Source of the DNA: Armatimonadota bacterium
GTDB lineage: Bacteria > Sysuimicrobiota > Sysuimicrobiia > Sysuimicrobiales > Sysuimicrobiaceae
Direction: 5' to 3'
Assembly: GCA_025060455.1 (NCBI GenBank)
Contig: JANXBY010000038.1
Coordinates: 2,292 to 66,291, forward strand
Length of the DNA stretch: 64,000 nucleotides
The position numbers and the translations under genes were made by a program. How positions within the stretch are numbered: position 1 is the first letter of the stretch; each line of letters starts with the position of its first letter. The notes under the pieces were generated by a model. That model made no database searches, had not been told where the DNA came from, and saw only the letters and a list, made by a program, of their open reading frames with translations. Below, piece by piece: positions 1 to 64,000 of this stretch.

Positions 1-43
1 CTGTTCCAGTTCGGGGAGTGAGGGCCACCGCGCGGAGGCGGGG

Positions 44-1768
44 ATGCGGAAGTTCGTCTCGGACCTGATCGTGGACCTGCTCCAGCGATTCGAGATTCCC
101 TACGTCAGCCTCAACCCGGGCAGCAGCTTCCGGGGGTTGCACGACTCCCTGGTGAACTACGGAGGGAACCGTCCGGAGATCGTGGAGTGTCCGCACGAGA
201 AGATCGCCGTGGGCATCGCCCATGGGTACGCGCGGGTCACCCGCCGCCCCATGGCCACCGTGCTGCACAACGTGGTCGGGCTGCTGCACGGAAGCATGGG
301 GATCTACCAGGCTTTCCTGGACCGGGTCCCCGTGCTGGTGCTGGGTGCGACGGGGCCCGCGGACGTGGCGCTGCGGCGGCCCCGGATCGACTGGGATCAC
401 ACCGCCCTCCTGCAGGGACAGGCGGTGCGGGACTTCGTCAAGTGGGACGACCAGCCTGTGGGCGTCGAGGCTCTGGTGGAGTCCTTCGCCCGTGCCTATC
501 GGGTGGCCTGCACGGAGCCCGCGGGCCCCGTGTACCTCTGCTACGACGTGGCGTTCCAGGAGGAGGCGCTCACCCGGGACGTGCCCCTCCCGGACCCGAC
601 CCGGGCGGCGTACACACGGCTGTCTGCGGAGCCCGGGGCCGTGGAGGTGGCCAGCGAGTGGCTGACGTCCGCCCGGAAGCCGGTGATCGTGGCGGACCTG
701 CTGGGCCGGCACCCAGAGATGGTGGCCGCCCTGGCCGAGCTGGCGGAACTGCTGGCAGCACCCGTGGTGGACGCGGGCGGGCGGCTGAACCTCCCCAACG
801 TGCACCCCCTGTGGCGCCGCAGCCGGGAGGTGGTCCGCGGGGCCGACTGCGTCCTGCTGCTGGACGTACGGGACAGCTTCGGTTGGCTGCACGACTACGA
901 CGAGCGGGAGCGGAAGGCGCAGCGGCTGGTGTCGGAAGGCTGCCGGGTGGTGGAGGTGGGGTTCGGAGACCTGGGCATCCGCGCGTGGTCGCACCAGTTC
1001 CAGCGATACCAGGAGGCGGACCTATCCATCCTGGCGGACACCCGGGACGCGGTGCCCGCGTTGGTGGAGGCGTGCCGGGACCGAATCCGGCGCCGTGGGG
1101 ATGCGGAAGACCGCCGGGTGCGGCTTTCCGCGTTGGCAGAAGAGCACGCACAGATGCGGGCGCGTTGGCGCGAGGTAGCCCAGTCGGCCCCTCCGAAGGC
1201 CCCCATGGCCACGGCCCGTTTCGCGTGGGAGGTCTGGCAGCAGATCCGGGACCGCGACTTCGTGTTCACGGGTAGCCTGGTGAACGACTGGGTGCTGAGG
1301 TTGTGGGAGTTCGACCGCCCGGACCGCTACTCGGGCAAACCCCTCGGCACGGCCACCCAGATCGGCATCAGCCTCGGGGTGGGGTTGGCGTACCGCGGCT
1401 CGGGGCGGCTGGTGGTGAACGTGCAGACGGACGGCGACTTGATGTACGACCTCGGGGCCCTGTGGGTGGCCAGCCACTTCCGAATCCCCATGCTCACGGT
1501 GATGTTTAACAACCGGGCGTACTACAACGACTGGGAGCACCAGATCGAGGTGGCGCGCCACCGCGGGCGGGACGAGGCGAACGCGTACGTGGGCATGGAG
1601 CTGGATCACCCGCCACCCGACTTCGCCGCCGTGGCCCGGGCCCTTGGGTGGTATGCGGAGGGGCCGCTCGAGGACGCGCGGGAGATCGGGCCTGCGGTGC
1701 GGCGGGCCTTAGAGGCCGTGGACAACGGAACTCCGGCGCTGGTGGACTGTGTCACCGCGTTTCGCTGA
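44..1768 (+). CDS. Thiamine pyrophosphate-dependent enzyme (acetolactate synthase/benzoylformate decarboxylase-like fold)
   Basis: 574 aa. N-terminal TPP-enzyme pyrimidine-binding region (NPGSSFRGLHDSL) and C-terminal TPP-binding region (GSGRLVVNVQTDGDLMYD). GGAGG ribosome-binding site before ATG at 44. Confidence 0.8.
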   Translation: MRKFVSDLIVDLLQRFEIPYVSLNPGSSFRGLHDSLVNYGGNRPEIVECPHEKIAVGIAHGYARVTRRPMATVLHNVVGLLHGSMGIYQAFLDRVPVLVLGATGPADVALRRPRIDWDHTALLQGQAVRDFVKWDDQPVGVEALVESFARAYRVACTEPAGPVYLCYDVAFQEEALTRDVPLPDPTRAAYTRLSAEPGAVEVASEWLTSARKPVIVADLLGRHPEMVAALAELAELLAAPVVDAGGRLNLPNVHPLWRRSREVVRGADCVLLLDVRDSFGWLHDYDERERKAQRLVSEGCRVVEVGFGDLGIRAWSHQFQRYQEADLSILADTRDAVPALVEACRDRIRRRGDAEDRRVRLSALAEEHAQMRARWREVAQSAPPKAPMATARFAWEVWQQIRDRDFVFTGSLVNDWVLRLWEFDRPDRYSGKPLGTATQIGISLGVGLAYRGSGRLVVNVQTDGDLMYDLGALWVASHFRIPMLTVMFNNRAYYNDWEHQIEVARHRGRDEANAYVGMELDHPPPDFAAVARALGWYAEGPLEDAREIGPAVRRALEAVDNGTPALVDCVTAFR

Positions 1769-1781
1769 GGACGTGGGCTCG

Positions 1782-3962
1782 ATGCGGACTGTAGGCCGCG
1801 CGGACGGGTGGGCCAAGGTCACGGGCCGCGCGGCGTACGCGGGCGATGTACGCCTGCCGGGGATGCTGTACGCGGCCTTGGTGCGCAGTCCACACCCCCA
1901 CGCGCGGCTCCTCCGGGTCGTGAAGGACGCCGCGTGGTCCGTACCGGGCGTGTGCGCGGTCCTCACGGGCGAGGACGTCCCCTACGGCACGTACGGGCGG
2001 CGGGTCCGGGACATGCCGGTGCTGGCGCGGGAGGTGGTACGCTTTGCGGGCGAGCGGGTGGCCGCGGTGGCCGCCCACAGCCTGCAGGCGGCCCGGGAGG
2101 CCGCACGTCGGGTGGAGGTGCACTACGAGCCGTTGCCCGCGGTCCTGGACCCGGAGGAGGCGCTTCGGCCGGACGCGCCGCGGGTGCACGAGGCCGCGTG
2201 GAGGTATCCGGGGGCCGTCGTGGGGCCCGACGACCCTCCGAACCTGCAGTCCCGCCGGGTGTGGCAGTACGGGGAGGACGTGGACGCGGTCCTGTCGCGC
2301 TGCCCCTACGTGTTCGACGAGACCTACACCATCCCCGCCGCCCACCAGGGGTATTTGGAGCCCCACGCGTGCGTGGCGTGGTGGAAGCCGGACGGCTCCG
2401 TGGAGGTGTGGGCGTCCAACAAGAGCCCTCACCGGCTGCGGGCTCAGCTCGCCGCGTGCCTGGGCGTCCCCGCAGACCGCGTCCGGGTGATGCCGGTGTA
2501 CGTGGGGGGGGACTTCGGTGGGAAAGGCTCGCCCATGGACGTGCCCGTGTGCGTGGCCCTGTCCCAGGCCACGGGCAGGCCCGTCAAGCTGGTAGTGGAC
2601 TACGAGGAGGACCTCACGGCCGCCAACCCGCGTCACAGCGCCGTGGTGCGGGTGCGGCTGGGGGTGGACGGAGAGGGCCGCATGCAGGCCCTGGACGTGC
2701 GCGCGGTGGTGGACGGCGGGGCGTACGCCGCCTTCAAGCCCGTGGAGCACGTGAACCTGAACGGGTTCGCGGAAGCGGGCAACACGTACCGGATCCGGGC
2801 GGTGCGGATCGAGAGCCTCATCGCGTACACCAACACCGTCCCCCGGGGCCACATGCGCTCGCCGGGTTCCCTGGAGGCCAACTTCGCCGTGGAGTCCACC
2901 GTGGACGTGGCTGCCCGGGCCTTGAGGCTCGATCCTCTGGAGTTCCGGCTGCGCAACGTCCTGCGCACGGGAGACCGAGGGACCTTGGGGGAACCGTGGA
3001 TGGAGGTCCGGGGCGAGGAGGTGGCCCGCGCGGCGCTGGCTGCCCTCCGCGAGGGTGAAGGGGCGGGGGAAGAATCGACGGCGGACGGCGGCCGGTGGGC
3101 GCGGGGAGTCGGGTTCGCCTTCTACTGCAGGGCGGCCCACGGCGGGGAGACGGAGGTGGAGCTGCGGCCCCAGCCGGACGGTTCCGTGGTGGTGCGGGTA
3201 CCGTTCCCGGACCAAGGGGGCGGGCAACACACCGTGGTCCGCAACGTGGTGCAGAGGGAGCTGGCCCTTCCCGCAGAGGCGGTGTGGGTGCAGCAGGCGG
3301 ACACGGAGGAGCTGGGCACGGACTCCGGGGTCGGCGGAAGCCGTGTGAGCCTCACGGCCAGCGCGGCCGCCGCGCAGGCGTGCGCGCAGCTAAGGGAACG
3401 GCTGCGGCAGGAGGGACTGGAGGGCTGGGAGCTGCGAGCAGCCCTGGCGGAGCTGGCGCGCCGCAGGCCAGGGGAGTCCGTGCGGGCCCAAGTAAAGGTG
3501 GACGAGGAGCTGTGGATGAACTCCTTCTGCGTGCAGGCGGCGCGGGTGCGGGTGGACCGCGACACCGGCGAGGTGCGGGTGGACGAACTGGTCACCGCCC
3601 TGGACGTGGCGGGAGTCCTGAACCCTCCCTCCCACCGGGCGCAGGTGGAGGGCGGGGTGGTCATGGGACTGGGCTCTGCCCTCTGCGAGGAGGTGGTGAT
3701 GGAAGACGGTCGCGTGGTGTCGGGTAACCTGCACGAGTACCGGCTGCCCTCCGTGAGCACGCTGCCACGTCTGCGGGTGGTGTTGGTGCCCGGCGGTCGG
3801 GGCTGGGGTCCGTACGGGGTGAAGCCGGTGGGGGAGATGACCAACGTGGCGGTGGCGGCCGCGGTGGCCAACGCGGTGGCGGACGCGGTGGGCGTCCGGG
3901 TCCGACGCCTTCCCATCTCCGCGGAGGCGGTGTACCGGGCGATGCAGGAGGCAGGTCGGTGA
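1782..3962 (+). CDS. Xanthine dehydrogenase/aldehyde oxidase-family molybdopterin-binding large subunit
   Basis: N-terminus MRTVGRADGWAKVTGRAAYAGD is typical of CoxL/XdhA-type Mo-hydroxylase large subunits and the length fits. Start is ambiguous (GTG 1749, GTG 1773 or ATG 1782); 1782 chosen to avoid a long overlap with the upstream gene. Confidence 0.85.
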   Translation: MRTVGRADGWAKVTGRAAYAGDVRLPGMLYAALVRSPHPHARLLRVVKDAAWSVPGVCAVLTGEDVPYGTYGRRVRDMPVLAREVVRFAGERVAAVAAHSLQAAREAARRVEVHYEPLPAVLDPEEALRPDAPRVHEAAWRYPGAVVGPDDPPNLQSRRVWQYGEDVDAVLSRCPYVFDETYTIPAAHQGYLEPHACVAWWKPDGSVEVWASNKSPHRLRAQLAACLGVPADRVRVMPVYVGGDFGGKGSPMDVPVCVALSQATGRPVKLVVDYEEDLTAANPRHSAVVRVRLGVDGEGRMQALDVRAVVDGGAYAAFKPVEHVNLNGFAEAGNTYRIRAVRIESLIAYTNTVPRGHMRSPGSLEANFAVESTVDVAARALRLDPLEFRLRNVLRTGDRGTLGEPWMEVRGEEVARAALAALREGEGAGEESTADGGRWARGVGFAFYCRAAHGGETEVELRPQPDGSVVVRVPFPDQGGGQHTVVRNVVQRELALPAEAVWVQQADTEELGTDSGVGGSRVSLTASAAAAQACAQLRERLRQEGLEGWELRAALAELARRRPGESVRAQVKVDEELWMNSFCVQAARVRVDRDTGEVRVDELVTALDVAGVLNPPSHRAQVEGGVVMGLGSALCEEVVMEDGRVVSGNLHEYRLPSVSTLPRLRVVLVPGGRGWGPYGVKPVGEMTNVAVAAAVANAVADAVGVRVRRLPISAEAVYRAMQEAGR

Positions 3963-4489
3963 GCGCCCGCACCGTGGAGCTGTTTGTGAACGGGCGGCGG
4001 GTCCAGGCGCCCGTGGAGGGCGCGGAGTTCCTCGCGGAGTTCTTGCGGGAGCGGCTGGGGCTTGCGGGCACCAAGGTCGGGTGCGGGATCGGGGCGTGTG
4101 GGCTATGCACCGTTTGGATGGATGGACAGGTGGTGAGCAGCTGCCTTGTGCCCGCGGTGGTGGCCGCAGGGCGGCACGTGTGGACGGTCGAGGGTCTGAC
4201 GGACCTCGCGGAGGGAAGGGTGACGGACGCGCCGCCGGGGCTTCCGAGTCCCCAGCTGGTCCAGGCGGTGCAGAGGGCGTTCGTGCAGTGCGAGGGGCTC
4301 CAGTGCGGGATCTGTACCCCAGGACAGGTGTGGGCGGTGTGTGCGCTGCTTTCGGAGGAACCGCGGCCCTCCGAGGAGCGGGTGCGCGAGTTCCTCGCCG
4401 GCAACCTGTGTCGGTGCACGGGCTACCAGGGCATCCTCAGGGCGGTCAGGCAGGCTTCGGAGGAGTGGGCTCCCAGTGAAGACCCCTGA
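3959..4489 (+). CDS. (2Fe-2S)-binding small subunit of the Mo-hydroxylase (CoxS/XdhC-like)
   Basis: 176 aa with a plant-ferredoxin-like cysteine cluster (CGIGACGLC) and a second cluster (CGICTPG, CRCTGY). 4-nt overlap with the large-subunit stop. Confidence 0.9.
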   Translation: MSARTVELFVNGRRVQAPVEGAEFLAEFLRERLGLAGTKVGCGIGACGLCTVWMDGQVVSSCLVPAVVAAGRHVWTVEGLTDLAEGRVTDAPPGLPSPQLVQAVQRAFVQCEGLQCGICTPGQVWAVCALLSEEPRPSEERVREFLAGNLCRCTGYQGILRAVRQASEEWAPSEDP

Positions 4490-5339
4490 GTACGTGACGC
4501 CCACAACCCTTCGCGAGGCGCTGGAGCTCCTTTCGGGCGCCGGCGGCGGGGAGGCCGTGGTGTGGGCGGGAGGGACAGGACTTGGACCCCTCCTGCGGCG
4601 GGGCCTGGCATCCCCCGCGGTGCTGCTGGGGCTGGAGAAGGTCGGGGAGCTGGGAGGCGTTCAGCCCGCGGACGGCGGCTTGCGGCTGGGTGCCACTGTG
4701 CGCCTGCGAGACCTGCAGCGTTCGCCCGTGGTTGCGGCCCGGGTCCCGGCGCTGGCGGACGCGGCCGGGCGGGTAGGAAACGTGCGGGTCCGGAGCCTGG
4801 CCACGCTCGGGGGACACCTGTGCCACGCGGACCCCGCGCAGGATCTGCCACCGGTGCTGGTGGCCCTGGGGGCGCGGGTGTGCCTTGTGAGTCTCCGGGG
4901 TACCAGGGTGTTGCCGCTGGAGGAGTTCTTCGTGGGGCCCCTGCAGACGGTCCTCTCCCCCGAGGAGCTCCTCACCGAGGTGTGGGTGCCGGGCGAGTCG
5001 GCCTCCCGTAACACGGTCTATGCGCGCTTTGCGCCCCGTAGCCCCGAGGACTACCCCACCGTGGGTGTGGCGGTCAGCGTGCGCCTGGATCCGGACGGCG
5101 TTTGTCAGGAGGCACGGGTGGCGGTGGGCGGGGCGGGGCCCACGGTGCTTCGGATCACGGCCGCGGAACAGGCCCTGGTGGGAGGGGTGCTGGCGGGGCA
5201 GCGGATCCGCGACGCCGCCCGGGAAGTAGAAGCCGCGGTAGACCCCTGGGACGACTCGCGGGGGAGCGCGGAGTACAAGCGGGCCATGGCGCGGGTGTGG
5301 ACGGAACGGGTTCTGCAGAAGTTGGCGGACGAAGTGTGA
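4476..5339 (+). CDS. FAD-binding medium subunit of the Mo-hydroxylase (CoxM-like)
   Basis: Starts VKTPEYVTPTTLREALELL...GGTGLG, a FAD-binding PCMH-type domain. An in-frame GTG at 4476 overlaps the small-subunit stop; the longer ORF from 4341 would overlap the previous gene by about 150 nt. Confidence 0.85.
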   Translation: MKTPEYVTPTTLREALELLSGAGGGEAVVWAGGTGLGPLLRRGLASPAVLLGLEKVGELGGVQPADGGLRLGATVRLRDLQRSPVVAARVPALADAAGRVGNVRVRSLATLGGHLCHADPAQDLPPVLVALGARVCLVSLRGTRVLPLEEFFVGPLQTVLSPEELLTEVWVPGESASRNTVYARFAPRSPEDYPTVGVAVSVRLDPDGVCQEARVAVGGAGPTVLRITAAEQALVGGVLAGQRIRDAAREVEAAVDPWDDSRGSAEYKRAMARVWTERVLQKLADEV

Positions 5340-5362
5340 GTCCACAGGAGGTGGTGATCCCC

Positions 5363-6370
5363 ATGGCGAGGTGGGTTTACCGCGGTTGGGTCGCCGCTGC
5401 GTTGGTGGTGGCCCTGGTGTCGGCTTCGGCCGCCCAGGCGGACCTCGTGGCCGCGGCCAAGCGGGAGGGCCGGGTGGTGCTGTACGGCTCCCTCACCACG
5501 CTGGACGTGGTGAACAAAATCTTCGAGAGCCGGTACGGGGTGTCCGTGGAGTACTGGCGGGCGGCGAGCACGCGGGTGCTGGACCGCGTGCTCAACGAGA
5601 CGCGGGCGGGCCGCCCCCAGTTTGACGTGGTGCAGACCAACAGCAGCCCCATGATGATCCTCCGGGAGGCAGGCGCGTTCGCCCGGTACGCCTCTCCCTC
5701 GTACGAGCTGTTCGGGAAGTCCACCCGGGACCCGCAGTCCCTGGTGTCCCCTCAGTTCCTGGTGATTCCCATCGGGATCGTGTACAACACGCGCCTGGTG
5801 CGCCCGGAGGAAGCACCCCGCAGCCTCACCGACCTCCTGGACGCGCGGTGGTCGGGCAAGGTGGTGATGGCCGACCCCACCCTGCACACCACCACTGCGC
5901 AGTGGCTGATGGAGCTGCGGTCGGTCCTGGGCGCGCAGTGGCGGCCGTTCCTGGAGGGGCTGGCAGGCCAGGTCGGCGCGTACGTGGAGTCCTTCATCCC
6001 CGTGGCAGACCGGCTGGTGCGGGGCGAGTTCCCGGTGGGCCTCACCTACATCCGGTACGTGTACCAGTTCGGGAAGGAAGGCGCGCCTTTGGACTACGTG
6101 CGGCTGCCCGTGTTCCTCGCGGACGGCCACCGCATCGCCCTGGGCGCGCGGACGAGCCGCCCCAACGCGGCCAAACTGTACATCGAGACCCTGCTGTCGC
6201 GCGCCGGCCTGCTGGCCCTGGCCCAGGACGGGGACTTCGTCTCCCTGCCCGGGGTTTACCCGCCGCTTCGGGACGCGGAACGGCTTCGGATCGTGGCCAT
6301 GCGGGACTACGACGAGGCGGGACTGACGCGAGCCCGGGAGGAGTTGGGCCGGATCTTCCGCAGGCGGTAG
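5363..6370 (+). CDS. Periplasmic substrate-binding protein (PBP2 fold, Fbp/Afu-like), orphan
   Basis: Real start is probably ATG 5363 (MARWVYRGWVAAALVVALVSASAAQA, signal peptide) rather than the 5102 ORF start. Extracellular solute-binding protein family 1-like. No cognate permease or ATPase adjacent. Confidence 0.75.
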   Translation: MARWVYRGWVAAALVVALVSASAAQADLVAAAKREGRVVLYGSLTTLDVVNKIFESRYGVSVEYWRAASTRVLDRVLNETRAGRPQFDVVQTNSSPMMILREAGAFARYASPSYELFGKSTRDPQSLVSPQFLVIPIGIVYNTRLVRPEEAPRSLTDLLDARWSGKVVMADPTLHTTTAQWLMELRSVLGAQWRPFLEGLAGQVGAYVESFIPVADRLVRGEFPVGLTYIRYVYQFGKEGAPLDYVRLPVFLADGHRIALGARTSRPNAAKLYIETLLSRAGLLALAQDGDFVSLPGVYPPLRDAERLRIVAMRDYDEAGLTRAREELGRIFRRR

Positions 6371-6821
6371 CGGCCCGCCCGTTCCTGGAGTGCTTCCCCT
6401 GGCAGGTGAGCCGTGCGGGGCACGCAATCGGGACACCCCGTAGCCTTGTACGGGAGAGGTGAGACGCCGGCCGCGACCGTCGCGTTTCGCCCGTGAGGTC
6501 TCGCGCGGCAGCGCCGGTGCAGCCCTTCCACGGGGTGTTGTTAGGGCCAGGAGCGGCGTGTCCCCTTTCTGGGGAGGGGGACACCGCGGACGGGGAAGGC
6601 CACGGGGGTGAAGAGGAACCAAGACCAACCGGTACCCCGTGGACGCCTGCCCGGCGGTGTCCTTTCACGCCCCCGTAGGTACGGGTCTCCTGGGCGCCGA
6701 CGGAGGGATTGCTGGGCTCCCAGCAACCCGGGTCGATCGTGCAGCCCGCGGGGCAGTGGCATGCGGCCGGTACGTGCACCGGTTCCCCCGGCTTGAGCTG
6801 TACCTGCCGGAGGAGTAACGC

Positions 6822-7610
6822 CTAGGGGGCGGAGGCGAGGCGGCGCCGGAGGCTTTCCTCGTAGGCGGTGTAGCCCAACCGGGCGGACACCTCCCGGCAG
6901 GCGGCCACGATGGCCCTGCGCAGCTCGTCCCTCTGCCGGTGGAACCGGTAGGCGGGCACCGACAGGCTCATGGCGGCCACCACCTCGCCTCGGTGGTCGC
7001 GGATGGGGGCCGCCACGCAGCACAGCTCCAGCACCGCCTCCTCGATGTCAAAGGCGTATCCGCGCAGGCGCACCTCCTCCAGCTCTGCCCGCAGCTGGTG
7101 CAGGTCAGTGATGGTGTTGGGGGTCAGGGCCGGTAGGCCGGTCCGCGCCAGCAGCGCCTCGACCTCGGGCCACGGGCGCGCGGCCAGGAGGATCTTGCCC
7201 ACGGCGCTGCAGTGCGCGGGCAGCTCCACACCCACCCCCGTGACCGACACCTGCACCGCCCGGGTGCCCTGTAACTTGTCCACGTACAGCACCCGGCCCG
7301 ACTCCATGGTGGCCAGGTGGACGGTCTCCCCGAACCGGCTCACCAAGTCCTCCATGACCGGCCGTGCCTCCACCCGGTACTGGGTCGTGGTCAGCAGGGT
7401 GGTGGAGAGGGCTAGGATCCGCCAGCCCAGGCGGTACCGCCGGTCGGAGGTCCGGCGCAGCAGGCCGATCTCGCACATAGTGCACAGGAGGGCGTGGGCG
7501 GTAGACTTGGGGATGCCGAGCAGGGAGGACACCTCGCTGACGCTGCGTTCGGGGTGAGTCGCCCCGAACAGCTCCAGCACCTGCCCCACCCGTCGGACCG
7601 TGCTGAGCAT
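6822..7610 (-). CDS. IclR-family transcriptional regulator
   Basis: 262 aa with an N-terminal HTH (VSEVSSLLGIPKSTAHALLCTMCEIGLL) and a C-terminal IclR effector-binding domain. Divergent from the downstream Liv-type/pobA operon. Confidence 0.9.
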   Translation of the reverse strand: MLSTVRRVGQVLELFGATHPERSVSEVSSLLGIPKSTAHALLCTMCEIGLLRRTSDRRYRLGWRILALSTTLLTTTQYRVEARPVMEDLVSRFGETVHLATMESGRVLYVDKLQGTRAVQVSVTGVGVELPAHCSAVGKILLAARPWPEVEALLARTGLPALTPNTITDLHQLRAELEEVRLRGYAFDIEEAVLELCCVAAPIRDHRGEVVAAMSLSVPAYRFHRQRDELRRAIVAACREVSARLGYTAYEESLRRRLASAP

Positions 7611-7663
7611 CTGTCTTGCTATTATACGGCTGGCCGAGATCCTCTGGAAGAGGTATTTTCCGG

Positions 7664-7687
7664 TATCGTGAACCTAGGTTCCGGATA
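7664..7687. promoter_or_regulatory. Near-perfect 24-bp palindrome TATCgtGAACCT/AGGTTCcgGATA (perfect 12-bp core GAACCTAGGTTC); candidate IclR operator
   Basis: Read directly in the iclR/livK-like divergent intergenic region, which is AT-richer than the surrounding genome. Flanked by direct repeats TTCCGGTAT and TTCCGGATA. Confidence 0.5.
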
Positions 7688-7776
7688 GAAGAACAGACCC
7701 CTTGCCCGGGGCAGCTCTGCGGCGGATTCTAGTGCCGGTCCGCTGGACCTCTGAAGTTGGTCGACGGGGGTGAGCC

Positions 7777-8973
7777 GTGGCTCGCAGCACGTTGTGGGTG
7801 TCGCTTCTGGTGCTGGCGCTGGCGGCGGGAAGCGCCGCGGGGCCGGCGGGGGTGGTGAAGTTGGGTGCCGTGATCCCGCTCACCGGCAGGTTCGCCTCCG
7901 GGGGAGCTCAAGTGCGCACGGGTTACGAGATGGCCGTGGAGGACCTGAACGCCCGGGGAGGGGTGCGTGTGGGCGGCCAGTCCCTGCGGGTGGAGCTGAC
8001 GATCCTGGACGACGAATCGGATCCCACCAAGACCGTGAGCAGGATGGAGGCCCTGGCCCAACAGGACATCGCCGCGTACCTGGGCGGGTTCGGCAGCGAC
8101 CTGCACGCGGCTGCGGCCGCGGTGGCGGAGAAGAACCGTATCCCGTACTGCGGGGTCGCCTTCGCCCTGTGGGGGATCCACCAGCGCGGCTACAAGTACC
8201 TCTTCTCACCGTTCCCCAAGTCACCTGAGCTGGCCATTGAAACCTACCGCATGCTCAACGGCTACCTCCCGCCGGACCAGCGGCCCCGGCGCGTGGCCAT
8301 CTTCGCGGAGCGCACCGACTGGGGCCGGGAGATGGCAAACCTGTGGTCCATCCGATCGACGGAGTTCGGCTACCAGGTGGTCTTCCAGGGGGAGTACACG
8401 GTGGGCACCCGCGACATGAGCGACCTGGTCCTGCGGGCCAAAGCCGCGGGCGCCGAGCTGGTCCTGGCGGTGCCGACACCTCCGGACGGGATCACGCTGG
8501 TGCGGCAGATGAAGGAGCTGGACTTCAACCCGAAGGCGTACGTGCTCATCCGGGCTCCCGACGCGCCCGCGTGGGGCCAGAGCCTGGGAAAGGACGGGGA
8601 CTACACCTTGCTCATGCCGGGGTGGCACCACGCGGTGAAGTTCCCTGGGGCCTCCGAGCTCAGCGCCAAGCACCAGCAGCGCTTCGGCCGACCCGCGGAC
8701 GTGCTGGTGGGCCCGTCCTACGCCTGCGTGCAGGTGGTCGCGGACGCCATCCAGCGGGCAGGGAGCCTGGACCGGGAACGGATTCGGGAGGCCATGGCCT
8801 CCACGAACCTCAGGGCCACGGTGGTGGGGCCGGTGCGGTTCCGCCCCGACGGCACGAGTCCCGTGACCACCGTGGTGGTGCAGTGGCAGGCTGGGCGGCA
8901 GGAGCTGGTGTGGCCCAGGCAGTTCGCCACGCGGCCGCTGGCCTACCCGGCTACCCCTTGGCGCAGCCGGTAG
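7777..8973 (+). CDS. ABC transporter substrate-binding protein, LivK/Leu-Ile-Val-binding family (candidate aromatic-acid binder)
   Basis: 398 aa with signal peptide and PBP1 LivK-type fold (GAVIPLTGRFASGGAQ...LDDESDPTKTVS). First gene of an operon ending in pobA. About 70% identical to the paralog at 28711. Confidence 0.9.
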   Translation: MARSTLWVSLLVLALAAGSAAGPAGVVKLGAVIPLTGRFASGGAQVRTGYEMAVEDLNARGGVRVGGQSLRVELTILDDESDPTKTVSRMEALAQQDIAAYLGGFGSDLHAAAAAVAEKNRIPYCGVAFALWGIHQRGYKYLFSPFPKSPELAIETYRMLNGYLPPDQRPRRVAIFAERTDWGREMANLWSIRSTEFGYQVVFQGEYTVGTRDMSDLVLRAKAAGAELVLAVPTPPDGITLVRQMKELDFNPKAYVLIRAPDAPAWGQSLGKDGDYTLLMPGWHHAVKFPGASELSAKHQQRFGRPADVLVGPSYACVQVVADAIQRAGSLDRERIREAMASTNLRATVVGPVRFRPDGTSPVTTVVVQWQAGRQELVWPRQFATRPLAYPATPWRSR

Positions 8974-9067
8974 GTGAGGGGGAGGGGCCATCGTCGGACG
9001 TCTGTCTGACACCACTGCGCCACGAGCTGGCGCGGCCGCCAGGAAGGCGCTGCTGCAGCTGTGGGGC

Positions 9068-9772
9068 TTGTCCAAGCGGTTCGGCGGGGTCCAGGCGGTG
9101 CGGGAGCTGGACCTGGAGGTGGGCGAGGGCGAGATCTTCGGCCTGCTGGGACCCAACGGCTCCGGGAAGACGACGGTCTTCAACTTAGTCGCCGGCGTGC
9201 TCGCCCCCGACGCCGGAGAGATCCGGTTCGGGGGCGTTCTCCTGAACGGGCTACCGCCCCACCGACGGGCGGCCCTCGGCGTGGCCCGGACCTTCCAATT
9301 GGTCCGCAGTCTGGGACGGCTCAGTGTTGCCGACAACGTGGCCGTGGCGCGGCTGTACGGGGCGACCCCCGCGCGGTCCGTGGACGCCGCCCGCCAGGAA
9401 GCCTCCCAACTGCTGGCCCTGGTCGGCCTCGCCGGTAAGGCACACCTGCCGGCGGCCAGCCTGAACCTGGCAGAGCGGCGCCGACTGGAGGTAGCCCGGG
9501 CCCTGGCGACCCGACCTCGGCTCCTGCTGCTCGACGAGCCGTTGGCGGGCCTGAACGCCGACGAGGTGCAGGCGGAGGTCGGGCTGTTCCGCCGGCTGCG
9601 GGAAGAAGGGCTCACTTTGGTCCTGGTAGAGCACAACGTGCCCGCGGTGCGCAGCCTGTGCGACCGCGTGGCCTTCCTGCACGCCGGGGAGAAGGTCGCG
9701 GAAGGATCCCCCGAGCAGGTGCTTTCCCACCCTCGGGTGGTGGAGGTGTACCTCGGAGGGGCCGCGGGATGA
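9068..9772 (+). CDS. ABC transporter ATP-binding protein (LivG-like)
   Basis: Walker A motif GPNGSGKTT. Apparent TTG start, since no in-frame ATG or GTG lies upstream after the stop at 8975-8977. Confidence 0.85.
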   Translation: MSKRFGGVQAVRELDLEVGEGEIFGLLGPNGSGKTTVFNLVAGVLAPDAGEIRFGGVLLNGLPPHRRAALGVARTFQLVRSLGRLSVADNVAVARLYGATPARSVDAARQEASQLLALVGLAGKAHLPAASLNLAERRRLEVARALATRPRLLLLDEPLAGLNADEVQAEVGLFRRLREEGLTLVLVEHNVPAVRSLCDRVAFLHAGEKVAEGSPEQVLSHPRVVEVYLGGAAG

Positions 9773-10485
9773 CCGCCCCTGCGCTGGAGCTCCGCGGTGT
9801 CCAGGCCGCGTACGGCGACGCGCAGGTGCTGTGGGGCGTGGACTGGCAGGTGAACCCCGGCGAGGTGGTGGCCGTGGTGGGCCCCAACGGCGCGGGGAAG
9901 AGTACGGCTTTGCGGGTGGTGGCAGGCCTCCTTCGGCCCCTCCGGGGCGAGGTGTGGTTCCATGGAGAACGCATCGACGGGCTTTCCCCAGACCAGGTGG
10001 TGGAGCGTGGGGTGGCCCTCGTGCCCGAGGGGCGGCGGCTGTTCGCGCACATGACGGTGCTGGAGAACCTGTTGCTGGGCGGCTACACCGCCCGTGCGCG
10101 GTCGGTGCGGCGGCAGACCCTACGGGAGGTCTTCGAACTGTTTCCGGTGCTGGCGGAGCGGTCCGGGCAGACAGCAGGTACCCTGTCCGGCGGGCAACAG
10201 CAGATGTTGGCCATCGCCCGGGGCCTGATGAGCCGTCCGCGGCTGCTGCTGCTGGACGAGCCGTCCCTGGGGCTTGCGCCCGTGGTGGTGCAGCAGGTCT
10301 ACGAGGTGGTACGCCGCATTGCGTTACAGGGGGTGACCGTGGTGGTGGTGGAGCAGAACGTGTTCCCGGTGTTGCACCACGCGCCGCGTGGTTACCTCAT
10401 GGCGGGCGGGAGGGTGGTGGCCCAGGGATCCGCGGAGACTCTCGTCCGCACCGAGGTGGTGCAGCGGTCGTACGTGGGGGGCTAG
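9769..10485 (+). CDS. ABC transporter ATP-binding protein (LivF-like)
   Basis: MTAPALELRGVQAAYGDAQVL...GPNGAGKST. ATGA overlap with the upstream stop; the longer ORF from 9658 is rejected. Confidence 0.9.
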   Translation: MTAPALELRGVQAAYGDAQVLWGVDWQVNPGEVVAVVGPNGAGKSTALRVVAGLLRPLRGEVWFHGERIDGLSPDQVVERGVALVPEGRRLFAHMTVLENLLLGGYTARARSVRRQTLREVFELFPVLAERSGQTAGTLSGGQQQMLAIARGLMSRPRLLLLDEPSLGLAPVVVQQVYEVVRRIALQGVTVVVVEQNVFPVLHHAPRGYLMAGGRVVAQGSAETLVRTEVVQRSYVGG

Positions 10486-11361
10486 GTGGAGGTCTGGCTG
10501 CAGAACGTCACCTTCGGGGCCCTGGTGGGAGGGCTGTACGGCCTAGCCGCGGTGGGGCTGGCCCTGGTGTTCGGGGTCCTCCGGATGCTGAACGTGGCCC
10601 ACGGGGAGCTCATCATGCTGGGCGGGTACGCCACCTTCTGGCTGTTCACCCTGTGGGGCACGGACCCGTACGTCTCCCTCCTGGTGGCCGCGCCGGCGCT
10701 GTTCGCCGTCGGGGTGGGGCTGTATGAGGGTCTGTTCGGAAGGCTGGTGCGTTTGCACGAGGAGTCCAAGGTTCAGCTTTCCATCCTGATTGGCTTCGGC
10801 CTGGCCCTGGTGCTGCACGCCCTGGCCATCCTCCTGTGGACCGCAGACGACCGTGCCGTCACCGCCGAGTACGCCGGCCGGGTGTTGCGGGCCGGGCCGC
10901 TGGTGGTGCCCCTCACGCGGCTCGCGGGCCTTGGGGTCGCGTTCGCGGTACTCGGGGCTCTGCAGCTGTTCCTCCAGCGCACCGACGCGGGGCGGGCCAT
11001 CCGAGCCACCGCGGAGGACTGGGAGGCGGCGTTCCTCATGGGCATCCCCGTGCGCCGCGTCTACCGTACCGCCTTCGCCCTAGGCAGCGCCCTGGCAGGG
11101 GTGGCCGGGAGCCTGGTGGCGGTGTCCGACGCCATCAGCCCCGCCATCGGTCTCAGCTGGACCCTTAAGGCACTCATCGTGGTGGTCCTGGCCGGGCTGG
11201 GCAGCATCTTCGGCACCTTCGTCGCGGGGGTGCTGTTGGGGGTCGCGGAGTCCGCGGCAGCCTTCGCCCTGGGCGGAGCATTCCGGGAGGTGGTGGGGCT
11301 CGTGCTGTTCGTGGCGGTGTTAGCCGTGCGGCCTCAGGGGCTGTTCGGGAGGGGGTTGTGA
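10486..11361 (+). CDS. Branched-chain-amino-acid-type ABC permease (LivH-like)
   Basis: 291 aa polytopic membrane protein. N-terminus LNVAHGELIMLGGYATF is typical of LivH. Confidence 0.9.
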   Translation: MEVWLQNVTFGALVGGLYGLAAVGLALVFGVLRMLNVAHGELIMLGGYATFWLFTLWGTDPYVSLLVAAPALFAVGVGLYEGLFGRLVRLHEESKVQLSILIGFGLALVLHALAILLWTADDRAVTAEYAGRVLRAGPLVVPLTRLAGLGVAFAVLGALQLFLQRTDAGRAIRATAEDWEAAFLMGIPVRRVYRTAFALGSALAGVAGSLVAVSDAISPAIGLSWTLKALIVVVLAGLGSIFGTFVAGVLLGVAESAAAFALGGAFREVVGLVLFVAVLAVRPQGLFGRGL

Positions 11362-12278
11362 ACCCCTCGGTGGCCGCGGCGGCCGCGGTGGCCCTGGCGG
11401 CTGCGTTGCCGTGGGTGGCGGGCGACGCGGCAGTGAACTGGGGGCTGCTGGTACTCCTGCAGGTGACGGTGGCGCAGTCGTGGAACCTCCTGGGGGGCTA
11501 CGGAGGCCAGGTGAATCTCGGTCACGCCGCGTTCTTCGGCATCGGTGCCCTGGTGACCCGCGGTCTGTGGGTGCAGGGCACCCCCGTGGTGGGGGCGCTG
11601 GTAGCGGGCTCCGCGGCGGCGGCCGTGGCGGGGCTGGTGGTGGGACTCCCGTCCCTGCGGCTCCGGGGCCCGTACTTCGCCATCGGCACCCTGGCCATGG
11701 CAGAGATCCTACGGATCGTGGTGGGGACCACCCTGCCGGAGGTGTCCGCGCTACCCTCGGATCTGATCACCGGCTACCGCCTGGTGCCCCGCTACTACCT
11801 GGCGTTGGCCCTGGCCGTCCTCAGCACCGCGGTGGTGTGGAGGGTGTCGTGCTCCCGGTTCGGGATGGGGCTCGTGGCGATCCGCGAGGACGAGTGGGTG
11901 GCCGAGACCGTGGGGGTGGACACCTACCGCCACAAGCTGGCCGCCCTGCTGCTGAGTGCGGCCCTCGCGGGAGCCGCGGGCGGTGCCTTCGGCTACTACC
12001 ACCTGAGCTTCTACCCGCAGTTCGTCTTCAGCCCCGTGTGGACCTTCGACGCGGTGCTCATGGTGTTCCTGGGCGGGATCGGGACCGTGTGGGGGCCGCC
12101 CGTGGGTGCGACCTTCTTCGTCCTGCTGCGGGAAGCCCTGGCGTTGCGGCTCACGGAGCTCCACGTGTTGGTGTTCGGAGCGGTGTTCGTGGTGGTGGTG
12201 CTGACCCTGCCGGGCGGGCTGGTGGACGTCGCCAGGGTCCTGCGGGCCATGCGGGTCCGGCGGCCACAACCTGCCTAG
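11358..12278 (+). CDS. Branched-chain-amino-acid-type ABC permease (LivM-like)
   Basis: 306 aa membrane protein (SWNLLGGYGGQVNLGHAAFFGIGA). 4-nt overlap with livH-like. Confidence 0.9.
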   Translation: MNPSVAAAAAVALAAALPWVAGDAAVNWGLLVLLQVTVAQSWNLLGGYGGQVNLGHAAFFGIGALVTRGLWVQGTPVVGALVAGSAAAAVAGLVVGLPSLRLRGPYFAIGTLAMAEILRIVVGTTLPEVSALPSDLITGYRLVPRYYLALALAVLSTAVVWRVSCSRFGMGLVAIREDEWVAETVGVDTYRHKLAALLLSAALAGAAGGAFGYYHLSFYPQFVFSPVWTFDAVLMVFLGGIGTVWGPPVGATFFVLLREALALRLTELHVLVFGAVFVVVVLTLPGGLVDVARVLRAMRVRRPQPA

Positions 12279-12303
12279 GCGACTCTCACCGAGGAGGCGG
12301 ATC

Positions 12304-12732
12304 ATGGCGGAAGCATTGCCCGAGCGCCAGATGTCGGAAGAGGAACTGCAGCGGCTACGGTCGGTGTACGTGGACCTGGTGGGGTTCGTCCCGCCCCGGA
12401 TCGAGGCCCGGACGGAGTTGCTGAGCCGGCTGGACCCGGAGGGCCTGCGGATGCAGGAGGAGATGCGGCGCCACTTCATGTACCCGAGGTGTTTTGACAC
12501 GAAGACCGCGCAGCTGATGCTGTTCGGCATGCTGCTCATGAACCTGCAGGACGCGGCGAAGCTGCATGCCATCGCCGCACGGCGGGCGGGCGCCACGTGG
12601 GAGGAGCTCAGCGCGGTGGTGGGACTGGCATTCCTGTTCCGAGGGCTGTCCGCGGCCAACTACGGCTTCCAGATCCTGCAGGAGATGGCGCAGTCGGAGG
12701 CGGGATCCGTGGAGGCCACCCAGAGGAGGTGA
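12304..12732 (+). CDS. Carboxymuconolactone decarboxylase (CMD/AhpD-like) family protein
   Basis: 142 aa, CMD-domain-like sequence. The family includes PcaC of the beta-ketoadipate pathway. Confidence 0.75.
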
Positions 12733-12737
12733 GGAGG

Positions 12738-13718
12738 ATGGCGGAGAGCCCAGTGGTGCAGCTGGCGCACGTGGAGATCCTCAGCCCGCGGCCGGAGCAG
12801 ACCCTGTGGTTCTTCCACGACCTGTTGGGGCTGGAGGAGACCGCCCGCCAGGGGCCGTCGGTGTACCTGCGGGCCTACGAGGACTGGTACCACCACACCC
12901 TCAAGGTGACGGAAGCGCCGGAGGCAGGATTGGGCCACATCGCGTGGAGGGCTGCCTCGGAGGAAGCCCTGGAAACGTTAGCCCGGCGCCTGGAGGAGCT
13001 GGGTTGGGGCCTGGGGTGGAGTGAGGGCGATCTGGGCCACGGCCGCGCGTACCGGTTCGTGACCCCGGACGGCCACCCCATGGAGGTACTGTGGGACGTG
13101 GAGTACTATCAGCCTCCAGCGGAGATGCGGACATCTCTCCGGAACCGACCACAGAGGCGGCCCCTGCGTGGGGTCCCCGTGCGCCGGATCGACCACGTGA
13201 ACGTGATGGCGCAGGCAGTGGGCCCGGTGCGGGAGTTCCTCACGGACGTCCTGGGCTTCCGCCTGCGGGAGCAGAAGATCGGCCAAGATGGGCAGGAGGT
13301 GGGGGCCTGGCTGAGCGTGAGCCCTCTCGTGCACGAGATCGCGGTGATGCGGGACGCCACGGGCCAGCGGGGCCGGTTCCACCACGTGGCGTACTGGTAC
13401 GGCTACCCGCAGCACCTGATGGACGCCGCGGACGTGATGGTGGACTACGGGGTGCGCATCGAGGCGGGGCCCGGCAAGCACGGCACCACCCAGGCGTACT
13501 TCATGTACGTGTTCGAGCCGGGCGGGGTCCGGGTGGAGCTGTTCGGGGACACGGGCTACCTCATTTTCGACCCCACGTGGAAGACGGTGGTGTGGGACGT
13601 GTCCAACGAGAGCGACCTGGAGCGCAGCAGCATCTGGTTCGGTGGCCGGCTGCCGGAGACCTTCTACACGTACGGGGTTCCCTCGGTGTCCTGGCAGGCG
13701 GTGGCGGGACGGCGCTAG
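12738..13718 (+). CDS. Type I extradiol ring-cleavage dioxygenase (catechol 2,3-dioxygenase-like, VOC superfamily)
   Basis: Starts [17 protein letters not shown] at ATG 12738 with a GAGGAGG ribosome-binding site. Two VOC modules; conserved H...H...E metal-ligand spacing as in XylE-type enzymes. Paralog of 38257-39267. Confidence 0.9.
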
Positions 13719-13772
13719 GCGCCTGCCTGTGAAACGCCGAGCGACGAAGGGCCGTACCTGCTGGGAAACGAC

Positions 13773-14420
13773 GTGGCGCCGCCCGCGGCGTTCGTCAGCG
13801 TCGAGCTGGTGGTGGACTTCGCGGGGGCGACCCGGCGGACGGCGGGATGGCCGGGCGGCGGGGAGCAGCTGGTGCAGGACGCCCGCTACACCATGAAGGG
13901 ATCCGCGGCCCCTGCCACCCTGCACGCAGGGACGCTTCCGGTGGAGTCGCGCGTGGAGGCAGACCTCCCCACGGGCCAGGTGGAGGGGGCGGTGCGGGCA
14001 GCGCCGGCCCACGGGCTGGTACGCCCCAGGGGCTCCAGGCGCTTCTCCCCCGTGCACAACGGTCGGCCCCTGCGGCCGGACAGGGTTCTACCCGCGGACG
14101 CCCCGCCGCCGCATCCACGGGACCTGTTCGCGCGCGGCAACATGGCCGGCGATCCGGGGGCGGTCCACAGGGACGGCCCCTCGCCTCAGACGCACCAGGA
14201 CACCAGCTACGACAGGTCCAGCTTGGCGGACAGCCAGGACACGGTCTTCCGCGCCGGGGCGGACGCGGACCCCGTGGTCGCCCACGTGTACCTGGACGGC
14301 GAGGAGGACGACGCCTTCGCGCAGGAGTTGGTGGCCGCGGGCGAGCGCACGTGCTTTCTGCACGCCCTGTCTCGGTCAGATCTGGACGTGCGGCTGGTCT
14401 TCGGTCCCGCGGGGTGGTAG
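13773..14420 (+). CDS. Hypothetical protein
   Basis: 215 aa ORF tightly packed between the dioxygenase and pobA (stop 2 nt before the pobA start). High GC3. No recognisable domain by eye. Confidence 0.45.
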   Translation: MAPPAAFVSVELVVDFAGATRRTAGWPGGGEQLVQDARYTMKGSAAPATLHAGTLPVESRVEADLPTGQVEGAVRAAPAHGLVRPRGSRRFSPVHNGRPLRPDRVLPADAPPPHPRDLFARGNMAGDPGAVHRDGPSPQTHQDTSYDRSSLADSQDTVFRAGADADPVVAHVYLDGEEDDAFAQELVAAGERTCFLHALSRSDLDVRLVFGPAGW

Positions 14421-14421
14421 G

Positions 14422-15618
14422 GTGGCAAGGACCCAGGTGGCTGTCGTGGGGGCGGGGCCGGCGGGCCTGCTGTTGAGCCACCTCCTGCACCAGGCGGGCG
14501 TGCGCAGCGTGGTGCTGGAAACCCGAAGCCGCGCATACGTGGAGCAGCGGGTGCGCGCCGGGGTCCTGGAGGACGGGACGCGCCAGATCCTCCTCCGGGC
14601 CGGGGTCGGGGAGCGGATGGAGCGGCAGGGCCTGGTACACGAGGGGGTCAACTTCGCGTTCGAGGGGTCGCTGCTGCACTTCGACTTTCCCGCCCTGACG
14701 GGGGGCCACACCATCACCGTTTACGGGCAGCAAGAGGTGGTGAAGGACCTCATCCGGGCCCGGTTGGACGCCGGCGGCGATGTGCGGTTCGAGGCCGAAG
14801 CGGTGCGGTTGGAGGACCTGGACGGGGTCGTCCGCGTGTACTACCGGAACCCCGACGGCTCCGAGGACTGCCTGGAGGCCGACTTCGTGGCGGGCTGTGA
14901 CGGCTCCCAGGGGATCTGCCGCGGGTGGTTGCCGGACTCCGTCCGGCGCGTGCACCAGCGGGCGTACCCGTTCGCGTGGTTGGGCATCCTGGCTGAGGCG
15001 CCCCCGGCTTCCCACGAGCTCATCTACGTGAACCACCACCGGGGCTTTGCCCTGTTCAGCATGCGCTCTCCCCACCTGTCGCGGAACTACATCCAGGTGC
15101 GCGCGGAGGAGACCCTGGAGGAGTGGCCCGACGAGCGCATCTGGGAGGAGCTGCAGCGCCGCCTGGACCGCGCCGCCCAGATCACCGTGGGGCCCGTGCG
15201 GGAGAAGAGCCTGGCGCCGCTTCGCAGCCTGGTGGTGGAGCCCATGCAGCACGGCCGGCTGTTCCTGGCCGGGGACGCGGCCCACGTGGTGCCGCCCACG
15301 GGCGCGAAGGGGCTGAACCTGGCGGTGTGCGACGTGGTGGTGCTGGCGCGGGCGCTGGTGGACTACTACCGGAGGGGTGAGGAGGCGGGTCTGCGGGCGT
15401 ACACCGACCGGTGCCTGGAGCACGTGTGGCAGGCAGAACACTTTTCCTGGTGGATGACGCAGCTGCTGCACCGCCTGGACGACCCGTTCGAGGAGGGGAT
15501 GCAGCGGGCGCAGCTGCGGGCGCTGCGCCGCAGCGAGGCCGCCCGCCGGTACCTGGCGGAGAACTACACGGGGGTGCACACCAGCCTGCGGTACGTGGAC
15601 TGGGTCCCCGCGGGGTGA
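14422..15618 (+). CDS. pobA: 4-hydroxybenzoate 3-monooxygenase (p-hydroxybenzoate hydroxylase)
   Basis: 398 aa, collinear with PobA: QVAVVGAGPAGLLL...GGHTITVYGQ...LAGDAAHVVPPTGAKGLNLA...SWWMT. Confidence 0.9.
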   Translation: MARTQVAVVGAGPAGLLLSHLLHQAGVRSVVLETRSRAYVEQRVRAGVLEDGTRQILLRAGVGERMERQGLVHEGVNFAFEGSLLHFDFPALTGGHTITVYGQQEVVKDLIRARLDAGGDVRFEAEAVRLEDLDGVVRVYYRNPDGSEDCLEADFVAGCDGSQGICRGWLPDSVRRVHQRAYPFAWLGILAEAPPASHELIYVNHHRGFALFSMRSPHLSRNYIQVRAEETLEEWPDERIWEELQRRLDRAAQITVGPVREKSLAPLRSLVVEPMQHGRLFLAGDAAHVVPPTGAKGLNLAVCDVVVLARALVDYYRRGEEAGLRAYTDRCLEHVWQAEHFSWWMTQLLHRLDDPFEEGMQRAQLRALRRSEAARRYLAENYTGVHTSLRYVDWVPAG

Positions 15619-15631
15619 GGGAGGCCCATGC

Positions 15632-16222
15632 CTACGGCGCCCGGAGGGGCCAGAGGGTAGGCAGCAGCGAGATCCCGAGCGCGTACAGCGCCGCCGCCAG
15701 GGGGAGGCCTACGCGCAGGTAGTCGCGGACCGTGTACCCGGCGGGCGCCATGACCAGGAGGTTCACCGCGTTGCCCAGCGGCGTAGCAAAGGTGGTCGCA
15801 GTGGCCGCCACCACGGCCACCGCCAGGGACGCAGGGCTAACCGCCAGCCGCGTGCTCGCCTCCAAGGCCACGGGCGCGAGGACCACTGTGGCCGCCACGC
15901 TGGGGACAAGTTGGTTCAGCACCACCCCCACCGCGTAGAGGTAGCAGAACGCCGTGAAGGGCGAGCCCGCCAGGGCCACCAGCGGCGAGAAAACGTCTTC
16001 TACCGCCCCGGTGCGCACCAGAACCCCGGAGCGGGGCAGCAGGCATGTCAGGAACACCACGCTGCGCCAATCCACCACCCGGTAGGCCTCCTCCGGGGAC
16101 AGGCAACGGAACCCCACCACCGCCACCGCGCCCGGCCTCCACCGCCCCCAGGCCAGAGCGGCCACGGCGCACCGCAGCAGGGCGAGGGCCAGAACGCCAG
16201 GGGCCGCGGAGGTGGGGTTCAC
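15632..16222 (-). pseudogene. Truncated C-terminal fragment of an SLC13/DASS-family anion permease (TrkA-C-containing type)
   Basis: The 196-aa ORF matches only the last third of YfbS-like permeases (LSPEEAYRVVDWRSV...TFATPLGNAVNLLVMAPAGYTVRDYLRVGLPLAAAL). Its 5' end abuts the stop of the thiolase gene, so the N-terminal roughly 400 aa are absent. Confidence 0.55.
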
Positions 16223-16232
16223 GAGCTCCGGG

Positions 16233-17399
16233 TCACGCCTCCCGCTCTACCGCCACCGCCACCGCCTCCCCGCCGCCCAGGCAGATGGCGGCGACGCCCC
16301 GACGTGCGCCCCGGCGCTGCATGGCATACAGGAGCGTGGTGAGGATGCGGGCCCCGGAAGCTCCGATGGGATGGCCCAGGGCCACCGCCCCTCCGTGCAC
16401 GTTCACCGGGTCCAGGGGCAGTCCCAGCTTGCGGCACACACCCAACACCACCGCCGCGAACGCCTCGTTGATCTCGTACAGGTCCACGTCTTCCTTGCGC
16501 CAGCCCACCCGGTCCAGCAGCCGCTCGATGGCGGCGGCCGGGGCGATGGTGAACCACTCGGGCGCGGTGGCCGCCTGCGCACACCCCACCACCCGGGCGA
16601 GAGGTTGGACGCCCACCCGGTCCGCCACGGACCGCTCCGCCACCACCAGCGCCGCGGCACCGTCGCTGATGCTGCTGGCGTTGGCCGCGGTCACCGTACC
16701 CTCTTTCTCGAAGGCGGGCTTCAGGGTCGGGATTCGGTCGAACTGCACCCGCCGCGGCTCCTCATCCTCCTCCACGCGCTTCCCGTCCGACTCCACGGGG
16801 ACTGTCTCCTGGCGGAACCAGCCGGAGTCCAGGGCCTGCAGAGCGAGTCGGTAGGATCGCTCCGCGTACGCGTCCTGGTCCTGCCGGCTGATGCGGTACT
16901 CCGCGGCCAGCAGCTCCGCGCACGACCCCATGTGGCAGTCGCGGTAGGGATCCCACAGCCCGTCAAGGATCATGGAGTCCTGGATTTCGCCGTGTCCGAG
17001 CCGGTATCCCGTGCGGGCCCGGGGAAGCAGGTAGGGCGCCCGGCTCATGTTCTCCATCCCCCCTGCCACGTACACCCGCCCATCGCCTGCCCGGATGGCC
17101 TGAGTAGCCAGCACCACCGCCTTGAGCCCCGACCCGCACATCTTGTTGACGGTCACCGCGCCCACGGAGTCGGGCAGTCCCGCGTACCGCGCCGCCTGTC
17201 GTGCGGGAGCCTGGCCCAGCCCCGCGGACAGGATGTTGCCAAGGATCACCTCGTCCACCTCTTCCGGCCGCACCCCGGCCCGTCGGACCGCCTCCTGAAC
17301 CACCACCGCGCCCAGGCGGGGCGCCGACACGTCTGCCAGGCCCCCCAAGAACCTGCCGATGGGCGTTCGCACCGCGCTCAAAATGACCGCTTCCGACAT
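16233..17399 (-). CDS. Acetyl-CoA C-acetyltransferase (thiolase II)
   Basis: 388 aa with MSEAVILSAVRTPIGRF and NKMCGSGLKAV motifs and the C-terminal thiolase signature. Confidence 0.9.
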   Translation of the reverse strand: MSEAVILSAVRTPIGRFLGGLADVSAPRLGAVVVQEAVRRAGVRPEEVDEVILGNILSAGLGQAPARQAARYAGLPDSVGAVTVNKMCGSGLKAVVLATQAIRAGDGRVYVAGGMENMSRAPYLLPRARTGYRLGHGEIQDSMILDGLWDPYRDCHMGSCAELLAAEYRISRQDQDAYAERSYRLALQALDSGWFRQETVPVESDGKRVEEDEEPRRVQFDRIPTLKPAFEKEGTVTAANASSISDGAAALVVAERSVADRVGVQPLARVVGCAQAATAPEWFTIAPAAAIERLLDRVGWRKEDVDLYEINEAFAAVVLGVCRKLGLPLDPVNVHGGAVALGHPIGASGARILTTLLYAMQRRGARRGVAAICLGGGEAVAVAVEREA

Positions 17400-17535
17400 G
17401 GCCCCACCTCGCAGGAGACCGCGGGAGCCCAGAGGACCCCCGCGGTCGACCCTTCGAGCCCATTCTACGCCGCATCTCCCAACCCGTGCGGCCGTCTGCT
17501 ATCCTGGCGGCGATCGCGGCGAGGAGGCGGGAGAA

Positions 17536-18879
17536 GTGCGCGACGAGTTTCCCCGGACCCGAGATGGTCACCTGTGCGTGGGCGGCTGCGACGCGGTGGA
17601 GCTGGCGCGCACCTTCGGGACACCGCTCCACGTGTTGGACGGTGGCCGCCTGCGGCGGAACCTGCAGGCCTACCGGGAGGCGTTTGCGGAGCACGCGCCC
17701 ACCGGACAACCCGTGTACGCCTCCAAGGCCCTGTGCACCGTGGCCACCTGCCAGCTGGTCCACCGGCACGGATTCTGGGTAGACGTGGCCTCCGGCGGAG
17801 AGCTTGCCACGGCCCTGCGGGCGGGGGTCCCCGCAGAACACCTGGTGTTCCACGGTAACTACAAGACCGAGGAAGAACTCCGGCTCGCGGTGCAGGCAGG
17901 CGTGGGCCGGGTGGCGGTGGACAACTTTCACGAACTGGACCTGCTGGACCGGCTGGCGCGGGAGGCGGGGCGGGTGGTGGACGTGTGGCTGCGGGTGACG
18001 CCCGGGATCGAACCGCACACGCATCGCGCCATCCAGACGGGAGGGGTGGACACGAAGTTCGGCTTTGGGATTCCCGACGGGACCGCGGCGCGGGCGGTGC
18101 GAGAAGCCGTGAACCGGCCGGGGCTGCGGGTGAGGGGTTTCCACAGCCACATCGGCTCCCAGATCCTGGAGCTGGAGCCGTTCCGGCAGAACGCGGAGCT
18201 GGTGGTGGCGTTCGCGCTGCAGGTGCGGTCCGAGCTGGGCTACGTGGCGGAGGAGGTAAACCTGGGCGGGGGACTGGGAATCCGCTACCTGGCCTCGGAC
18301 CGGCCGCCGAGCATCCACGCGTACGTGGCGGCGGTGGCCGCCGCGCTGTCCGCGGCGTGCGGGGCTGCGGACTACCCCGTGCCGCGGCTGTTCCTGGAGC
18401 CCGGGCGGTCCGTGGTGGGCCCCGCGGGGGTCACCCTGTACACCGTGGGGCCCATCAAGCAAATTCCTGGCGTCCGCACCTACGTGGCCGTGGACGGCGG
18501 CATGTACGAAAACCCCAGGCCTGCCCTGTACGGCGCCCGCTACGAGGCGGTGGTGGCGGAACGACCGGACGACCCGCCGCAGGGCGTCGTGGCCCTGGCG
18601 GGCCGGTGCTGCGAGTCCGGGGACGTGCTGGTGTGGGAAGCCGCCCTGCCTGCGGTGCGGCCCGGAGACGTGGTGGCGGTGTTCTCCACAGGGGCGTACA
18701 CGTACTCCATGGCCAGCAACTACAACCGTTTCCCGCGCCCGGCGGTGGTGCTGGCGGAGGACGGGCGGGCGACGGTCGTGGTGAGACGGGAGAGCTACGA
18801 GGACCTTCTGCGGCTGGACGTGGGGCTGTCGGAGGAAGGGGTCGAGGTGGTGGCCGCACGCGGCCCCTGCGCGAGTTGA
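17536..18879 (+). CDS. lysA: Diaminopimelate decarboxylase
   Basis: PLP-dependent fold III decarboxylase motifs (YASKAL, GGGLGI, CESGD). GTG start at 17536 preceded by GAGGAGG; the longer ORF from 17359 overlaps the antisense thiolase. Confidence 0.9.
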   Translation: MRDEFPRTRDGHLCVGGCDAVELARTFGTPLHVLDGGRLRRNLQAYREAFAEHAPTGQPVYASKALCTVATCQLVHRHGFWVDVASGGELATALRAGVPAEHLVFHGNYKTEEELRLAVQAGVGRVAVDNFHELDLLDRLAREAGRVVDVWLRVTPGIEPHTHRAIQTGGVDTKFGFGIPDGTAARAVREAVNRPGLRVRGFHSHIGSQILELEPFRQNAELVVAFALQVRSELGYVAEEVNLGGGLGIRYLASDRPPSIHAYVAAVAAALSAACGAADYPVPRLFLEPGRSVVGPAGVTLYTVGPIKQIPGVRTYVAVDGGMYENPRPALYGARYEAVVAERPDDPPQGVVALAGRCCESGDVLVWEAALPAVRPGDVVAVFSTGAYTYSMASNYNRFPRPAVVLAEDGRATVVVRRESYEDLLRLDVGLSEEGVEVVAARGPCAS

Positions 18880-18880
18880 C

Positions 18881-19483
18881 GTGCTGGGGCTGGAACCTGT
18901 GCAACTGGTGTTCACCGCGGCGGCGGTGCTGGTGGCCGCTACGGTACACGAGTACGCGCACGCATACGCGGCCGTGCAGCTGGGAGATCCCACCCCACGT
19001 TGGCTGGGACGGCTGACCCTGAACCCCCTCGCACACCTGGACCCCTTAGGTACGGCGCTGTTGCTCCTGGTGGGATTCGGGTGGGCCAAGCCGGTGCCCG
19101 TCAACCCCGCGCACTTCCAGGACCCCCGCAGGGGCGTGTTGCTGGTGGCGGTGGCGGGCCCGCTGGCCAACGTGTGCGTGGTCGGGGCCCTGGGTGTGCT
19201 GTACCGCCTGGGCCTGGTGCCGGAGGGCGGGTGGTTGGGGTCCTTCTGGGCCCGCATGCTGTACGTGAACGCGGTCCTCGCGGTGTTCAACCTGCTGCCC
19301 ATCCCTCCCCTGGACGGTTCCCGGGTGCTGCAAGCCCTGCTGCGCGGGGAGGCGGAGCAGGCGTACGCGCGCCTGCAGCCGTACGGGAACTTGCTGCTCC
19401 TGGTGCTGCTGGCCACGGGCTGGCTGGGACCGCTGCTGCGCGGGCCGGTGCTTTGGCTGGTTCGCTGGGCCGTGGGAGCGTGA
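18881..19483 (+). CDS. Site-2 protease-family (peptidase M50) membrane metallopeptidase
   Basis: 200 aa membrane protein with HEYAH zinc motif and an LNLLPIPPLDG motif. Confidence 0.8.
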   Translation: MLGLEPVQLVFTAAAVLVAATVHEYAHAYAAVQLGDPTPRWLGRLTLNPLAHLDPLGTALLLLVGFGWAKPVPVNPAHFQDPRRGVLLVAVAGPLANVCVVGALGVLYRLGLVPEGGWLGSFWARMLYVNAVLAVFNLLPIPPLDGSRVLQALLRGEAEQAYARLQPYGNLLLLVLLATGWLGPLLRGPVLWLVRWAVGA

Positions 19484-19492
19484 CGGGAGTCC

Positions 19493-20224
19493 ATGTCGGC
19501 CGGCCGTAGCCCCGTCGTCCGGGTGGCGGGTTTCGAGGGCCCCGTGGACGAGCTGGTCCGCCGCGCGCACGCGGGGGAGGTGGATCTGCGAGAGGTGGAC
19601 CTCACCTCCATGGTCCGAGCGTACCTCGACGGCCTCCGGGGTGAGGTGGACCTGGAAGAGGCCACGGAGTTCCTGTGGGCGGCGGCGGCCCTGGTGGAGA
19701 TGAAAAGCAGGCTGTTGCTGCCGCCCAAACCCCCGGCCCCGGAACCCGCCGTGGCCCAGGAGGAGGCCACGGACCTCGCGGAGCAGCTGCGCCAGCAGGT
19801 GGAGGAGTACCGGGTCTTCCGCGAGGCTGCGGAGGCTCTCGCCGCGCTGGAGGCCGTCCAGCGGCGGGTATTCACGAGGCCCCCAGAAGAGGGTTCCGAG
19901 GGCGAGCTGCCGTTGGTGGGGCTGACGGTGCAGGACCTGTTCGCCGCGTTCCGGCGCGTGCTGGAACGTTCCGAGAAGCCGGTGGAGGAGGTTCCGCGGG
20001 AGGGTGTGACGGTGGCCGACTGCATGCGCGCCATCCTGGCCCGTCTGGCCGCATCTCCCCACGGGCTGCAGTTTGACGAACTGTTCGAACCCGCCAGTCC
20101 CCGCATCGTGGTCATCGTGACCTTCCTCGCCCTCCTGGAGCTGGTGCGGCGGCGGCGGTTGCGCGTGGCGCAGATGGAGCCGTTCGGACCCATCCGGCTG
20201 TACGCCGCGGGAGGGGAGGCGTGA
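19493..20224 (+). CDS. scpA: Segregation and condensation protein A
   Basis: 243 aa. ScpA N-terminus (GFEGPVDELVRRAHAGEVDLREVDL) and conserved gene order before scpB. Confidence 0.9.
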   Translation: MSAGRSPVVRVAGFEGPVDELVRRAHAGEVDLREVDLTSMVRAYLDGLRGEVDLEEATEFLWAAAALVEMKSRLLLPPKPPAPEPAVAQEEATDLAEQLRQQVEEYRVFREAAEALAALEAVQRRVFTRPPEEGSEGELPLVGLTVQDLFAAFRRVLERSEKPVEEVPREGVTVADCMRAILARLAASPHGLQFDELFEPASPRIVVIVTFLALLELVRRRRLRVAQMEPFGPIRLYAAGGEA

Positions 20225-20784
20225 CGGAGGAGGACCGCGCCCGGACCCTGCGGTGTGCCTTGGAGTGCCTGCTTCTGGCAAGCGGGGGGCCGGTCCCCTT
20301 GCCGAAGCTGGCGCAGGCGCTGCAGTGCTCGGAGGAGGAAACCGAGGCGCTTTTGGCGCAGCTGGAGAAGGAGTACGAGGGCCGGGGCCTGATGCTCCAG
20401 CCGGTGGCCGGCGGCTGGCAGCTGTGCACGCGTCCGGAGTACGCGGACTACGTGACGCGGCTGGTGGCGGCGCAGCCGGAACCCTTGTCCCGGGCCACCC
20501 TGGAGACCCTGGCGGTGGTGGCGTACCGGCAGCCCGTCACCCGCGCGGAGGTGGAGGCGGTCCGGGGTGCCCGGAGCGACCACCACCTGCGCAAGCTCCT
20601 GGAGCGAAACCTGATCCGGGAGGTGGGCCGGAAACCCGGCCCCGGAAGCCCCATCCTGTACGGCACCACAGAGGTGTTCCTGAGGCACTTCGGCCTGCGG
20701 GACCTGTCCGACCTCCCGCCGCTGGAGGGCAGGCGGGTACAGGACATGCTGCGCACGCCCACGGGCAAGGAGGATGAGCGGTGA
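20221..20784 (+). CDS. scpB: Segregation and condensation protein B
   Basis: 187 aa with tandem winged-helix ScpB motifs. 4-nt overlap with scpA. Confidence 0.9.
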   Translation: MTEEDRARTLRCALECLLLASGGPVPLPKLAQALQCSEEETEALLAQLEKEYEGRGLMLQPVAGGWQLCTRPEYADYVTRLVAAQPEPLSRATLETLAVVAYRQPVTRAEVEAVRGARSDHHLRKLLERNLIREVGRKPGPGSPILYGTTEVFLRHFGLRDLSDLPPLEGRRVQDMLRTPTGKEDER

Positions 20785-21881
20785 GGGCTGGGCGGGTGGC
20801 CGCGCTGCTAGCCGCGCTCCTGGTGCAGCCTGCCGTAGCCAGGGGACAGCCTGCCCTGCAGGCGCAGGCGTTCGTGCTGATGGAGGCGCGCACCGGACAG
20901 GTGCTCGCAGAACACCGAGGGCGGCTGGCCTGGCCGCCGGCCAGCACCACGAAGGTCCTCACCGCGCTGCTGGTGGCGGAGTCCCTGGACCTGGACGCGG
21001 TGGTCACGGTGAGCCCCAGGGCCGCCGCCCAACGGGAGGGCGCTGCGGTGGGGCTGCGGGCCGGGGAGCGCCGCCGCGTGCGCGACCTGTTCTACGCCAT
21101 GTTGCTGGCCTCTGCCAACGACGCCGCGGTGGCCCTGGCGGAGGCTTCCGCGGGCAGCCTGGAGACGTTTGTACAGCGTATGAACCGCAGGGCACGGCAG
21201 CTGGGGGCCCACCACAGCCACTTCGTGAACCCGCACGGCCTTTACCACCCCCAGCACCGGTCCACCGCGTACGACCTGGCGCTGCTGGCGCGCGCTGCCC
21301 TGCGCAACCCCCGGGTCACGGAGGCGGTGGCCGCCGTGGAGTACGACTACCCTGAGGACGGAGGGCTGCGCCGCATCACCAACCGCAACCGCCTGCTGCG
21401 GACCTACCCGGGTGCCAACGGAGTCAAGACGGGCTGGATCGCGCAGTCCGGTCCCTGCTTGGTGGCGTCCGCGCGCCGGGGGGATCGGACGTTGATCGCG
21501 GTGGTGCTGGACTCCGCCCGGGTGTTCGAGGACGCTGCGGCGCTGCTGGACTTCGGGTTTTCCCGTTACGAGCTGCGGGCGCTGGCCCGGCCGGGCCAAG
21601 CTGTGGCGGAGCTACCGGTGCCCGGCGGACCAACGCTGAGGGCCGGCGTGCGGGACGAGTTGGTCTGGTCGGTAGCCCGCGGTGTGCCGGTGGAGTTGCG
21701 GCCCCGGTGGGAAGGGGAGCTGAGGCCGCCAGTGCCCGCGGGCCGGGACGTGGGCTGGGTGGAGGTCGTGGTGGACGGGCGGGTGGAAACGCGGGCGCGC
21801 CTGGTGGCGCTGCACGGGGTGGAGGAGAAGCCGGCGGGGAGCGTGTTCCGGTGGCTGTGGGAGCGGCTGTGGGGCCGGTAG
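20781..21881 (+). CDS. D-alanyl-D-alanine carboxypeptidase (peptidase S11, DacB-like)
   Basis: Signal peptide plus STTKVLTAL (SxxK), SAND (SxN) and KTG motifs. Confidence 0.9.
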   Translation: MRAGRVAALLAALLVQPAVARGQPALQAQAFVLMEARTGQVLAEHRGRLAWPPASTTKVLTALLVAESLDLDAVVTVSPRAAAQREGAAVGLRAGERRRVRDLFYAMLLASANDAAVALAEASAGSLETFVQRMNRRARQLGAHHSHFVNPHGLYHPQHRSTAYDLALLARAALRNPRVTEAVAAVEYDYPEDGGLRRITNRNRLLRTYPGANGVKTGWIAQSGPCLVASARRGDRTLIAVVLDSARVFEDAAALLDFGFSRYELRALARPGQAVAELPVPGGPTLRAGVRDELVWSVARGVPVELRPRWEGELRPPVPAGRDVGWVEVVVDGRVETRARLVALHGVEEKPAGSVFRWLWERLWGR

Positions 21882-22723
21882 TGCTCGCGTGCGCAGCGCT
21901 GCTGGCGGCGTCCGTACCCGCGGCCGCGCTGCAGGTGCTGGACGCCACGGGGACGCGGGTGGTGCTCCCACGGCCCGCGGTGCGGGTGGTGTCCCTGGCG
22001 CCGAGCGTCACCGAGGTGCTGTGGGCCCTGGGGGCGGGCCCTCAGGTGGTGGGAGTTTCCTCCGCGGACGACTATCCCCCAGGGGTCCGCACCCGGCCGC
22101 GGGTGGGTGGGGTGCGGGTGGACGAAGAGCGTCTGGCGAGCCTGCGGCCGGACCTGGTCGTCGGGGTGCAGAGCCTGCAGGGTCCGGTCCTGGCGAGGCT
22201 GCGCGCCCTGGGGTACCGGGTGGTGGCCCTGGAGGCCAACAGCCTGGAGGAGGCGTACCACTCCGTGGTGGTTCTGGGAGAGCTCACCGGCCGCGGAAAG
22301 GCGGCGCAGCAGCTGGTGGAGAGCATGCGGCGCGAGGAGGCCGCGGTGGCCAGCCGGTTGCAGGGCCGCCGGCGCGTGAGGGTGTTCGTGCAGGTTTGGG
22401 ATCAGCCCTTCATCACCGCGGGGGGCGGCACGTTCACCGACGACCTGGTGCGGCGGGCAGGTGGCCAGAACGTGTTCGCGGACCGGCGCGGGTGGCCGCA
22501 GGTATCCGAGGAGGAAGTTGTGGCCAGGGACCCGCAGTGCGTGGTGGTTCTCGGCAAGGGCGCGGACCGCTTGCGCCGCCGGGCTGCCTGGCAGCACACC
22601 ACAGCCCTCCAACGCGGCTGTGTGGGGGAGGTGGACCCGTCGTGGGCCGTGCGGCCTGGACCCCGAGCGGTGCTGGGGCTTCGGGCCCTCGCTCGCCTGC
22701 TGCACCCCGGGGTAGCTTGGTGA
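21881..22723 (+). CDS. Periplasmic binding protein, BtuF/FecB-like (TroA superfamily)
   Basis: RVVSLAPSVTEVLWALGAGPQVVGVSSADDYP...LRPDLVV pattern typical of cobalamin/siderophore binding proteins. Start is uncertain: several in-frame GTGs around 21860-21885. Confidence 0.75.
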   Translation: MLACAALLAASVPAAALQVLDATGTRVVLPRPAVRVVSLAPSVTEVLWALGAGPQVVGVSSADDYPPGVRTRPRVGGVRVDEERLASLRPDLVVGVQSLQGPVLARLRALGYRVVALEANSLEEAYHSVVVLGELTGRGKAAQQLVESMRREEAAVASRLQGRRRVRVFVQVWDQPFITAGGGTFTDDLVRRAGGQNVFADRRGWPQVSEEEVVARDPQCVVVLGKGADRLRRRAAWQHTTALQRGCVGEVDPSWAVRPGPRAVLGLRALARLLHPGVAW

Positions 22724-23499
22724 GGCTGGAGCTGTTGGGCGTGCACGTACGGCTGGACGGCCGAGAGGTGCTGAGCGGGGTGGATCTCGTGGTTCAAGCG
22801 GGCGAGCTGGTGGCGGTCTGCGGCCCCAACGGCGCGGGCAAGAGCACGCTACTGCGCTGCGCGGCGGGTTTGCTCAGGCCTCAGGCAGGCTCTGTGCGGG
22901 TGGACGGGGCGGAGGTCAGCTCCCTTCCGCCCAAGGAGAGAGCGCGCCGGGTGGGCTACCTCCCCCAGCAGCCGTCCGTACCTGCGGGGCTGCGGTGCGC
23001 GGAGGTGGCGCGCCTCGGCCGGTACGCGGCCAGCTCTGGCTGGACCCTGGGTTGGAGCGAGGCGGACGACGGGGCCGCGCGGGAGGCGCTGCGGGCCACG
23101 GACACCGCGCACCTGGCCGACCGCCCGGTGGAAGGCACCAGCGGCGGAGAGCGGCAGAGGGTCCTGCTGGCCAGGGTGCTGGCGCAGGGAGCCCGCCTAC
23201 TGGTCCTGGACGAGCCCACCGCCCACCTGGACCTCGCGCACCAGGTGCAGGTGGCTCGGCTGTTGCGCACGCTGTGCCAGCAAGGCTACTCGGTCCTGGC
23301 CGCCACCCACGACCTGAACCTGGCCTCCCTGTTCTTCCAGCGGCTGGTGCTGCTGGACCGCGGCCGCGTGGTCATTCAGGGGCCCTCGCGGGACGTCCTG
23401 CGGGACGAGACCGTGCGCAGCACGTACGGGCCCGCAGCGGTGGTGCTTCCGCACCCCCACTCGGGGCACCCGGTGGTGCTCCCGGAGGTCCCCGCGTGA
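22720..23499 (+). CDS. ABC transporter ATP-binding protein (FecE/BtuD-like)
   Basis: GPNGAGKSTLL Walker A, LSGGERQRVLLA signature, LDEPT Walker B. GTG start overlaps the upstream stop (GTGA). Confidence 0.85.
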   Translation: MRLELLGVHVRLDGREVLSGVDLVVQAGELVAVCGPNGAGKSTLLRCAAGLLRPQAGSVRVDGAEVSSLPPKERARRVGYLPQQPSVPAGLRCAEVARLGRYAASSGWTLGWSEADDGAAREALRATDTAHLADRPVEGTSGGERQRVLLARVLAQGARLLVLDEPTAHLDLAHQVQVARLLRTLCQQGYSVLAATHDLNLASLFFQRLVLLDRGRVVIQGPSRDVLRDETVRSTYGPAAVVLPHPHSGHPVVLPEVPA

Positions 23500-24176
23500 A
23501 CGGCGGGCTGAGGGTGGCCATCGACGGTCCTATGGGCGCGGGCAAGGGAACCGTGGCCCGCCTGGTAGCCTGCAGGTTGGGTTACCGCTACGTGGACACC
23601 GGTGCCATGTACCGGGCCGTGGCGTGGAAGGCCCTCAGGGAGGGCGTGGATCTGGAGGACCCGCGTGCGGTGGAGGAGGTGGCGCGGGCGGCGCGGATCC
23701 GGCTGGAACCGAACCCGGAGGGGATGCGGGTGTGGTGCGACGGGGAAGACGTCACCGAGGCCATCCGGTCCGCGCAGGTGTCCGCGGCGGTGGCTCGGGT
23801 GGCGGCCAACCCTGGCGTCCGGGCGCTGCTCACCGAGCAGCAGCGGGAGATGGCGCGCGGTGGCGGGGTGGTCATGGAGGGGCGGGATATCGGCACCGTG
23901 GTGCTGCCCGACGCGGAGGTGAAGGTGTTCCTCGAAGCCTCCCTGGAGGAGCGGGCGCGGCGGCGGTACGCGGAGCTTCGAGCGCGGGGCGAGGCCGTGT
24001 CCCTGGACCAGGTGCGAGAGCTGGTCCGCCGGGACGATGAGGTGGCCCGCACCCGGATCACCGCGCCCCTGCGGCGTGCCCAGGACGCGGTGTTGGTGGA
24101 CACCACGGGCCGCACGCCGGAGGAGGTGGCGGAGGAGATCGTGCGGTTGGTCGAAGCCCGCGTGGGGGTGCGGTGA
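23496..24176 (+). CDS. cmk: Cytidylate kinase
   Basis: VAIDGPMGAGKGTVARLVACRLGYRYVDTGAMYRAV. GTGA overlap with the upstream gene; the longer ORF from 22995 is rejected. Confidence 0.9.
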   Translation: MNGGLRVAIDGPMGAGKGTVARLVACRLGYRYVDTGAMYRAVAWKALREGVDLEDPRAVEEVARAARIRLEPNPEGMRVWCDGEDVTEAIRSAQVSAAVARVAANPGVRALLTEQQREMARGGGVVMEGRDIGTVVLPDAEVKVFLEASLEERARRRYAELRARGEAVSLDQVRELVRRDDEVARTRITAPLRRAQDAVLVDTTGRTPEEVAEEIVRLVEARVGVR

Positions 24177-24877
24177 TGGAGGTCCGAAGCGGCGAGGCGC
24201 TACGCCCGGAACTCCGGCGCGGCCTGGGAGACTGGGTGTACGCGGCCAGCAAGCTGCTCGTCCAAGGGGTGCTGTACGGTGTTTTCCGCATGGAGGTCAC
24301 GGGACGCGAGCATGAGCCGGCCGAAGGGCCGTTTTTGGCGGTGTCCAACCACTGGAGCGCCTTGGACCCGCCCGTGCTGGGCGCGGCCCTTCGGCGCAAG
24401 GTGCACTTCATGGCCAAGCAGGAGCTGTTCGCGATCCCGGTGCTGCGCAGCTGGATGCGGTGCATTGGAACCTTCCCCGTGCGCCGGGGACAGCCCGACC
24501 GGCAAGCCATCCGCACCGCGCTGCAGGTGCTGGAGCGGGGCGGGGTGGTGGGGATGTTCCCCGAGGGGACGCGCAACCCCCAGGGCTACCTGCTGCCCGC
24601 GGAACCCGGGGCGGCGTTCCTGGCCCTGAAGGCACGGGTTCCCATCCTACCGGTGGGGATCCTGGGGACGCTGGAGGTACTGCCCAAGGGCGCGTGGGTG
24701 CCCCGGATCCGCAAGATCCGGGTACGCATCGGACCGCCGTTTCGGGTGGACGACCTGGTGGACGCCCCGGACCGGTTGCAACAGGCCAGCGACCGCATCA
24801 TGGCTGCCATCGCGGCCCTGTTGGGTGTCCGCCCGCCGGCCCACGCACCGCACGGGCAAGGCCGGGACAGCCCGTGA
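24173..24877 (+). CDS. plsC: 1-acyl-sn-glycerol-3-phosphate acyltransferase
   Basis: HxxxxD acyltransferase motif (VSNHWSALD) and FPEGTR motif. Conserved cmk-plsC-ispH order. Confidence 0.9.
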   Translation: MMEVRSGEALRPELRRGLGDWVYAASKLLVQGVLYGVFRMEVTGREHEPAEGPFLAVSNHWSALDPPVLGAALRRKVHFMAKQELFAIPVLRSWMRCIGTFPVRRGQPDRQAIRTALQVLERGGVVGMFPEGTRNPQGYLLPAEPGAAFLALKARVPILPVGILGTLEVLPKGAWVPRIRKIRVRIGPPFRVDDLVDAPDRLQQASDRIMAAIAALLGVRPPAHAPHGQGRDSP

Positions 24878-24895
24878 TATGCTGGAGGTCAGGTC

Positions 24896-25744
24896 ATGCG
24901 CGTGGTGATCGCCAAGCACATGGGGTTCTGCGGGGGTGTGCGCAGGGCGGTGGACCTCGCCCTGCGCGCAGCGCGGAACGGGCAGGGTGGGGCTTCGACG
25001 TGGGGCCCCCTGATCCACAACCCGCAGGAAGTGGAGCGCCTGAGTCGGGAGGGCGTGCGGGTGGCGCAGCGTCCCGAAGAACTCTCCGGCGTGTTTGTGG
25101 TGTCCGCTTACGGGGTGGAGTCCGCGGTGCTGGAGGCGGTGCGGCAGCGCGGCATGGAGGTCGTGGACGCCACCTGTCCTGTGGTCACCCGGGCCCATGA
25201 GCTGGCCGAGAGGCTCGTGGAGGAGGGCTACTTCGTGGTGGCGGTGGGCGACCACGGGCACCCCGAGATGGTGACGTTGAAGGAGAAACTGGGAGACCGG
25301 GTGGCGGTGGTGCACACGCCGGAGGAGGTGGCCGCGCTCCGGCTGCGGGGCAAGGTGGCGGTGATCTCGCAAACCACCCAGTCCTTGGAGAACTTCCGCC
25401 GCATCGTGGCGGACATCGTGACGCGGGTCAAGGAGACGAAGGTGGTCAACACCCTGTGCCCCGCCATCACCGTGCGGCAGGAAGAGGCGCTGCGCCTGGT
25501 GGAGGAAGTGGACGTGCTGCTGGTGGTGGGGGGGCGCGGCAGCTCCAACACCACCCGGCTGGCGGAGATCGGCCGCCAGTGGGGGGTTGCCACCTACCAC
25601 GTGGAGACCGCGGACGAACTGCACCCCTCGTGGTTTTCCGCGGACTGTACCGTCGGCGTGATGTCCGGGGCGTCGACCCCCGACTGGATCATCGAGCAGG
25701 TGCTGGTGCGCCTGGACGAGATCCGCACCCAGCTCGGCGGCTGA
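24896..25744 (+). CDS. ispH: 4-hydroxy-3-methylbut-2-enyl diphosphate reductase
   Basis: 282 aa with MGFCGGVRRAV, ATCPVVT and NTLCPAI cysteine motifs of IspH/LytB. Confidence 0.95.
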   Translation: MRVVIAKHMGFCGGVRRAVDLALRAARNGQGGASTWGPLIHNPQEVERLSREGVRVAQRPEELSGVFVVSAYGVESAVLEAVRQRGMEVVDATCPVVTRAHELAERLVEEGYFVVAVGDHGHPEMVTLKEKLGDRVAVVHTPEEVAALRLRGKVAVISQTTQSLENFRRIVADIVTRVKETKVVNTLCPAITVRQEEALRLVEEVDVLLVVGGRGSSNTTRLAEIGRQWGVATYHVETADELHPSWFSADCTVGVMSGASTPDWIIEQVLVRLDEIRTQLGG

Positions 25745-25751
25745 GGCTCGG

Positions 25752-26168
25752 TCAGCCTCCCGGGTTCAGGAGCTGCGTGCACACAGACACCACGTGCTGG
25801 GCGTCCCTTCGGGCGCGGTCGGCGTCCTCCGCGGTGTACTCGAGGGTCGGGATGAAGTCCACATCTCCGTAGAAGGAGAACTCCCGTTCCTTCCTCAGCC
25901 ACTTCGAAATCCGGGCGAGGTCGCGGAGCTGGGTCTGGACCTCCGCGGGGAAGCGGTCGGCATGCTCCAGCAGAACGGGACCCACGTCGTGGAGCTTCGG
26001 AGGTTCCACACCGACGAGGCGAAGCGCGCCCTTCAGCGCCAGCTCCACGACCTCCTGTGCTTCCCGGACCACGTCGGAGTAGGCGCCCTGCTGGTACAGG
26101 AGGTCCAGCACGGGCAGGCGCTTCCGTGCCTTGTCCAGGTACGCGCGCCCCAGGGAGCTATTCGTCAC
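25752..26168 (-). CDS. HEPN-domain toxin of a HEPN/MNT toxin-antitoxin pair
   Basis: About 138 aa HEPN fold. GTG start overlaps the stop of the upstream MNT gene (GTGA). The track ORF extends to 26219, which would overlap MNT by 55 nt. Confidence 0.7.
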   Translation of the reverse strand: MTNSSLGRAYLDKARKRLPVLDLLYQQGAYSDVVREAQEVVELALKGALRLVGVEPPKLHDVGPVLLEHADRFPAEVQTQLRDLARISKWLRKEREFSFYGDVDFIPTLEYTAEDADRARRDAQHVVSVCTQLLNPGG

Positions 26169-26674
26169 AGTTCGAACTCCTCGCCGGGGCGGAACGGGTC
26201 TTTGAGCCGCCAGTACCACGCTCCCCCGTACGGGATGCGGCGGGCCCCCAGCTCCCGCAGGCGGTGCTGGAGCTCCGACAGGATCCGGGCGAAGAAGCCA
26301 CCGCGGTCGTACAGGATCCGCGCGTCCTCCGTCATGTCGAGGAACAAGGGAATCTTCCGCGCGGCCTCCTCGGGGGTCAGCAGGACGGGGGACAGGCTCG
26401 CCCGCACGCCGGCCTTAGAAGCCGCCCGCAGGTCTCCTTCCACGGCGTCCTCCACCGGCTCGAAGGTCTCCAGCCTGCGGACACGGCCACGCGGCAGGTC
26501 CTCCACCACCAGCAAGAGGTCCACGTCCGAATCCGGCCGAGGCACTCCCCGGCCCACGGAACCGAAGACGGCGAAGCTCACCAGCCGTTCTCCGTACACC
26601 CGGTGTGCTTCCTCGAGGCAGCGCCGCACAAGCCGCTCGTACGTGTGCCGGACGCCCGGGGCCATCGCTGCCAT
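26165..26674 (-). CDS. Nucleotidyltransferase (MNT/minimal NTase) antitoxin
   Basis: 169 aa. The GSVGRG...DSDVDLLLVVED motif is the Pol-beta-like NTase GS/DxD signature. Only the 3' 510 nt of the 26165-27670 antisense ORF is real. Confidence 0.8.
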   Translation of the reverse strand: MAAMAPGVRHTYERLVRRCLEEAHRVYGERLVSFAVFGSVGRGVPRPDSDVDLLLVVEDLPRGRVRRLETFEPVEDAVEGDLRAASKAGVRASLSPVLLTPEEAARKIPLFLDMTEDARILYDRGGFFARILSELQHRLRELGARRIPYGGAWYWRLKDPFRPGEEFEL

Positions 26675-26704
26675 TCTACCCCAGTGGTAACATGGGAAGC
26701 CGTA

Positions 26705-28048
26705 GTGCGCACGCGACGGCTTCCTCTCGTGGCCCTGGTGGGCCGTCCCAACGTAGGCAAGTCGGCGTTGTTCAACCGCATCGCGCGCCGGCGGCTGGCC
26801 ATCGTGGAGGACACGCCGGGGGTCACCCGCGACCGGCTGTACACGGAGGTGGAGTGGTCGGGCCGGCGGTTCGGGCTGGTGGACACGGGTGGCTACGTCC
26901 CCCGGTCCCAGGATCCCCTGGTGGAGCAGGTGCGGTGGCAGGCGCAGCAAGCGGTGGAGGAGGCAGACGTGGTGGTGTTGGTGGTGGACGCACAGGCGGG
27001 CGTTGTGCCGTCGGACCACGAGGTTGCGGAGGTGCTGCGGCGGTCCGGGAAGCCGGTGGTGGTGGCGGTGAACAAGGTGGACTCCCCCGGCGAGGCGGCC
27101 GCCGCGGGTGCGGAGTTCTCCGCCCTGGGATTTGAAGAGGTCGTCCCCGTCTCCGCCCTGCACGGGCTGCGGGTGAACGACCTGCTGGACCGAGTCCTGC
27201 GGCACCTGCCGGGGCCGGCGGAGGCGGAGGCGGAGGAGGAGGCGGTGCGGGTGTCGGTGGTGGGGCGTCCCAACGTGGGCAAGTCGTCCCTGGTGAACGC
27301 TCTGGTGGGCGCGCCGCGGGTGGTGGTGGACGAGCGGCCGGGCACCACCCGGGATGCCGTGGACACCCTCCTGCGGCACCGGGACCGGCCTTTCCTGCTG
27401 GTGGACACCGCCGGGCTGCGGCGCCGGGCCCGCGTGCGGGAGGCGCTGGAGTTCTACAGCGCGCGGCGGGCCCAGCAGGCCCTGGAGCGGTGCCACGTGG
27501 CGGTTCTGGTGGTGGACGCCTCGGAAGGCGTCACCGACCAGGATCAGCGCATTGCCCGGGAGGTGGCGGACCGGGGAAAGGCGCTGGTGGTGGCGGCCAA
27601 CAAATGGGACCTGGTGCGGGGGGGCCTGGCGGAGGAGCGGGCCAAGCAACTGTACCACGCCCTCCGGCACGTTTCATTCGCCCCGGTGCTCTTCGTCTCC
27701 GCCAAGACCGGCCGCAACGTCACCCGCATCCTGGACGCGGCCCTGCGGGTGGACCGAGCCCACGCCCTGCGGGTGCCCACCGGGCCGTTGAACCGCGCGG
27801 TGGAGGCTGCGGAGGCCGCACACCCAGCACCCGCAGACGCCTGGGGCCGGGCCCTGAAGATCTACTACGCCACTCAGGTCTCGACCCGTCCACCGACGGT
27901 GGCCCTGTTCGTGAACTTCCCGGAGCTGGCCACGGAGGCGTACCTGCGGCACCTGGAAGCCCGGTTGCGAGAGCGGTTCGACTTCGAGGGCACGCCGATC
28001 CGGTTCGTGTTGCGGGCGCGGCGGCCGCGCCGGGAGGAACGGCCGTGA
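26705..28048 (+). CDS. der: Ribosome-biogenesis GTPase Der (EngA)
   Basis: Two tandem GTPase domains (GRPNVGKS twice; DTGG and DTAG), then a KH-like C-terminus. Start is ambiguous: in-frame GTG at 26684, 26705 or 26726. The 26057 ORF start is rejected because it overlaps the antisense toxin-antitoxin genes. Confidence 0.9.
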   Translation: MRTRRLPLVALVGRPNVGKSALFNRIARRRLAIVEDTPGVTRDRLYTEVEWSGRRFGLVDTGGYVPRSQDPLVEQVRWQAQQAVEEADVVVLVVDAQAGVVPSDHEVAEVLRRSGKPVVVAVNKVDSPGEAAAAGAEFSALGFEEVVPVSALHGLRVNDLLDRVLRHLPGPAEAEAEEEAVRVSVVGRPNVGKSSLVNALVGAPRVVVDERPGTTRDAVDTLLRHRDRPFLLVDTAGLRRRARVREALEFYSARRAQQALERCHVAVLVVDASEGVTDQDQRIAREVADRGKALVVAANKWDLVRGGLAEERAKQLYHALRHVSFAPVLFVSAKTGRNVTRILDAALRVDRAHALRVPTGPLNRAVEAAEAAHPAPADAWGRALKIYYATQVSTRPPTVALFVNFPELATEAYLRHLEARLRERFDFEGTPIRFVLRARRPRREERP

Positions 28049-28665
28049 CGGGGCCGCTGCTGCTCCTGGCCGCCTACCTCCTGGGTTCCGTGCCCACGGG
28101 CCTTTGGGTGGTACGCGCGGTGCTGGGCGTGGACGTACGGCAGCTGGGAAGCGGGAACACCGGGACCACGAACGTGTACCGAGTGGCAGGACCGTGGGTG
28201 GGTGCCGTGGTGCTGTTGCTGGACGCCGCCAAGGGAGCGCTGCCGGTGCTGGCCAGCGGCGCCCTGGGCCTGGGGGCCGGCTGGACGGTGGCCGCAGGCC
28301 TGAGCAGCGTGGTGGGGCACAACTGGTCCGTGTTCCTGGGCTTCCGGGGCGGGAAAGGGGTGGCCACCAGCCTCGGAGCGCTGACGGCGCTGTCACCCAC
28401 CGCAGCCGCTGTGGCCGTCGTGGTGTGGGGGACCGCGGTGGTGGTGACCCGCTACGCGTCCGTGGGGAGTCTCCTCGCCATGCTGTCGGTGCCCGTGACC
28501 CTGCTGGCGAGGGGAGAGCCGGGAGCCCACGTGGCGTTGGGGGCGGCGCTGGCGGCACTGGGCATCTGGCGCCACCGGTCGAACCTCCGGCGGCTGCGGG
28601 AGGGGACCGAGCTGAAGGTCACCGACCGGCCGTCCGGCCCCGGCGGGAGGGACGTGCGGGCGTAG
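28045..28665 (+). CDS. plsY: Glycerol-3-phosphate acyltransferase PlsY
   Basis: About 206 aa membrane protein (GSGNTGTTNVYR motif). GTGA overlap with der. Confidence 0.9.
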   Translation: MTGPLLLLAAYLLGSVPTGLWVVRAVLGVDVRQLGSGNTGTTNVYRVAGPWVGAVVLLLDAAKGALPVLASGALGLGAGWTVAAGLSSVVGHNWSVFLGFRGGKGVATSLGALTALSPTAAAVAVVVWGTAVVVTRYASVGSLLAMLSVPVTLLARGEPGAHVALGAALAALGIWRHRSNLRRLREGTELKVTDRPSGPGGRDVRA

Positions 28666-28685
28666 TTGTTGACAATCCAGTCAAC
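28664..28685. promoter_or_regulatory. Perfect 8+6+8 inverted repeat TTGTTGAC-AATCCA-GTCAACAA containing a TTGACA -35-like box; candidate promoter/operator
   Basis: Read directly in the sequence, 26-47 nt upstream of the GTG start of the second livK-like gene. A related half-site (TTGTAGACAA) sits at the promoter at 43036-43064. Confidence 0.4.
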
Positions 28686-28710
28686 AACGTGGTAGCAAGA
28701 CGGCGAGGGG

Positions 28711-29919
28711 GTGGTGGCGGTGAAAGCACCGAGGTGGCTCGCGCTGGTCGGGTTGCTGTGCGGGGCCCTGGTGGCGGCGAGCAGCGCCGCGCCGGTGCGC
28801 AGCATCCGGCTGGGGGCGGTGATTCCCCTGAGCGGGGGACTGGCGGCCAACGGACGGTTCATCCGGGCCGGCTACGAGTTCGCGGTGGAGTACCTGAATG
28901 CGCGCGGCGGGGTGCGGCTCGGGGGACAGCGGGTGCCCTTGGAGCTGACGGTGCTGGACGACGAGTCGGACCCCACCAAGACCGTGAGCCGGATGGAGAG
29001 CCTTGCCCAGATGGGCATCTCCGCCTACCTGGGCGGGGTGGGAAGCCACCTGCACGCCGCGGCCGCGGCGGTGGCGGAGAAGAACCAGGTCCCGTACTGT
29101 GGGGTGGGGTTCGCCCTGTGGAGCATCCACCAGCGCGGCTACAAGTACCTGTTCAGCCCCTTCCCCAAGTCGCCGGAACTGGCCGTGGAGACGTACCGCA
29201 TCCTGAACGCGTACGTACCCCCGGAGCAGCGGCCCCGGCGCGTGGCCATCTTCGCGGAGCGCACCGACTGGGGCAAGGAGCAGGCGGACCTGTGGGTCAC
29301 CCGGTCTCGGGAGTTCGGCTACGAGGTGGTGTTCCGGGGCGAGTACACCGTGGGCGCGCGGGACGTGAGCGACCTTATCCTCCGGGCCCGCGCGGCCGGC
29401 GCGGAGCTGGTGCTGGCTGTACCCACCCCCGTGGACACCATCACCATGGTCCGGCAGATGCGCGAGCTGGGCTTTACGCCGAAGGCCTTCTTCGCGCTGC
29501 GGGGCGCGGACTCCATCGCGGTCCGGCAGGCCCTGGGAAAGGACGGAGACTTCTGGGTCTCCATGCCCGGGTGGCACCACGCGGTGAAGTACCCTGGGGT
29601 GGACGAGCTCAACGCGTGGTACCAGCGGCGGTTCGGCACGCCCGCGGAGGTGGCGGTCGGCTCCGCGGTGGCCTGCGTGCAGGTGATCGCCGCGGCGGTC
29701 GAGGATGCGCAGAGCACCGAGCCTACGAAGATCCGGGACGCGGTGGCCAAGGTGAACCTGATGACCATGGCGGGGCGGGTGCGCTTCCGGCCCGACGGCA
29801 CGAGCCCCGTGCCCGTGATCGCGCACCAGTGGCAGAACGGCCAGAGCGTGCTCATCTGGCCGCGGGAGTTCGCCACCGCGCCCTTCGCGTACCCGGCCAC
29901 GCCGTTCGGGGCGCGCTAG
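28711..29919 (+). CDS. ABC transporter substrate-binding protein, LivK family (orphan paralog)
   Basis: 402 aa. Collinear with, and about 70% identical to, the protein at 7777-8973. No permease or ATPase genes follow. Confidence 0.9.
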   Translation: MVAVKAPRWLALVGLLCGALVAASSAAPVRSIRLGAVIPLSGGLAANGRFIRAGYEFAVEYLNARGGVRLGGQRVPLELTVLDDESDPTKTVSRMESLAQMGISAYLGGVGSHLHAAAAAVAEKNQVPYCGVGFALWSIHQRGYKYLFSPFPKSPELAVETYRILNAYVPPEQRPRRVAIFAERTDWGKEQADLWVTRSREFGYEVVFRGEYTVGARDVSDLILRARAAGAELVLAVPTPVDTITMVRQMRELGFTPKAFFALRGADSIAVRQALGKDGDFWVSMPGWHHAVKYPGVDELNAWYQRRFGTPAEVAVGSAVACVQVIAAAVEDAQSTEPTKIRDAVAKVNLMTMAGRVRFRPDGTSPVPVIAHQWQNGQSVLIWPREFATAPFAYPATPFGAR

Positions 29920-29931
29920 GCGCATTCGACA

Positions 29932-30957
29932 ATGAAGGTCTTCAGACTCGTGGCGATCGGCGTAGCGCTGGCCTTAGCCGGTGCGCGACATGCCGGCGGG
30001 CAGCGGCTACCGGTCCAGCTAGATCTGCCGGTTGTTCCCGCCCTGGAACCCGCTCTACCGGTGCTCGTGGCGGAGGCAGCGGGGTACTTCCGAGGAGAGG
30101 GCGTCGAGGTGACGCGGATCCTCCTAACAGGAGGTGTTTCCATCCGAAATCTCCTGATTGGCGGGCGGGCGACGTTCGGAGTTCTCGGCACCGAGCACAT
30201 TCCACTGGCGCGCACTGCGGGGTCTCCGCTGAAGGCCGTAGCGTCGGTGTATGACCGGCTACATGTCACGCTCATCGTGCGCTCGGGACTTCGGGACCAG
30301 GTGAAGTCGGTGGAACACCTACGGGGACGGGTAGTGGGCGTGACCGCGCCCGGGTCCTTCACCTGGTCTGTTGCCGTGACGTTCCTGAAACGGGCGGGTC
30401 TGGAGCCCGAGCGCGATGTGCGGTTGCTGGCCGTGGGCACGGACGCTCACGTTCTGTATGCGGCCTTGCAGACCGGTCGGGTGGACGCCTTGGCTTTCAG
30501 CGAGCCCGTGCTCAGCCGGGCTGTGGTGGATGGAATAGGGTTCGTACTGGTGGATGTCTTTGATCCCGTCGTGGCGCGGCGGTGGATGGGCTCTGACCTT
30601 CTAATGGTCGGCGTGCTGGCGACCACGGAAACCGCTGCGCATACGCAACCGGAGGTGGTCGGCGCTTTGGTGAGGGGGATCAGCAAAGGTCTGGCGTATA
30701 TCCGCAGCCACGGGGCGGATGAGACCATTCAGCTGGTTGTTGGAAACCCGAAGACGTCGCAGCTGTTGCAGGGGGTATCGCGGGAGCTCGCGGTGCGGAT
30801 GATCCACCGCATTCGTCGGGGCTACGGCACAGGGTGTTTGAGTCCTGCTGGCTACCGGGCGGAGCTGCGGAGGATGATCGACACGGGGGTCCTCCCGCAG
30901 CCGGTGTCCTTTGAGGAGGCTACGGACGCCCGTTGGGCGGGGGTGTGCCCTCGGTAG
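29932..30957 (+). CDS. ABC transporter substrate-binding protein, NMT1/SsuA/TauA-like (orphan)
   Basis: 341 aa with signal peptide and PBP2 NitT/TauT-type fold. Noticeably lower GC than its neighbours. Confidence 0.75.
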   Translation: MKVFRLVAIGVALALAGARHAGGQRLPVQLDLPVVPALEPALPVLVAEAAGYFRGEGVEVTRILLTGGVSIRNLLIGGRATFGVLGTEHIPLARTAGSPLKAVASVYDRLHVTLIVRSGLRDQVKSVEHLRGRVVGVTAPGSFTWSVAVTFLKRAGLEPERDVRLLAVGTDAHVLYAALQTGRVDALAFSEPVLSRAVVDGIGFVLVDVFDPVVARRWMGSDLLMVGVLATTETAAHTQPEVVGALVRGISKGLAYIRSHGADETIQLVVGNPKTSQLLQGVSRELAVRMIHRIRRGYGTGCLSPAGYRAELRRMIDTGVLPQPVSFEEATDARWAGVCPR

Positions 30958-30990
30958 TGCGGGAACCGCGCCGGGGAGGAGGGGACGCGG

Positions 30991-31998
30991 TTGGCAATCC
31001 GGCTGGGCCTGCTGATGGCGTTGCTGGTGGTGCCGGCGTGGGCTGGAGCTCCAGCGACAGCCCAGGCGGCCTTCTCGGGGAGGACGGTCACCATCCTCGT
31101 GGGGTACTCACCAGGGGGCGGGTACGATCGCACGGCGCGCCTTGTGTCTCGCTATCTTCCGAGGTACCTTCCCGGCAGTCCCACGGTCGTCGTGCAGAAC
31201 ATGCCGGGTGCAAACAGCATCGTGGCAGCCAACCACCTGTATAATCTCGTACGGCCAGATGGTTTAACCATCGGACTGTTCGCGCGAAACCTAGTCCTGG
31301 CGCAACTGGTCGGAGTAGAGGGAATCCGGGTGGACATGGGGAGGTGGCAGTGGATCGGGAGCCCGGCGGTGGAGACCGACGTCCTAGCGGTTCGCTCCGA
31401 CTTGCCGTACCGGAATGTCCTAGAACTCCGCCGAGCCGACCCACCGGTGGTGTTCGGAGCATCTGGGCCGGGCGACGTCACCTACGACTTTCCACTCGCC
31501 CTGCGAGCGTTTCTCAATCTGAACATCCGTGTTGTTAGCGGCTACCCAGGGAGCGCAGACATCATGCTGGCGATCGAACGCAAGGAGGTAGACGGACGGG
31601 CAGGTTCCTGGTCCTCGCTCAGGCCGTTCGTCCATCGGGGGCTGATCCGGCCGCTGGTTCGCACACCGTCCGACAACCCAGAGCTGCAGGCGATTCCGGC
31701 GGATCTGGAGCTGCCGGTTGGAGCCCTTGCCCGCGAGGTGCTCCGGCTGCGGGCGGTGCCGAACCGGCTGGGGCGGCCTTTCGTGGCCCCGCCAGCCACC
31801 CCGCCGAACGTCGTGGCCGCATACCGGGAAGCGTTTCGTCGGATAACGGAAGACCGGGAGTTCTTAGTGGAGGCGGAACGGGCAGGTTTGGAGGTGACCT
31901 GGGTCTCCGGCGACGAGTGCCTACGGATCGTGCAGGGGGTGCTAGCCAGCCCTCCGTCCGTGGTGCGGGTGTTCCGGGAGTTCTTTCGGTTCCAGTAG
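30991..31998 (+). CDS. Tripartite tricarboxylate transporter substrate-binding protein (TctC/Bug family), orphan
   Basis: 335 aa with signal peptide. VGYSPGGGYDRTARL matches the Bug-family carboxylate-binding motif. No tctAB nearby. Lower GC. Confidence 0.8.
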   Translation: MAIRLGLLMALLVVPAWAGAPATAQAAFSGRTVTILVGYSPGGGYDRTARLVSRYLPRYLPGSPTVVVQNMPGANSIVAANHLYNLVRPDGLTIGLFARNLVLAQLVGVEGIRVDMGRWQWIGSPAVETDVLAVRSDLPYRNVLELRRADPPVVFGASGPGDVTYDFPLALRAFLNLNIRVVSGYPGSADIMLAIERKEVDGRAGSWSSLRPFVHRGLIRPLVRTPSDNPELQAIPADLELPVGALAREVLRLRAVPNRLGRPFVAPPATPPNVVAAYREAFRRITEDREFLVEAERAGLEVTWVSGDECLRIVQGVLASPPSVVRVFREFFRFQ

Positions 31999-32066
31999 GG
32001 GTTCGCCCATCGGGGCAAGAGCTGGAAAGTCCCGGTGGTGTGCCTTCAATGAGCTTACAGGGGAGC

Positions 32067-33470
32067 ATGATGGAGAAGTCTCGGCCGGCGCGGAGCCTCC
32101 AGGAGGTCCTGGACGCGGTGGGAAATGTGGTGGCCTTTCTGTATAACAACCCCACCGGTGCTCGCCCGTTTCCCGTGGTCCCGCCGGAGTTCACCAACTG
32201 GCGGGACGAACAACACGCGTGGCGTGAGACGGTGGCGTTGTTCGACCTGTCGCACCACATGAGTGACCTATACGTCTACGGGCCGGACGCCTTTGCGCTG
32301 TTGGAGCACCTGGCCATCAACAGCTTCCGCAATTTCCGGCCGGGGATGGCGAAGCAGTTCGTGGCATGCACCAAGGAGGGCTACGTCGTCGGGGACGCGG
32401 TCTTGTTCTACCTGGAGGCCCAGACGTTTCAGCTGGTGGGGCGTCCCTCGGCGCTCAAGTGGGTGCAGTACCACGGAGAGGCTGGTCGGTGGCGGGTGAG
32501 ATGCGAGAGGGACGACTGGTCGTTGGCTGACCCCCATAGGCCGCGGAAGGTGTACCGCTACCAGCTGCAGGGGCCTAACGCTCCCGCACTGCTCGAGAAG
32601 CTCAACGGTGGGCCACTACCCCACGTGAAGTTCTTCCAAATGACTTGGATCACCGTCGCGGGACGGAGGGTGATGTTTTTGCACCACGGTATGGCGGGAG
32701 TGGCAGGCGGGGAGCTGTTCGGCCCTTGGGAGGACGGGCCGGCCGTACGGGGTGCCATCGTGGAGGCGGGCCGAGAGTTCGGCCTGCGCCAGGTAGGGAG
32801 CCGAGCGTATGCCACGAACGCCCTGGAGTCCGGGTGGATCTCTGGGGTCGTACCCGCCATCTACGTGGACGAGGAACTGCGCGCGTACCGAGAGTGGCTA
32901 CCCGCAACCAGCTACGAGGCCACGGGATCCTTGGGCGGCAGCTTCTACTCGCGTTACATCGAAGACTACTACCTGACTCCCTGGGATCTGGGCTACGGCC
33001 ACATCCTGAAGTTCGACCACGACTTTGTGGGCCGCGAGGCCCTGGAGGTCAAGGCCCAGCAACCCCACCGACGAAAGGTCACCCTGGTATGGGACCCGCG
33101 GGACGTGGCCGCTGTTTTCGAAACTCTGTTCACACGCCCGAAGGGGCAACGTGCTAAGTACCTGGACCTTCCTGTGCCCCGGTACAGCATGTGGCAGTAC
33201 GACCGTGTCGAGAGTCCGGACGGCCGAATGGTTGGGATTTCCACCTCGTGTGGCTACAGCTCGAACGAAGGGGCAATGTTGTCGCTCGCCATGGTTGAAC
33301 CCGAGTACAGCGAGCCGGGGACGCGGGTGGTAGTGATCTGGGGCGAGGAAGGCGGCGGGTCGCGGAAGCCGAGCGTGGAGCGGCACGCGCAGGTGGAGAT
33401 CCGGGCTACCGTGGCGCCGGTCCCGTACTCGGAGGCGGCCCGGCGGTACCGCCAGGCGGTGTCGGGTTAG
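32067..33470 (+). CDS. Tetrahydrofolate-dependent aromatic O-demethylase (LigM/DesA-like, GcvT fold), copy 1
   Basis: About 467 aa. Collinear, as far as I recall the sequence, with Sphingobium LigM (LQEVL..., PVVPPEFTNWRDEQHAWRE, YEATGSLGGSF, VLWGEEGGGSRKPSVE). Start chosen at ATG 32067/32070 near GGGGAG; the 31917 ORF start adds an unlikely extension. Confidence 0.85.
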   Translation: MMEKSRPARSLQEVLDAVGNVVAFLYNNPTGARPFPVVPPEFTNWRDEQHAWRETVALFDLSHHMSDLYVYGPDAFALLEHLAINSFRNFRPGMAKQFVACTKEGYVVGDAVLFYLEAQTFQLVGRPSALKWVQYHGEAGRWRVRCERDDWSLADPHRPRKVYRYQLQGPNAPALLEKLNGGPLPHVKFFQMTWITVAGRRVMFLHHGMAGVAGGELFGPWEDGPAVRGAIVEAGREFGLRQVGSRAYATNALESGWISGVVPAIYVDEELRAYREWLPATSYEATGSLGGSFYSRYIEDYYLTPWDLGYGHILKFDHDFVGREALEVKAQQPHRRKVTLVWDPRDVAAVFETLFTRPKGQRAKYLDLPVPRYSMWQYDRVESPDGRMVGISTSCGYSSNEGAMLSLAMVEPEYSEPGTRVVVIWGEEGGGSRKPSVERHAQVEIRATVAPVPYSEAARRYRQAVSG

Positions 33471-33627
33471 AACCGCCTGTTGCGAAGCAGCCTGAGGCGC
33501 GGATGAGCCAGCGTGCGCAACCAGCACGTCACTGGGACTGTGGAGGGGCTGGATCACCGCGTCTCACTCCGGTGACGGGCCCTGGCACGACGAGGCGGTT
33601 CCGTGATGAGGAGGACGGTGGTCTGTC

Positions 33628-35268
33628 GTGACACAGCCGCTGGTAGACGTGGCGCGGTCTCTACATCTCCGGGACGACGAGGTCGTTCCGTACGGCCGGG
33701 ACAAGGCCAAAGTTCTGGTCGACGCCCTGCACCGGCGCCAAGGGTGGCCCGACGGCGCCCTGGTGCTGGTTACCGGGATCAACCCCACCGCCGCGGGTGA
33801 AGGGAAGACCACCACCGCCATCGGCCTCGCGGACGCCCTGCGACGTCTGGGCCGGCGAGCGGTGGTGGCCCTCCGGGAGCCCTCCATGGGGCCGTGCTTC
33901 GGGGCCAAGGGAGGGGGAACGGGTGGGGGCCGGGCCCAGGTGGTCCCCGCGGACGACATCAACCTGCACTTCACCGGAGACCTACACGCGGTGGCGGCGG
34001 CCCACAACCTGATCGCGGCGGTGGCGGACAACGCCCTGTTCCACCGCAGGGTGCCGGGGCTGCGCCCAGACAACGTCTGGTGGCGGCGCGTGCTGGACAC
34101 CAACGACCGTGCCCTGCGACAGGTGGTCGTGGGGCTAGGTGGGGGCGCGCACGGGGTCGCACGGGAGACCGGCTTTGACATCACCGCGGCGTCCGAGGTG
34201 ATGGCGGTACTGTGTCTGGCGCAAGACCGTGTGGACCTGAAGGCGCGGCTGGGCCGGATGGTGGTGGGCGAGCGGGAAGACGGCAGCCTGGTCACCGTGT
34301 GGGACCTGGGCGTGGCGGGCGCCGCCGCCGCCCTGCTGAAGGACGCGCTGCACCCCAACCTCGTTCAGACCCTGGAGGGCACCCCAGCCTTCGTGCACGG
34401 TGGCCCGTTCGCGAACATCGCGCACGGCTGCAGCAGCCTGGTGGCGACCCAGCTGGCGTTGAAGTGTGCGGAGCTGGTGGTCACGGAGGCGGGGTTCGGG
34501 ACAGACCTCGGGGCGGAGAAGTTCGTGCACATCAAGTGCCGCACGGGGCGGCTACGGCCCGGCGTGGCGGTGGTGGTTGCTTCCGTGAGAGCCCTGCGGA
34601 GGCATGGAGGCGCGGGCAACCGTGCGGAGCAGCCTGACCCCGCCGCGGTGGAGCGGGGGATGGCAAACCTGGACAAGCACGTGGAGAACGTCCGCCACCT
34701 GGGCCTGCAGCCGGTGGTAGCGGTGAACTGTTTCGGGGGTGACGCGCGGGAAGAGGTGGAGCTGGTGCTGGATCACTGCGACGCCCTCGGAGTGCCCGCG
34801 GCGCGTTTCCGGGCGTGGGAACTCGGCGCCGAGGGTGGGCTGGAGCTGGCGGAGCTGGTGGACGCCCTCGTCCGCAACCACCAGGGGATCTCCGGGACTC
34901 GTTTCCTGTACGAGCCCAGCTGGCCGTTTGAGCGCAAGCTGGAAGCCATAGCCACTACCCTGTACGGCGCGGCCGGCGTGGATCTGTCCCCGCGGGCGCG
35001 GGCCAAGCTGTCCCGGTACGAGCAGCTCGGCTACCGGGAGCTGGCGGTGTGCGTGGCCAAGACCCAGTACTCGCTGTCGGACGACCCGAACAAGCTCGGC
35101 CGGCCCCAGGGCTTCCGCATCACGGTGCGGGACGTGCAGCTATCCGCCGGGGCGGGCTTCGTGGTGGCCTACAGCGGCGACGTGCTGACCATGCCGGGGC
35201 TGCCCAAGCACCCCGCCGCCGAGCGGTTCGACCTGACCTCCGAGGGGCGGATCGTCGGGCTCACCTGA
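33628..35268 (+). CDS. fhs: Formate-tetrahydrofolate ligase (LigH-like)
   Basis: 546 aa, collinear with Fhs (TPAGEGKTTT P-loop, FGAKGG). GTG start with a GAGGAGG ribosome-binding site. Confidence 0.95.
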   Translation: MTQPLVDVARSLHLRDDEVVPYGRDKAKVLVDALHRRQGWPDGALVLVTGINPTAAGEGKTTTAIGLADALRRLGRRAVVALREPSMGPCFGAKGGGTGGGRAQVVPADDINLHFTGDLHAVAAAHNLIAAVADNALFHRRVPGLRPDNVWWRRVLDTNDRALRQVVVGLGGGAHGVARETGFDITAASEVMAVLCLAQDRVDLKARLGRMVVGEREDGSLVTVWDLGVAGAAAALLKDALHPNLVQTLEGTPAFVHGGPFANIAHGCSSLVATQLALKCAELVVTEAGFGTDLGAEKFVHIKCRTGRLRPGVAVVVASVRALRRHGGAGNRAEQPDPAAVERGMANLDKHVENVRHLGLQPVVAVNCFGGDAREEVELVLDHCDALGVPAARFRAWELGAEGGLELAELVDALVRNHQGISGTRFLYEPSWPFERKLEAIATTLYGAAGVDLSPRARAKLSRYEQLGYRELAVCVAKTQYSLSDDPNKLGRPQGFRITVRDVQLSAGAGFVVAYSGDVLTMPGLPKHPAAERFDLTSEGRIVGLT

Positions 35269-36829
35269 GGGCGCGGGACGCCTGCGGACTGAGCGGGGCG
35301 GGTCGGGGTTCGGGCAGAACTTCCGCGCGGGAGCCCTGACCCCGGAAGTGGTGGACCCACGAGCACGTACCCCGCACCTCTTCCGGCACAGGAGCCACCC
35401 ACGTGGCTTCCCACTGCAACACGCGGCCCGTGTGCTTGGCCAGCCGGTACACGCGCGCGTGGATGCACTCCCGGTCGCCGAACTCACAGGTGTTGCCGTC
35501 GGTGCCGCCGCAGGGGCCGTTGGCGAGGCCCTTGGGGCAGGTCTCCGGGCACACGAAGAAGGTGTGCGGCAGCCGACACGACCCGCACATCTGGCAGCCC
35601 AGCCAGCCGCCCTTGAGGGCGTGCTCCACCCGGCCCAAAGCCCTGCCGGCAGCGCTGCGGGGGTCGGTGCGAGCCACCAAAGCTCCCGCCGCGCGGGCCA
35701 GGGGCGAGCCGTGGTCGAACACCCAACGGTCCAAGGCCTGCAGGATCCGGAACCGGCGGATCTCCGCGGGGGAGGCCAGGGCGTCGTAGGGTGGGGCGTC
35801 CAGGTAGAAGGGGTCTTCGGGGACCAGCCGCACCGGTCGGCGGTCAGGGTGCCGCATGAACTCGTCCCACGCGGACTCCCAGGATCTCAAGTCCGGGCAG
35901 TCGCGCCGCCACCGCTCCACCGCGTCGAGGAGCTCCTCGAGGGTGCGCGGGGTGTGGGCGCCGCACACGTGGGCGCCGGCGAGCCCGAGCCGGGCCGCGC
36001 CTACCACCTGCAGCGCGGCCCGCAGGATGGCCCTCTGGCGGCCGTGGTCCGGAGCCTTTGCTTCTGCCTCAAGACACCGCAGCAGGTCCGGAGGCACGTA
36101 CACCCCCGGCAGAGTAGCTCCCTGCAGGAGCCGCGCGGCCAGCCGGGGAGTGAGCAGCCACACGGTGGCCAGCACCGGGGGGTGCAGGCCCCGCCGGCCC
36201 AACCAGCCCGCCAGCTCCACCAGCTTGCGGGGATCCCACCCGATCTGGGTGATCAACAGGTCCGCGCCTGCCCGCAGCTTCTTAGCGGCCTTCACGTACT
36301 GGCCCAGCAGGGCTTCCTCCCGGTACTTAAAGGGGTTCACTGCCGCGGCCAGCAGGGAGTCCGGAAGCTCGTGGCGGGCCATGCGCAGAGCGTCCACGGA
36401 GTCCAGGTAGCGGGCAGATCCCTCCCGGGGAGGCTCCCTCAGGGCATCTCCGGTCAGGAACAAGAAGCTCTGAAGCCCACCCGTGCGGGCGCGCTCCAGG
36501 TCCCGCTGGAGGTGTAAGGCGGTGCGGCCCTTGCCTGCCCAGTGGACGAGCGGGACGGTCCCGGTGACCTCCGCTACCCGCAAGGCGACCGAGATGGGGT
36601 CGTGGTCGCGATCCGTCCGCACCCGGTCGGAGACGGTAATGGCCGTTGCCCGCCCGTCCTCTTGCAGCCAGCGGGCGAGTGCCGTGACTTCCGACACCAC
36701 ATCCTCCAGGGGCTTTGAGCCCAGGAGGGGCGGTGACTCCACGGTGAGGGCGAAGCCTCTCCGGCCCAGGACCTCCGCGAGGCGGCTCCGGTACCCGCGG
36801 CCGGTGCCCGAGGAGGCGTCGTGCCCCAT
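35261..36829 (-). CDS. Methylenetetrahydrofolate reductase (MetF-like) fused to an MTHFR C-terminal zinc-ribbon domain (MetV-like)
   Basis: About 523 aa from ATG 36829 (MGHDASSG...). N-terminal MTHFR TIM-barrel. C-terminal CQMCGSCRLPHTFFVCPETCPKGLANGPCGG...CEFGDREC cysteine cluster characteristic of MetV. Start ATG overlaps the upstream ligM-like stop (ATGA). The 37057 ORF start is rejected. Confidence 0.8.
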   Translation of the reverse strand: MGHDASSGTGRGYRSRLAEVLGRRGFALTVESPPLLGSKPLEDVVSEVTALARWLQEDGRATAITVSDRVRTDRDHDPISVALRVAEVTGTVPLVHWAGKGRTALHLQRDLERARTGGLQSFLFLTGDALREPPREGSARYLDSVDALRMARHELPDSLLAAAVNPFKYREEALLGQYVKAAKKLRAGADLLITQIGWDPRKLVELAGWLGRRGLHPPVLATVWLLTPRLAARLLQGATLPGVYVPPDLLRCLEAEAKAPDHGRQRAILRAALQVVGAARLGLAGAHVCGAHTPRTLEELLDAVERWRRDCPDLRSWESAWDEFMRHPDRRPVRLVPEDPFYLDAPPYDALASPAEIRRFRILQALDRWVFDHGSPLARAAGALVARTDPRSAAGRALGRVEHALKGGWLGCQMCGSCRLPHTFFVCPETCPKGLANGPCGGTDGNTCEFGDRECIHARVYRLAKHTGRVLQWEATWVAPVPEEVRGTCSWVHHFRGQGSRAEVLPEPRPAPLSPQASRALR

Positions 36830-38226
36830 CAGCGGCGTGTCACCGCCGCCCGGTACTGGCGTGCGGCCTCCGAGAAGGGAACGGGCGCCACGGAGGCGCG
36901 GATCTCCACCTGCACGTGGGGCTCCACGCTGGGCTTGCGCGACCCGCCGCCCTCCTCGCCCCAGACCACCACCACCCGCGTCCCGGGGGTGCTGTAGGGT
37001 TCCTCCACGACGGCCAACGACAGCATGGCGTGGTCGTTCCAGCTGTAGCCCGGCCACATGGAGAACCCGACCACTTCACCACGGTCGTTGAGCACCTTGT
37101 CGTACATCCAGGTGGCGTACTGGGACACCGGGAGGTCGATGTACTTGGCCTGCTGGCCGGACGGCTTGGTGAACAACGTCCCGAAGGCCTGGGCCACGTC
37201 GTCCCCGTCCCACACCAGGGTCACCCTCCTGCGGTGGGGACCCTTGGCCTTGGCCTCCAGGGCGTCGCGGCCCACGAAGTCGTGGTCAAACTTCAGGATG
37301 TGGCCGTACCCCAGCTCCCACGGGGTGAGGTAGTAGTCCTCCACGTTGCGGGAGAAGAAGCTCCCGCCCAGGGAGCCCACCGCTTCGTAGCTGTTCGCGG
37401 GTAGCCACTGGCGGTACGGCCGCAGCTCCTCGCCGGTGTAGATGGCGGGGAGGGGGCAGGGGATCCACCCGGAGTCCAGGGCGTTGGTGGCGTATGCCCG
37501 GGAGCCAACCTGCCGCAGCCCGAACTCCTGGCCCGCCTCGACGATGGCCGCCTTCACCGCGGGCCCATCCTCGAAGGGCCCGAACAGCTCGGCCCCCGCC
37601 ACGCCTGCCATGCCGTGGTGCAGCATGCGCACCCTCCGGCCCGCGATGGTGATCCAGCCCATGTGGAAGAACTTCACATCTGGCAGCGGGCCGCCGTTGA
37701 GCTTCTCCAGCAGGGCGGGAGCGTTGGGGCCCTGCAACTGGTAGCGGTACACCTTCCGGGGCCGGTGGGGGTCCAGCACCGACCACTCGTCCCGCTCCAG
37801 CTGCACGTCGTAGCCGCCGGTCTGGGCGTGGTACTGGACCCAGTTGTGGGCAGAGGGCCGGCCCACCAACTGAAAGCTCTCGCGGTCCAGGTAGAACAGG
37901 ATGCCGTCCCCGATCACGTAGCCCGCGGGAGTGCACACCACCAGCTGCTTGGCCCGGCCGGGCTCGAAGTTCTTGAAGCTGTTGATGGCCAGACGCTCCA
38001 GCAGCCGGAAGGCGTCGGGGCCCCGCACGTACAGGTCCGTCATGTGGTAGGAGAGGTCGTAGAGGGCCACCGTCTCCCGCCAGGACCGCTGCTCGTCCCG
38101 CCAGTTGGTGAACTCCGGGGGCACCACGGGGTAGATCCGGGTGCCCGTGCGGTTGTTGTACAGGAACTCGGCGATGTTGGGCACCGAGTCCAAGACCTCC
38201 TGAAGGTTGCGCGGCGCGGCGCTCAC
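36829..38226 (-). CDS. Tetrahydrofolate-dependent aromatic O-demethylase (LigM/DesA-like), copy 2
   Basis: 465 aa, collinear with copy 1 and with LigM. High GC, native-like composition. Confidence 0.85.
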   Translation of the reverse strand: MSAAPRNLQEVLDSVPNIAEFLYNNRTGTRIYPVVPPEFTNWRDEQRSWRETVALYDLSYHMTDLYVRGPDAFRLLERLAINSFKNFEPGRAKQLVVCTPAGYVIGDGILFYLDRESFQLVGRPSAHNWVQYHAQTGGYDVQLERDEWSVLDPHRPRKVYRYQLQGPNAPALLEKLNGGPLPDVKFFHMGWITIAGRRVRMLHHGMAGVAGAELFGPFEDGPAVKAAIVEAGQEFGLRQVGSRAYATNALDSGWIPCPLPAIYTGEELRPYRQWLPANSYEAVGSLGGSFFSRNVEDYYLTPWELGYGHILKFDHDFVGRDALEAKAKGPHRRRVTLVWDGDDVAQAFGTLFTKPSGQQAKYIDLPVSQYATWMYDKVLNDRGEVVGFSMWPGYSWNDHAMLSLAVVEEPYSTPGTRVVVVWGEEGGGSRKPSVEPHVQVEIRASVAPVPFSEAARQYRAAVTRR

Positions 38227-38256
38227 CGTCCTCCCCCCTTTCGGTGTGTTCGCCCC

Positions 38257-39267
38257 TTAACGCTTCGCCTCCGCACGGCCGGCAGCCACTTCCACGGGCG
38301 GTGTGCCGTACGTGTGGAAGGTGGCCACCGTGGGCAGGCCCCATGCCTGCCCCTTCTTGCGCTCCGCCTCGCTCCAGACCACCGGCTTCCAGTCCGGAGC
38401 CAGCAGCAGGCGGGCCCCGGGGCAGGCGATCTCGAACCGGTTCCCCCCAGGCTCGTACACGTACAGGAAGAAGGTCTGCTGGATCGCGTGCTTGTGCGGC
38501 CCGGTCTCGATGGGGACCCCATACTCCAGGCAGACGTCCGCGGCCCGCAGCACCTCCTCCCGGCTGTCCACCGCGTAGGTGAGGTGGTGGAAGCGACCGC
38601 GGCAGCCGGTGGCGTCCTCGGTGATGGCCAGGTCGTAGGTCTTGTTGCACACCGTCAGCCACGCGCCCTTCTCCGAGCCGTCGTCGAACACGACGGCTTC
38701 CGTGAGACGGAACCCCAGCACCTCCTGGAAGAACCGACGGCTGGTCCGGACGTCCGCGGCGAAAAAGTTCACGTGGTCCAGGCGGCGCAGGTTGCAGCCG
38801 CGGGCGGGAAATCGGGAGGCCTGGTTCTTGAGGGCAGGCCGGGTGTCGGGGGTCGGCCGGTACCACTCCACCTCGTACAGCAGCTCCAGCAGGTGGCCGT
38901 CGGGGTCCCGGAAGCGGTAGGCGGGACCGTGGCCCAGGTCGCCGTCTACCCAGCCTTCCCCGAGCCCCGACCGCTCCACCGCCTCCACGCGCCGCTGTAG
39001 GGCTTCGGGGCTGGTGGCCCGGAAGGCGCAGTGGCCCATGCCCGGGTACGGGGAGGCGGTGACCTTGAGGGTGTGGTGGGCGTAGTCGTCCCACCCTCGC
39101 AGGTACACGGACTCGCCCTGCCGGCCGCTCTGCACCAACCCCATGACCTCCGTGAAGAAGCGGACCGTGTCCTCGAGTTTGGGGGTGAGCAACTCCACGT
39201 GGCTGAGGTGGGCCACATCGAAGCTTAGGGGTCCCACGCTGAACTTCAGTTCCTCCACACCGACCAC
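38257..39267 (-). CDS. Type I extradiol ring-cleavage dioxygenase (catechol 2,3-dioxygenase-like), copy 2
   Basis: 336 aa, paralog of 12738-13718 (FSVGPLSFDVAHLSHVELLTP...HHLTYAV...YVYEPGGNRFE). Confidence 0.9.
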   Translation of the reverse strand: MVGVEELKFSVGPLSFDVAHLSHVELLTPKLEDTVRFFTEVMGLVQSGRQGESVYLRGWDDYAHHTLKVTASPYPGMGHCAFRATSPEALQRRVEAVERSGLGEGWVDGDLGHGPAYRFRDPDGHLLELLYEVEWYRPTPDTRPALKNQASRFPARGCNLRRLDHVNFFAADVRTSRRFFQEVLGFRLTEAVVFDDGSEKGAWLTVCNKTYDLAITEDATGCRGRFHHLTYAVDSREEVLRAADVCLEYGVPIETGPHKHAIQQTFFLYVYEPGGNRFEIACPGARLLLAPDWKPVVWSEAERKKGQAWGLPTVATFHTYGTPPVEVAAGRAEAKR

Positions 39268-39280
39268 CCCCCGGTGGTTG

Positions 39281-39904
39281 CTAGCCGCCTGCCACCTGCC
39301 TGCGCAGCCCGTGCAGGTCGTAGGTGAGGGCTCCCTGTTCCAGCTGGGCCCGTAGCGCCGCCTCCCGCGCCGCCCTGGCCCGGGCGGCCTCCAGCACGTC
39401 GGGAACCCGCTCCGCGGCTACCACCACGGCACCGTCCGCGTCCAGCACCACCACGTCCCCCGGACGGACTGTGGTGCCGCCCACCACCACCGGTTTGTCG
39501 ATGGCGCCCCACACGGACTTGCCCGCGCCGCGCACGCTCACGAACCGGGCCCAGACGGGGAGGCCCAGGGCCCGCAGTTCCTCCACGTCCCGGACGGCTC
39601 CGTCCACCAGGACCGCCGCCGCGCCCCTCACCTTGGCCTGCAGGGCGAGGATCTCACCCACCAGGGCCACCGGTGCCGGCTCGGGCATGGAAACCACCAG
39701 CACGTCCCCGGGCTGCACCCGCTCCATAACCGCGTGCACCATGAGGTTGTCGTCCTGACCGCACCGCACCGTCCGGGCAGGCCCTGCGGCGCGGCTGCCG
39801 GGCACCACCTGGACCCAGGGGCCTTCCAGCAGGCCCGTGCGGCCCGCGGCCTCGTACACCGTGGCCACGCCCAACTGCGCCAGCTCCCTCATCTGCGTGT
39901 TCAC
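39281..39904 (-). CDS. RraA-family aldolase/decarboxylase (LigK/GalC-like)
   Basis: 207 aa RraA fold (GDVLVVSMPEP...VLVDGAVRDVEEL). The family includes LigK of the protocatechuate 4,5-cleavage pathway (4-carboxy-4-hydroxy-2-oxoadipate aldolase). Confidence 0.8.
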   Translation of the reverse strand: MNTQMRELAQLGVATVYEAAGRTGLLEGPWVQVVPGSRAAGPARTVRCGQDDNLMVHAVMERVQPGDVLVVSMPEPAPVALVGEILALQAKVRGAAAVLVDGAVRDVEELRALGLPVWARFVSVRGAGKSVWGAIDKPVVVGGTTVRPGDVVVLDADGAVVVAAERVPDVLEAARARAAREAALRAQLEQGALTYDLHGLRRQVAGG

Positions 39905-40638
39905 AACTCCCTCACCACCTGGGGCAGGAGGCGTTGGAACGCCTCCGCGTACTGGATGCCTCGGTCACCTGACAGGCGGCGCGCGTGGTTGGCCCGCCGC
40001 TGCGCCGTAGCGGTGTAGTAGTCCACCAGGTACCGCTGGGAGGCCACCGCCTCCATGGCCTGCCGCTTGAGGGCGAACACGGGCGTGATGTCCAAGAAAG
40101 TGGTGGGGACGAACCCGCACACCTCCGACTGGTGTGGCTCGAACGCGAGCACCTCCGCCGGCCGCACCGTCTGGAAGGCGCTGGCCACGCCCGCACCGGA
40201 GGCCAGCTGTCGGGCCCGTTCGGTGGCCTGGTACGCCACCGGATGGTCGGGGTTGAAGGGATCGCGCTCCGTGTGCGTGAGGATCACGTCCGGGGCCCAC
40301 TCCCGAATGACGGAGGCCAGCTCCTCTACCCGCTCCGTGCCTGCCTCCAGGGGGTAGTCACCCCAGTCCAGGCAGCGGAAGGAGGCGCCGAGCACCTCCG
40401 CGGCGCGGCTGGCTTCCTCGTGGCGGATGGCTTTGACGCGCTCCACCGTCTGGCCAGGCTGTGCCCACAGTTCCCCCGACTCCCCACGCTCGCCGTACGA
40501 CAGCGCCACCACCAGGGCGGATCCCCCGCGCCGGGTGACGGTGGCAATGGCGCCCGCCGCACGCCACACGAAGTCCGCCGCGTGGGCGCTCACCACCAGC
40601 AGCCGCCGGGCCACGCGGGCGTCCAGCTGGGCCGTCAC
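39901..40638 (-). CDS. PIG-L/LmbE-family deacetylase-like protein
   Basis: About 245 aa from GTG 40638 (VTAQLDARVARRLLVVSAHAADFVW...). HxDD-like N-terminal motif of LmbE-like hydrolases. 4-nt overlaps at both ends. The longer ORF to 40953 overlaps the GntR gene. Confidence 0.7.
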   Translation of the reverse strand: MTAQLDARVARRLLVVSAHAADFVWRAAGAIATVTRRGGSALVVALSYGERGESGELWAQPGQTVERVKAIRHEEASRAAEVLGASFRCLDWGDYPLEAGTERVEELASVIREWAPDVILTHTERDPFNPDHPVAYQATERARQLASGAGVASAFQTVRPAEVLAFEPHQSEVCGFVPTTFLDITPVFALKRQAMEAVASQRYLVDYYTATAQRRANHARRLSGDRGIQYAEAFQRLLPQVVREL

Positions 40639-41318
40639 GGGATCGCCACCTCCGAGGTCTGCCGGGCCACCTCCCGCAGGGTGGCCGCCACCGCCTCCAG
40701 GTGCGCCCGCATGCTCGCCTCCGCGGCGTCGGGATCCTTCGCGGCCACCGCGTCCACGATGGCCCGGTGCTCCTGAAGGGACCGGGGCAGGCGGCCCGGG
40801 GCCAGCACGGTGCGGTACTGGTACCGAACCATCTGGGCCCGCAAGGAGTCGAGGAGGCGTGCGGCGGTCAGGTGGCGACTGGCTGTTACCAGCACCTCGT
40901 GGAACCGGCGGTTGCACTCCGTGTACCGAAAGGTGTCGCCCTTGCGGGCGCACGCCGCCATCTCGCGAAGGATGGATCGCAGCTGGCGGAGGTCCTGCGG
41001 TGTGGCCCGCTGGGCCGCGTGCCGCGCCGCGAGCCCCTCCAGGGCAGCCCGGGCCTCCAGGATCTCCACCGCCTCCTGCTCCGTCAGCAAGCGGACCCGC
41101 GCGCCCCGGTTGGGAGCGCGTTCCACCACGCCTTCCTGCTCCAGCCGGGCCAGAGCGGTCCGCACCGCAGCCCGTCCCACGCCCAGCATGCGGACCAGCT
41201 CGGCTTCCACCAGCCGTTGCCCGGGAACCAGGCGGCCCTCCAGGACCGCCCGGCGCAGCTCCTGGTAGCAGTAGGACTCGCCGTGGCCGCGCTGCAGCCG
41301 CCGCCCCTTGGCCCTCAA
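40635..41318 (-). CDS. GntR-family transcriptional regulator (FadR/FCD subfamily)
   Basis: About 227 aa. Winged HTH (YQELRRAVLEGRLVPGQRLVEAELVRMLGVGRAAVRTALARLEQEG) plus FCD domain. Only plausible start is a TTG overlapping the upstream stop (TTGA). Confidence 0.75.
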   Translation of the reverse strand: MRAKGRRLQRGHGESYCYQELRRAVLEGRLVPGQRLVEAELVRMLGVGRAAVRTALARLEQEGVVERAPNRGARVRLLTEQEAVEILEARAALEGLAARHAAQRATPQDLRQLRSILREMAACARKGDTFRYTECNRRFHEVLVTASRHLTAARLLDSLRAQMVRYQYRTVLAPGRLPRSLQEHRAIVDAVAAKDPDAAEASMRAHLEAVAATLREVARQTSEVAIP

Positions 41319-42238
41319 CCGTCCACCCCCGATCGGCCGATCCGCACCGAGTTGCGCAACATGGTCCTGACCGCCTCCTCCGACAACCCCAAGCTCAGGA
41401 GCCGGTCCACCATCAGGGGCAGGCCGTCCTCCACAGGGGGTGCGTGCACCTGACCCAGGTCGCTGGACAGGAAAGAGTGCTGGGCACCTACCTCCTGCAC
41501 CACCTCCACCAGCTCTTCCCAGGAGATTTTCCCGCTGTGGGCGGTGCCAAAGCACCGCTCCAGCCACGCGCCCTCCCGTGCCAGCTGCCTCTGGTCGTGG
41601 ACGCCCAGGCGCTGGGTGGGGAAGTCCGGGTGCGTCACCACGATGCACCGGACTCCCGCGGACCGGGCGGCTTCCACTACAGCGAAGATCTCGTCCCGGG
41701 ACAGATGGCCGGTGGCCAGGACCATTTGGTGACGCGCCACCACCCGCAGCACGTCCCGCAACTCGGGCAAAGGCTCCCCACGACTGTCCACCACCCGGAC
41801 CGGGTCATACCGCAGACCTGCCCGACGCAACTCCTCCTGCATCTGGGCCCACACCGGCCGCCGGCCCTCGGTGGGGTGTCGCCCGGGGCTTTCGTTCTCC
41901 GCGTCCACGGTGGGTAGCCACACGATGCGCGCTCCCTCCCGCGCGGCGATCTCCACCGCCACGGGGTTCAGCCCGCCCACAGATGCGTTGAGGCAGATGG
42001 AGCCCAGCACGTCCACCTCCGGGACGACAGTCCGGGCCAGCCGGGCACGGCCCGCGGTGGGCGTGTAGTGGGACTTGATGGCAAACCCCGCCAGGCCCCG
42101 CTCCGCGAACCGCCGGGCCACCTCCAGGTCGTCCGCCCGGCGCGGGAGGACGTCGGGCGCGCTGTGCACGTGGAGGTCGTACGCGCCGCGCACCAGCGCC
42201 AGCGCCCGGGGACTGGGCACGGATTCGTGTTGGTTCAC
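41315..42238 (-). CDS. Metal-dependent hydrolase, amidohydrolase/TIM-barrel-like (DLHVHS motif)
   Basis: About 307 aa from GTG 42238. YDLHVHSAPD metal-binding motif and a KSHY motif. The N-terminal 227 aa of the track ORF are an antisense artefact. Confidence 0.65.
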   Translation of the reverse strand: MNQHESVPSPRALALVRGAYDLHVHSAPDVLPRRADDLEVARRFAERGLAGFAIKSHYTPTAGRARLARTVVPEVDVLGSICLNASVGGLNPVAVEIAAREGARIVWLPTVDAENESPGRHPTEGRRPVWAQMQEELRRAGLRYDPVRVVDSRGEPLPELRDVLRVVARHQMVLATGHLSRDEIFAVVEAARSAGVRCIVVTHPDFPTQRLGVHDQRQLAREGAWLERCFGTAHSGKISWEELVEVVQEVGAQHSFLSSDLGQVHAPPVEDGLPLMVDRLLSLGLSEEAVRTMLRNSVRIGRSGVDG

Positions 42239-43017
42239 GGGCCCCCCGCCAGATCCTCCAGCCACTTCGCCGACGCCCGGGCCACCCGCGGCGGCACCTT
42301 CAGCTCCTCGAGCAGCTCGCAGGCAGCCCGCATCTCGTCCACCCGTCGGGCCGCGTGGAGTCGGGTGCCCTCGACCAGGCGCCGCAGCAGCTGTGCGTCG
42401 GCCTCCAACAGGGTCCGTTGGATGTCCTCGTAGGTCTCCTCCTCGCAGCCTAGGGCGTGCGCCGCCGCCAGGGCTTCCCACACCGCGGCGGCCAGTCCCT
42501 TCATGAAAACGCTGCGAACCAGCTTCCGGCTGGCCGCAACTCCCACCTCCGGCCCCAGCACCTGCACCGGCAGCCCCAACGGTCCGAGCCGATTCGCCAG
42601 CGCCTGGGCCCCGGGCCCGCTGGCCAGCGCGGGCGTGCGGAGGCCACGGCCCAGCACGGGTGCCATCAACGCCACGTCCGCAAACAGGGCCCCGCTGGGC
42701 TCCACCACCGCACCGACCCGGCGCTTGAGGGCGGGAGAGGTGGTGTTGCAGTCCGCGTACACCTGGCCGGGCCGAAGCACCGGGCGTACAGACTCGGCGA
42801 CGTCTAGGGCGGCAGACGGGGTGGTCAGGACGAGGATCACATCCGCCTGCGCCGCTGCACCGGCGGGGTGCGGCGCCAGGGGTACCGCGCCGGGCACCCG
42901 TTTGGGCTGCGGATCCCACCCCACCACCTGCGCGCCTACCCGGGCCAGGTCCTCCGCCACGGCGCTGCCGGCTTCTCCCAGGCCGAACACCGCCACCGTG
43001 AGGGAGGGCGCGGACAC
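42235..43017 (-). CDS. NAD(P)-binding oxidoreductase (6-phosphogluconate/3-hydroxyisobutyrate dehydrogenase-like)
   Basis: About 260 aa from GTG 43017. Rossmann motif VAVFGLGEAGSAVAEDL. First gene behind the promoter at 43036-43064. Confidence 0.65.
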   Translation of the reverse strand: MSAPSLTVAVFGLGEAGSAVAEDLARVGAQVVGWDPQPKRVPGAVPLAPHPAGAAAQADVILVLTTPSAALDVAESVRPVLRPGQVYADCNTTSPALKRRVGAVVEPSGALFADVALMAPVLGRGLRTPALASGPGAQALANRLGPLGLPVQVLGPEVGVAASRKLVRSVFMKGLAAAVWEALAAAHALGCEEETYEDIQRTLLEADAQLLRRLVEGTRLHAARRVDEMRAACELLEELKVPPRVARASAKWLEDLAGGP

Positions 43018-43035
43018 CCGTGGCTGCACGGCGGC

Positions 43036-43064
43036 ATTGTATTTCCCGGCGCCCGCACTGTCAA
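43036..43064 (-). promoter_or_regulatory. Consensus sigma-70 promoter: TTGACA, 17 nt, TACAAT (minus strand)
   Basis: Read directly: the reverse complement of 43036-43064 is TTGACAgtgcgggcgccgggaaaTACAAT. It sits 19 nt upstream of the oxidoreductase GTG and 58 nt downstream of the tRNA-Pro 3' end. Confidence 0.7.
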
Positions 43065-43122
43065 CTTTGTTGTAGACAATCTTGCAGTGGAGACCACGGG
43101 ACAACGGGTGAACACGGCTTTT

Positions 43123-43199
43123 TGGTCGGGCCGGGCGGATTTGAACCGCCGACCTCCTGAACCCCATTCAGGTGCGCTCCCAGGCTGCGCTACGGCCCG
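43123..43199 (-). tRNA. tRNA-Pro (anticodon GGG)
   Basis: 77-nt cloverleaf read on the minus strand: CGGGCCG acceptor stem, GCGC D-stem, anticodon loop AUGGGGU (U33, GGG, G37), GGCGG/CCGCC T-stem with UUCAAAU loop, discriminator A, encoded CCA. Confidence 0.85.
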
Positions 43200-43222
43200 C
43201 GTGCGGATTATATCATGGTCCC

Positions 43223-43858
43223 GTGGGCACGTCCGGCCGGCTCACCGTGGCCTTCTTGGGGGTGCTGGTGGCCTCCGTGGCAGGCTTCACCGCGGCCGGG
43301 TGGGCGTCCCGCAGCCCGCAGGTACACGCGGCGCGGATGCTTCAGGCGCTCCGGAACGGTGACGCGGAGCAAGCCCTGCAGTGGGTAGACGTACCCGCGG
43401 TGGCCGCGTCCGTGGTGGACGTGCTGCAGGAGGAGTGGGCGGCAGCCCGGGCCGGAGACCCGGGCCGCTACGTGGCCTCGCCCCTGGCGCGGCCGCTGTT
43501 CCGCGCGGCGTTCGGCCTGGCGAGGGGGCAGGTGCAGCGCCGCGTGGAGGAGGAGATCCGGGCGACCCTGCGGCGGATCGCGGCGGGTGGACCGGACTCA
43601 CCGGTCCGCCTACCCCGGTGGGGAGGGCTGCCCGTGAGCGTGGCCGCGGTGCTGTGGTTCGCGGACTTCCAGTGGGTCGCCCAGGACCGGGTGCGGGTGT
43701 CTGCAGGGCCCCAGGACAGGCCCTGGGTCCGGGTGGAGATGGCCTGGCGCCAGGGGCGTTGGGTGGTGGTGGCCGCAGACCGCGACTGGGTGGCTTCCCT
43801 GGTAAGACCCCGCCTGGTGAATCCCGAGGCTCAACAGCCCGCCCCGACCGACCGGTGA
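43223..43858 (+). CDS. Hypothetical membrane-anchored protein
   Basis: About 211 aa from GTG 43223 with an N-terminal transmembrane helix (LTVAFLGVLVASVAGFTAAGWA). The 43172 ORF start overlaps the tRNA gene and is rejected. Confidence 0.5.
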   Translation: MGTSGRLTVAFLGVLVASVAGFTAAGWASRSPQVHAARMLQALRNGDAEQALQWVDVPAVAASVVDVLQEEWAAARAGDPGRYVASPLARPLFRAAFGLARGQVQRRVEEEIRATLRRIAAGGPDSPVRLPRWGGLPVSVAAVLWFADFQWVAQDRVRVSAGPQDRPWVRVEMAWRQGRWVVVAADRDWVASLVRPRLVNPEAQQPAPTDR

Positions 43859-43903
43859 AGCCTGCGGAGGCCAGGATCCCGGAGGCCTCCCGTGGACGGC
43901 TCC

Positions 43904-44515
43904 CTACAGCCTGCGGACCAAGCCCACCGCCTTGCCCTCGATCACCACCTCGCGGGTGTAGATGGGCTCCATGGCTGGGTTTTCCGGCTGCAGCCGGATG
44001 CGATCCCCTTCCCGGTAGAAGCGCTTGACTGTGGCCTCGTCGCCGATGCGGGCCACCACGATGTCGCCGTCCTGGGCGTGGGACTGGCGGCGCACCACGA
44101 GATAGTCCCCGTCGTAGATCCCCGCACCCACCATGGAGTCCCCGCGGACCCGGAGCATGAAGCACTCTCCGCTCCCCACGAAGTCCTCGGGCAGGGTGAA
44201 GGAGTCTTCGATGTTCTGCTCTGCCAGGATGGGAGCACCCGCGGTGACCCGCCCCACCACCGGCAGCGACACCACGCGCTTGTGGGGCAGGCTTGTGGGG
44301 TCCTTGAGGACCTCGATGGCGCGGGGCTTGCTGGGATCCCGCCGCAGGTATCCTTTCTTCTCCAGGGCGCTGAGGTGGCTGTGCACGGTGGAGCTGCTGG
44401 TGAGGTGGAGGGCGTTTCCGATGTCCCGCACGGAGGGCGGGTAGCCCCGCCGGCGGGTGTACTCAATCACGTAGTCCAGAATCTGGCGCTGCCGCCGTGT
44501 GAGCCCTCTGCTCAT
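43904..44515 (-). CDS. lexA: LexA repressor
   Basis: 203 aa. N-terminal winged HTH ([15 protein letters not shown]) and a C-terminal S24 peptidase domain with AG cleavage site and Ser/Lys dyad context (GDSM, VKRF). The long antisense ORF 43904-45871 is rejected. Confidence 0.95.
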
Positions 44516-44573
44516 GGTCGTCCCCCTTTGCGCTGAGCGTGACCGTATCTTACCACACAGGTTTTCGATAGGC

Positions 44574-44585
44574 AAACGTCTGTTC
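44574..44585. promoter_or_regulatory. Candidate Cheo-type LexA box (AAACGTCTGTTC, one mismatch to GAAC-N4-GTTC)
   Basis: Read directly, about 58 nt upstream of the lexA ATG in the lexA/rny divergent region. Confidence 0.3.
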
Positions 44586-44707
44586 ATGCTGTCCTTGACC
44601 CCCGGGGTGCGGGGGCCGTAGACTAAAGCCCGAAGGCGAAGACGCACCGCCCACAGGGGAGGTGACGGAACACGAACGCCACCGAGTTCGCCGCGCTGCT
44701 GGGCGCG

Positions 44708-46213
44708 GTGGGCGTGGTGGCCTTCATCGGCGGCTACGTTCTCCGGAAGCTGATCGCGGAAGCGAAGATCCGTTCGGCGGAGCAGGAAGCCCGCCGGATC
44801 GTGGAAGAGGCGCGACGTGAGGCCGAGTCCAAGGTCAAAGAGGCCCTCCTGGAGGCCAAGGAAGAGGCGCTGCGGATCCGCCGCGAGGCGGAGCGGGAGA
44901 CCCGCGAGCAGCGTGCGGACCTCCAGCGCCTGGAGCGGCGGCTCGTCCAGCGTGAGGAGGCCCTGGACCGCAGGGCGGACCAGCTCGAGCGTCGTGAGCG
45001 CGCGATCCAGCAGCAGGAGCAGGAACTGGCCCAGCGAGCCGAGGAGGTCAACGCGCTCATCGGCGAACAGCGGCAGGCTCTGGAACGCATCGCAGGCCTG
45101 ACCGCGGAGGAGGCGCGCCAGCGGCTCCTCGAGCAGGTGGAGGCGGACGTCCGCGAGGACGCTCTCGCACGCATCCGCAAGATCGAGCGGGAGGCCCGGG
45201 AGGAGGCGGAGCGCCGCGCGCGGGAGATCCTCGCCCTGGCCATCCAGCGCACCGCCGCGGACCACACGGCGGAGGTCACGGTCTCCGTGGTGCCCCTGCC
45301 CTCCGACGAGATGAAGGGCCGCATCATCGGCCGCGAGGGCCGCAACATCCGGGCCCTGGAGGCCCTCACGGGGGTGGATTTGATCATCGACGACACCCCC
45401 GAGGCGGTGACCCTGTCGTCCTTTGACCCCGTGCGCCGGGAAGTGGCCAAGATCGCCCTGGAGAAGCTCATGTCGGACGGCCGCATCCACCCAGCCCGGA
45501 TCGAGGAGATGGTGGAGAAAGCGCAGCGAGAGCTGGAGGAACGCATCGTGCAGGAGGGGGAGCGGGCCGCCCTGGAGGCCGGCGTGCACGGCCTGCACCC
45601 CGACCTGATCAAGCTGCTGGGCCGGCTGAAGTTCCGGACGTCGTACGGCCAGAACGTCCTGCAGCACTCGGTGGAGGTGGCGCTGCTGGCCGGGGAGCTG
45701 GCGGCGCAGCTGGGCGCGGACGTGGCCCTGGCCCGCCGCGCCGGCCTGCTGCACGACATCGGGAAGGCCCTGACCCACGAGGTCCAGGGCAGCCACACCC
45801 AGATCGGCCTGGACATCGCCCGGCGCTACCACGAGCACCCGGCGGTGCTGAACGCCATCCTGTACCACCACGGGGAGGAGGAGGCCAAGTACGTGGAGGC
45901 GGTCCTGGTGGCGGCCGCCGACGCCATCTCCGGATCACGTCCGGGGGCGCGCAAGGAGTCGGTGGAGATGTACATCCAGCGGCTGCAGGCCCTCGAGCAG
46001 CTGGCCACCTCCTTCCCGGGGGTGGAGAAGGCGTACGCCATCCAGGCGGGCCGAGAAATCCGGGTCATCGTCCGGCCCAACGAGGTGGACGACCTGGCCG
46101 CCTACCGTCTGGCCCGCGACCTGGCCCGCAAGATCGAGGCAGACCTGGACTACCCCGGCCAGATCAAGGTCACCGTCCTCCGGGAGACCCGGGTGGTGGA
46201 GTACGCGCGCTGA
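44708..46213 (+). CDS. rny: Ribonuclease Y
   Basis: N-terminal membrane anchor, coiled coil, KH domain ([15 protein letters not shown]) and HD domain (HDIGK). See findings for the anomalous start region. Confidence 0.9.
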
Positions 46214-46222
46214 AGCCTCCCG

Positions 46223-46753
46223 ATGGAGTCGTACGCCCAGCAGACCGTCCGCGTGCTGCCCGACAGCGTGAGCTTCGTGGCGGCACTATTGGTGGAGTTC
46301 CCCGAGTTCACCGGCGCGGCGTTTGACCCGCGGACCGGAACCGTCCGCCTGACCTTACTGGTGGGGCGAAGGCTCCCGGCCAGGGGCCGGGTGAAGTTCG
46401 CCCGCAGGCTCGAGGACTCCATCGCCGTCCTGCACGAGCTCCATGGCGGCCTGCCCCCGCGTGTGGAGGTTCGCTGGCAGACGGGCCCCAACTTCACCCG
46501 GTTCGAACTGATCCGGTCCGTGGAGGACCTGACCGTGGAAGAGGTGCGGGTGGTGGCGCAGGTGGCCCGGGAAGCGTTCGGGCCAGACCTGCTGGCGGGG
46601 GAGGCGAGCTTCGAAGAGGGCCGGGAAGAGGAGCTGCGTTACGCCCTGGAGCACGCCCGCCACCTGCGCCCCAGCCGGCCCGTGGTGGGCCTGCGGGAGG
46701 GGGGGAGGGTGCTCGTGTACTACGTCCGCCGCCCGCGGGAGCGGATGCCTTGA
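46223..46753 (+). CDS. Hypothetical protein
   Basis: 176 aa ORF packed between rny and ymdB (4-nt overlap with ymdB). Coding-like GC3. No recognisable domain. Confidence 0.45.
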   Translation: MESYAQQTVRVLPDSVSFVAALLVEFPEFTGAAFDPRTGTVRLTLLVGRRLPARGRVKFARRLEDSIAVLHELHGGLPPRVEVRWQTGPNFTRFELIRSVEDLTVEEVRVVAQVAREAFGPDLLAGEASFEEGREEELRYALEHARHLRPSRPVVGLREGGRVLVYYVRRPRERMP

Positions 46754-47535
46754 GGATCCTGTTCGTCGGGGACGTCCACGGCAGACCAGGCCGCAGGGCG
46801 GTGGCCCGGCGCGTGCCGTCCCTGCGCCGGGAGCTGGGCGTGGACTTCGTGGTGGCCAACGCGGAGAACAGCGCGGGCGGAGCTGGGCTGACCCCCCAGA
46901 CGGCCGCAGAGCTGTTCGAGGCGGGGGTGGATGTCCTCACCGGGGGAAACCACACTTGGGCCAAGCGGGAGGCGTACGAGTTTTTGGACTCCGACCCTCG
47001 GGTGGTGCGTCCCGCCAACTACCCGCCGGGGGTCCCCGGCCACGGCAGCACGGTGGTGCGCCGCGGGGGCCTGGCGCTGGCCGTGCTGAACCTGCAGGGG
47101 CGGGTCTTTATGGAACCCCTGGACGACCCGTTCCGCGTGGCCCGGGCGGAGGTGGACCGCCTGCGGGAGGTGACTCCCTTCGTCCTGGTGGACTTCCACG
47201 CCGAGGCCACCTCCGAGAAGGTGGCCATGGGTTACCACCTGGACGGCCGGGTCACCGCGGTGTTGGGCACCCACACCCACGTGCAGACCGCTGATGAGCG
47301 GGTGCTGCCGGGCGGGACCGCCTACATCACGGACGTGGGGATGACCGGCCCCCGGGATGGGGTGATCGGGGTGGACCGAGACGCCATCCTCCAGCGGTTC
47401 CTGACCCAGCTGCCCGTGCGGTTTGAGGTGGCCGCAGGGCCGGTGCAGTTCAGCGCGGTGCTCGTGGAGGCGGACGGATCCGGGCGCGCCACCGCCATCC
47501 GCCGCATCCACGAGCTGGACGCATCCGCGCGTTGA
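46750..47535 (+). CDS. YmdB-family metallophosphoesterase (2',3'-cyclic-nucleotide 2'-phosphodiesterase, TIGR00282-like)
   Basis: 261 aa (MRILFVGDVHGRPGRRAV...GNHTW...HAEATSEK). Conserved position after rny. Confidence 0.9.
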   Translation: MRILFVGDVHGRPGRRAVARRVPSLRRELGVDFVVANAENSAGGAGLTPQTAAELFEAGVDVLTGGNHTWAKREAYEFLDSDPRVVRPANYPPGVPGHGSTVVRRGGLALAVLNLQGRVFMEPLDDPFRVARAEVDRLREVTPFVLVDFHAEATSEKVAMGYHLDGRVTAVLGTHTHVQTADERVLPGGTAYITDVGMTGPRDGVIGVDRDAILQRFLTQLPVRFEVAAGPVQFSAVLVEADGSGRATAIRRIHELDASAR

Positions 47536-47542
47536 GGGCGCC

Positions 47543-48382
47543 GTGCGCGCGGACCTGCACACCCACACCAGCGCCTCCGACGGCACCCTGTCCCCGCGGC
47601 AGCTGGTGCAGGAGGCCAAGGCGGCGGGGCTGGCGGTGCTGGCGGTGACCGACCACGACACCACCGACGGCATCCCGGAGGCTGTGGAAGAGGCGGCCCG
47701 CTGCGGGATCGAGCTGATCCCCGGAGTGGAGCTGAGCACCGACGTGCCCGGGTCGGAGGTCCACATCCTTGGCTACTTCGTGGACTGGCGCGACCGGGAG
47801 TTGGCGGGGCTGCTGGGGCAGCTGCGAGAAGGCCGCGTCGCCCGGGCTCAGGAGATGGTCCGCCGGTTGAACCGACTGGGCGTGGCCCTCACCTTCGAGG
47901 AAGTGCTACGACACGCGGACGGTGTCGTGGGCCGCCCTCACGTGGCCCGGGCGCTGGTGGCTGCGGGCTACGTGCCAAGCTTCGAGGAGGCTTTCAGCCG
48001 GTACCTGGCCAGGGGCAGGCCCGCGTACGTGGAGCGGGAGCGGTTCACCCCGGAGGAGGCGGTGCAGGCGGTTCTACGGGCCGGCGGGGTGCCCGTGTTC
48101 GCCCACCCGCTGTGGGGCGGGGACCGGGAGAGGGTGGCGCGGTTGGTGGAGGTGGGCCTGGCGGGCATCGAGGTGTACTACCCGGACCACGCACCGCAGG
48201 ACGTGCGGCGGTTCCTGGACTGGGCGGAGGAGTTCGGGTTGGTGGCCACCGGAGGCAGCGACTACCACGGACCGGGGCCTGCCAGCCGCGCAACGTTGGG
48301 CAGCGTCTACGTCCCGCCGGGCGCGGTGGAGGCCCTCCGGGAGGTCTGGGCCTCCGGGCGGCGCCGGCCTGCAGGACGGTGA
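47543..48382 (+). CDS. PHP-domain metal-dependent phosphoesterase (TrpH/YciV-like)
   Basis: VRADLHTHTSASDG...VTDHDT...FAHP. GTG start at 47543; the 47423 ORF start overlaps ymdB. Confidence 0.85.
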   Translation: MRADLHTHTSASDGTLSPRQLVQEAKAAGLAVLAVTDHDTTDGIPEAVEEAARCGIELIPGVELSTDVPGSEVHILGYFVDWRDRELAGLLGQLREGRVARAQEMVRRLNRLGVALTFEEVLRHADGVVGRPHVARALVAAGYVPSFEEAFSRYLARGRPAYVERERFTPEEAVQAVLRAGGVPVFAHPLWGGDRERVARLVEVGLAGIEVYYPDHAPQDVRRFLDWAEEFGLVATGGSDYHGPGPASRATLGSVYVPPGAVEALREVWASGRRRPAGR

Positions 48383-48397
48383 GGGAGGAGGCGGACC

Positions 48398-48619
48398 GTG
48401 AGGTGCCCGAGGTGCGGCACGGAGAACCCCGAGCGGAAGATCGTGTGCCGGAAGTGCGGGGCGCGCCTGCGCGCTACGGCGCCGGCGTCGTCGCCGGTCA
48501 CCCAGGAGACCGAGCCGGAGCTCATGCGGCGGTTGCGGTGGGACCTGGTGCGGGTGGGGGCCACCTTCGCTGTGGCCGCGGCGGTGGCGGTGGCCCTGGG
48601 GTTGTTCGTGTTGCGCTGA
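48398..48619 (+). CDS. Small zinc-ribbon membrane protein (hypothetical)
   Basis: 73 aa: CPRCG...CRKCG zinc ribbon, then a C-terminal transmembrane helix. Confidence 0.4.
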   Translation: MRCPRCGTENPERKIVCRKCGARLRATAPASSPVTQETEPELMRRLRWDLVRVGATFAVAAAVAVALGLFVLR

Positions 48620-48627
48620 CGTATAAT

Positions 48628-48895
48628 CCAGGGGAAGGCAACGCGGGGGAGGAGTAGCCGCGCGGCCGGCCCAGCGAGGGCGCGGCGGTGTGCAGGCGCC
48701 TGCCGGACCGGCGGCGAACGTCGCCCCCAAGCCGCGGGAGGAAGGGCAGTAGAACCCGCCGGGTGGCGCCCGTGACCGCGCTCCAGAGGGCCGGGTACCC
48801 CCGTTGAGTGCGGGGCTTTGCCCGGAAGGAAGGTGGTACCGCGGAGCGCCGCTCCGTCCTTTCGGACGGGCGGCGCTTTGACGTGGGGAGGTGTG
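48628..48895 (+). ncRNA. T-box riboswitch leader of valS
   Basis: TATAAT -10 at 48622-48627. Conserved T-box sequence AAGGTGGTACCGCGG at 48830-48844. Intrinsic terminator GCGCCGCTCCGTCC-TTTC-GGACGGGCGGCGC followed by TTTG (48846-48880), with the T-box overlapping its 5' arm (antiterminator arrangement). Confidence 0.75.
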
Positions 48896-48898
48896 CAG

Positions 48899-51538
48899 AT
48901 GCAGGAGCTGCCGAAGGCGTACGACCCCTCCCAAGTGGAGGAGAACTGGTACCGCGCCTGGATGGAGCGGGGCTACTTCCGCGCCCTGCCGGACCCCCAG
49001 CGGGCCCCGTGGGCGGTGATGATGCCCCTCCCCAACGTCACGGGCGAGCTTCACATCGGACACGCTCTCAACAACACCCTGCAGGACGTACAGACCCGCT
49101 TCTGGCGCATGCGAGGACGCAACGCCCTCTACCAACCCGGTACCGACCACGCGGGAATCGCCACCCAAAACGTGGTAGAGCGGGAGCTGGCGCGGGAGGG
49201 GCTACGGAGGGAGGACCTGGGGCGCGAGGGGTTCGAGCAGCGGGTGTGGCGGTGGGTGCACAAGTACGGGCAGATCATCTACACCCAGCTGCAGCGCCTG
49301 GGCGTGTCCTGCGACTGGGACCGTAAGATCTTCACCCTGGACCCCGACTACTACGACGCGGTCCTTGAAGCCTTCGTGCGCCTGCACCAGCGGGGGCGCA
49401 TCTACCGCAGCCGGGACTACATGGTGAACTGGTGCCCCCGGTGCGCCACCGCCATCTCCGACCTGGAGGTGGAGTACGACGAGGTCGACAGCTTCCTGTG
49501 GTTCGTGCGCTACCCGGGCGCGGACGGCTCCGAGGGGGTCGTCATCGCCACCCAGAGGCCCGAGACCATCCTGGCGGACGTGGCGGTGGCGGTACACCCC
49601 GACGACGCCCGATACCGCCATCTGGTGGGTCGGCACGTGGTCGTGCCCCTGGTGGACCGGGCGGTCCCCGTGGTGGCAGACCGCAGGGTGGACCCGGAGT
49701 TCGGCACCGGGGCGGTGAAGATCACGCCCGGCCACGACCCCCTGGACTACGAGGTCGGCAAGGACCACTCGTTGCCCGTGGTCGTGGTGATCGCGGAGGA
49801 CGGGCGGATGAACGAACAGGCGGGCCGGTTCGCCGGGTTGGACCGGTTTGAAGCCCGCGAGCGGGTGGCGCAGGCACTCCAGGACCTGGGGCTGGTGGTC
49901 CGGCGCGAGCCGTACCGGACCCGGGTGGGGCGGTGTGACCGCTGCCACACGGTGATCGAGCCCCTGCTCAGCGAGCAGTGGTTCTGTGACGTGCGGGAGA
50001 TGGCGCAGCGGGCCGCGGAAGCCATCCGCACGGGGCGGGTGCGGTTCTTCCCGGAGCGGTGGGCGCGGGTAGCCGTGGACTGGCTGGACAACATCCGGCC
50101 GTGGTGCATCTCCCGCCAACTCTGGTGGGGGCACCGGATCCCCGCGTGGTGGTGCGAGGGCTGCTCGCAGCCCGTGGTGTCAAAGGCCGCCCCCTCACAC
50201 CCGTGTCCCGGGTGCGGTGCCTCCCGCTGGCGGCAGGACCCGGATGTGCTGGACACGTGGTTCAGCAGCGCCCTGTGGCCCTTCGCCACCCTGGGCTGGC
50301 CCCAGGACACGGACGACCTGCGGTACTTCTACCCTACCAGCGTGCTCATCACCGACCGCGGGATTATCTTCCTCTGGGTGTGCCGGATGATCATGTTCGG
50401 CCTGGAGTTCATGGGGGAGGTGCCCTTCCACCACGTGTACATCAACCCCACGGTGATGGACCTCCAGGGGCGGCGCATGAGCAAGTCCCTGGGCACCGGG
50501 GTGGACCCCCTGCAGGCCATCCAGCGGTACGGCGCGGACGCCCTGCGGCTCGGCCTGGTGGTGCGGTGTTCGCAGGCGCAGCAGGACCTGCGCTTTGACG
50601 AGAAGATGGTGGCGGACACCCGCAACTTCGCCAACAAGATCTGGAACGCAGCCCGCTACGTCCACCGCAGCCTGGCGGGCTGGGACCCGCGGGCCGCAGA
50701 CCCCGACCGGCTGGCGTACAGCACGCCGGACCGGTGGATCACCAGCCGCCTGCACCGCACCGTGGAGGCGGTGACCGCGGCCTACCAGGAGTACGAGTTC
50801 GACCGGGCTGCCCGCTCCCTCTACCACTTCCTTTGGAGCGAGTACTGCGACTGGTACCTGGAGATGAGCAAGGTGCTGCTCCAGGACCCAGCCGCCCAGG
50901 AGGCCACCCGGTACACCCTGTGGCGGACCCTGGAGGTGAGCCTGCGCCTGCTGCACCCCATCATGCCCTTCGTGACGGAGGCCGCCTGGCAGGCCCTGCC
51001 CCACGAGGGCGAAAGCCTCATGGTGGCTGCGTGGCCGCAGGCGGACCCGCGGTGGCGGGACGACGGTGGGGAGGCCCAGGTGGCGCGGCTGCAGGAGGTG
51101 GTGCGGGAGATCCGCAGCCTGCGGGCGGACCTGCGCACCCCGCCCCAGGAACGGGTGGACGTGCAGCTGGTGGCCGGCCCCGAGCGCGCGAGCCTGGAGG
51201 CGCACCGCGCGCTGGTGGAGTTCCTGGCCCGGGCCCGGGTGGCCTTCGTGGAGGAAAGCCAGCGCCCGCACCCTGCCGCGGGGGGTGTCGCAGGCCCGGT
51301 GGAGGTGTGGGTGCCCTTGGACCGGGCCCAGGCCGACCGCCTGGCGCAGCGGGCCCGGGAAGAGCTGGAAGAGGTGGAGCGGGAGCTAGAGCGGGTGCGG
51401 GCGCGGCTTGCGAACCCTGACTTCGTGCAGCGGGCGCCCGCGGAGGTGGTGGAGGCGGAGCGGGAACGGCTCCGCCAGGCGGAAGCCCGGCGCGAAAAGC
51501 TGACCCGGTACGTGGTGGCAGGCACCCAGCGGGCTTAG
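48899..51538 (+). CDS. valS: Valine--tRNA ligase
   Basis: 879 aa from ATG 48899 with a GGGGAGGTG ribosome-binding site. HIGH motif (PNVTGELHIGHAL), KMSKS (RMSKSLG) and a C-terminal coiled coil. The 48818 ORF start is rejected. Confidence 0.95.
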   Translation: MQELPKAYDPSQVEENWYRAWMERGYFRALPDPQRAPWAVMMPLPNVTGELHIGHALNNTLQDVQTRFWRMRGRNALYQPGTDHAGIATQNVVERELAREGLRREDLGREGFEQRVWRWVHKYGQIIYTQLQRLGVSCDWDRKIFTLDPDYYDAVLEAFVRLHQRGRIYRSRDYMVNWCPRCATAISDLEVEYDEVDSFLWFVRYPGADGSEGVVIATQRPETILADVAVAVHPDDARYRHLVGRHVVVPLVDRAVPVVADRRVDPEFGTGAVKITPGHDPLDYEVGKDHSLPVVVVIAEDGRMNEQAGRFAGLDRFEARERVAQALQDLGLVVRREPYRTRVGRCDRCHTVIEPLLSEQWFCDVREMAQRAAEAIRTGRVRFFPERWARVAVDWLDNIRPWCISRQLWWGHRIPAWWCEGCSQPVVSKAAPSHPCPGCGASRWRQDPDVLDTWFSSALWPFATLGWPQDTDDLRYFYPTSVLITDRGIIFLWVCRMIMFGLEFMGEVPFHHVYINPTVMDLQGRRMSKSLGTGVDPLQAIQRYGADALRLGLVVRCSQAQQDLRFDEKMVADTRNFANKIWNAARYVHRSLAGWDPRAADPDRLAYSTPDRWITSRLHRTVEAVTAAYQEYEFDRAARSLYHFLWSEYCDWYLEMSKVLLQDPAAQEATRYTLWRTLEVSLRLLHPIMPFVTEAAWQALPHEGESLMVAAWPQADPRWRDDGGEAQVARLQEVVREIRSLRADLRTPPQERVDVQLVAGPERASLEAHRALVEFLARARVAFVEESQRPHPAAGGVAGPVEVWVPLDRAQADRLAQRAREELEEVERELERVRARLANPDFVQRAPAEVVEAERERLRQAEARREKLTRYVVAGTQRA

Positions 51539-51677
51539 ACCACCCCAGAAATTGCGGCAGCGTTTTCCGGGGTGGTCCACTCCACGTTCCGCTCTCGTCG
51601 CCAGGCCCACGGGGACGACCAGGGAGGCTGGGCGTGCGCGCCGAAGTGCTCCCCAGACCGGAAGTGCGGAGGGGTCC

Positions 51678-52451
51678 ATGGAGTTCCAAAACATCTTGAC
51701 TCACGTGGACGGCCACGTGGCCACCATCCGGCTGAACCGTCCCAAGGTGCTGAACGCCCTGAACGGCCAGACCATGGACGAGCTGTGCGCGGCCCTGGAC
51801 GCCTTCGAGGCGGACCCCCAGGTGCGCGTGGTGGTGCTCACGGGCGACGAGCGCGCCTTCGCCGCGGGCGCGGACATCGGCGAGTTCGCCGGGGTGACAC
51901 CCGTGGGGATGCTGGAGGGGCCGCGGGGCAAACGGTGGGACCGCATCCGCGCGTTCCCCAAACCGCTGATCGCCGCGGTGAGCGGCTACTGCCTGGGCGG
52001 TGGCTGCGAGCTCGCCATGGCCTGCGACCTCATCGTGGCGTCCGAGACCGCGCGGTTCGGCCAACCGGAGATCAACCTGGGCATCCTGCCCGGTGCGGGG
52101 GGCACCCAGCGGCTGCCGCGGGCTGTGGGCAAGCACCGGGCTATGGAGATGATCCTCACGGGCTGCCACATCACCGCGCAGCAGGCGTACGAGTGGGGCC
52201 TGGTGAACCGGGTCGTACCACCGGAGGCCCTCATGGACGAGGCGTACGCCCTCGCCCGGGAGATCGCCAGCAAGGCTCCGGTGGCCGTGCGGCTGGCGAA
52301 GGCGGCGGTGCTGCGGTCCATGGACACCCCCCTGGACGTGGGGCTGGACTACGAACGGCGACTGTTCGCCATTGCATTCGGCACCGAGGACAAGGAGGAG
52401 GGCGTGCGGGCGTTTCTGGAGAAGCGGAAGCCGGTCTTCCAGGGACGGTAA
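51678..52451 (+). CDS. Enoyl-CoA hydratase/isomerase (crotonase family)
   Basis: 257 aa from ATG 51678. Crotonase fold (FAAGADI, AAVSGYCLGGGCELAMACD). Confidence 0.85.
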   Translation: MEFQNILTHVDGHVATIRLNRPKVLNALNGQTMDELCAALDAFEADPQVRVVVLTGDERAFAAGADIGEFAGVTPVGMLEGPRGKRWDRIRAFPKPLIAAVSGYCLGGGCELAMACDLIVASETARFGQPEINLGILPGAGGTQRLPRAVGKHRAMEMILTGCHITAQQAYEWGLVNRVVPPEALMDEAYALAREIASKAPVAVRLAKAAVLRSMDTPLDVGLDYERRLFAIAFGTEDKEEGVRAFLEKRKPVFQGR

Positions 52452-52461
52452 GGGGGGTGCC

Positions 52462-53241
52462 ATGGAGTACCAGACCATCCGGTGGGAGCTGTCCGAGGGT
52501 GTGCTGACGGTGACCCTGAACCGGCCGGAGGTGCTGAACGCGGTCAACGACCGGATGGCGGAGGAGCTGCTGGACGCCCTGCGCCGGGCGGGCCGGGAGC
52601 CAGAGGTGCGCAGCGTGATCCTCACCGGAGCAGGGCGGGCCTTCTGCTCGGGCCAGGACCTGCGGGAGCGGGCCGCCGGTGAGTTCTCCTACGCGCAGCA
52701 CATCCGGTCCCGGTACGCGCCTGTGATCCTCCAGCTCCACGGGCTGGAGAAACCCGTCCTGGCCGCGGTGAACGGGGTCGCCGCGGGCGCGGGTGCAAGC
52801 CTGGCCCTGGCGTGCGACCTGCGGGTGGCCGCGGAGGAGGCCAGCTTCCTGCAGGCGTTCACGCGCATCGGCCTGGTGCCGGACTCCGGCGCTACTTACT
52901 TCCTGCCGCGCCTGGTGGGCCTGGGCAAAGCATTCGAAATGTGCTACCTGGCGGAGCCCATCCCGGCGCCGGAGGCCCTCCGGCTCGGCCTGGTGAACTG
53001 GGTGGTCCCCGCCGCCGAGCTCATGGACAAGGCGCGGGAGGTGGCCCGCCGCCTGGCCTCCGGCCCCACCCGGGCGTACGGGCTCACCAAGCGGGCTCTG
53101 CTGCGCAACCTACGGTCCGACCTGCCCGCGGCGTTGGACTACGAGGCGATGCTGCAGGACGCCGCAGGCCGCACGGGGGACCACCGGGAAGGGGTGCAGG
53201 CGTTTTTGGAGAAGCGGCCGCCCCGCTACACGGGCCGTTAG
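52462..53241 (+). CDS. Enoyl-CoA hydratase/isomerase (PaaG-like)
   Basis: 259 aa from ATG 52462 ([26 protein letters not shown]). Confidence 0.85.
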
Positions 53242-53260
53242 GGCCCTTTGGGAGGATCCG

Positions 53261-54460
53261 GTGCGGGACGTGGTGGTGGTGGACGCGGTGCGCACGCCCG
53301 TAGGGCGGTATGGGGGCGTGCTGCGGGACGTGCGGCCTGACGACCTGGCCGCCCTGGTGATCTCGGCCCTGGTGCGCCGGGCCGGGATCGACCCCACCCG
53401 CATCGAGGACGTGGTGTTCGGGTGCGCCAACCAGGCGGGCGAGGACAACCGGAACGTGGCCCGCATGGCCGCGCTGCTGGCGGGCCTCCCCGTGGAGGTC
53501 CCCGGGCAGACCGTCAACCGCCTGTGCGGCAGCGGGCTGCAGGCTGCGGTGACCGCGTACCACGCCATCCGTTGCGGGGACGGCGACGTGATGATCGCGG
53601 GCGGCGTGGAGAGCATGACCCGCGCGCCCTTCGTGGTGGCGAAGGCGCCGGAGCCCTGGAGCCGCAAGCTGGAAGTGTACGACACCACCATCGGCTGGCG
53701 GTTCACCAACCCGCGCCTGGCGGAGAAGTACCCGCCGTACTCCATGGGGGAGACCGCGGAGAACGTGGCGGAGCGCTACGGCATCAGCCGGGAGGAGCAG
53801 GACCGCTACGCCCTCTTGAGCCAGCAGCGTGCGGCCCGGGCCGCGGCGGAAGGTCGGTTCCGGGACGAGCTCGTGCCCGTGGTGGTACCGCAGCCCTCCG
53901 GCGAGCCGGCGGTGGTGGACCGGGACGAACACCCCCGCCCGGACGCGACCCTGGAGGCGCTGGCGCGCCTGCGGCCCGCCTTCCGCAAGGGCGGCACGGT
54001 CACCGCGGGCAACAGCTCCGGGATCAACGACGGCGCCGCGGCGCTTCTTCTGGCCGAGGCCCGCACCGCCGACCAGCTGGGCCTGCGGCCCATGGCCAGG
54101 ATTGTGGCCACAGCGGTGGCGGGCGTGGACCCGGCCTATATGGGCATCGGCCCGGTGCCTGCGGTGCGCAAGGCGCTGGCCCGGGCAGGCCTGCGGGTGG
54201 AGGACGTGGACCTGGTGGAGCTCAACGAGGCCTTCGCAAGCCAGGTGCTGGCGTGCGTGCGGGAGCTGGGGCTGGATCTGGAGCGGGTGAACGTGAACGG
54301 GGGCGCCATCGCCCTGGGCCACCCCCTGGGTGCGTCCGGCGCGCGCATCCTCGGCCACCTGGTGTGGGAGATGCGCCGGCGTGAGGCGCGGTATGGCCTG
54401 GCTACCATGTGCATCGGAGTGGGCCAGGGGATCGCCGTGGTGGTAGAGCGGGTGCCGTAA
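53261..54460 (+). CDS. 3-oxoadipyl-CoA thiolase-type acetyl-CoA C-acyltransferase (PaaJ/PcaF-like)
   Basis: 399 aa, closely collinear, as far as I recall, with E. coli PaaJ ([38 protein letters not shown]). Confidence 0.9.
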
Positions 54461-54527
54461 CGCCCGGCGCGCCCGCGGCCGCTGCTATACTGGGACGGGT
54501 TCCTACAGTTCGGAGGTCGAGCCGGAG

Positions 54528-55877
54528 GTGCGTTCCCACACCCTGCGCGTGTTCATCCTGCTGACCCTGGCTGCGGCGTCCTTCCAGGTGGTGTTCCAGC
54601 CTGTGCGCCTGGACGGCTGGCGGCCCTCCTGGCAACCCCCACAGCCCCGCCTGCGGCTGGGGCTGGACCTGCAGGGCGGCACCCGGATCGTGCTGGAGGC
54701 GGAGCGCCGGCCCGGGGTGGACGTGACCCCCGACAAGGTGGACGCGGCCATGCGGGTCATCGAGAACCGCATCGACGCCCTGGGCGTGGCCGAGCCCCTG
54801 TTGCAGCGGCAGGGCCAGGACCGCATCATCGTGGAGTTCCCGGGCCTGCAGGACCCTCAGCGGGCCAAAGAGCTCATCGGCCGCACCGCCCTGCTGGAGT
54901 TCGTGGACACCGACCACCAGAGCCTGCCCCGGGGCGCGGAGTGGCTGCCGGACAACCGGAGGGTGCGGCTGCCGGACGGGCAGGTGGTGCCGCTCCCCAA
55001 GAAGGTGGTGGTCACGGGTGCGGACCTGCGGGACGCCCGCGCGGAGTTCGACCAGCAATCCCTGCAGTGGCTGGTGCGGTTCCGGTTCGGCGGTGAAGGC
55101 GCGCGGAAGTTCGAGGAGCACACCGGCCGCAGCATCGGGGAGTACCTCACCATCGTTCTGGACAACCGTGTGCTCTCCTCGCCCGTGATCCGCGCCCGCA
55201 TTCCCGGTGAAGGCGTGATCGAGGGCAGCTTCACCGCGGACGAGGCGCGGGACCTGGCCATCCTGCTGCGGGGTGGGGCGCTTCCGGTGCCCGTCCGGCC
55301 GGTGGAGGAGCGCACCGTGGGACCCACCTTGGGCCGGGACTCCATCGACCGCAGCCTCCGGGCCGGCTGGATCGCCGCGGTGGCGGTGGTGGTGTTCGTA
55401 AGCCTGTACTACCGGCTGCCCGGAGTTCTGGCGTCGCTGTCCCTGGGCCTGTTCGCCCTGCTGGTGCTGGGCCTGCTGGCGAGCCTGGGCGCCACCCTCA
55501 CCCTGCCCGGGATCGCGGGGATCATCCTCAGCGTGGGAATGGCGGTGGACGGCAACGTGATCATCTTCGAGAAGATGAAGGAAGAGCTGCGGGCGGGTAA
55601 GACCGTGCGGGCCGCGGTGGCCGCGGGCTGGCGGAGAGGCCTGGTGACCATTTTGGACTCCAACGTGACTACCCTCATCGGCGCCGCGGTGCTGCTGTGG
55701 CTGGGTACCGGCCCCATCCGGGGCTTCGCGGTGACCCTCACCCTGGGTGTGCTGGCGTCCATGTTCACCGCGGTCCTGGCCACCCGCTGGCTGGTGGAGC
55801 TGTGCGCGGACCTCGGCCTGGGAGGTTCGCTGGCGCGGGTGGCGGACCTGCCGCGGGCGCGGGAGGTGGCGGCGTGA
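54528..55877 (+). CDS. secD: Protein translocase subunit SecD
   Basis: 449 aa with periplasmic domain and C-terminal transmembrane bundle ([12 protein letters not shown]). Confidence 0.9.
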
Positions 55878-56830
55878 GGGCCTGGAACCTCATGGGGAAC
55901 CGGCGGTGGCTCTACCTGGCCTCTGCCCTGGTGGTGGTGGCCAGCCTGGCGGCCATGGCCGTCCAGCCCGCCCTGGGCCGGCCGGTGTTGAACTGGGGCG
56001 TGGACTTCACCGGCGGCACCCTGATCACCTTCCGGTTCCAGGACCGGTCGGTGTCCACGGGGCAGGTGCGGGCCGGGCTGCAGCCTCTGGGGCTGGGAGA
56101 AGCGGTGATCCAGAAGGTGCAGGAGACGGGCGACATCTCCGTGCGCACCCGTCACCTGGAGCCGGAGGAGCGCCGCCGGGTGGAGCAGGTTCTGCGGGAG
56201 CGGGTGGGATCGTTCACGGTGCTGAGCGTAGACGACGTGGGGCCCAAGATCGGCCGCGAGCTGCGGAACATCGCCATCCTCGGGGTGGCGTTGGGGCTGG
56301 CCCTGCAGGTGGTGTACGTGTCGTTGCGCTTCCGGTCGGTGCGGTTCGCGGTGGCCGCGGACCTAGCCCTGCTCCATGACCTGCTGCTGGTCCTCGGCGT
56401 GTTCGCCCTGACCCGCGCCACCGTGGACAGCAGCTTCGTGGCGGTCCTGCTCACCGTGGTGGGATACTCCATCAACGACACCATCGTGGTCTTCGACCGG
56501 GTACGGGAGAACCTGCAGCTGCGGGGCCGGGAGCCGTTCGCGGACCTGGTGAACCGCAGCGTCCTGGAGGCCCTGGTCCGGTCCCTGAACACCGCCCTTA
56601 CGACCCTGCTGGCCATCGGAAGCGTGTACCTGTTCGGCGGGCCCACCGTCCGCGACTTCGCCCTGGGGCTGACGGTGGCGGTGCTCACCGGCGGGTGGTC
56701 GTCCATCGGGGTGGCGAGCCCGATCCTGGTGGACCTGACGGAGTGGGCGGAGCGACGCGCAGGCCAGGTGGCGGTGCAACCTGCCGCCCGGCCCGCCCGG
56801 GCGGCCGCCACCGGCCGCCGCCGCTCCTAG
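55874..56830 (+). CDS. secF: Protein translocase subunit SecF
   Basis: GTG overlapping the secD stop (alternative ATG at 55892). Typical SecF transmembrane pattern (VGYSINDTIVVFDR). Confidence 0.9.
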   Translation: MRAWNLMGNRRWLYLASALVVVASLAAMAVQPALGRPVLNWGVDFTGGTLITFRFQDRSVSTGQVRAGLQPLGLGEAVIQKVQETGDISVRTRHLEPEERRRVEQVLRERVGSFTVLSVDDVGPKIGRELRNIAILGVALGLALQVVYVSLRFRSVRFAVAADLALLHDLLLVLGVFALTRATVDSSFVAVLLTVVGYSINDTIVVFDRVRENLQLRGREPFADLVNRSVLEALVRSLNTALTTLLAIGSVYLFGGPTVRDFALGLTVAVLTGGWSSIGVASPILVDLTEWAERRAGQVAVQPAARPARAAATGRRRS

Positions 56831-56920
56831 CCGCGCAGGCCACCGGCCGCCGCGCGGGCGGTGCACGGTCCAACCCACCTGTCCGCACCCTCCCTGGGCT
56901 GGTAGACTTCGAGCAGAACC

Positions 56921-57229
56921 ATGCGCCTTCTAAGCGCGGTGGGGTTCGTCCTGGCGGTGCTCTCGGTGGTGCTCATGCTGAGCAACGCCGGCACCTCCGA
57001 TCGCTACCCGCTGCGCCTTGCGGGCTGGACGGTGTTGCACGACACCCTCCCCACCCTGCTGGTCCTGGCCCTGTTCGCCGGCGCCACCATCGCGGGCCTG
57101 CCCCTGAGCCTGGCTAACTGGTGGCTGCGCAGGCGCGTGGCGGGCCTGGAGCGCGAGCTTCGGGCGGCGCGGCAGGCCCACGCTCCGAGGGGACCTGCGC
57201 CGGCTTCGCGGGAGGGGTCGGGGCTGTGA
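56921..57229 (+). CDS. Small two-helix membrane protein (hypothetical)
   Basis: 102 aa. Two hydrophobic helices, then a basic C-terminus. Stop overlaps the recJ GTG. Confidence 0.4.
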   Translation: MRLLSAVGFVLAVLSVVLMLSNAGTSDRYPLRLAGWTVLHDTLPTLLVLALFAGATIAGLPLSLANWWLRRRVAGLERELRAARQAHAPRGPAPASREGSGL

Positions 57230-60200
57230 CGGCCGCGCGGTGGCCGCGCAGCCGCCGGTGGACCTTCTGCCCCGTTCACCCCCAAAGGGACGACCTGGCG
57301 CGCGACCTCGGGCTGCTGCCCGTCACCGCGCAGCTGCTGGCGGCGAGAGGCTGGGTGGACCCCGAGGCCGCGGACCGTTTCCTGCGTGCTCCCCTGGAAA
57401 CGCTGACCCCCCCGAGCCGCCTTCCGGGACTGCCGGAGGCGGCCCGCGTGGTCTGGGAGTCCGCGCGGCAGGGACGGCGGATCACCGTGTATGGAGACTT
57501 CGACGCGGACGGCGTGTGCGCGACGGCGGTCCTGGTCCGCGGGCTGCGCGCCCTGGGCGTGCACGCGGAAGCTTACGTCCCGCACCGGTTGCACGAGGGC
57601 TACGGTCTGCATGCGGAGGCGGTGCGCAGGCTCGCGGAGTCCGGCACGGGCTGCCTGGTGGCCGTGGACTGCGGGGTGGGCGCGCTGAGCGAGGTCGCGC
57701 TGGCCAAGCACCTTGGAATGGCGGTCGTGGTGGTGGACCACCACGAGCCTCCTCCGGTGCTCCCCGCTGCGGACGCCGTGGTGGACCCGAAGGTGGCGGA
57801 CCTGCCGTACCCCTTCCGCGGCTACTGCGCCTCGGGGCTCGCGTGGCAGCTGGTGGCCGCCCTGCGCGCACTTGCGGGGGCGCTGGCCACCGAGGAGCTG
57901 CTGGAGCTGGCCGCGGTGGGGACGGTGGCAGACGTGGTGCCGCTGGTGGACGACAACCGCGTGATCGTGCGCCACGGCCTGCGTCGTCTGGCGGAGGCGC
58001 CGGTGGTAGGCCTGCGGGCGCTGCTGCGCGCCGCGGGGCTGGAAGCTCCGGTGGACGCGGACGACGTGGCGTGGAGGCTTGCGCCGCGGCTCAACGCGGC
58101 CGGGAGGGTGGACACCGCCCACACCGCCTTGAAGCTCCTCCTCACGGATGACCCTCAGGAAGCTCAGGAGCTGGCCGCGCAGCTGGAACGCCACAACGCG
58201 CACCGCCAGCGCCTGCACGACCACGCCCTGGGCCAGGCCCTGGCGGCGGTGGAAACCGAAGGGCTGGCAGACCGTCCCGGGATCGTGGTGTGGGGTGAGG
58301 GATGGCACCCCGGCGTGGTAGGTCTGGTGGCGGGCAAGCTGCGTGAGGCGTACTGGAGGCCCGCCGTGGCCCTGGCGGTGGAGGGGGACAAAGCCCGCGG
58401 GTCTGCCCGGGGGACGCCGGAGGTAGACCTGGTGGAGGTGCTGGGGGAGTGTGCGGCGCTGCTGGATCGGTTCGGAGGCCACGCCGCCGCGGCGGGCCTG
58501 GAGCTGCCTGCGCACCGGCTGGGGGAGTTCCGCCGGCGGTTCGAAGAGGCGGTGTCCGCGCGGGTCTGCCCGGACCGGCTGGTGCCTGAGCTGGTGGTGG
58601 AAGCGCAGGTGGAGCTGGCTGACATTACCGACCGGCTGGTGGAAGAGCTGTCGCGGCTGGAGCCATACGGGGCAGGTAACCCGAGGCCGGTGCTGGCGGT
58701 CCGGGGCCTAAGGCCGCTGGAAGTGGCGGTCTGGGGCACGGGGGAGCACCTGTGGCTGCGGGTGTGCGACGGCCTCCAGGTTGCGGACGCGGTGGGCTTC
58801 GGGTTGGGCGGCTGGGGTGAGGTGGTGGCGTTCGTCCAGCCGGAGCTGGAGCTTGCCGGCTACCCCGAGCGCGACCGGTGGCAGGGGGGCGGGTTCCGGT
58901 GGGTGGTGGAGGACCTGCGGGCGCCGGGGCTGGAGCCGGACAGGGTCCTCACCGACACGGCCCTGCTCCTGCGGCGCCTGGCGGACCGAGCGGACGACTA
59001 CCTGGCCGAGGCTTTCCGCGCCGTGGAAGTCCGGCCGGCTTTCTTCACCAAAGTGGTGGGGGTGAGCTTCGAGGGTCGCCAGGACGTGGTGGCGCAGCTT
59101 GCGCCGGGCGAAGAGCTGGCGCTGCGGCGCGAGCCGGACAACCCCGTAGACCCCCACGCCGTCCAGGTGGTAAGGCGGGACGGGGCGGTGGTGGGCTACC
59201 TGAACTCCGCCCTGGCGGGCCGGCTGGCGCCGTACCTGGACCGGGGCGTCCGCTACCGCGCCACGGTTACCGCGGTCACCGGCGGCGGAGACCGGCACAG
59301 GGGCGTGAACCTGCGCGTAGAGCAGGATGCCCCTCAACCCCGAGCTTCCTGGGTGCGGTTCGCGCTGCAGGCTACAGACAGGAATCTCCACCAGCTGGGA
59401 AGGCTGCTGTGGGCGGGGGACTGCGTGGGCGACGAGCTCCGGGGGGCGCTCGGGCGGCTACAGGAGGGCGCGCGGGTGGCGGTGGTGAGCGGCCCGCGGC
59501 CGGAGTGCGCCCGGCTGGCACTGCTCGCGGTTGCCTCCCACGCGCTAGGGGGCCGGCCTGCGTTGGTGGTGTGCTCCCTGGCGGAGCTGGCCGATGCCCG
59601 GTGGCAAGGGTGGAAAGGCGCCCTGGAGAGGGTCGGCTTGCAGGTCGGCCGGCTGCACGGTTTGGTGGGCCGCGGCGAGCTGCAGGAGGCTGAGCAGCTC
59701 GCGAAGGCTGGCGTGCTGGACGTGGTATTCACCACGCCCACGTACGTGGGCCGGCGGCCGGAGGTGGTCTCGCGCGGTTGCCTGGTGGTGGCGGAGGGGT
59801 GGTCGGACGGCCAGCTGCCCCCGGAGCTGGCCGCGCACGAGGGACCCTTGCTGTGGGTGGTGTGGGACCCCGCGCTGAGGCCGGCGGGTTGGGAGGTATT
59901 TGGCCTTTCGGAGGCCCGCAGCTCTGTGCGCGTGGTGGACGCCCGGCGCCGGGAGAAGACCGTGGAGGACCTGCTGCGGCAGCGGCCCGGCCTCCTGTTC
60001 GCGGCCGGGCCCGCTTCCGCCGTGGAGCTGTCCCGCTCGCTGTCCTCCGGGATGCGGGTGGCCTATGACCACCCGGGGCTCCCCTCCGCGGTGCGGGAAA
60101 CCCTGGTGGGGCTGTTCAACCAGGGTAAGCTGGACGGCCTGGTGTGCGGTGGCACGGCCCCGGAAGGTGTGCGCGCGGGCTTTCGGGCGTGGCTGGCCCC

Positions 60201-60711
60201 CACGGCCCGGGAGGTGTTCCTACAGCAGGCCGGCTGCGGGCTTGAGGACCGGGACGGGGCGACCCTCGTGCTGGCCTTCGGGCCGGAGGCGCTGCACCGG
60301 GCCCGGCTGGAGTGGAACAGCCGGCACCCGCCACGCAAGGCCCTGGCGGCCATCTACCGCCTCCTGCGGCAGCTACCCGGACAACCCCGGTGGCCGGACG
60401 ACGAGTTGGCCGCGCGGGTACGGGACTCCACCGGCCTGGATCCCCGGCTGGCGGTCCCCGCGGCGTTGAGCGTCCTGGAGGCGGCGGAGCTGGTGCGCAG
60501 GGAACGGGCAGCCGGCGGATGGCGGGTGGAGCTGTGCCCCTCCGAGGGCCGGAAGGACCTGGGGGCGGTACTGCGTTTCGCGGAAGGGGAGCGGAGCCGC
60601 GCGGCGTTTGAAGCTGGGGCCCGGTGGCTGGTCGGTTGCCCGGCGGTGGAGGTTCTGGAGCGGGTGGCCTCGGGCTCGGTTGCCGGCCGCGCGCCCTCGG
60701 GTGCAGGATAA
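57226..60711 (+). CDS. recJ: Single-stranded-DNA exonuclease RecJ with C-terminal HIRAN domain and degenerate RecQ-like helicase module
   Basis: 1161 aa from GTG 57226. DHH (VYGDFDADGV, DHH), DHHA1 and OB-fold core to about 58900. HIRAN-like stretch about 59051-59285 (VVGVSFEGRQDV...GEELALRREPDNPVDPHAVQVV...VVGYL). SF2/RecQ-like segment about 59380-60170 with Walker A replaced by GPRPECAR and DEAH replaced by AEGW. Confidence 0.85.
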   Translation: MTAARWPRSRRWTFCPVHPQRDDLARDLGLLPVTAQLLAARGWVDPEAADRFLRAPLETLTPPSRLPGLPEAARVVWESARQGRRITVYGDFDADGVCATAVLVRGLRALGVHAEAYVPHRLHEGYGLHAEAVRRLAESGTGCLVAVDCGVGALSEVALAKHLGMAVVVVDHHEPPPVLPAADAVVDPKVADLPYPFRGYCASGLAWQLVAALRALAGALATEELLELAAVGTVADVVPLVDDNRVIVRHGLRRLAEAPVVGLRALLRAAGLEAPVDADDVAWRLAPRLNAAGRVDTAHTALKLLLTDDPQEAQELAAQLERHNAHRQRLHDHALGQALAAVETEGLADRPGIVVWGEGWHPGVVGLVAGKLREAYWRPAVALAVEGDKARGSARGTPEVDLVEVLGECAALLDRFGGHAAAAGLELPAHRLGEFRRRFEEAVSARVCPDRLVPELVVEAQVELADITDRLVEELSRLEPYGAGNPRPVLAVRGLRPLEVAVWGTGEHLWLRVCDGLQVADAVGFGLGGWGEVVAFVQPELELAGYPERDRWQGGGFRWVVEDLRAPGLEPDRVLTDTALLLRRLADRADDYLAEAFRAVEVRPAFFTKVVGVSFEGRQDVVAQLAPGEELALRREPDNPVDPHAVQVVRRDGAVVGYLNSALAGRLAPYLDRGVRYRATVTAVTGGGDRHRGVNLRVEQDAPQPRASWVRFALQATDRNLHQLGRLLWAGDCVGDELRGALGRLQEGARVAVVSGPRPECARLALLAVASHALGGRPALVVCSLAELADARWQGWKGALERVGLQVGRLHGLVGRGELQEAEQLAKAGVLDVVFTTPTYVGRRPEVVSRGCLVVAEGWSDGQLPPELAAHEGPLLWVVWDPALRPAGWEVFGLSEARSSVRVVDARRREKTVEDLLRQRPGLLFAAGPASAVELSRSLSSGMRVAYDHPGLPSAVRETLVGLFNQGKLDGLVCGGTAPEGVRAGFRAWLAPTAREVFLQQAGCGLEDRDGATLVLAFGPEALHRARLEWNSRHPPRKALAAIYRLLRQLPGQPRWPDDELAARVRDSTGLDPRLAVPAALSVLEAAELVRRERAAGGWRVELCPSEGRKDLGAVLRFAEGERSRAAFEAGARWLVGCPAVEVLERVASGSVAGRAPSGAG

Positions 60712-60714
60712 GGT

Positions 60715-62928
60715 ATGACCACCCGGCTGGATGCGGGTGTGCCGCAGGGAGTGGAGCTGCCCGCGGAGATGCAGCGGCTGCTGGAGCGGGTCCGGGAGAT
60801 CCAGCCCCAGGCGGACCTGGACCTGCTGAGGCGGGCGTACGCGTTCGCGGCCCGGGCCCACGAGGGCCAGGTGCGGCGCTCCGGAGAGCCCTACGTGATG
60901 CACTCCGTGGCTGTGGCCCAGATCCTGGCGGACCTGCGCATGGACGCCACCACGGTGGCCGCCGCCCTGCTGCACGACGTCCCCGAGGACACGCCCCAGA
61001 CCCTGGACGAACTCCGGCGGGAGTTCGGGGACGAGATCGCCACCCTGGTGGACGGGGTCACCAAGCTGGGCAAGATCCAGTGGCGCAGCCAGGAAGAGAA
61101 GCAGGCGGAAAACCTGCGCAAGATGTTCCTGGCCATGGCCAGCGATGTGCGGATCATCCTCATCAAGCTGGCCGACCGGCTCCACAACCTGCGCACCATG
61201 CACGTGATGCCCCCCGAGCACCAGCGCCGGAAGGCCCGGGAGACCCTAGAGATCTACGCGCCGCTGGCCAAGCGCCTGGGGATCGGGCAGCTGCAGAACG
61301 AGCTGGAGGACCGGGCCTTCGCCATCCTGGAGCCGGAGGCGTACCGGGAGATCGTGGAGTCCCTGCGGGAGGCGCAGCAGCAGCAGGAGGACGTGCTGCG
61401 GACCATCCAGGAGGAGCTGTACCGGGAGCTCAACCGGGCCGGCATCCGGGTGGAGCGGCAGCACATCACCGCCCGGCCCAAACATGCCTACAGCATCTAC
61501 CGGAAGATGCAGCGGCCCGAGTACCAGGGGCAGGGCATCGCCCGCATCTACGACCGGCTGGGGGTGCGGGTCATCGTGGACGACGTGAAGGACTGCTACG
61601 CGGCTTTGGGGGTGGTGCACTCCCTGTGGCGGCCCATCCCGGGGGAGTTCGACGACTACATCGCCAATCCCAAGCCCAGCGGCTACCAGTCCCTGCACAC
61701 CACCGTCATCTACCGGGGCCAGCCCCTGGAGATCCAGATCCGCACCCACCGGATGCATCAGGAGGCGGAGTACGGCATCGCCGCCCACTGGCGATACAAG
61801 GAAGGCAAGGCAGGGACCCGGGACCGGTCCTTCGAGGAGAAGCTGTCCTGGCTGCGCCAGCTCTTGGAGTGGCACCAGGAGATGCAGGACGCCCAGGAGT
61901 TCATGCGGTCGGTGAAGCTCGACCTGTTCCGCAACGAGGTGTTCGTGTTCACCCCCAAGGGGGACGTGGTGGACCTGCCCAGCGGCGCGACCCCCGTGGA
62001 CTTCGCTTACCGCATCCACACCGACGTGGGCCACCGGTGCGTGGGGGCCAAGGTGAACGGCCGGCTGGTGCCCCTCAGCTATCGGCTGCGGAGCGGGGAC
62101 ATCGTGGAGATCCTTACCTCCAAGACGTCTCCAGGGCCGAGCCGGGACTGGCTGGAGTTCGTGGTCACCAGCAACGCCCGTACCAAGATCCGCCAGTGGT
62201 TCCGCCGGCAGCAGCGGGAAGAGAACGTGGCCCGCGGCAAGGAGATGCTGGAGCGGGAGCTGCGGCGCCTGGGCCTGCTGTCCACGCTCCTGCGGGCGGA
62301 GCGGATCAAGGAGGCGTGCGAGAAGCTGCAGGTCCCCACCGAGGAGGATCTGTACGCCGCCCTGGGCAACGGCGACCTGACCCTCCTGCAGGTGGTGCAC
62401 GCCCTGGGGGGACCGCCCGCGCCCAGCCCGGAACCCGCCGCGCCCCAGGCCCAGCCTTCCGCCGCGGCGCCGGCCAGGGGGCTGCGTGTCCGGGGCGTGG
62501 ACAACGTGCTCATGACCCTGGCCCGGTGCTGCATGCCCCTGCCTGGGGACGACGTGGTGGGCTACATCACCCGGGGGCGGGGCGTGACGATTCACCGCCG
62601 GGACTGCCGGAACCTGGACTACCTGCGCCAGCACGGGGAGCGGCTGCTGGAGGTGGAGTGGGAGCCGTCCCCGGACGGCAGCTACCCCGTGGAGATCCAG
62701 GTGGAGGCCCTAGACCGCGTGGGCCTGCTCAAGGACGTCCTCAGCGCGGTGGCGGACACCCGCACCAACGTGCTTTCGGTGAACGCCCACGTGCGCCGCG
62801 ACAAGGTGGGCGTGATCCACCTCACGGTGGACATCCGGAACGTAGGCCAGCTGACCGCAGTCCTCCAGCGGATCGGCAAGCTGCCCGACGTGTACCGGGT
62901 GGAACGGCTGACCGCGGGCGGCCGGTAG
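60715..62928 (+). CDS. relA: Bifunctional (p)ppGpp synthetase/hydrolase RelA/SpoT
   Basis: 737 aa. HD domain (HDVPEDT), synthetase domain (RPKHAYSIYRK, GYQSLHTTV), TGS and ACT domains. Confidence 0.95.
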   Translation: MTTRLDAGVPQGVELPAEMQRLLERVREIQPQADLDLLRRAYAFAARAHEGQVRRSGEPYVMHSVAVAQILADLRMDATTVAAALLHDVPEDTPQTLDELRREFGDEIATLVDGVTKLGKIQWRSQEEKQAENLRKMFLAMASDVRIILIKLADRLHNLRTMHVMPPEHQRRKARETLEIYAPLAKRLGIGQLQNELEDRAFAILEPEAYREIVESLREAQQQQEDVLRTIQEELYRELNRAGIRVERQHITARPKHAYSIYRKMQRPEYQGQGIARIYDRLGVRVIVDDVKDCYAALGVVHSLWRPIPGEFDDYIANPKPSGYQSLHTTVIYRGQPLEIQIRTHRMHQEAEYGIAAHWRYKEGKAGTRDRSFEEKLSWLRQLLEWHQEMQDAQEFMRSVKLDLFRNEVFVFTPKGDVVDLPSGATPVDFAYRIHTDVGHRCVGAKVNGRLVPLSYRLRSGDIVEILTSKTSPGPSRDWLEFVVTSNARTKIRQWFRRQQREENVARGKEMLERELRRLGLLSTLLRAERIKEACEKLQVPTEEDLYAALGNGDLTLLQVVHALGGPPAPSPEPAAPQAQPSAAAPARGLRVRGVDNVLMTLARCCMPLPGDDVVGYITRGRGVTIHRRDCRNLDYLRQHGERLLEVEWEPSPDGSYPVEIQVEALDRVGLLKDVLSAVADTRTNVLSVNAHVRRDKVGVIHLTVDIRNVGQLTAVLQRIGKLPDVYRVERLTAGGR

Positions 62929-63011
62929 GAGAACTCCCGCGGCCTCTGGAAACGGTTCTCCGGCCGCCGCGATCCTTGCCCGGACCGGCGGACCTGCGTG
63001 CGGAGGGAAAT

Positions 63012-63779
63012 ATGGGACTGCTACAGGACCGCTGCGCCCTCGTGATGGGGGTGGCCAACCGGTGGAGCATCGCGTGGGGGATCGCCCGCGCCTTCCACCG
63101 GGAGGGTGCCCGCTGCGTGCTCACCTACCTGGGGGAACGGGAGGAGGAGAACGTCCGCAAGCTGGCCACAGAGCTGCGCGACCCTGTGCTGCTCCGGTGC
63201 GACGTCACCCGGGACCAGGACCTGGAGGCCCTGCGGGAGCAGCTGCAAGAACAGGTGGGCCGGGTGGACGTGCTGGTGCACAGCATCGCCTACGCGCGCA
63301 CCGAGGACCTGCGGGGCCGGTTCCTGGACACCAGCCGCGAGGGGTACCTGGTGGCGCAGAACGTGAGCGCGTACTCCCTGGTGGCCTGCGCCCGGGCAGT
63401 GGCCCCCCTCATGCCCGAGGGCGGTTCCATCCTCACCCTGACCTACCTGGCCAGTGAGCGGGTGTTCCCCAACTACAACGTGATGGCGGTGTGCAAGGCG
63501 GCCCTGGAGGCGTGTGTGCGGTACCTGGCCTACGAGCTGGGAGAACGCGGGATCCGGGTGAACGCCATCTCCGCGGGGCCCATCCGCACCGCCTCCGCCC
63601 GGGCCGTGGCGGGGCTGTCGGACTTCATCGAGACGTACCGGCAGCGGGCGCCCCTGCGGCGGACCGTGGATCAGGAGGAGGTGGGCGACGCCGCGGTGTT
63701 CCTGGCGAGCCCCCTCAGCCGCGGCGTGACCGGTCAGGTGCTGTTCGTGGACGCCGGCTACCACATCATGGGCGTGTAG
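63012..63779 (+). CDS. fabI: Enoyl-[acyl-carrier-protein] reductase (NADH)
   Basis: 255 aa from ATG 63012 (GVANRWSIAWGIA, YxxxxxK: YNVMAVCKAAL). Confidence 0.9.
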   Translation: MGLLQDRCALVMGVANRWSIAWGIARAFHREGARCVLTYLGEREEENVRKLATELRDPVLLRCDVTRDQDLEALREQLQEQVGRVDVLVHSIAYARTEDLRGRFLDTSREGYLVAQNVSAYSLVACARAVAPLMPEGGSILTLTYLASERVFPNYNVMAVCKAALEACVRYLAYELGERGIRVNAISAGPIRTASARAVAGLSDFIETYRQRAPLRRTVDQEEVGDAAVFLASPLSRGVTGQVLFVDAGYHIMGV

Positions 63780-63856
63780 GCGCCGAGTTGCCCGAACGGC
63801 CCTGGTCGCCCACAATGGTGGCCTGGAAACCCTTTCCGCAACGTGGAGGCACCCGG

Positions 63857-64000
63857 TGACGGCGAACTACACCGCGCAGCGCGTTTCGGTGTTCCAGGAG
63901 TCCGTGATCCGGGAGATGACCCGCCTGTGCGGGCAGTACGGCGGGATCAACCTGGCCCAGGGCTTCCCCGACTTCGACCCTCCCCAGGAGCTGTTGGAAG
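63857..64000 (+). CDS. Class I/II PLP-dependent aminotransferase (5' partial, runs off the window)
   Basis: GTG 63857. The N-terminus VFQESVIREMTRL...INLAQGFPDF is typical of aspartate/MtnE-type aminotransferases. Confidence 0.6.

Follow-up and report, generated by a model that had tools for sequence, protein, structure and literature searches.

The window, that is, the whole 64-kb stretch of DNA analysed here, derives from a metagenome-assembled genome of an Armatimonadota member, an uncultured, probably heat-loving bacterium. It contains a tight plus-strand cluster encoding a Liv-type ABC importer, a CMD-family protein, an extradiol dioxygenase and PobA, opposite a divergent iclR gene (Table 1). 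The divergent intergenic region between iclR and the binding-protein gene measures 166 nt, and the gaps within the cluster, in order from the binding-protein gene to pobA, are 94, -4, 0, -4, 25, 5, 54 and 1 nt, which bears out an earlier sequence-only reading that had described gaps under 100 nt or 4-nt overlaps. The nine members listed in that reading all exist as open reading frames with coding-type GC3 values (0.86-0.94), although one of them is a pseudogene remnant. The arrangement is not a product of chance, because the full gene order recurs in a second locus (L003), with identities of 84-93%, and its core, consisting of IclR, CMD, dioxygenase and PobA, in dozens of loci across many genomes and metagenomes. 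The locus is a real, regulated operon, and the design of its pathway is rare but known.

Table 1. Features of the operon, its control region and a related gene elsewhere in the window
Feature	Position	Strand	Basis and remarks
IclR-family transcriptional regulator	6822..7610	-	HTH_IclR + IclR_C
Predicted IclR operator, tandem GTTC-N9-GAAC	7657..7694		two 17-bp boxes, CTAG between
Promoter-like site TTCAGA-18-TAGAAT	7726..7755	-	consensus match only; would drive iclR through the operator
Peripla_BP_6 solute-binding protein	7777..8973	+	LivK-like fold, signal peptide; Pfam 172 bits
LivG-like ABC ATPase	9068..9772	+	ABC_tran + BCA_ABC_TP_C; 83% identical to L003
LivF-like ABC ATPase	9769..10485	+	family profiles; ATGA overlap with livG
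LivH-like ABC permease	10486..11361	+	BPD_transp_2; 93.5% identical to L003
LivM-like ABC permease	11358..12278	+	BPD_transp_2; overlaps livH by 4 nt
CMD-family protein, 142 aa	12304..12732	+	PF02627, 30 bits (cut-off 23)
Type I two-domain VOC (Glyoxalase) Fe(II) extradiol dioxygenase	12738..13718	+	catechol 2,3-dioxygenase family
Decayed remnant of a 361-aa tandem OsmC-like gene	13773..14420	+	no family match itself
PobA, 4-hydroxybenzoate 3-monooxygenase (product protocatechuate)	14422..15618	+	NF006091
Orphan binding-protein paralogue	28711..29919	+	68% identical; without permease genes of its own

Remnant gene, regulator and operator

The remnant had been taken for an intact gene encoding a hypothetical protein. 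Its orthologue in L003, however, encodes 361 residues with an OsmC domain, compared to which the window copy is shorter by ~155 nt at the 5' end, where the start is lost, and by ~237 nt internally; it also lacks the first Cys motif. It is only 62% identical to the L003 copy, against 84-93% for the neighbouring genes. Several relatives have no OsmC-like gene or only a fragment of it, and the remnant is probably non-functional.

The proposed likeness of the regulator to PobR and PcaU holds for the family and the divergent orientation, but the subfamily cut-off is not reached: the score against TIGR02431 (PcaR/PcaU/PobR) is 161 bits and the cut-off 284.75. The protein is 90.5% identical to its syntenic L003 counterpart, and its orthologues (>330 bits) adjoin a CMD or binding-protein gene in 18 loci. 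Two operator boxes, box 1 at 7657-7673 (TTTCCGGTATCGTGAAC) and box 2 at 7678-7694 (GTTCCGGATAGAAGAAC), keep their position in 16 of the 18 orthologous intergenic regions, and a conserved CCTTGC block (7700-7705) lies 3' of them. A single match to the composite pattern is present in the window, with 0.01 expected. A palindrome recorded previously in this region is real (GAACCTAGGTTC, 7671-7682) but represents just the junction of the two conserved boxes, to which we infer that the IclR protein binds. In relatives lacking the importer, the conserved operator lies directly 5' of CMD-dioxygenase-PobA. The promoter-like site is the one sigma-70-like match in 6700-16400, and its TAGAAT block, which reads ATTCTA on the plus strand, is kept among Armatimonadota loci.

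PobA and the importer

By its sequence, PobA can be regarded as a genuine 4-hydroxybenzoate 3-monooxygenase, as first proposed. It scores 560 bits against NF006091 (cut-off 351), is ~57% identical to solved PHBH (E = 1e-126), and keeps all 4-hydroxybenzoate-binding residues, namely Tyr201, Ser212, Arg214, Tyr222, Pro293, Thr294 and Tyr385; the score against TIGR02360 (506) is under the cut-off of 538.7.

The transporter might be an ordinary amino-acid importer that is a chance neighbour with no functional coupling to the enzymes. Indeed, all five components are built like a Liv system, and the NCBIfam models that fit them best are named LivG, LivF, LivH and LivM or urea Urt. However, every Liv/Urt score is far under its cut-off, the binding protein reaching 79.9 against 477 for the LIV-binding model. 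At the positions that we take to be the ligand residues of LivJ, a ~20%-identity alignment gives the changes T102A, Y202T, E226R and Y18G; the pocket is not of the LivJ type, the amino-acid triad (102, 202, 226) being lost, and the Arg in place of Glu226 is invariant. The gene junctions overlap or measure 0-25 nt, the position of the operator is identical whether the importer is present or absent, and orthologous binding proteins adjoin clusters of CMD and dioxygenase in at least 14 loci, a linkage that recurs in Armatimonadota and Anaerolineae. Taken as a chance neighbour, the importer would be extremely improbable. The true start of livG possibly lies a few codons 5' of the TTG at 9068.

The closest solved structure to the binding protein is the SAR11 L-pyroglutamate-binding protein (8WCH), which binds a non-amino carboxylate. 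We propose that the protein would serve as an aromatic-acid receptor for 4-hydroxybenzoate or protocatechuate. Its similarity to the aromatic-acid binding proteins of Rhodopseudomonas is weak (4ey3 family, E = 2e-8), so that the analogy drawn earlier with CouP and HbaE is functional and does not extend to a family assignment. The orphan paralogue shows the pocket changes described above (A102, T202, R226) and lies beside an O-demethylase cluster both in the window and in L089. Possibly it delivers a different aromatic acid to the LivHMGF transporter of the operon, and we tentatively count it with the operon unit.

The dioxygenase and its CMD-family partner

The assignment of a type I extradiol enzyme stands, with the start corrected to give a 326-aa product that is 100% identical to NCBI protein P0001. 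Residues H153, H215/H216, E267, H248 and Y257 are invariant. We propose that the enzyme may be a protocatechuate 2,3-dioxygenase; all databases, however, name it catechol 2,3-dioxygenase, which counts against this reading. If it were a true catechol 2,3-dioxygenase, protocatechuate would first be decarboxylated to catechol, possibly by the CMD protein, and then enter the meta pathway. This would agree with the TIGR03211 catechol 2,3-dioxygenase equivalog score of 334 bits (cut-off 320), with best solved relatives (3lm4/7q2a, E ~ 1e-96) that are catechol or alkylcatechol dioxygenases, and with the plain catechol meta-pathway clusters that house most members of the family; it would also account for the need of a decarboxylase-family gene. 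We nevertheless consider it quite unlikely. The dioxygenase groups with enzymes whose genes are linked to PobA, PraH or CMD. Lys180, specific to this clade, is invariant in its CMD- and PraH-linked members and is Ile, Val or Leu in 40 catechol-pathway relatives, so that an anionic substrate is suggested; a second clade of CMD-linked dioxygenases lacks Lys180. The PraH-linked sister enzymes (L009, L018) suggest that the carboxyl group is lost only once the ring is open. Moreover, known protocatechuate decarboxylases are prFMN-dependent UbiD/AroY enzymes, and cofactor-free decarboxylation is chemically hard for an aromatic carboxylate without an ortho-hydroxyl, whereas it is easy for a beta-oxo-acid-like ring-fission product.

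The CMD gene, which the sequence-only reading had treated as incidental, is the most conserved partner of the dioxygenase in the comparative data. The dioxygenase gene lies directly 3' of it in 45 of 65 CMD-selected loci. Among 80 CMD-selected metagenome loci, 58 contain the dioxygenase, 20 PobA and none PraH (amidohydrolase_2) within the locus, though PraH may lie elsewhere in these genomes. Where a bona fide PobA lies within 10 kb of the dioxygenase (seven loci), CMD is present in six, PraH in one and both in none; in many CMD-linked loci PobA is not within reach. An AF2 model of the CMD protein (pLDDT 85.9) is all-helical, and its closest structures are CMD-family proteins of at most 22% identity, which confirms the fold; no NCBIfam model, those of PcaC included, matched at E <= 0.001. 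Because CMD and PraH are mutually exclusive in these loci and CMD nearly always abuts the dioxygenase, we infer that the CMD protein is a 5-carboxy-2-hydroxymuconate-semialdehyde decarboxylase non-homologous to PraH. The new point is that a small, uncharacterised CMD protein seems to stand in for this known decarboxylase.

Alternatively, the CMD protein could be an accessory of the dioxygenase (stabiliser, metal or oxidative-damage protection, or subunit) in an XylT-type role, with 5-carboxy-2-hydroxymuconate semialdehyde losing its carboxyl group either spontaneously or through an enzyme whose gene lies elsewhere. Such a role would fit the translational coupling or abutment of the two genes (a 5-nt gap here, an overlap in L007 and L013), the many AhpD-like antioxidant proteins of the CMD superfamily, the OsmC-like peroxiredoxin-family gene that in some relatives flanks the dioxygenase opposite CMD, and the clusters that hold CMD without PobA. 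It is unlikely, however, given that the CMD proteins compared share no invariant Cys or CxxC, which argues against an AhpD-type redox role, and that 13 loci have CMD apart from the dioxygenase, adjoining iclR-praG-praF-praE. The strict complementarity with PraH also speaks against it, and the catechol-type relatives of the dioxygenase manage without CMD.

Proposed pathway and comparison with known systems

Relatives often carry a complete 2-hydroxymuconate-semialdehyde (meta) pathway beside the core, whereas the 64 kb analysed here contain neither lower meta-pathway genes nor PraH. In L010, whose dioxygenase is 88% identical, praE, B, D, F, G and iclR lie divergently from CMD, dioxygenase and pobA; Thermus igniterrae (L013) has a similar layout, with praE, B, D, C, F, G and iclR on one side and CMD, dioxygenase, Liv genes and pobA on the other. 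Compared to the pra-type pathway, the sole missing function in both is PraH and the sole extra gene CMD.

The missing lower pathway would also be compatible with a 4,5-style cleavage of protocatechuate, feeding a hydratase/aldolase (PIG-L/CHA aldolase) route 25 kb downstream, with the CMD protein as a tautomerase or similar. The window does encode a CHA aldolase (NF006731, 185 bits; cut-off 179), a PIG-L-family protein, DUF6282 and an NAD-binding protein; next to these lie a second C23O-like dioxygenase and LigM/DesA-like O-demethylases. However, in ~100 loci the pair of CMD and first dioxygenase is linked to praB-G and never to the aldolase/PIG-L pair, which has its own dioxygenase (48% identical) here and in L089, making this route highly unlikely.

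Gene identities, operon structure, the conserved PobA active site, the loss of the LivJ triad and the conservation of the operator sequence and of the CMD-dioxygenase pairing are read from the DNA itself; upon them we place a ligand, a regiochemistry, a CMD reaction and a regulator effector as interpretation. The IclR-type regulator on its tandem operator would control a single transcript from the importer through pobA. The binding protein would have switched from amino acids to an anionic ligand without an amino group, for which 4-hydroxybenzoate and/or protocatechuate are the likeliest candidates, and PobA would convert imported 4-hydroxybenzoate to protocatechuate. The dioxygenase would open protocatechuate beside the diol, probably at the 2,3 position in view of the regiochemistry of this family on 4-substituted catechols, yielding 5-carboxy-2-hydroxymuconate-6-semialdehyde. 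The CMD protein would strip the extra carboxyl, and the resulting 2-hydroxymuconate semialdehyde would enter a standard lower meta-cleavage pathway, whose genes would lie elsewhere in this genome and are adjacent in relatives. The carboxylated semialdehyde is reported to absorb at about 350 nm and 2-hydroxymuconate semialdehyde at about 375 nm. Most likely, then, 4-hydroxybenzoate, a plant-derived aromatic acid, is imported, hydroxylated and ring-opened by the operon products; the reading as a whole, including CMD decarboxylation, we hold with moderate confidence.

The pairing of PobA with an extradiol enzyme, considered unusual at first, is so but has precedent. The pra cluster of Paenibacillus sp. 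JJ-1b was reportedly described by Kasai et al. in 2009. This cluster, praR-praABEGFDCHI, mediates protocatechuate 2,3-cleavage (PMC12455638, PMC6362003), and a locus with a 65% identical dioxygenase (L009) has the same complete content, one of its genes being PraH-like (Amidohydro_2) and another PobA-like. Our operon shares with pra the IclR-type regulator, the hydroxylase of PobA type (PraI) and a type I extradiol enzyme that here, too, would act on protocatechuate, and in L010 and L013 the adjoining lower pathway. It differs in having the 142-aa CMD protein in place of PraH (amidohydrolase_2/ACMSD-like decarboxylase), the lower-pathway genes outside operon and window, and a five-gene Liv-type importer between regulator and enzymes. 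The praA gene is reported as 881 bp (~290 aa), and PraA qPCR primers matched none of the loci examined; because of gene length and primer mismatch, the 326-aa C23O-family enzyme may belong to a subfamily other than that of PraA.

With TIGR03211 catechol 2,3-dioxygenases (3LM4, AphC 7Q2A) the enzyme shares family, two-domain VOC fold, 2-His-1-carboxylate motif and catalytic His/Tyr, but Lys180 replaces a hydrophobic residue, and genomic linkage to PobA, CMD or PraH favours protocatechuate over catechol or alkylcatechols as the substrate. The CMD protein has the superfamily fold of PcaC (4-carboxymuconolactone decarboxylase, the founding activity of Pfam CMD) and plausibly its cofactor-free decarboxylation of an activated carboxylate. 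In contrast to PcaC, it is only remotely similar to any solved member and matches no PcaC model, and its gene always lies in meta-cleavage clusters, never with ortho-pathway genes, in the loci examined. Transporter architecture, Peripla_BP_6 fold and linkage to aromatic-acid catabolism are shared with Rhodopseudomonas palustris CouP, HbaE and 4EY3/4EYG/4EYK, whereas the sequence is only distantly similar, 8WCH being nearer. Finally, the pobA-pobR and pcaK systems of Acinetobacter and Pseudomonas likewise combine a conserved PobA active site, a divergent IclR-family regulator and dedicated uptake, but their regulators belong to the subfamily whose cut-off is missed here, their MFS transporter PcaK is replaced by an ABC importer, and protocatechuate would go to extradiol cleavage instead of the intradiol PcaGH.

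Operon structure and gene remnants

All open reading frames listed by the sequence-only reading are present and of coding-type composition (GC3 0.86-0.94), in a window whose G+C content is 71%; their positions are collected in the table. Going down the operon, the junctions measure 94, -4, 0, -4, 25, 5, 54 and 1 nt, negative values being overlaps. The frame of the LivG-like component is open 5' of its first ATG, GTG or TTG codon (...ALLQLWGLSKRFGG), in agreement with the N-terminus called at the fully syntenic locus L003 (GCA_900175155.1; LLQLRGLCKRFGG), so that the true LivG start may sit a few codons upstream, which would shrink the 94-nt gap.

Features of the operon, its surroundings and the second aromatic cluster
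Feature	Coordinates	Strand	Family support or sequence
TPP-dependent enzyme, then three molybdenum hydroxylase subunits	44-5339		below curated cut-offs
Orphan SBP_bac_11-type binding protein	5102-6370	+	SBP_bac_11
IclR regulator	6822-7610	-	Pfam HTH_IclR and IclR_C, NCBIfam
Predicted operator box 1	7657-7673		TTTCCGGTATCGTGAAC; 17 bp, GTTC-N9-GAAC
Predicted operator box 2	7678-7694		GTTCCGGATAGAAGAAC; 17 bp, GTTC-N9-GAAC
Conserved CCTTGC	7700-7705		
Promoter-like site	7755..7726	-	TTCAGA-18-TAGAAT
Peripla_BP_6 binding protein	7777-8973	+	Pfam, NCBIfam
Gap holding the open LivG frame 5' of the first start codon	8974-9067	+	
LivG-, F-, H- and M-like ABC components	9068-12278	+	Pfam, NCBIfam
CMD-family protein	12304-12732	+	Pfam
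Two-domain VOC extradiol dioxygenase (dioxygenase 1)	12738-13718	+	Pfam, NCBIfam
ORF, OsmC-like remnant	13773-14420	+	no family in Pfam and NCBIfam scans
PobA	14422-15618	+	Pfam, NCBIfam
CitMHS/TrkA_C transporter remnant	15632-16222	-	
Second aromatic cluster	28711-43167		
Orphan LivK-like (paralogue of the binding protein)	28711-29919		
NMT1-like and TctC-like binding proteins	second cluster		
Low-G+C stretch	30001-34000		
Two LigM/DesA-like tetrahydrofolate-dependent O-demethylases	second cluster		one passes the LigM cut-off, 603.7 vs 580
Formate-THF ligase, MTHFR	second cluster		
Second C23O-family dioxygenase	second cluster		TIGR03211, 333 vs 320; 48% identical to dioxygenase 1
CHA aldolase	second cluster		NF006731, 185 vs 179
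PIG-L-family protein, DUF6282, GntR/FCD regulator, NAD-binding DUF1932 protein	second cluster		

The frame preceding pobA, described at first as a hypothetical protein, is a decayed remnant with two deletions relative to its L003 orthologue, a gene whose 361-aa product ends in an OsmC domain. About 155 nt are gone at the 5' end, start codon included, and about 237 nt internally, where the first OsmC Cys motif is lost. The remnant is 62% identical to the L003 protein, against 84-93% for all neighbours. This gene is absent or fragmentary in several further relatives and is therefore dispensable. On the other side of pobA, the convergent transporter gene, which in L003 encodes 599 aa, survives only as a 196-aa remnant (67% identity over its length); two independent gene decays thus flank pobA in this genome. 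A thiolase and housekeeping genes come next, so the unit stops at pobA.

An orphan SBP_bac_11-type binding protein, with no permease genes near, lies directly behind iclR, and L003 has an SBP_bac_11 gene at the same position (329 aa). The TPP-dependent enzyme and the molybdenum hydroxylase encoded further upstream were considered as members of the unit and rejected, with all scores below curated cut-offs: the benzoylformate decarboxylase model is among the matches of the former, far below its cut-off, and the best models for the molybdenum subunit are those of xanthine dehydrogenase and 4-hydroxybenzoyl-CoA reductase alpha. These genes are probably unrelated to the operon, since they are not conserved upstream of it in L003; a role in aromatic aldehyde or acid metabolism is conceivable.

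Dioxygenase 1 is 100% identical to an NCBI protein of an Armatimonadota MAG. Exact-sequence look-ups of PobA and dioxygenase 1 (P0001) returned no record, and the exact CMD protein sequence was found only on two short Logan contigs. The close relatives belong to candidate division GAL15, Thermus, Thermomicrobium and bins with hot-spring-style names (HR28, HR39), and from this kinship we infer a thermophilic host.

Hydroxylase, regulator and importer

PobA passes the 4-hydroxybenzoate 3-monooxygenase subfamily model NF006091 (560 bits, cut-off 351), falls below the cut-off of the strict equivalog TIGR02360 (506.2 bits, cut-off 538.7), and can be aligned over its full length with solved p-hydroxybenzoate hydroxylases (PHBH; E ~1e-126). 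It keeps Tyr201, Ser212, Arg214, Tyr222, Pro293, Thr294, Tyr385 and His72, whose roles we take to be those established by structural work on PHBH. As the subfamily model is passed and the active-site residues are intact, the protein is a divergent but credible PobA, and formation of protocatechuate from 4-hydroxybenzoate is well supported by its sequence.

The regulator had been likened to PobR and PcaU. Its HTH_IclR and IclR_C domains identify it as IclR-type, the type of the adjacent regulator PraR discussed below, but it misses the cut-off of the PcaR/PcaU/PobR subfamily (TIGR02431; 161.3 bits, cut-off 284.75), and assignment to that subfamily was not upheld. The divergent intergenic region of 166 nt holds two predicted 17-bp operator boxes, and the combined pattern GTTC-N9-GAAC-N4-GTTC-N9-GAAC occurs once in 64 kb, where 0.01 occurrences are expected. 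With up to one mismatch allowed, the boxes keep the same distance to iclR in 16 of the 18 orthologous intergenic regions, across both the Armatimonadota-type and the Thermus-type groups, and their position is alike whether the binding protein or the CMD-family protein is the first downstream gene. The palindrome proposed earlier as the regulator's site does exist, with its centre (GAACCTAGGTTC) at the junction of the boxes; as a conserved unit it was rejected, because its central CTAG varies between loci and the flanking GTTC-N9-GAAC boxes are kept. A conserved CCTTGC follows the boxes. A minus-strand promoter-like site, identified by consensus match only, would read through the boxes to iclR, which suggests that iclR may be autoregulated. 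No plus-strand sigma-70 promoter could be convincingly assigned.

All five importer components have Liv architecture and score far below the Liv and Urt cut-offs. The binding protein reaches 79.9 bits with NF011933 (cut-off 477) and does not classify as a LivJ/LivK branched-chain amino-acid binder. It was aligned, together with 14 orthologues, with the LivJ sequence checked against PDB 1Z15 (about 20% identity). We take Ser79, Ala100, Thr102, Tyr202 and Glu226 to be the residues with which LivJ and LivK hold the α-amino acid, Glu226 being the partner of the ligand's ammonium group. Ser79 is kept and Tyr18 is replaced by Gly; across the 15 proteins Tyr202 is replaced by Thr, Asn or Ala, and position 226 is invariably Arg. 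The sequence-only reading, which saw here an importer dedicated to aromatic acids, had proposed this comparison of pocket residues, and it withstood it: the pocket differs from that of LivJ (T102A, Y202T and E226R in the window).

The closest solved relative of the binding protein, the SAR11 protein 8WCH, was crystallised with L-pyroglutamate, a carboxylate that has no free amino group. The aromatic-acid binders of Rhodopseudomonas (CouP/HbaE/4EY3 group; 4ey3, 4eyg, 4eyk) are only remotely similar (E = 2e-8). The genomic context is strongly aromatic: orthologues accompany CMD/dioxygenase clusters in Armatimonadota and Anaerolineae. An orphan paralogue (68% identical) lies beside the O-demethylase genes of the second cluster. 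The core occurs with the importer in the window, L003, L094 and L096-L098, and without it in the close relatives L010, L090, L091, L093 and L095, so that the importer is an accessory set of genes, inserted after the regulated promoter region and ahead of the enzymes. As judged from these sequences, it would be a re-tooled importer of Liv type.

The dioxygenase and the CMD-family protein

For 2,3-cleavage of protocatechuate, Paenibacillus sp. JJ-1b has the operon praR-praABEGFDCHI, which encodes the dioxygenase PraA, the hydroxylase PraI, the IclR-type regulator PraR and PraH, an ACMSD-like enzyme that decarboxylates 5-carboxy-2-hydroxymuconate-6-semialdehyde (5-CHMS) (PMC12455638, PMC6362003). 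Dioxygenase 1 is named catechol 2,3-dioxygenase in every database: it passes the equivalog TIGR03211 for this enzyme (334.4 bits, cut-off 320.2), its best solved relatives are the catechol/alkylcatechol dioxygenases 3LM4 and 7Q2A, and its metal and catalytic residues (H153, H215/216, E267, H248, Y257) are invariant. The genomic context, however, argues against this naming. A scan of one genome per GTDB species with the family alignment as query yielded 80 loci, annotated by phmmer, and their dioxygenases were placed in a neighbour-joining (NJ) tree. In L009, from a Bacillales MAG, the dioxygenase is 65% identical to dioxygenase 1 and is clustered with genes for an IclR regulator, an amidohydrolase_2 protein, an aldehyde dehydrogenase, two FAA-hydrolase-family proteins, an acetaldehyde dehydrogenase, a DmpG-type aldolase, a tautomerase, a PobA-like flavoprotein and an MFS transporter, a gene content that equals that of the pra operon.

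The clade of dioxygenase 1 contains this enzyme, PraH-linked enzymes of Thermalbibacter and Thermomicrobium, and enzymes of Armatimonadota, Thermus and Anaerolineae, every one of the latter CMD-linked. Outside this clade, the family (Bacillaceae, Rhodococcus, Chloroflexus, alphaproteobacteria) is mostly encoded in plain catechol meta-pathway clusters, where PobA, PraH and CMD are all missing. All nine CMD-linked dioxygenases of the main clade carry Lys at position 180, as do the two PraH-linked enzymes included in the comparison (L009, L018); 40 catechol-type relatives have Ile, Val or Leu there, which makes Lys180 a candidate carboxylate-binding determinant.

A second, more distant clade of CMD-preceded dioxygenases is represented by L063, L067, L069 and L074, from MAGs of Thermomicrobiales, Chloroflexota, Rubrobacter and Actinomycetota; the NJ tree makes it the sister of the second dioxygenase of the window. 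Its members are about 52% identical, carry His instead of Tyr at 310 and lack Lys180; in L074 the order is pobA> CMD> dioxygenase>. The CMD partnership thus spans two dioxygenase lineages.

Dioxygenase 1 is a type I, two-domain VOC enzyme, compared with PraA by gene size and primers only. The reported length of praA is 881 bp (about 290 aa), and two praA qPCR primers had no match beyond chance in any of 169 loci; their translation ('RAVFH(H)...HNLVRG'-like) resembles the family FHH motif at a different spacing and is suggestive only. No PraA-named protein emerged when the dioxygenase of the pra-like locus L009 served as query. From gene size and primer mismatch, dioxygenase 1 may belong to another type I subfamily and be a role-equivalent of PraA, not its orthologue.

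The CMD-family protein has a marginal Pfam CMD match (30 bits) and no NCBIfam match, and so fits no curated model, PcaC included. Its AlphaFold model (pLDDT 85.9) is all-helical, and the nearest solved structures are of the CMD family at no more than 22% identity. The 2,472 homologues found at E <= 1e-3 are highly conserved and bear generic names only. An AhpD-type alkylhydroperoxidase would be expected to show CxxC or a catalytic cysteine; the protein has no CxxC, and its single Cys63 is Val in L069 and L074, so the lack of an invariant cysteine argues against an AhpD-like redox role. A PcaC role finds no β-ketoadipate context: Pfam scans of the window revealed no PcaHG, PcaB or PcaD family, and the recognised neighbours in about 170 loci are meta-pathway genes.

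Among the genomes selected on the dioxygenase, the CMD gene lies directly 5' of the dioxygenase gene in the window, in L003, L005, L007 and L010-L013, and likewise in the four loci of the second clade; in L020 it is 8 kb away in the same cluster. When metagenomes were scanned with the CMD alignment alone as query (80 loci), the dioxygenase was directly downstream of CMD in 45 of the 65 loci with room downstream. Thirteen loci have the order CMD-iclR-praG-praF-praE-dioxygenase-binding protein-Liv, and two have dioxygenase-CMD-praG-praF. PobA is present in 20 of the 80 and a PraH-like gene in none, as in all CMD-bearing loci examined. Seven genome loci have a bona fide PobA close to the dioxygenase; of these, six carry CMD and one carries PraH, never both and never neither.

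In L010, whose dioxygenase is 88% identical, the core iclR< CMD> dioxygenase> ... pobA> abuts a full 2-hydroxymuconate semialdehyde (HMS) pathway, namely praB, D, E, F and G; in L013, from Thermus igniterrae ATCC 700962, the same core abuts these and praC. A role of CMD as substitute for PraC or PraD was rejected, since all three coexist in L013, and the ORFs left unassigned in these two loci, when scanned with Pfam, offered no other decarboxylase candidate. Compared with pra, the CMD-type pathway has exactly one function missing, PraH, and exactly one gene extra, CMD. The CMD superfamily is named for cofactor-free decarboxylation, the kind of reaction that suits the β-oxo-acid-like 5-CHMS. 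From the missing function, the extra gene and the fitting chemistry we propose that the CMD-family protein replaces PraH by non-orthologous displacement. A literature search, which did not extend to phrases containing '2,3-', turned up nothing relevant on a CMD-type 5-CHMS decarboxylase or on this pathway in Armatimonadota or Thermus. Tentatively, and with slightly less than even confidence, we read CMD as the mark of a widespread, unrecognised version of protocatechuate 2,3-cleavage in Armatimonadota, Thermus, Chloroflexota, Rubrobacter and other Actinomycetota, with a C23O-family dioxygenase core not necessarily of PraA's subfamily and, in some lineages, a re-tooled Liv-type ABC importer feeding it.

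Lower-pathway genes and comparison with the pra operon

The 64-kb window contains none of the HMS lower-pathway genes praB, C, D, E, F and G and no PraH/Amidohydro_2 gene, so the lower pathway of this organism must lie elsewhere. HMS genes stand beside the orthologous core in L010, L013 and the metagenome loci L135, L142, L144, L157, L159, L161, L164 and L166. In L013 (NZ_AQWU01000069.1, 3480-18848; a cultured Thermus) the order is praE,B,D,C,F,G< iclR< CMD> dioxygenase>, followed by a different Peripla_BP_6 binding protein, Liv permease/ATPase genes, Rieske alpha and beta subunits and pobA; the Rieske ring-hydroxylating dioxygenase suggests that a second aromatic acid feeds the same route. 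In L010, the closest GTDB relative, a 187-aa fragment of an HpaB-type 4-hydroxyphenylacetate 3-hydroxylase lies between praG and iclR (7852-8415), a further decayed aromatic gene of the lineage.

The window also contains a second aromatic cluster, whose PIG-L, aldolase, dioxygenase, O-demethylase and binding-protein genes are kept in L089. The PIG-L-family protein is possibly a GalB-like hydratase; it would itself be unusual for a gallate/4,5-type lower pathway to be accompanied by a type I extradiol enzyme in place of LigAB or GalA. That dioxygenase 1 feeds this aldolase/PIG-L route was considered and is unlikely: in about 100 loci CMD and dioxygenase 1 are linked to HMS genes, never to aldolase/PIG-L genes. 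Within the cluster, G+C dips to 0.655-0.661 from about 0.71 elsewhere (GC3 0.75-0.79) over the NMT1-like, TctC-like and first O-demethylase genes, a stretch that may have been acquired more recently.

Protocatechuate is the main funnel for lignin-derived aromatics. Of the three ways to open its ring, 2,3-cleavage is to our knowledge the least known; the literature examined describes it from Paenibacillus sp. JJ-1b. If the proposed reading holds, a variant of it would be a common feature of thermophilic and uncultured phyla (about 2,500 CMD homologues, many loci) and would use a different, very small decarboxylase; its genes would at present carry the wrong names everywhere, "catechol 2,3-dioxygenase" and "carboxymuconolactone decarboxylase family protein". 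Pathway predictions from metagenomes would then be corrected, and the CMD superfamily would gain a new reaction. Because PraA-type cleavage is already used for making 2,5-pyridinedicarboxylate, the thermostable parts would be useful for lignin valorisation. The module's presence in Thermus igniterrae ATCC 700962 opens the CMD proposal to test in a cultured, tractable organism.

The functional interpretation given by the sequence-only reading was broadly right: on the sequence evidence, this is a genuine, conserved, IclR-controlled operon for 4-hydroxybenzoate uptake and the upper pathway. The ring-cleavage choice that it called unusual is indeed rare, but it has precedent and follows known pra logic. 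Compared with the pra operon, that of the window is without PraH and, within the window, without praB-G, and shares with it PobA/PraI and an IclR-type regulator; its new elements would be a CMD-family protein in PraH's place, a C23O-family enzyme in the protocatechuate role and the re-tooled Liv-type importer.

Follow-up and report, generated by a model that had tools for sequence, protein, structure and literature searches.

Class II HEPN/MNT modules

The closest described relatives of the locus reported here are the class II HEPN/MNT modules, in which a HEPN protein of family PF05168 is paired with an MNT nucleotidyltransferase of family PF01909. These modules lack the RX4HXY motif, keep the GSX10DXD motif, and carry a conserved tyrosine (PMC7641770). 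The class was predicted by Makarova, Wolf and Koonin and takes its name from Yao et al. 2020 (PMC7641770). That class II is uncharacterised is stated or implied both there and in a 2024 paper (PMC11586414), and our literature search (PMC7641770, PMC11586414) found no toxicity or nucleotidylation experiment for any class II module.

The pair described here lies between ispH and der in a 64-kb stretch of Armatimonadota DNA (hereafter the window) and belongs to this widespread, already predicted class. Class II pairs are abundant, with ∼2400 close homologues of the window HEPN protein, and the finding at the ispH–der site does not overturn current understanding. The locus provides a natural series of one site in its empty, occupied, relocated, and decayed states, and it exemplifies an essential gene that was cut from its operon and acquired its own start signals. 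Because the motif has been lost and class II has no published toxicity test, the label ‘toxin-antitoxin’ (TA), which the initial annotation gave to the pair, is applied by analogy.

Organization of the locus

Sequence inspection and Pfam matches bear out the annotated two-gene module, MNT followed by HEPN, which sits on the opposite strand between ispH and der and has a GTGA overlap between its genes. On the plus strand, cmk (23508–24176) and plsC (24173–24877), both identified by family searches, precede ispH (24896–25744), which encodes a 282-aa 4-hydroxy-3-methylbut-2-enyl diphosphate reductase (PF02401, E = 1e-84; TIGR00216, 268 bits against a 188-bit cut-off). The HEPN-domain gene (PF05168) occupies 25752–26168 on the minus strand, running from GTG 26168 to TGA 25752 and encoding 138 aa. 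It is convergent with ispH: just 7 nt (25745–25751) separate the ispH stop (TGA, 25742–25744) from the HEPN stop (25754–25752, minus strand). The MNT nucleotidyltransferase gene (PF01909; 26165–26665, minus strand) encodes 166 aa from ATG 26665 and ends at a TGA codon at 26167–26165 on the same strand. On its other side lies der (26705–28048, plus strand), which encodes the ribosome-biogenesis GTPase EngA/Der, 447 aa from a GTG start. The product scores 525 bits against TIGR03594 (cut-off 307 bits), and 447 aa are also called in relatives.

ATG 26665 is the most likely MNT start and is the one that matches both the homologues and the public gene calls in the MNT homologue comparison. A start at ATG 26674 (169 aa) is less likely; it falls inside a TAGAAT box (see below), and homologues begin at the second methionine. 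For der, the in-frame GTG at 26684 was ruled out: it is CTG in two related loci (L095 and L011), and initiation there would make all three variable positions of the leader block described below non-synonymous. With the likeliest starts the spacer between MNT and der is 39 nt. The gap of ∼10–30 nt originally given holds with the starts used at the time (9–30 nt), but not with these.

The same layout recurs in at least nine independent contigs (L001–L006 and L093–L096), which rules out an assembly artefact. Since the G+C content of the 64-kb window is ∼70%, mechanical open reading frames are plentiful on every strand. A 298-aa plus-strand frame (25794–26690) and a 501-aa minus-strand frame that prolongs the MNT frame through der were both treated as high-GC artefacts. 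A scan of 25400–27000, including the ispH/HEPN gap, detected no intrinsic terminator, and the hairpin at the ispH/HEPN junction did not outperform shuffled sequence in either the window or L003 (z −1.3 and −1.0). An Rfam scan of 24500–28500 at E ≤ 1 returned no RNA family, and no further copy of the MNT–HEPN pair was found within the 64-kb window.

States and age of the ispH–der site

We surveyed the site using Der as the probe, with one genome per species, and located the window proteins in each locus. ispH adjoins der in two of the 80 der loci from species-representative genomes (L011 and L012, both of Armatimonadota type); the other 78 loci, with der 43–50% identical, gave no match to ispH near der. 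A direct ispH–der junction is not broadly conserved. Of the conserved housekeeping block proposed at the outset, the co-directional cmk-plsC-ispH-der series on the plus strand stands, but the general adjacency of ispH and der does not.

The site exists in several states. In L012, an Armatimonadota MAG, it is empty: 17 nt run from the ispH stop to the der ATG with nothing between, which supports the annotated insertion into the ispH–der junction. Its Der and IspH are 61% and 69% identical to those of the window, its wider surroundings differ (upstream of ispH there is an ABC transporter), and no second empty comparator was found. Four other lineages (der or ispH 86–90% identical) hold the pair at the ispH–der site. 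The pair has the same orientation in L003–L006 (Der 89–90%, pair 85% identical), in L093 and L094 (IspH 84–86%, pair 76%), and in L095 and L096 (Der 86%, pair 74–78%). Decayed copies mark the site in two further loci. In L011 (Bacterium HR32, Der 84%), ∼395 nt between ispH and der contain only a frame-broken HEPN fragment (residues 65–111) and no MNT. Similarly, the metagenome contig L105 carries a broken HEPN fragment at the same site. L105 came from a metagenome scan for the der-leader block, in which the other 31 of 32 matches were chance ones, mostly to lower-GC unrelated contigs.

Divergence at synonymous sites places the pair alongside its neighbours. Between the window and L003, dS is 0.60–0.73 for the pair and 0.52–0.80 for ispH, der, plsC, and cmk, while dN/dS is 0.12 for HEPN, 0.17 for MNT, and 0.11–0.24 for the flanking genes. 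Across the same-site comparisons dN/dS spans 0.12–0.20 for HEPN, 0.17–0.21 for MNT, and 0.10–0.28 for the flanking genes; against L007, a copy at another site, the values are 0.11 (HEPN) and 0.14 (MNT). A dS equal to that of the flanks, together with low dN/dS, indicates that the pair diverged in step with its neighbours while under purifying selection, and this co-divergence makes the insertion an old one. The pair is an ancestral insertion in this Armatimonadota clade and has been vertically inherited since.

A recent mobile-element insertion into a core operon, which the initial annotation suggested in calling the arrangement ‘mobile-looking’, would fit the orientation of the pair opposite to both neighbours, its slightly lower GC content (0.66–0.70, against 0.70–0.77 in the flanks), and the empty site in L012. 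We nonetheless consider a recent event very improbable. The pair or a remnant of it is already present in relatives whose Der is 84–90% identical, lineages with a HEPN identity as low as 76% have the site occupied with dS equal to that of the flanks, and in HR32 the site holds a decayed remnant. Moreover, a search for direct or inverted repeats and target duplications flanking the pair found only short chance matches, and no integrase or transposase was found near it in the window. Comparing the ispH–der spacer among relatives, as had been proposed, thus recovered empty, occupied, and remnant states that argue for an insertion and against its recency.

Copies at other sites

Over longer times the MNT–HEPN module does move. 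An 80%-identical pair is found at an unrelated site (L007–L010, L091, and L092); in the L007-type arrangement it is flanked by a molybdoenzyme gene on one side and a gene of the Complex1_30kDa family on the other, on the strand opposite both. More distant copies (65–68% identical) occupy three unrelated settings: within a glycosyltransferase cluster of Nitrospira, flanked by birA and bioY in an Atribacterota genome, and, in L099, in an island that also holds a class I MNT/HepT-like pair as well as IS110/IS481 transposases. The distribution of the pair is patchy and covers at least five unrelated genomic contexts, and its identity across phyla is 60–70%. A tblastn search of annotated collections found no plasmid or phage homologues of HEPN, and HEPN matched no PADLOC model. 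The MNT protein weakly matches the PADLOC candidate PDC-S09 (E = 3e-10), over the NTase core only, and likewise weakly matches the Hailong HalB model (E = 5.5e-5; 23 bits against a cut-off of 190).

Putative start signals of der and of the module

Comparison of the loci identifies a 20-nt der-leader block, TGGTAACAT-GGGAAGCCGTA (26685–26704, plus strand), whose last position is 1 nt before the GTG of der and which holds an extended −10-like element (TGnTAACAT) and a Shine-Dalgarno-like element (GGGAAG). The block (TGGTAACAT...GTG) is identical or near-identical in L001–L006, L095, L096, and the remnant locus L011. Every occupied or remnant locus that extends over the der junction has it, with the consensus TGGTAA(C/G)ATGG(G/A)AAGCCG(Y)A and a der gene that begins with GTG; at the empty site of L012 it is absent. 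The block stays joined to der both where the MNT–der spacer measures 184 nt (L095) and where MNT has been deleted (L011); if it were translated, all three of its variable positions would be amino-acid changing. Together, these two observations suggest constraint at the nucleotide level. The extended −10 shape TGNTAANAT has two occurrences in the 64 kb, where 0.17 would be expected, and the other copy accompanies a textbook promoter (TTGCCT-17-TAAGAT) and a Shine-Dalgarno sequence before a lexA-like gene.

The block cannot serve as both the −10 box and the Shine-Dalgarno sequence of one transcript, and a two-hexamer sigma-70 promoter scan of 25400–27000 found nothing. As a promoter would not fit into the empty L012 site, der was probably co-transcribed with ispH ancestrally; since the module separates the two genes, der requires signals of its own. 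The der promoter need not, as the earlier view had it, lie inside the module genes, since the conserved extended −10-like block sits in the spacer itself.

On the minus strand, a −10-like hexamer, TAGAAT (26673–26678), lies 7 nt upstream of the MNT start at ATG 26665. All clade loci have a TAnnnT sequence 7–10 nt before the MNT ATG (TAGAAT, TACACT, TAGACT, or TGcTACAAT), which has been kept although the surrounding sequence has diverged. By a rough estimate, the chance of finding TAnnnT in that window of 4–5 positions is ∼1–2% per independent sequence at 70% G+C. No Shine-Dalgarno sequence was found between the hexamer and the ATG in the window or in the L003 spacer (GGCAGCG). This arrangement suggests that the MNT–HEPN mRNA is leaderless and starts from a putative TAGAAT promoter. 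Leaderless MNT as a family-wide trait was ruled out; the layout is confined to the clade, and in distant relatives the arrangement is Shine-Dalgarno-led or has a short leader. The two −10-like boxes stand back-to-back, 6 bp apart (26673–26678 and 26685–26693), so the promoters of the module and of der probably compete for RNA polymerase. With no terminator between ispH and HEPN, antisense read-through is possible in both directions. The promoter assignments for both der and MNT are read from sequence and are putative.

The two module genes share a GTGA overlap (26165–26168, minus strand), confirmed base by base, in which the TGA stop of MNT meets the GTG start of HEPN. The overlap implies that MNT and HEPN are translationally coupled. 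Each of the seven other loci examined, from different phyla, has a GTGA or ATGA overlap. The HEPN gene has a GAGGAG Shine-Dalgarno sequence 8 nt before its GTG (26177–26182, minus strand), which falls within the codons for the conserved C-terminus of MNT (PGEEFEL). GGnGAGG stands at the equivalent position in six of seven relatives, and L007 has the weaker GAGAAGAG. Single-chain MNT–HEPN fusions also exist in the subfamily, and two of them have an N-terminal HicB-type domain. These fusions keep the invariant HEPN residues R35, H60, and R95 (see next section). They show that MNT and HEPN work as a unit; they also keep alive a reading of the pair as a two-subunit enzyme, to which we return below.

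The HEPN and MNT proteins

The HEPN protein matches PF05168 with 63.1 bits (gathering cut-off 22; E = 3.4e-17), the sole Pfam family that it matches, and has 2391 homologues, with 1070 clusters counted at 50% identity. Searches of PDB sequences with the protein and with a profile of its homologue alignment gave no meaningful match, so a fold comparison was needed. The AF2 model (pLDDT 87, with loop 98–105 as its only low-confidence part) has helices at residues 3–26, 30–51, 81–99, and 113–134 and an insert at 52–80 between helices 2 and 3. It thus contains the four-helix core and the helix 2/3 insert of the HEPN superfamily (PMC3710099). Its closest PDB folds, identified with Foldseek, are ST0689, TT1696, the sacsin HEPN domain, AF0298, and TM0613 (TM 0.61–0.77), whereas HepT toxins superpose poorly on the model (TM 0.38–0.50).

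By its own account, the initial annotation would be refuted if the HEPN frame lacked the Rx4-6H motif on alignment. The motif is absent on two homologue alignments, and no histidine lies 4–6 residues from R92 or R95. The motif position instead reads R95-EFSF-Y100-G, an R95-x4-Y100 arrangement in which Tyr100 stands where the motif histidine would. The surrounding segment, R92-K-E-R95-E-F-S-F-Y100-G-D-V-D-F-I-P107 (25848–25895, minus strand; alignments and translation), takes in the end of helix 3, together with the loop that follows. We assessed conservation in 40 relatives taken from the 1070 clusters, with 38–62% identity to the window protein. Only R35, H60, and R95 are invariant in this set; Q38, E39, E42, D61, Y100, and G101 are each at least 90% conserved. 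By alignment and translation, R35-E-A-Q38-E39-V-V-E42 (26043–26066, minus strand) forms a conserved polar/acidic patch on helix 2, and H60-D61 (25986–25991, minus strand) belongs to a ‘PPxxHDV’ motif in the homologue alignment. H60 being invariant, the conserved histidine of this protein lies outside the canonical motif position. PF05168 proteins often replace the motif histidine and have a conserved histidine elsewhere (PMC3710099, Table 1), and the H60/Y100 pattern seen here agrees with that remark.

The MNT protein matches PF01909 with 31.1 bits (cut-off 21; E = 3.1e-7) and has 781 homologues, mostly 160–185 aa long. It consists of a Pol-beta-type core and a conserved C-terminal extension of ∼60 aa, a helix and a beta-hairpin that end in ...WYW.LK....PGE.FEL. 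The nucleotidyltransferase catalytic motif, G35-S36-x10-D47-V-D49, lies at 26519–26563 on the minus strand (translation GSVGRGVPRPDSDVD); G35, S36, D47, and D49 are invariant in 40 homologues. The best PDB fold for the AF2 model (pLDDT 93) is Shewanella MntA (7bxo/6m6u), which covers the core only with a query-normalised TM of 0.48. The next-best matches, aminoglycoside nucleotidyltransferases and HalB, are likewise to the core only, and the C-terminal helix and beta-hairpin have no counterpart among the fold matches. Against the NCBIfam model MntA_antitoxin (NF047752) the protein scores 20.3 bits, below the 60-bit cut-off.

Proposed function and alternatives

With moderate confidence, and largely by analogy, we favour a reading in which MNT controls HEPN by nucleotidylating a tyrosine in a loop, and in which R35/H60/R95 form a non-canonical site in HEPN. 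MNT would be made first, from a leaderless mRNA that the TAGAAT box initiates, and HEPN would then be translated by coupling to MNT. As in type VII HepT/MntA, MNT would nucleotidylate a tyrosine in the flexible loop between helices 3 and 4 of HEPN, for which Y100 is the best candidate. The modification would keep off a growth-inhibiting, probably RNA-directed activity of HEPN, which may use the alternative R35/H60/R95 site. In the same scheme the insertion would have broken the co-transcription of ispH and der, leaving der to be served by its own extended −10-like block. The pair has the generic features of a TA module, being a compact two-gene operon with the antitoxin position first, a patchy distribution, and unrelated genomic contexts. 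Against this reading we count the missing canonical RNase motif, the MntA_antitoxin score below cut-off, the lack of a PADLOC match for HEPN, and the lack of plasmid or phage homologues. The high cross-phylum conservation (60–70%) and the long syntenic retention also count against it, both being unusual for a selfish TA module, as do the single-chain fusions, which fit an obligate enzyme complex as well as they fit a TA pair. The conserved residues give a shortlist for mutation: R35, H60, R95, and Y100 (≥90%) in HEPN and G35, S36, D47, and D49 in MNT.

A less probable but serious alternative is that the pair is not a TA module at all, but a domesticated two-subunit nucleotidyltransferase with MNT as the catalytic and HEPN as the substrate-binding or regulatory subunit, comparable to the two domains of kanamycin nucleotidyltransferase or GlnE. 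Such an enzyme would modify some other protein, RNA, or small molecule in the service of the host. HEPN as a substrate-binding subunit of MNTs was in fact the original idea, summarised in PMC3710099, and it suits a HEPN protein that has no Rx4-6H motif and whose best folds are uncharacterised classic HEPN proteins and sacsin rather than HepT (TM 0.38–0.50). The MNT–HEPN and HicB–MNT–HEPN single chains of the subfamily point the same way, as do the housekeeping-like dN/dS, the retention of the pair at one site over a dS of ∼0.6–1.2, the 60–70% identity across phyla, and the absence of plasmid, phage, and (for HEPN) PADLOC matches. A host-serving enzyme sits less well with the patchy distribution over unrelated contexts, with the L099 pair, which lies in an island beside a class I HepT/MntA pair and IS elements, and with the loss of the pair without replacement in HR32 and L105. 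The invariant R35/H60/R95 moreover suggest a catalytic site in HEPN itself, and TA modules typically have overlapping genes with the antitoxin first, as here.

Defence effectors are numerous among HEPN proteins (PMC3710099), and the pair could in principle be an abortive-infection or anti-phage module in which a HEPN effector nuclease is released or activated on infection and MNT acts as its guard. The distant homologues in variable polysaccharide or IS-rich regions and the weak MNT matches to PDC-S09 and HalB are consistent with such a role. We think it quite unlikely, since those matches extend over only the generic GS...DxD core, with scores far short of the family cut-offs, no PADLOC model matches HEPN, and the window pair lies between two housekeeping genes rather than in a defence island. 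Rather unlikely, too, is a joint reading that extends the favoured mechanism of tyrosine nucleotidylation. Here the module would have become part of der control, with promoter competition or antisense read-through coupling the expression of der and HEPN/MNT, and a class II HEPN acting through R35/H60/R95 would be gated by nucleotidylation of Y100. If true, coupling between der and the module would account for the retention, at one site and under housekeeping-like selection, of a module that is normally dispensable.

Comparison with known systems

Among single-chain enzymes, kanamycin nucleotidyltransferase (KNTase), AadA, and HalB share with the pair a Pol-beta NTase core and a HEPN-clan helical domain, fused or partnered. 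They match the MNT model at E ∼1e-4, over the core only and far below family cut-offs, and they act on other substrates. The structures closest to the window HEPN protein, ST0689 (1wol), TT1696 (1ufb), AF0298 (2hsb), TM0613 (1o3u), and sacsin HEPN (3o10), are PF05168-type proteins with the same four-helix core and helix 2/3 insert. Their sequence identity to the window protein is 14–24%. No biochemical activity within a two-gene module has been assigned to any of these proteins, and sacsin is eukaryotic and has multiple domains.

Type VII HepT/MntA (class I), described from Shewanella (SO_3166/SO_3165), Aphanizomenon, and Legionella, resembles the window pair in its gene order, gene overlap, and GSx10DxD motif. 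It also provides the closest MNT fold (7bxo, 6m6u) and a tyrosine-bearing flexible loop after HEPN helix 3. In contrast to HepT, the window HEPN protein belongs to PF05168 rather than to DUF86/PF01934 (or PF08780) and has R-x4-Y-G in place of R-x4-H-x-Y, and the window MNT protein has an extra C-terminal region of ∼60 aa. The closest likeness is to class II HEPN/MNT. The window pair has both Pfam families, MNT upstream, GSx10DxD, no RX4HXY, and a tyrosine near the motif position, and it shares the frequent occurrence of the class in thermophile-type lineages. There is no class-defining difference; the window subfamily is set apart within class II by its longer MNT (∼166 aa) and its unusual conservation across phyla.

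Decayed and alternative sites of the pair

Two relatives carry decayed versions of the ispH-der site. In Bacterium HR32 (L011, 265–658) and in a second compared locus (L105, 201–597), the spacer between ispH and der contains nothing but a frame-broken piece of HEPN corresponding to residues 65–111; MNT and the 5′ half of HEPN are missing from both. Both loci retain the der-leader block, the conserved 20 nt that precede the der GTG. These remnants are consistent with a single deletion that took the promoter, MNT and the start of HEPN together.

An 80%-identical pair is found at an alternative site in two further loci (L007, 5438–6465; L091, 955–1983). Here, its neighbours are two co-directional genes, one for a molybdoenzyme and the other of the Complex1_30kDa family, and the pair again lies on the strand opposite to both. 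A TGcTACAAT box is located 9 nt upstream of its MNT ATG. In locus L099 (600–5426 on contig_9149 of a 5.6-Mb genome), a class I pair (PF01909 and a HepT-like PF01934 gene) is immediately followed by the class II pair. The same region, a small TA/IS island embedded in a sugar-nucleotide/polysaccharide cluster, also has an NTP_transf_2 gene standing on its own, a DUF2442 gene and transposases of the IS110 and IS481 types.

An internal promoter reference and overlapping reading frames

The region upstream of a lexA-like gene (minus strand, 44514–44560, with the ATG at 44514) served as our in-genome model of promoter appearance. It contains TTGCCT-17-TAAGAT with a TGG extension (TGGTAAGAT, 44555–44547), and a AAGGGGGA Shine-Dalgarno sequence also precedes the gene. 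The only copy of TGNTAANAT in the window besides that of the der leader lies before this lexA-like gene.

A mechanical ORF list also returned two long stop-free frames over the module: a 298-aa ORF antisense to it (plus strand, 25794–26690) and a 501-aa ORF that prolongs the MNT frame through der antisense (minus strand, 26165–27670). We rejected both as genes, as they are typical artefacts of high GC, and they could mislead automated choice of start codons.

Single-chain fusions and the MNT C-terminal third

Several members of the window HEPN's subfamily are single-chain fusions. Four are NTase-HEPN proteins (P0245, P0251, P0277 and P0332), and P0297 and P0340 are HicB-NTase-HEPN proteins with an N-terminal HicB-type antitoxin-like domain. 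The invariant residues R35, H60 and R95 are kept in all six. P0245 looks like the two-gene arrangement read through into one chain, and may reflect an error in sequencing.

The C-terminal third of MNT (residues ∼105–166; minus strand, 26165–26350) is conserved across the homologue alignment as LFLDM.EDARILYD...LGARR...GAWYW.LK....PGE.FEL, and is confidently predicted to form a helix and a β-hairpin. Fold comparison found no counterpart of this segment in the type VII antitoxin nucleotidyltransferase MntA or other solved minimal nucleotidyltransferases; one possible role is docking of HEPN.

Follow-up and report, generated by a model that had tools for sequence, protein, structure and literature searches.

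A putative catabolic locus for methoxylated aromatic acids in a thermophilic bacterium of the phylum Candidatus Sysuimicrobiota

Organization of the locus

Four ORFs, all intact, were found in the interval 32067-38226 of the window, the whole 64-kb stretch of DNA analyzed. Two encode proteins of the LigM/DesA family (ligM1 and ligM2), one a formate-tetrahydrofolate (THF) ligase (fhs), one a methylene-THF reductase (MTHFR) fused to a cysteine-rich domain (metFV). E-values ranging from 1e-160 to 1e-228 exclude chance. The four genes were correctly listed in the initial annotation, as was the high GC of the genome (65-72% G+C across the region). The host was taken there to be Firmicutes-like. The closest loci reside instead in MAGs of Candidatus Sysuimicrobiota (CSP1-3), namely Ca. 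Tepidifontimicrobium thermophilum, Ca. Fervidifonticultor and bacterium HR32; the Ca. Tepidifontimicrobium thermophilum locus is syntenic, with 92% identity at the protein and ~80% at the DNA level. The host is a hot-spring bacterium belonging to this uncultured phylum.

The four genes make up two convergent units, ligM1-fhs on the plus and ligM2-metFV on the minus strand. The latter pair ends a conserved operon, bounded by a tRNA gene, in which ligM2 is preceded by genes encoding a DUF1932 dehydrogenase, a DUF6282 protein, a GntR regulator, a GalB-type hydratase, a LigK-type aldolase and a VOC dioxygenase (Table 1). The resemblance to the ligM-metF-ligH trio of Sphingobium sp. SYK-6 suggested at first holds for the functions encoded, not for their arrangement, the units being convergent and ligM2 part of a longer ring-cleavage operon extending beyond the interval. 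The claim that the module is complete is not supported either, no FolD (THF_DHG_CYH domain) being found in any ORF scanned across the 64-kb window. By sequence, LigM1, LigM2, Fhs, GalB, LigK and the VOC dioxygenase, as well as the MTHFR domain, are members of the families to which they are assigned.

Table 1. Features of the locus, with coordinates counted from the first nucleotide of the window
Feature	Position	Strand	Length (aa)	Assignment
Peripla_BP_6 protein	28711-29919	+		solute-binding protein, LivJ-like (PF13458 154 bits)
NMT1/SsuA-like protein	29932-30957	+		solute-binding protein (PF09084 77 bits)
TctC/Bug protein	30991-31998	+		solute-binding protein (PF03401 41 bits)
ligM1	32067-33470	+	467	predicted LigM/DesA-family THF-dependent aryl O-demethylase, paralogue 1
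fhs	33628-35268	+	546	formate-THF ligase, LigH equivalent
metFV	35261-36829	-	522	MTHFR catalytic domain followed in the same chain by a MetV-like domain (PF12225, 8 cysteines)
ligM2	36829-38226	-	465	predicted LigM/DesA-family THF-dependent aryl O-demethylase, paralogue 2
VOC dioxygenase	38257-39267	-		type I extradiol ring-cleavage dioxygenase; candidate substrates protocatechuate, 3-O-methylgallate or gallate
LigK/GalC-type aldolase	39281-39904	-		4-carboxy-4-hydroxy-2-oxoadipate aldolase / oxaloacetate decarboxylase (PF03737 126 bits)
GalB-type hydratase	39901-40638	-		4-oxalomesaconate hydratase, PIG-L fold (PF02585 79 bits)
GntR/FCD regulator	40635-41318	-		transcriptional regulator (PF07729 118 bits, PF00392 57 bits)
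DUF6282 protein	41315-42238	-		amidohydrolase-superfamily fold; putative analogue of 2-pyrone-4,6-dicarboxylate lactonase
DUF1932 dehydrogenase	42235-43029	-		6PGDH-like, NAD(P)-binding (PF03446, PF09130); putative analogue of CHMS dehydrogenase LigC
tRNA-Pro(GGG)	43123-43199	-		ARAGORN; Rfam 60.9 bits

LigM1 and LigM2 proteins

LigM1 and LigM2 are 75% identical over 458 residues without gaps, and 49.4% and 54.1% identical, respectively, to SYK-6 LigM. LigM2 aligns to the latter (PDB 5x1i) over its full length (residues 3-458 against 5-462, 546 bits, E = 7e-163), and the collinearity of both ORFs with LigM, noted at the outset, is confirmed. The GC3 of ligM1 is 0.82; ligM2 has a GTG start, with a GGGGGGAGG ribosome-binding site upstream. 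The best-scoring NCBIfam model for both proteins is DesA (NF047633; 649 bits for LigM1, 654.6 for LigM2), well under its cut-off of 800; with the LigM model (NF047885, cut-off 580) LigM1 scores 556 and LigM2 603.7 bits, only the latter passing. Scores with GcvT, DmdA, SoxA and TMAO-demethylase (Tdm) models are lower than 90 bits each, and true GcvT sequences, only 23-31% identical, sit on a long branch of the tree. By model scores and by phylogeny, the latter a check proposed in the initial annotation, LigM1 and LigM2 fall within the LigM/DesA clade of the GcvT superfamily and are neither GcvT nor DmdA proteins. In the NJ tree they form a clade confined to Sysuimicrobiota, and the paralogues arose within this phylum. 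Both proteins retain LigM residues Y247, H60, R122, E215, F110, F188/189, N250 and W256, while Y31 is replaced by F in LigM1. Tyr247 is reportedly catalytic in LigM, with His60, Arg122 and Glu215 as neighbouring residues (Kohler 2017; Harada 2017).

The predicted ring-cleavage operon

The dioxygenase features VOC domains (PF00903) and scores 333 bits with TIGR03211, just over the cut-off (320) of this catechol 2,3-dioxygenase equivalog; PDB matches include 9wgj (394 bits), 3lm4 and 7q2a (247 bits). The characterized protocatechuate 4,5-, gallate and 3-O-methylgallate dioxygenases found are all type II enzymes (LigB fold), none VOC, and no gene encoding a LigB domain was found in the 64-kb window. 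The hydratase matches the '4-oxalmesaconate hydratase' 5cgz over its full length (residues 16-248 against 3-238, 198 bits, E = 1e-57), the next-best PIG-L structures scoring 33 bits at most. The aldolase scores 185 bits with NF006731 (cut-off 179) and 175 bits with TIGR02798 ligK_PcmE (cut-off 304). The fold match of the DUF6282 protein is generic for amidohydrolases, LigI (COG3618) ranking only 32nd, and no sequence match to LigI was obtained. The DUF1932 dehydrogenase, whose start codon is uncertain, matches PDB 3qsg (101 bits).

The block formed by the five enzymes is conserved, in at least two gene orders, in 25-30 of 81 LigM-centred loci (dehydrogenase 25, DUF6282 28, GalB 26, LigK 25, and dioxygenase 30, the last counted up to 10 kb from LigM homologues). 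It was also found without a nearby LigM gene in two (L091 and L092) of three independently sampled DUF6282 loci.

The VOC dioxygenase would open the demethylated ring, and the cleavage product may be converted, via PDC, 4-oxalomesaconate and CHA, to pyruvate and oxaloacetate by the DUF1932 dehydrogenase, the DUF6282 protein, the GalB-type hydratase and the LigK-type aldolase. The dioxygenase, the dehydrogenase and the hydrolase-fold protein match protocatechuate 4,5-cleavage and gal pathways in the number and kinds of activities, and the GalB-type hydratase and the putative LigK/GalC-type CHA aldolase likewise have counterparts in these systems, the gallate cluster of P. putida comprising GalA-GalD-GalB-GalC. 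Unlike in the LigAB-LigC-LigI-LigU-LigJ-LigK pathway, the dioxygenase is VOC type I and not of LigB fold, the dehydrogenase 6PGDH-like with DUF1932 and not Gfo/Idh/MocA, the candidate lactonase a DUF6282 protein in place of LigI, and the hydratase is GalB-type in place of LigJ; no OMA tautomerase (LigU/GalD) is encoded in the operon. Several protocatechuate 4,5-cleavage steps may involve non-orthologous enzymes.

Alternatively, the block may handle gallate, converted by the dioxygenase directly to 4-oxalomesaconate, or a non-carboxylated catechol, and not protocatechuate by 4,5-cleavage; DUF1932 and DUF6282 would in that case serve other purposes, and the analogies to LigC and LigI would be wrong. 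Gallate can be turned into pyruvate with no more than a dioxygenase, GalB and an aldolase, according to the logic of the P. putida gal pathway, the source of the 5cgz hydratase; the score of the dioxygenase with the catechol 2,3-dioxygenase model, the unspecific DUF6282 fold match and a Ktedonosporobacter DUF6282 homologue adjoining an ABC transporter instead of the block all fit this alternative. Yet the dehydrogenase and DUF6282 genes are kept as tightly as GalB and LigK genes in the 81 loci, and accompany them in L091 and L092, while none of the catechol meta-pathway genes looked for (semialdehyde dehydrogenase, hydrolase, tautomerase, DmpG-type aldolase) was found in the operon. We regard the alternative as rather unlikely. 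The context of the locus, more informative than the ligM genes by themselves, offers testable functions for two domains of unknown function, DUF6282 and DUF1932, and suggests that a type I extradiol dioxygenase performs a task for which only type II enzymes are known.

The fused MTHFR and the C1 genes

Fhs scores 753 bits with NF010030 (equivalog cut-off 652) and 759 bits with PF01268, positions 13-555 of 556 being covered. MetFV scores only 43.9 bits with PF02219, and 62.4 bits with PF12225 at the C-terminus. The family profile matches Thermus, human, yeast and E. coli MTHFRs (Thermus 3apt, E = 6e-14), and residues E31, D128 and Q195, along with eight cysteines, are invariant in the family. 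By its domains, MetFV is a type 3 MetF/MetV enzyme, the MetF domain and the Cys-rich MetV module being joined in one chain. The MetF reported initially is a real MTHFR, as a MetF-MetV fusion and not as the single-domain type 4 enzyme of SYK-6. Identity with type 4 MTHFR (S6MTHFR) was ruled out both by the extra PF12225 domain and by the profile not matching 7XG9 and 7XLF even at E <= 10. Type 4 enzymes (PDB 7XG9/7XLF; Yu et al. 2025) and MetFV are alike in being genetically coupled to a THF-dependent demethylase, and differ in the C-terminal domain, missing in the former. The MetF domain and the Cys-rich module (PF12225) are features shared with type 3 MetF/MetV of acetogens, from which MetFV differs in being a single ~520-aa polypeptide, found in a context of aerobic-type aromatic catabolism and not of acetogenesis.

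The fused MTHFR, whose gene would be translationally coupled to ligM2, may oxidize 5-methyl-THF to 5,10-methylene-THF, the Cys-rich domain probably handing electrons to an acceptor other than NAD(P). The C1 unit would then exit via FolD, encoded elsewhere, and Fhs, the latter running from 10-formyl-THF to formate and THF, like LigH in SYK-6.

Both fhs and metFV could alternatively be housekeeping or assimilatory C1 genes (reductive glycine pathway, methyl branch, methionine synthesis), next to ligM genes incidentally and not as a dedicated methyl-recycling module. The description of the phylum Sysuimicrobiota reads fhs and folD as genes of the reductive glycine pathway, and aromatic catabolism is not mentioned in the main text of the two phylum-level papers. 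The fhs gene has a LigM homologue no more than 10 kb away in just 4 of 81 loci, and is kept at the same place, without ligM1, in the closest relative (L002). Of seven distant metFV homologues sampled, three adjoin Pterin_bind, RACo, S-methyl_trans or MetE genes, which suggests methionine synthesis. Methyl recycling is favoured by the position of fhs directly downstream of ligM1 at this locus, in L003 and in bacterium HR32 (L006), and by the seven metFV homologues all being part of C1-THF gene clusters, with demethylase-type genes of the GCV_T family next to five of them and FTHFS next to three. Against an incidental association, the ATG start of metFV overlaps the ligM2 stop codon, and LigM genes are paired with MTHFR genes of the 8-Cys type in 15 of 81 loci, Sysuimicrobiota and Actinomycetota alike. 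Moreover, in another Sysuimicrobiota MAG (L082) an additional metFV copy of only 51% identity is found next to metH-like genes, suggesting that the LigM-linked copy is a dedicated paralogue. THF-dependent demethylases paired with dedicated methyl-THF-oxidizing MTHFRs have been described (Yu et al. 2025), SYK-6 setting the precedent. A housekeeping role is deemed unlikely. The context suggests that the fused MetF-MetV fills the place of the proteobacterial type 4 MTHFR. The locus also cautions against taking fhs and MTHFR genes in these MAGs solely as carbon-fixation genes; if the more detailed pathway version given below holds, in Sysuimicrobiota they would not by themselves be markers of autotrophy.

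Proposed pathway

The locus as a whole is probably devoted to the catabolism of methoxylated aromatic acids of the vanillate/syringate/3-O-methylgallate type, a view we favour with some reserve, gene families and gene order being its basis. LigM1 and LigM2 would move the aryl methyl group to THF, yielding 5-methyl-THF along with protocatechuate or gallate as the catecholic acid, to be processed by the C1 and ring-cleavage enzymes in the putative directions and roles described above.

That the two proteins demethylate other substrates by the same chemistry (further methoxybenzoates or some other methoxylated natural product), with the lignin-monomer label mistaken, would fit their Sysuimicrobiota-only clade outside that of SYK-6 LigM, scores under the DesA and, for LigM1, the LigM cut-off, changes at LigM positions Y29 (R), Q57 (L) and R147 (W) in both proteins, and the existence in the superfamily of THF-dependent dicamba demethylases acting on other aryl methyl ethers, but is distinctly unlikely, as the substrates of the adjoining GalB and LigK enzymes are tricarboxylic products of ring fission, which arise from carboxylated catechols (protocatechuate, gallate), and LigM2 passes the LigM equivalog cut-off.

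A more detailed version of the methoxy-aromatic acid pathway is offered as a tentative possibility, and is on the whole doubtful. The DUF6282 protein would serve as the PDC lactonase and the DUF1932 protein as the CHMS dehydrogenase, the type I extradiol dioxygenase would replace LigAB, and MetF-MetV would be the counterpart of the proteobacterial type 4 MTHFR in Bacillati, phyla related to Gram-positives, using its own Fe-S domain to oxidize the methyl-THF derived from the demethylases. Gaiellaceae, Thermoleophilia and Sysuimicrobiota all have instances of the block and of the fused MTHFR. If this version is true, methoxy-aromatics derived from lignin would be degraded in soils and hot springs by a widespread route that has so far gone unannotated. 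Thermostable versions of the enzymes would be of interest for lignin valorization.

Distribution of LigM/DesA homologues and related systems

At least 8000 proteins match at E <= 1e-30, and at least 596 LigM/DesA-family loci were counted among GTDB species representatives, Actinomycetota, Acidobacteriota, Chloroflexota and Gammaproteobacteria included. Homologues from Sphaerobacter thermophilus and Thermorudis peleae are named vanillate/3-O-methylgallate O-demethylase by NCBI. DesA-like aminomethyltransferases have been reported, along with metF and ligH, in MAGs of thermophilic Solirubrobacterales, Thermoleophilaceae and Rubrobacter (Levy-Booth et al. 2022, PMC9296663). At the level of genes, the notion that such systems are essentially alphaproteobacterial is at odds with these data; taken alone, the ligM genes add one phylum, Sysuimicrobiota, to a family common outside alphaproteobacteria, a modest extension. 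The actinobacterial MAGs of PMC9296663 and the present locus share the protein family, thermophilic non-proteobacterial hosts, and functions which are predictions in both. They differ in the phylum and in the subclade of the demethylases, LigM1 and LigM2 forming a separate one, and neither the DUF1932-DUF6282-GalB-LigK-VOC block nor a fused MTHFR is described in PMC9296663.

The ligM-metF-ligH genes and DesA of Sphingobium lignivorans SYK-6 are matched by two demethylase paralogues, collinear with LigM over the full length and retaining the reported catalytic Tyr, with formate-THF ligase and MTHFR encoded alongside. Differences concern the Sysuimicrobiota host, the position of the paralogues outside the SYK-6 LigM clade, the MTHFR (a fusion here, a single-domain type 4 enzyme in SYK-6), and the layout in two convergent units, with ligM2 inside a ring-cleavage operon and FolD missing nearby.

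Solute-binding proteins upstream of ligM1

Three consecutive orphan genes encoding solute-binding proteins precede ligM1, Peripla_BP_6 being the first. L002 and L003 also have the Peripla_BP_6 protein beside fhs, at 95% and 87% identity, respectively, of the proteins, the DNA being syntenic. The NMT1/SsuA-like gene (GC3 = 0.75) is associated with TctC and ligM1 in bacterium HR32, with ligM1 in L005, and is absent from L002. The TctC/Bug protein is a candidate receptor for aromatic acids. The NMT1-TctC-ligM1-fhs arrangement is found in bacterium HR32 at 81% DNA identity.

LigM-family genes and their neighbours

The gene content claimed in the initial annotation for 32067-38226, two LigM/DesA-like genes (ligM1 and ligM2) with a formate-THF ligase gene (fhs) and a methylene-THF reductase (MTHFR)-like gene (metFV), is confirmed by model scores, structural alignment, sequence identities and the Fhs equivalog cut-off. 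The NCBIfam DesA (syringate O-demethylase) model scores 649 bits with ligM1 and 655 bits with ligM2, the LigM (vanillate/3-O-methylgallate O-demethylase) model 556 and 604 bits, respectively. Residues 3-458 of ligM2 align with 5-462 of the solved LigM of Sphingobium SYK-6 (5x1i; 546 bits). Identity to SYK-6 LigM is 49.4% for ligM1 and 54.1% for ligM2, and the two copies align gap-free at 75% identity. GcvT, DmdA, SoxA and TMAO-demethylase models score less than 90 bits each with both proteins, which rules out GcvT or DmdA identity, the alternative raised in the initial annotation. LigM residues Y247, H60, R122, E215, F110, F188/189, N250 and W256, which we take to be catalytic or ligand-binding positions, are conserved in the window copies; Y29, Q57 and R147 are changed to R, L and W. 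The genes fhs and metFV are convergent, and their 3' ends share 8 nt (35261-35268), leaving no room for a terminator in between.

Features of the window
Feature	Position	Strand	Remarks
Molybdenum hydroxylase, large subunit	1713-3962		
Molybdenum hydroxylase, 2Fe-2S subunit	about 3959-4489		
Molybdenum hydroxylase, FAD subunit	4224-5339		
IclR regulator	6822-7673	-	
LIV-type ABC transporter	7774-12278		
CMD-family protein	12205-12732		
Second VOC extradiol dioxygenase	12498-13718		
FAD aromatic hydroxylase	13897-15618		
ligM1	32067-33470	+	467 aa, intact long ORF
fhs	33628-35268	+	546 aa, intact; above equivalog cut-off
metFV (MTHFR-like)	35261-36829	-	522 aa, intact
ligM2	36829-38226	-	465 aa, intact
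Operon gene 6, VOC (type I) extradiol dioxygenase		-	
Operon gene 5, RraA-like protein (LigK-type)		-	above CHA aldolase/oxaloacetate decarboxylase cut-off NF006731
Operon gene 4, PIG-L-fold protein (GalB-type)		-	P. putida GalB 4-oxalomesaconate hydratase 5cgz, E = 1e-57, full length
Operon gene 3, GntR/FCD regulator		-	
Operon gene 2, DUF6282 protein	41315-42238	-	
Operon gene 1, 6PGDH-like dehydrogenase with DUF1932	42235-43029	-	
tRNA-Pro(GGG)	43123-43199		directly upstream of minus-strand catabolic operon

Position of the two copies within the family

A neighbour-joining tree was built from 97 LigM-family sequences of homologous loci (designated L001, L002 and so on), SYK-6 LigM and both window copies, with three GcvT-type sequences as outgroups. 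It is sampled around ligM2 and carries neither bootstrap support values nor DesA, the relation to which was judged by the NCBIfam scores. In this topology ligM1 and ligM2 fall in a clade of eight sequences restricted to Sysuimicrobiota, in which L001-L004 group with ligM2, and L005 and L006 with ligM1. The sister sequences are from Thermomicrobium, Sphaerobacter, HR28 and one Bacillota MAG; SYK-6 LigM falls in a separate clade and shares 63-67% identity with the other members. The presence of both groups in a clade made up of Sysuimicrobiota only indicates that the duplication is old and occurred within the phylum. A recent tandem duplication was rejected, the copies being 75% identical and each having orthologues in other Sysuimicrobiota, those of ligM2 in L002-L004 and those of ligM1 in L005 and L006.

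Compared with L002, the closest relative, the window has 3.8 kb more (29907-33673), encoding NMT1-type and TctC-type binding proteins and ligM1. The GC3 of this segment is 0.75-0.82, versus 0.88-0.95 for the neighbours (0.95 for ligM2), in a window with a G+C content of about 71%. The order NMT1-TctC-ligM1-fhs is shared with bacterium HR32 (L006), and in the Sysuimicrobiota locus L003 ligM1 lies between a LivJ-like binding protein and fhs. Directly upstream of ligM1, three successive solute-binding proteins of different families (Peripla_BP_6, NMT1, TctC) are encoded at 28711-31998, with no permease or ATPase gene adjoining them.

The ring-cleavage operon

The genes ligM2 and metFV end a tightly packed minus-strand operon beginning after tRNA-Pro. 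The mechanical ORF of the first gene (42235-43167) runs into the tRNA, and the true start of the dehydrogenase must therefore lie further downstream. The DUF6282 gene is continuous in frame with upstream non-coding sequence, and was recognised by tblastn conservation; its product had no significant match in a PDB sequence search, and a literature search for DUF6282 gave nothing. Apart from tRNA-Pro, no riboswitch or other RNA was detected at the locus by Rfam at gathering thresholds. A genomic island linked to tRNA-Pro was considered; L002 and L003, however, are syntenic over the entire arrangement.

In 25-30 of 81 loci, chiefly from Gaiellaceae and Thermoleophilia, the LigM homologue has the dehydrogenase, DUF6282, GalB-type, LigK-type and dioxygenase genes together within 10 kb, arranged in at least two different orders. 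When three DUF6282 loci were sampled independently, two of them, without a nearby LigM gene, contained the same five-enzyme block. Conserved both near and away from LigM, the block looks like a self-contained module. DUF6282 is also found outside the block, in Ktedonosporobacter rubrisoli (L090, CP035758.1, 8001-11823), where it adjoins an ABC transporter whose binding protein is of the NMT1 type, a family also encoded upstream of ligM1 in the window.

The fused MTHFR

The initial annotation had listed a MetF as in SYK-6. An MTHFR is indeed present but, judged from its sequence, it is a fused MetF-MetV protein resembling type 3 enzymes, and not a SYK-6-type MetF. Taken alone, the protein scores only 43.9 bits with PF02219, and also bears PF12225 ("MTHFR C-terminal"). 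A profile of 44 metFV-family members matches Thermus MTHFR across the catalytic barrel (E = 6e-14). Residues E31, D128 and Q195, presumably the counterparts of E28, D120 and Q183 of E. coli MTHFR, are invariant in the family, as are eight cysteines in the C-terminal domain. The type 4 structures 7XG9 and 7XLF are not matched by the profile, even at E <= 10. Type 4 MTHFRs consist of the catalytic domain alone, are partners of THF-dependent demethylases and oxidise methyl-THF without using NADH, the acceptor being unknown; in type 3 MTHFRs, MetF forms a complex with an Fe-S subunit (Yu et al. 2025).

The ATG of metFV overlaps the stop codon of ligM2 (TGATG). An MTHFR with the same eight-cysteine domain lies within 10 kb of a LigM homologue in 15 of the 81 loci, Actinomycetota included; the actinomycetotal proteins are only 28-33% identical to the window protein, and in the alignment keep all eight cysteines with one additional residue in the motif. 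All seven distant metFV homologues analyzed (44-51% identity) reside in C1-THF clusters, so that the fused architecture is the general type of MTHFR in these lineages. Their neighbours include GCV_T-family (5/7), FTHFS (3/7), FolD (1/7) and split-methionine-synthase-like genes (3/7), and a NuoF-like subunit with formate dehydrogenase (2/7). The window metFV looks like a dedicated paralogue coupled to the demethylase.

A second kind of MetF-MetV locus was observed in the Sysuimicrobiota MAG GCA_031459855.1 (L082, 1-13572), in the order two DMGDH-like DAO-GCV_T genes, metFV, Pterin_bind, FTHFS, corrinoid-protein-like, RACo and S-methyl_trans, so that this MTHFR type here seems to accompany either a split methionine synthase or methyl transfer that depends on a corrinoid. 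A further cassette recurs in L084, L085, L086 and L088, and is adjoined by glycine cleavage genes in L085 and L086. It joins metFV to genes for GCV_T (about 392 aa), a choline-kinase-like protein and an MFS transporter, and in many cases includes a DMGDH-like gene as well. This suggests methylamine or quaternary-amine demethylation tied to the fused MTHFR.

Proposed route

[quoted passage not shown] The simplest reading is a route for vanillate/syringate-type acids that uses every conserved gene, and the functional idea at the core of the initial annotation is a reasonable one. O-demethylation would convert vanillate to protocatechuate, and/or syringate to gallate via 3-O-methylgallate, and the demethylated ring would undergo extradiol cleavage. 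The DUF1932 dehydrogenase may oxidise the resulting hemiacetal aldehyde to 2-pyrone-4,6-dicarboxylate (PDC), and DUF6282 may hydrolyse this lactone to OMA, which would be hydrated by GalB, aldol cleavage by LigK yielding pyruvate and oxaloacetate. In a parallel branch the fused MTHFR, presumably working in the oxidative direction, would oxidise methyl-THF, and the C1 unit would leave as formate via FolD and Fhs, as in SYK-6. Sequence establishes the families of LigM, Fhs, GalB and LigK, as well as those of the VOC dioxygenase and the MTHFR domain; the rest of the scheme, including the substrates, the direction of the reactions and the parts given to the dioxygenase, DUF1932 and DUF6282, is inferred from gene context.

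The route has weak points. The operon dioxygenase is barely above the catechol 2,3-dioxygenase cut-off, and is of type I (VOC fold), while a literature search for type I protocatechuate 4,5- or gallate dioxygenases gave examples of type II (LigB fold) only; the characterised 3-O-methylgallate dioxygenases found were likewise all of type II. Neither a LigU/GalD tautomerase nor FolD is encoded in the window, and the linkage of fhs to LigM is lineage-specific (4 of 81 loci).

The logic of the window locus is that of SYK-6, with the differences that its MTHFR is the fused enzyme and that several ring-cleavage steps are apparently entrusted to non-orthologous enzymes, two of which are domains of unknown function.

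Host relatives and spread of the family

The host had been described as Firmicutes-like, a label which is wrong since the genomes nearest to the locus are MAGs of Candidatus Sysuimicrobiota (formerly CSP1-3). Ca. Tepidifontimicrobium thermophilum shows 92% protein and about 80% DNA identity across 33673-43081, with syntenic flanks including ispH, der, lexA and rny; further near relatives are L003, Ca. Fervidifonticultor octavus, Ca. Sysuimicrobium calidum and bacterium HR32. The exact ligM2 protein was otherwise found only in a 2.6 kb read-archive contig (SRR15826899), 99.9% identical to the window at the DNA level.

At least 8000 database proteins match at E <= 1e-30, and the species representatives of GTDB contain at least 596 confirmed loci, those listed including Gaiellaceae, Thermoleophilia, Rubrobacter, Acidobacteriota, Thermomicrobium, Sphaerobacter and Gammaproteobacteria. 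Proteins of Sphaerobacter thermophilus (76% identical) and Thermorudis peleae are named LigM by NCBI, and "DesA-like aminomethyltransferases" with metF and ligH have been predicted in thermophilic Solirubrobacterales, Thermoleophilaceae and Rubrobacter MAGs (Levy-Booth et al. 2022, PMC9296663). The novelty claimed for a system outside alphaproteobacteria is thus overstated, and fails as far as gene occurrence is concerned. In the literature found there is seemingly no biochemical proof for the family outside Proteobacteria. The main text of two phylum-level CSP1-3 papers makes no mention of aromatic catabolism or demethylases, one of them assigning fhs and folD to the reductive glycine pathway; the present occurrence adds a phylum in which the LigM/DesA family has not been discussed.

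Other features of the window

A second putative aromatic-catabolic cluster spans 1-15618. It encodes a TPP enzyme together with a molybdenum hydroxylase of three subunits, and the tabulated features from the IclR regulator to the FAD aromatic hydroxylase also belong to it. At 57118-60711 a HIRAN domain is appended to a RecJ-like ORF (DHH, DHHA1, RecJ_OB).
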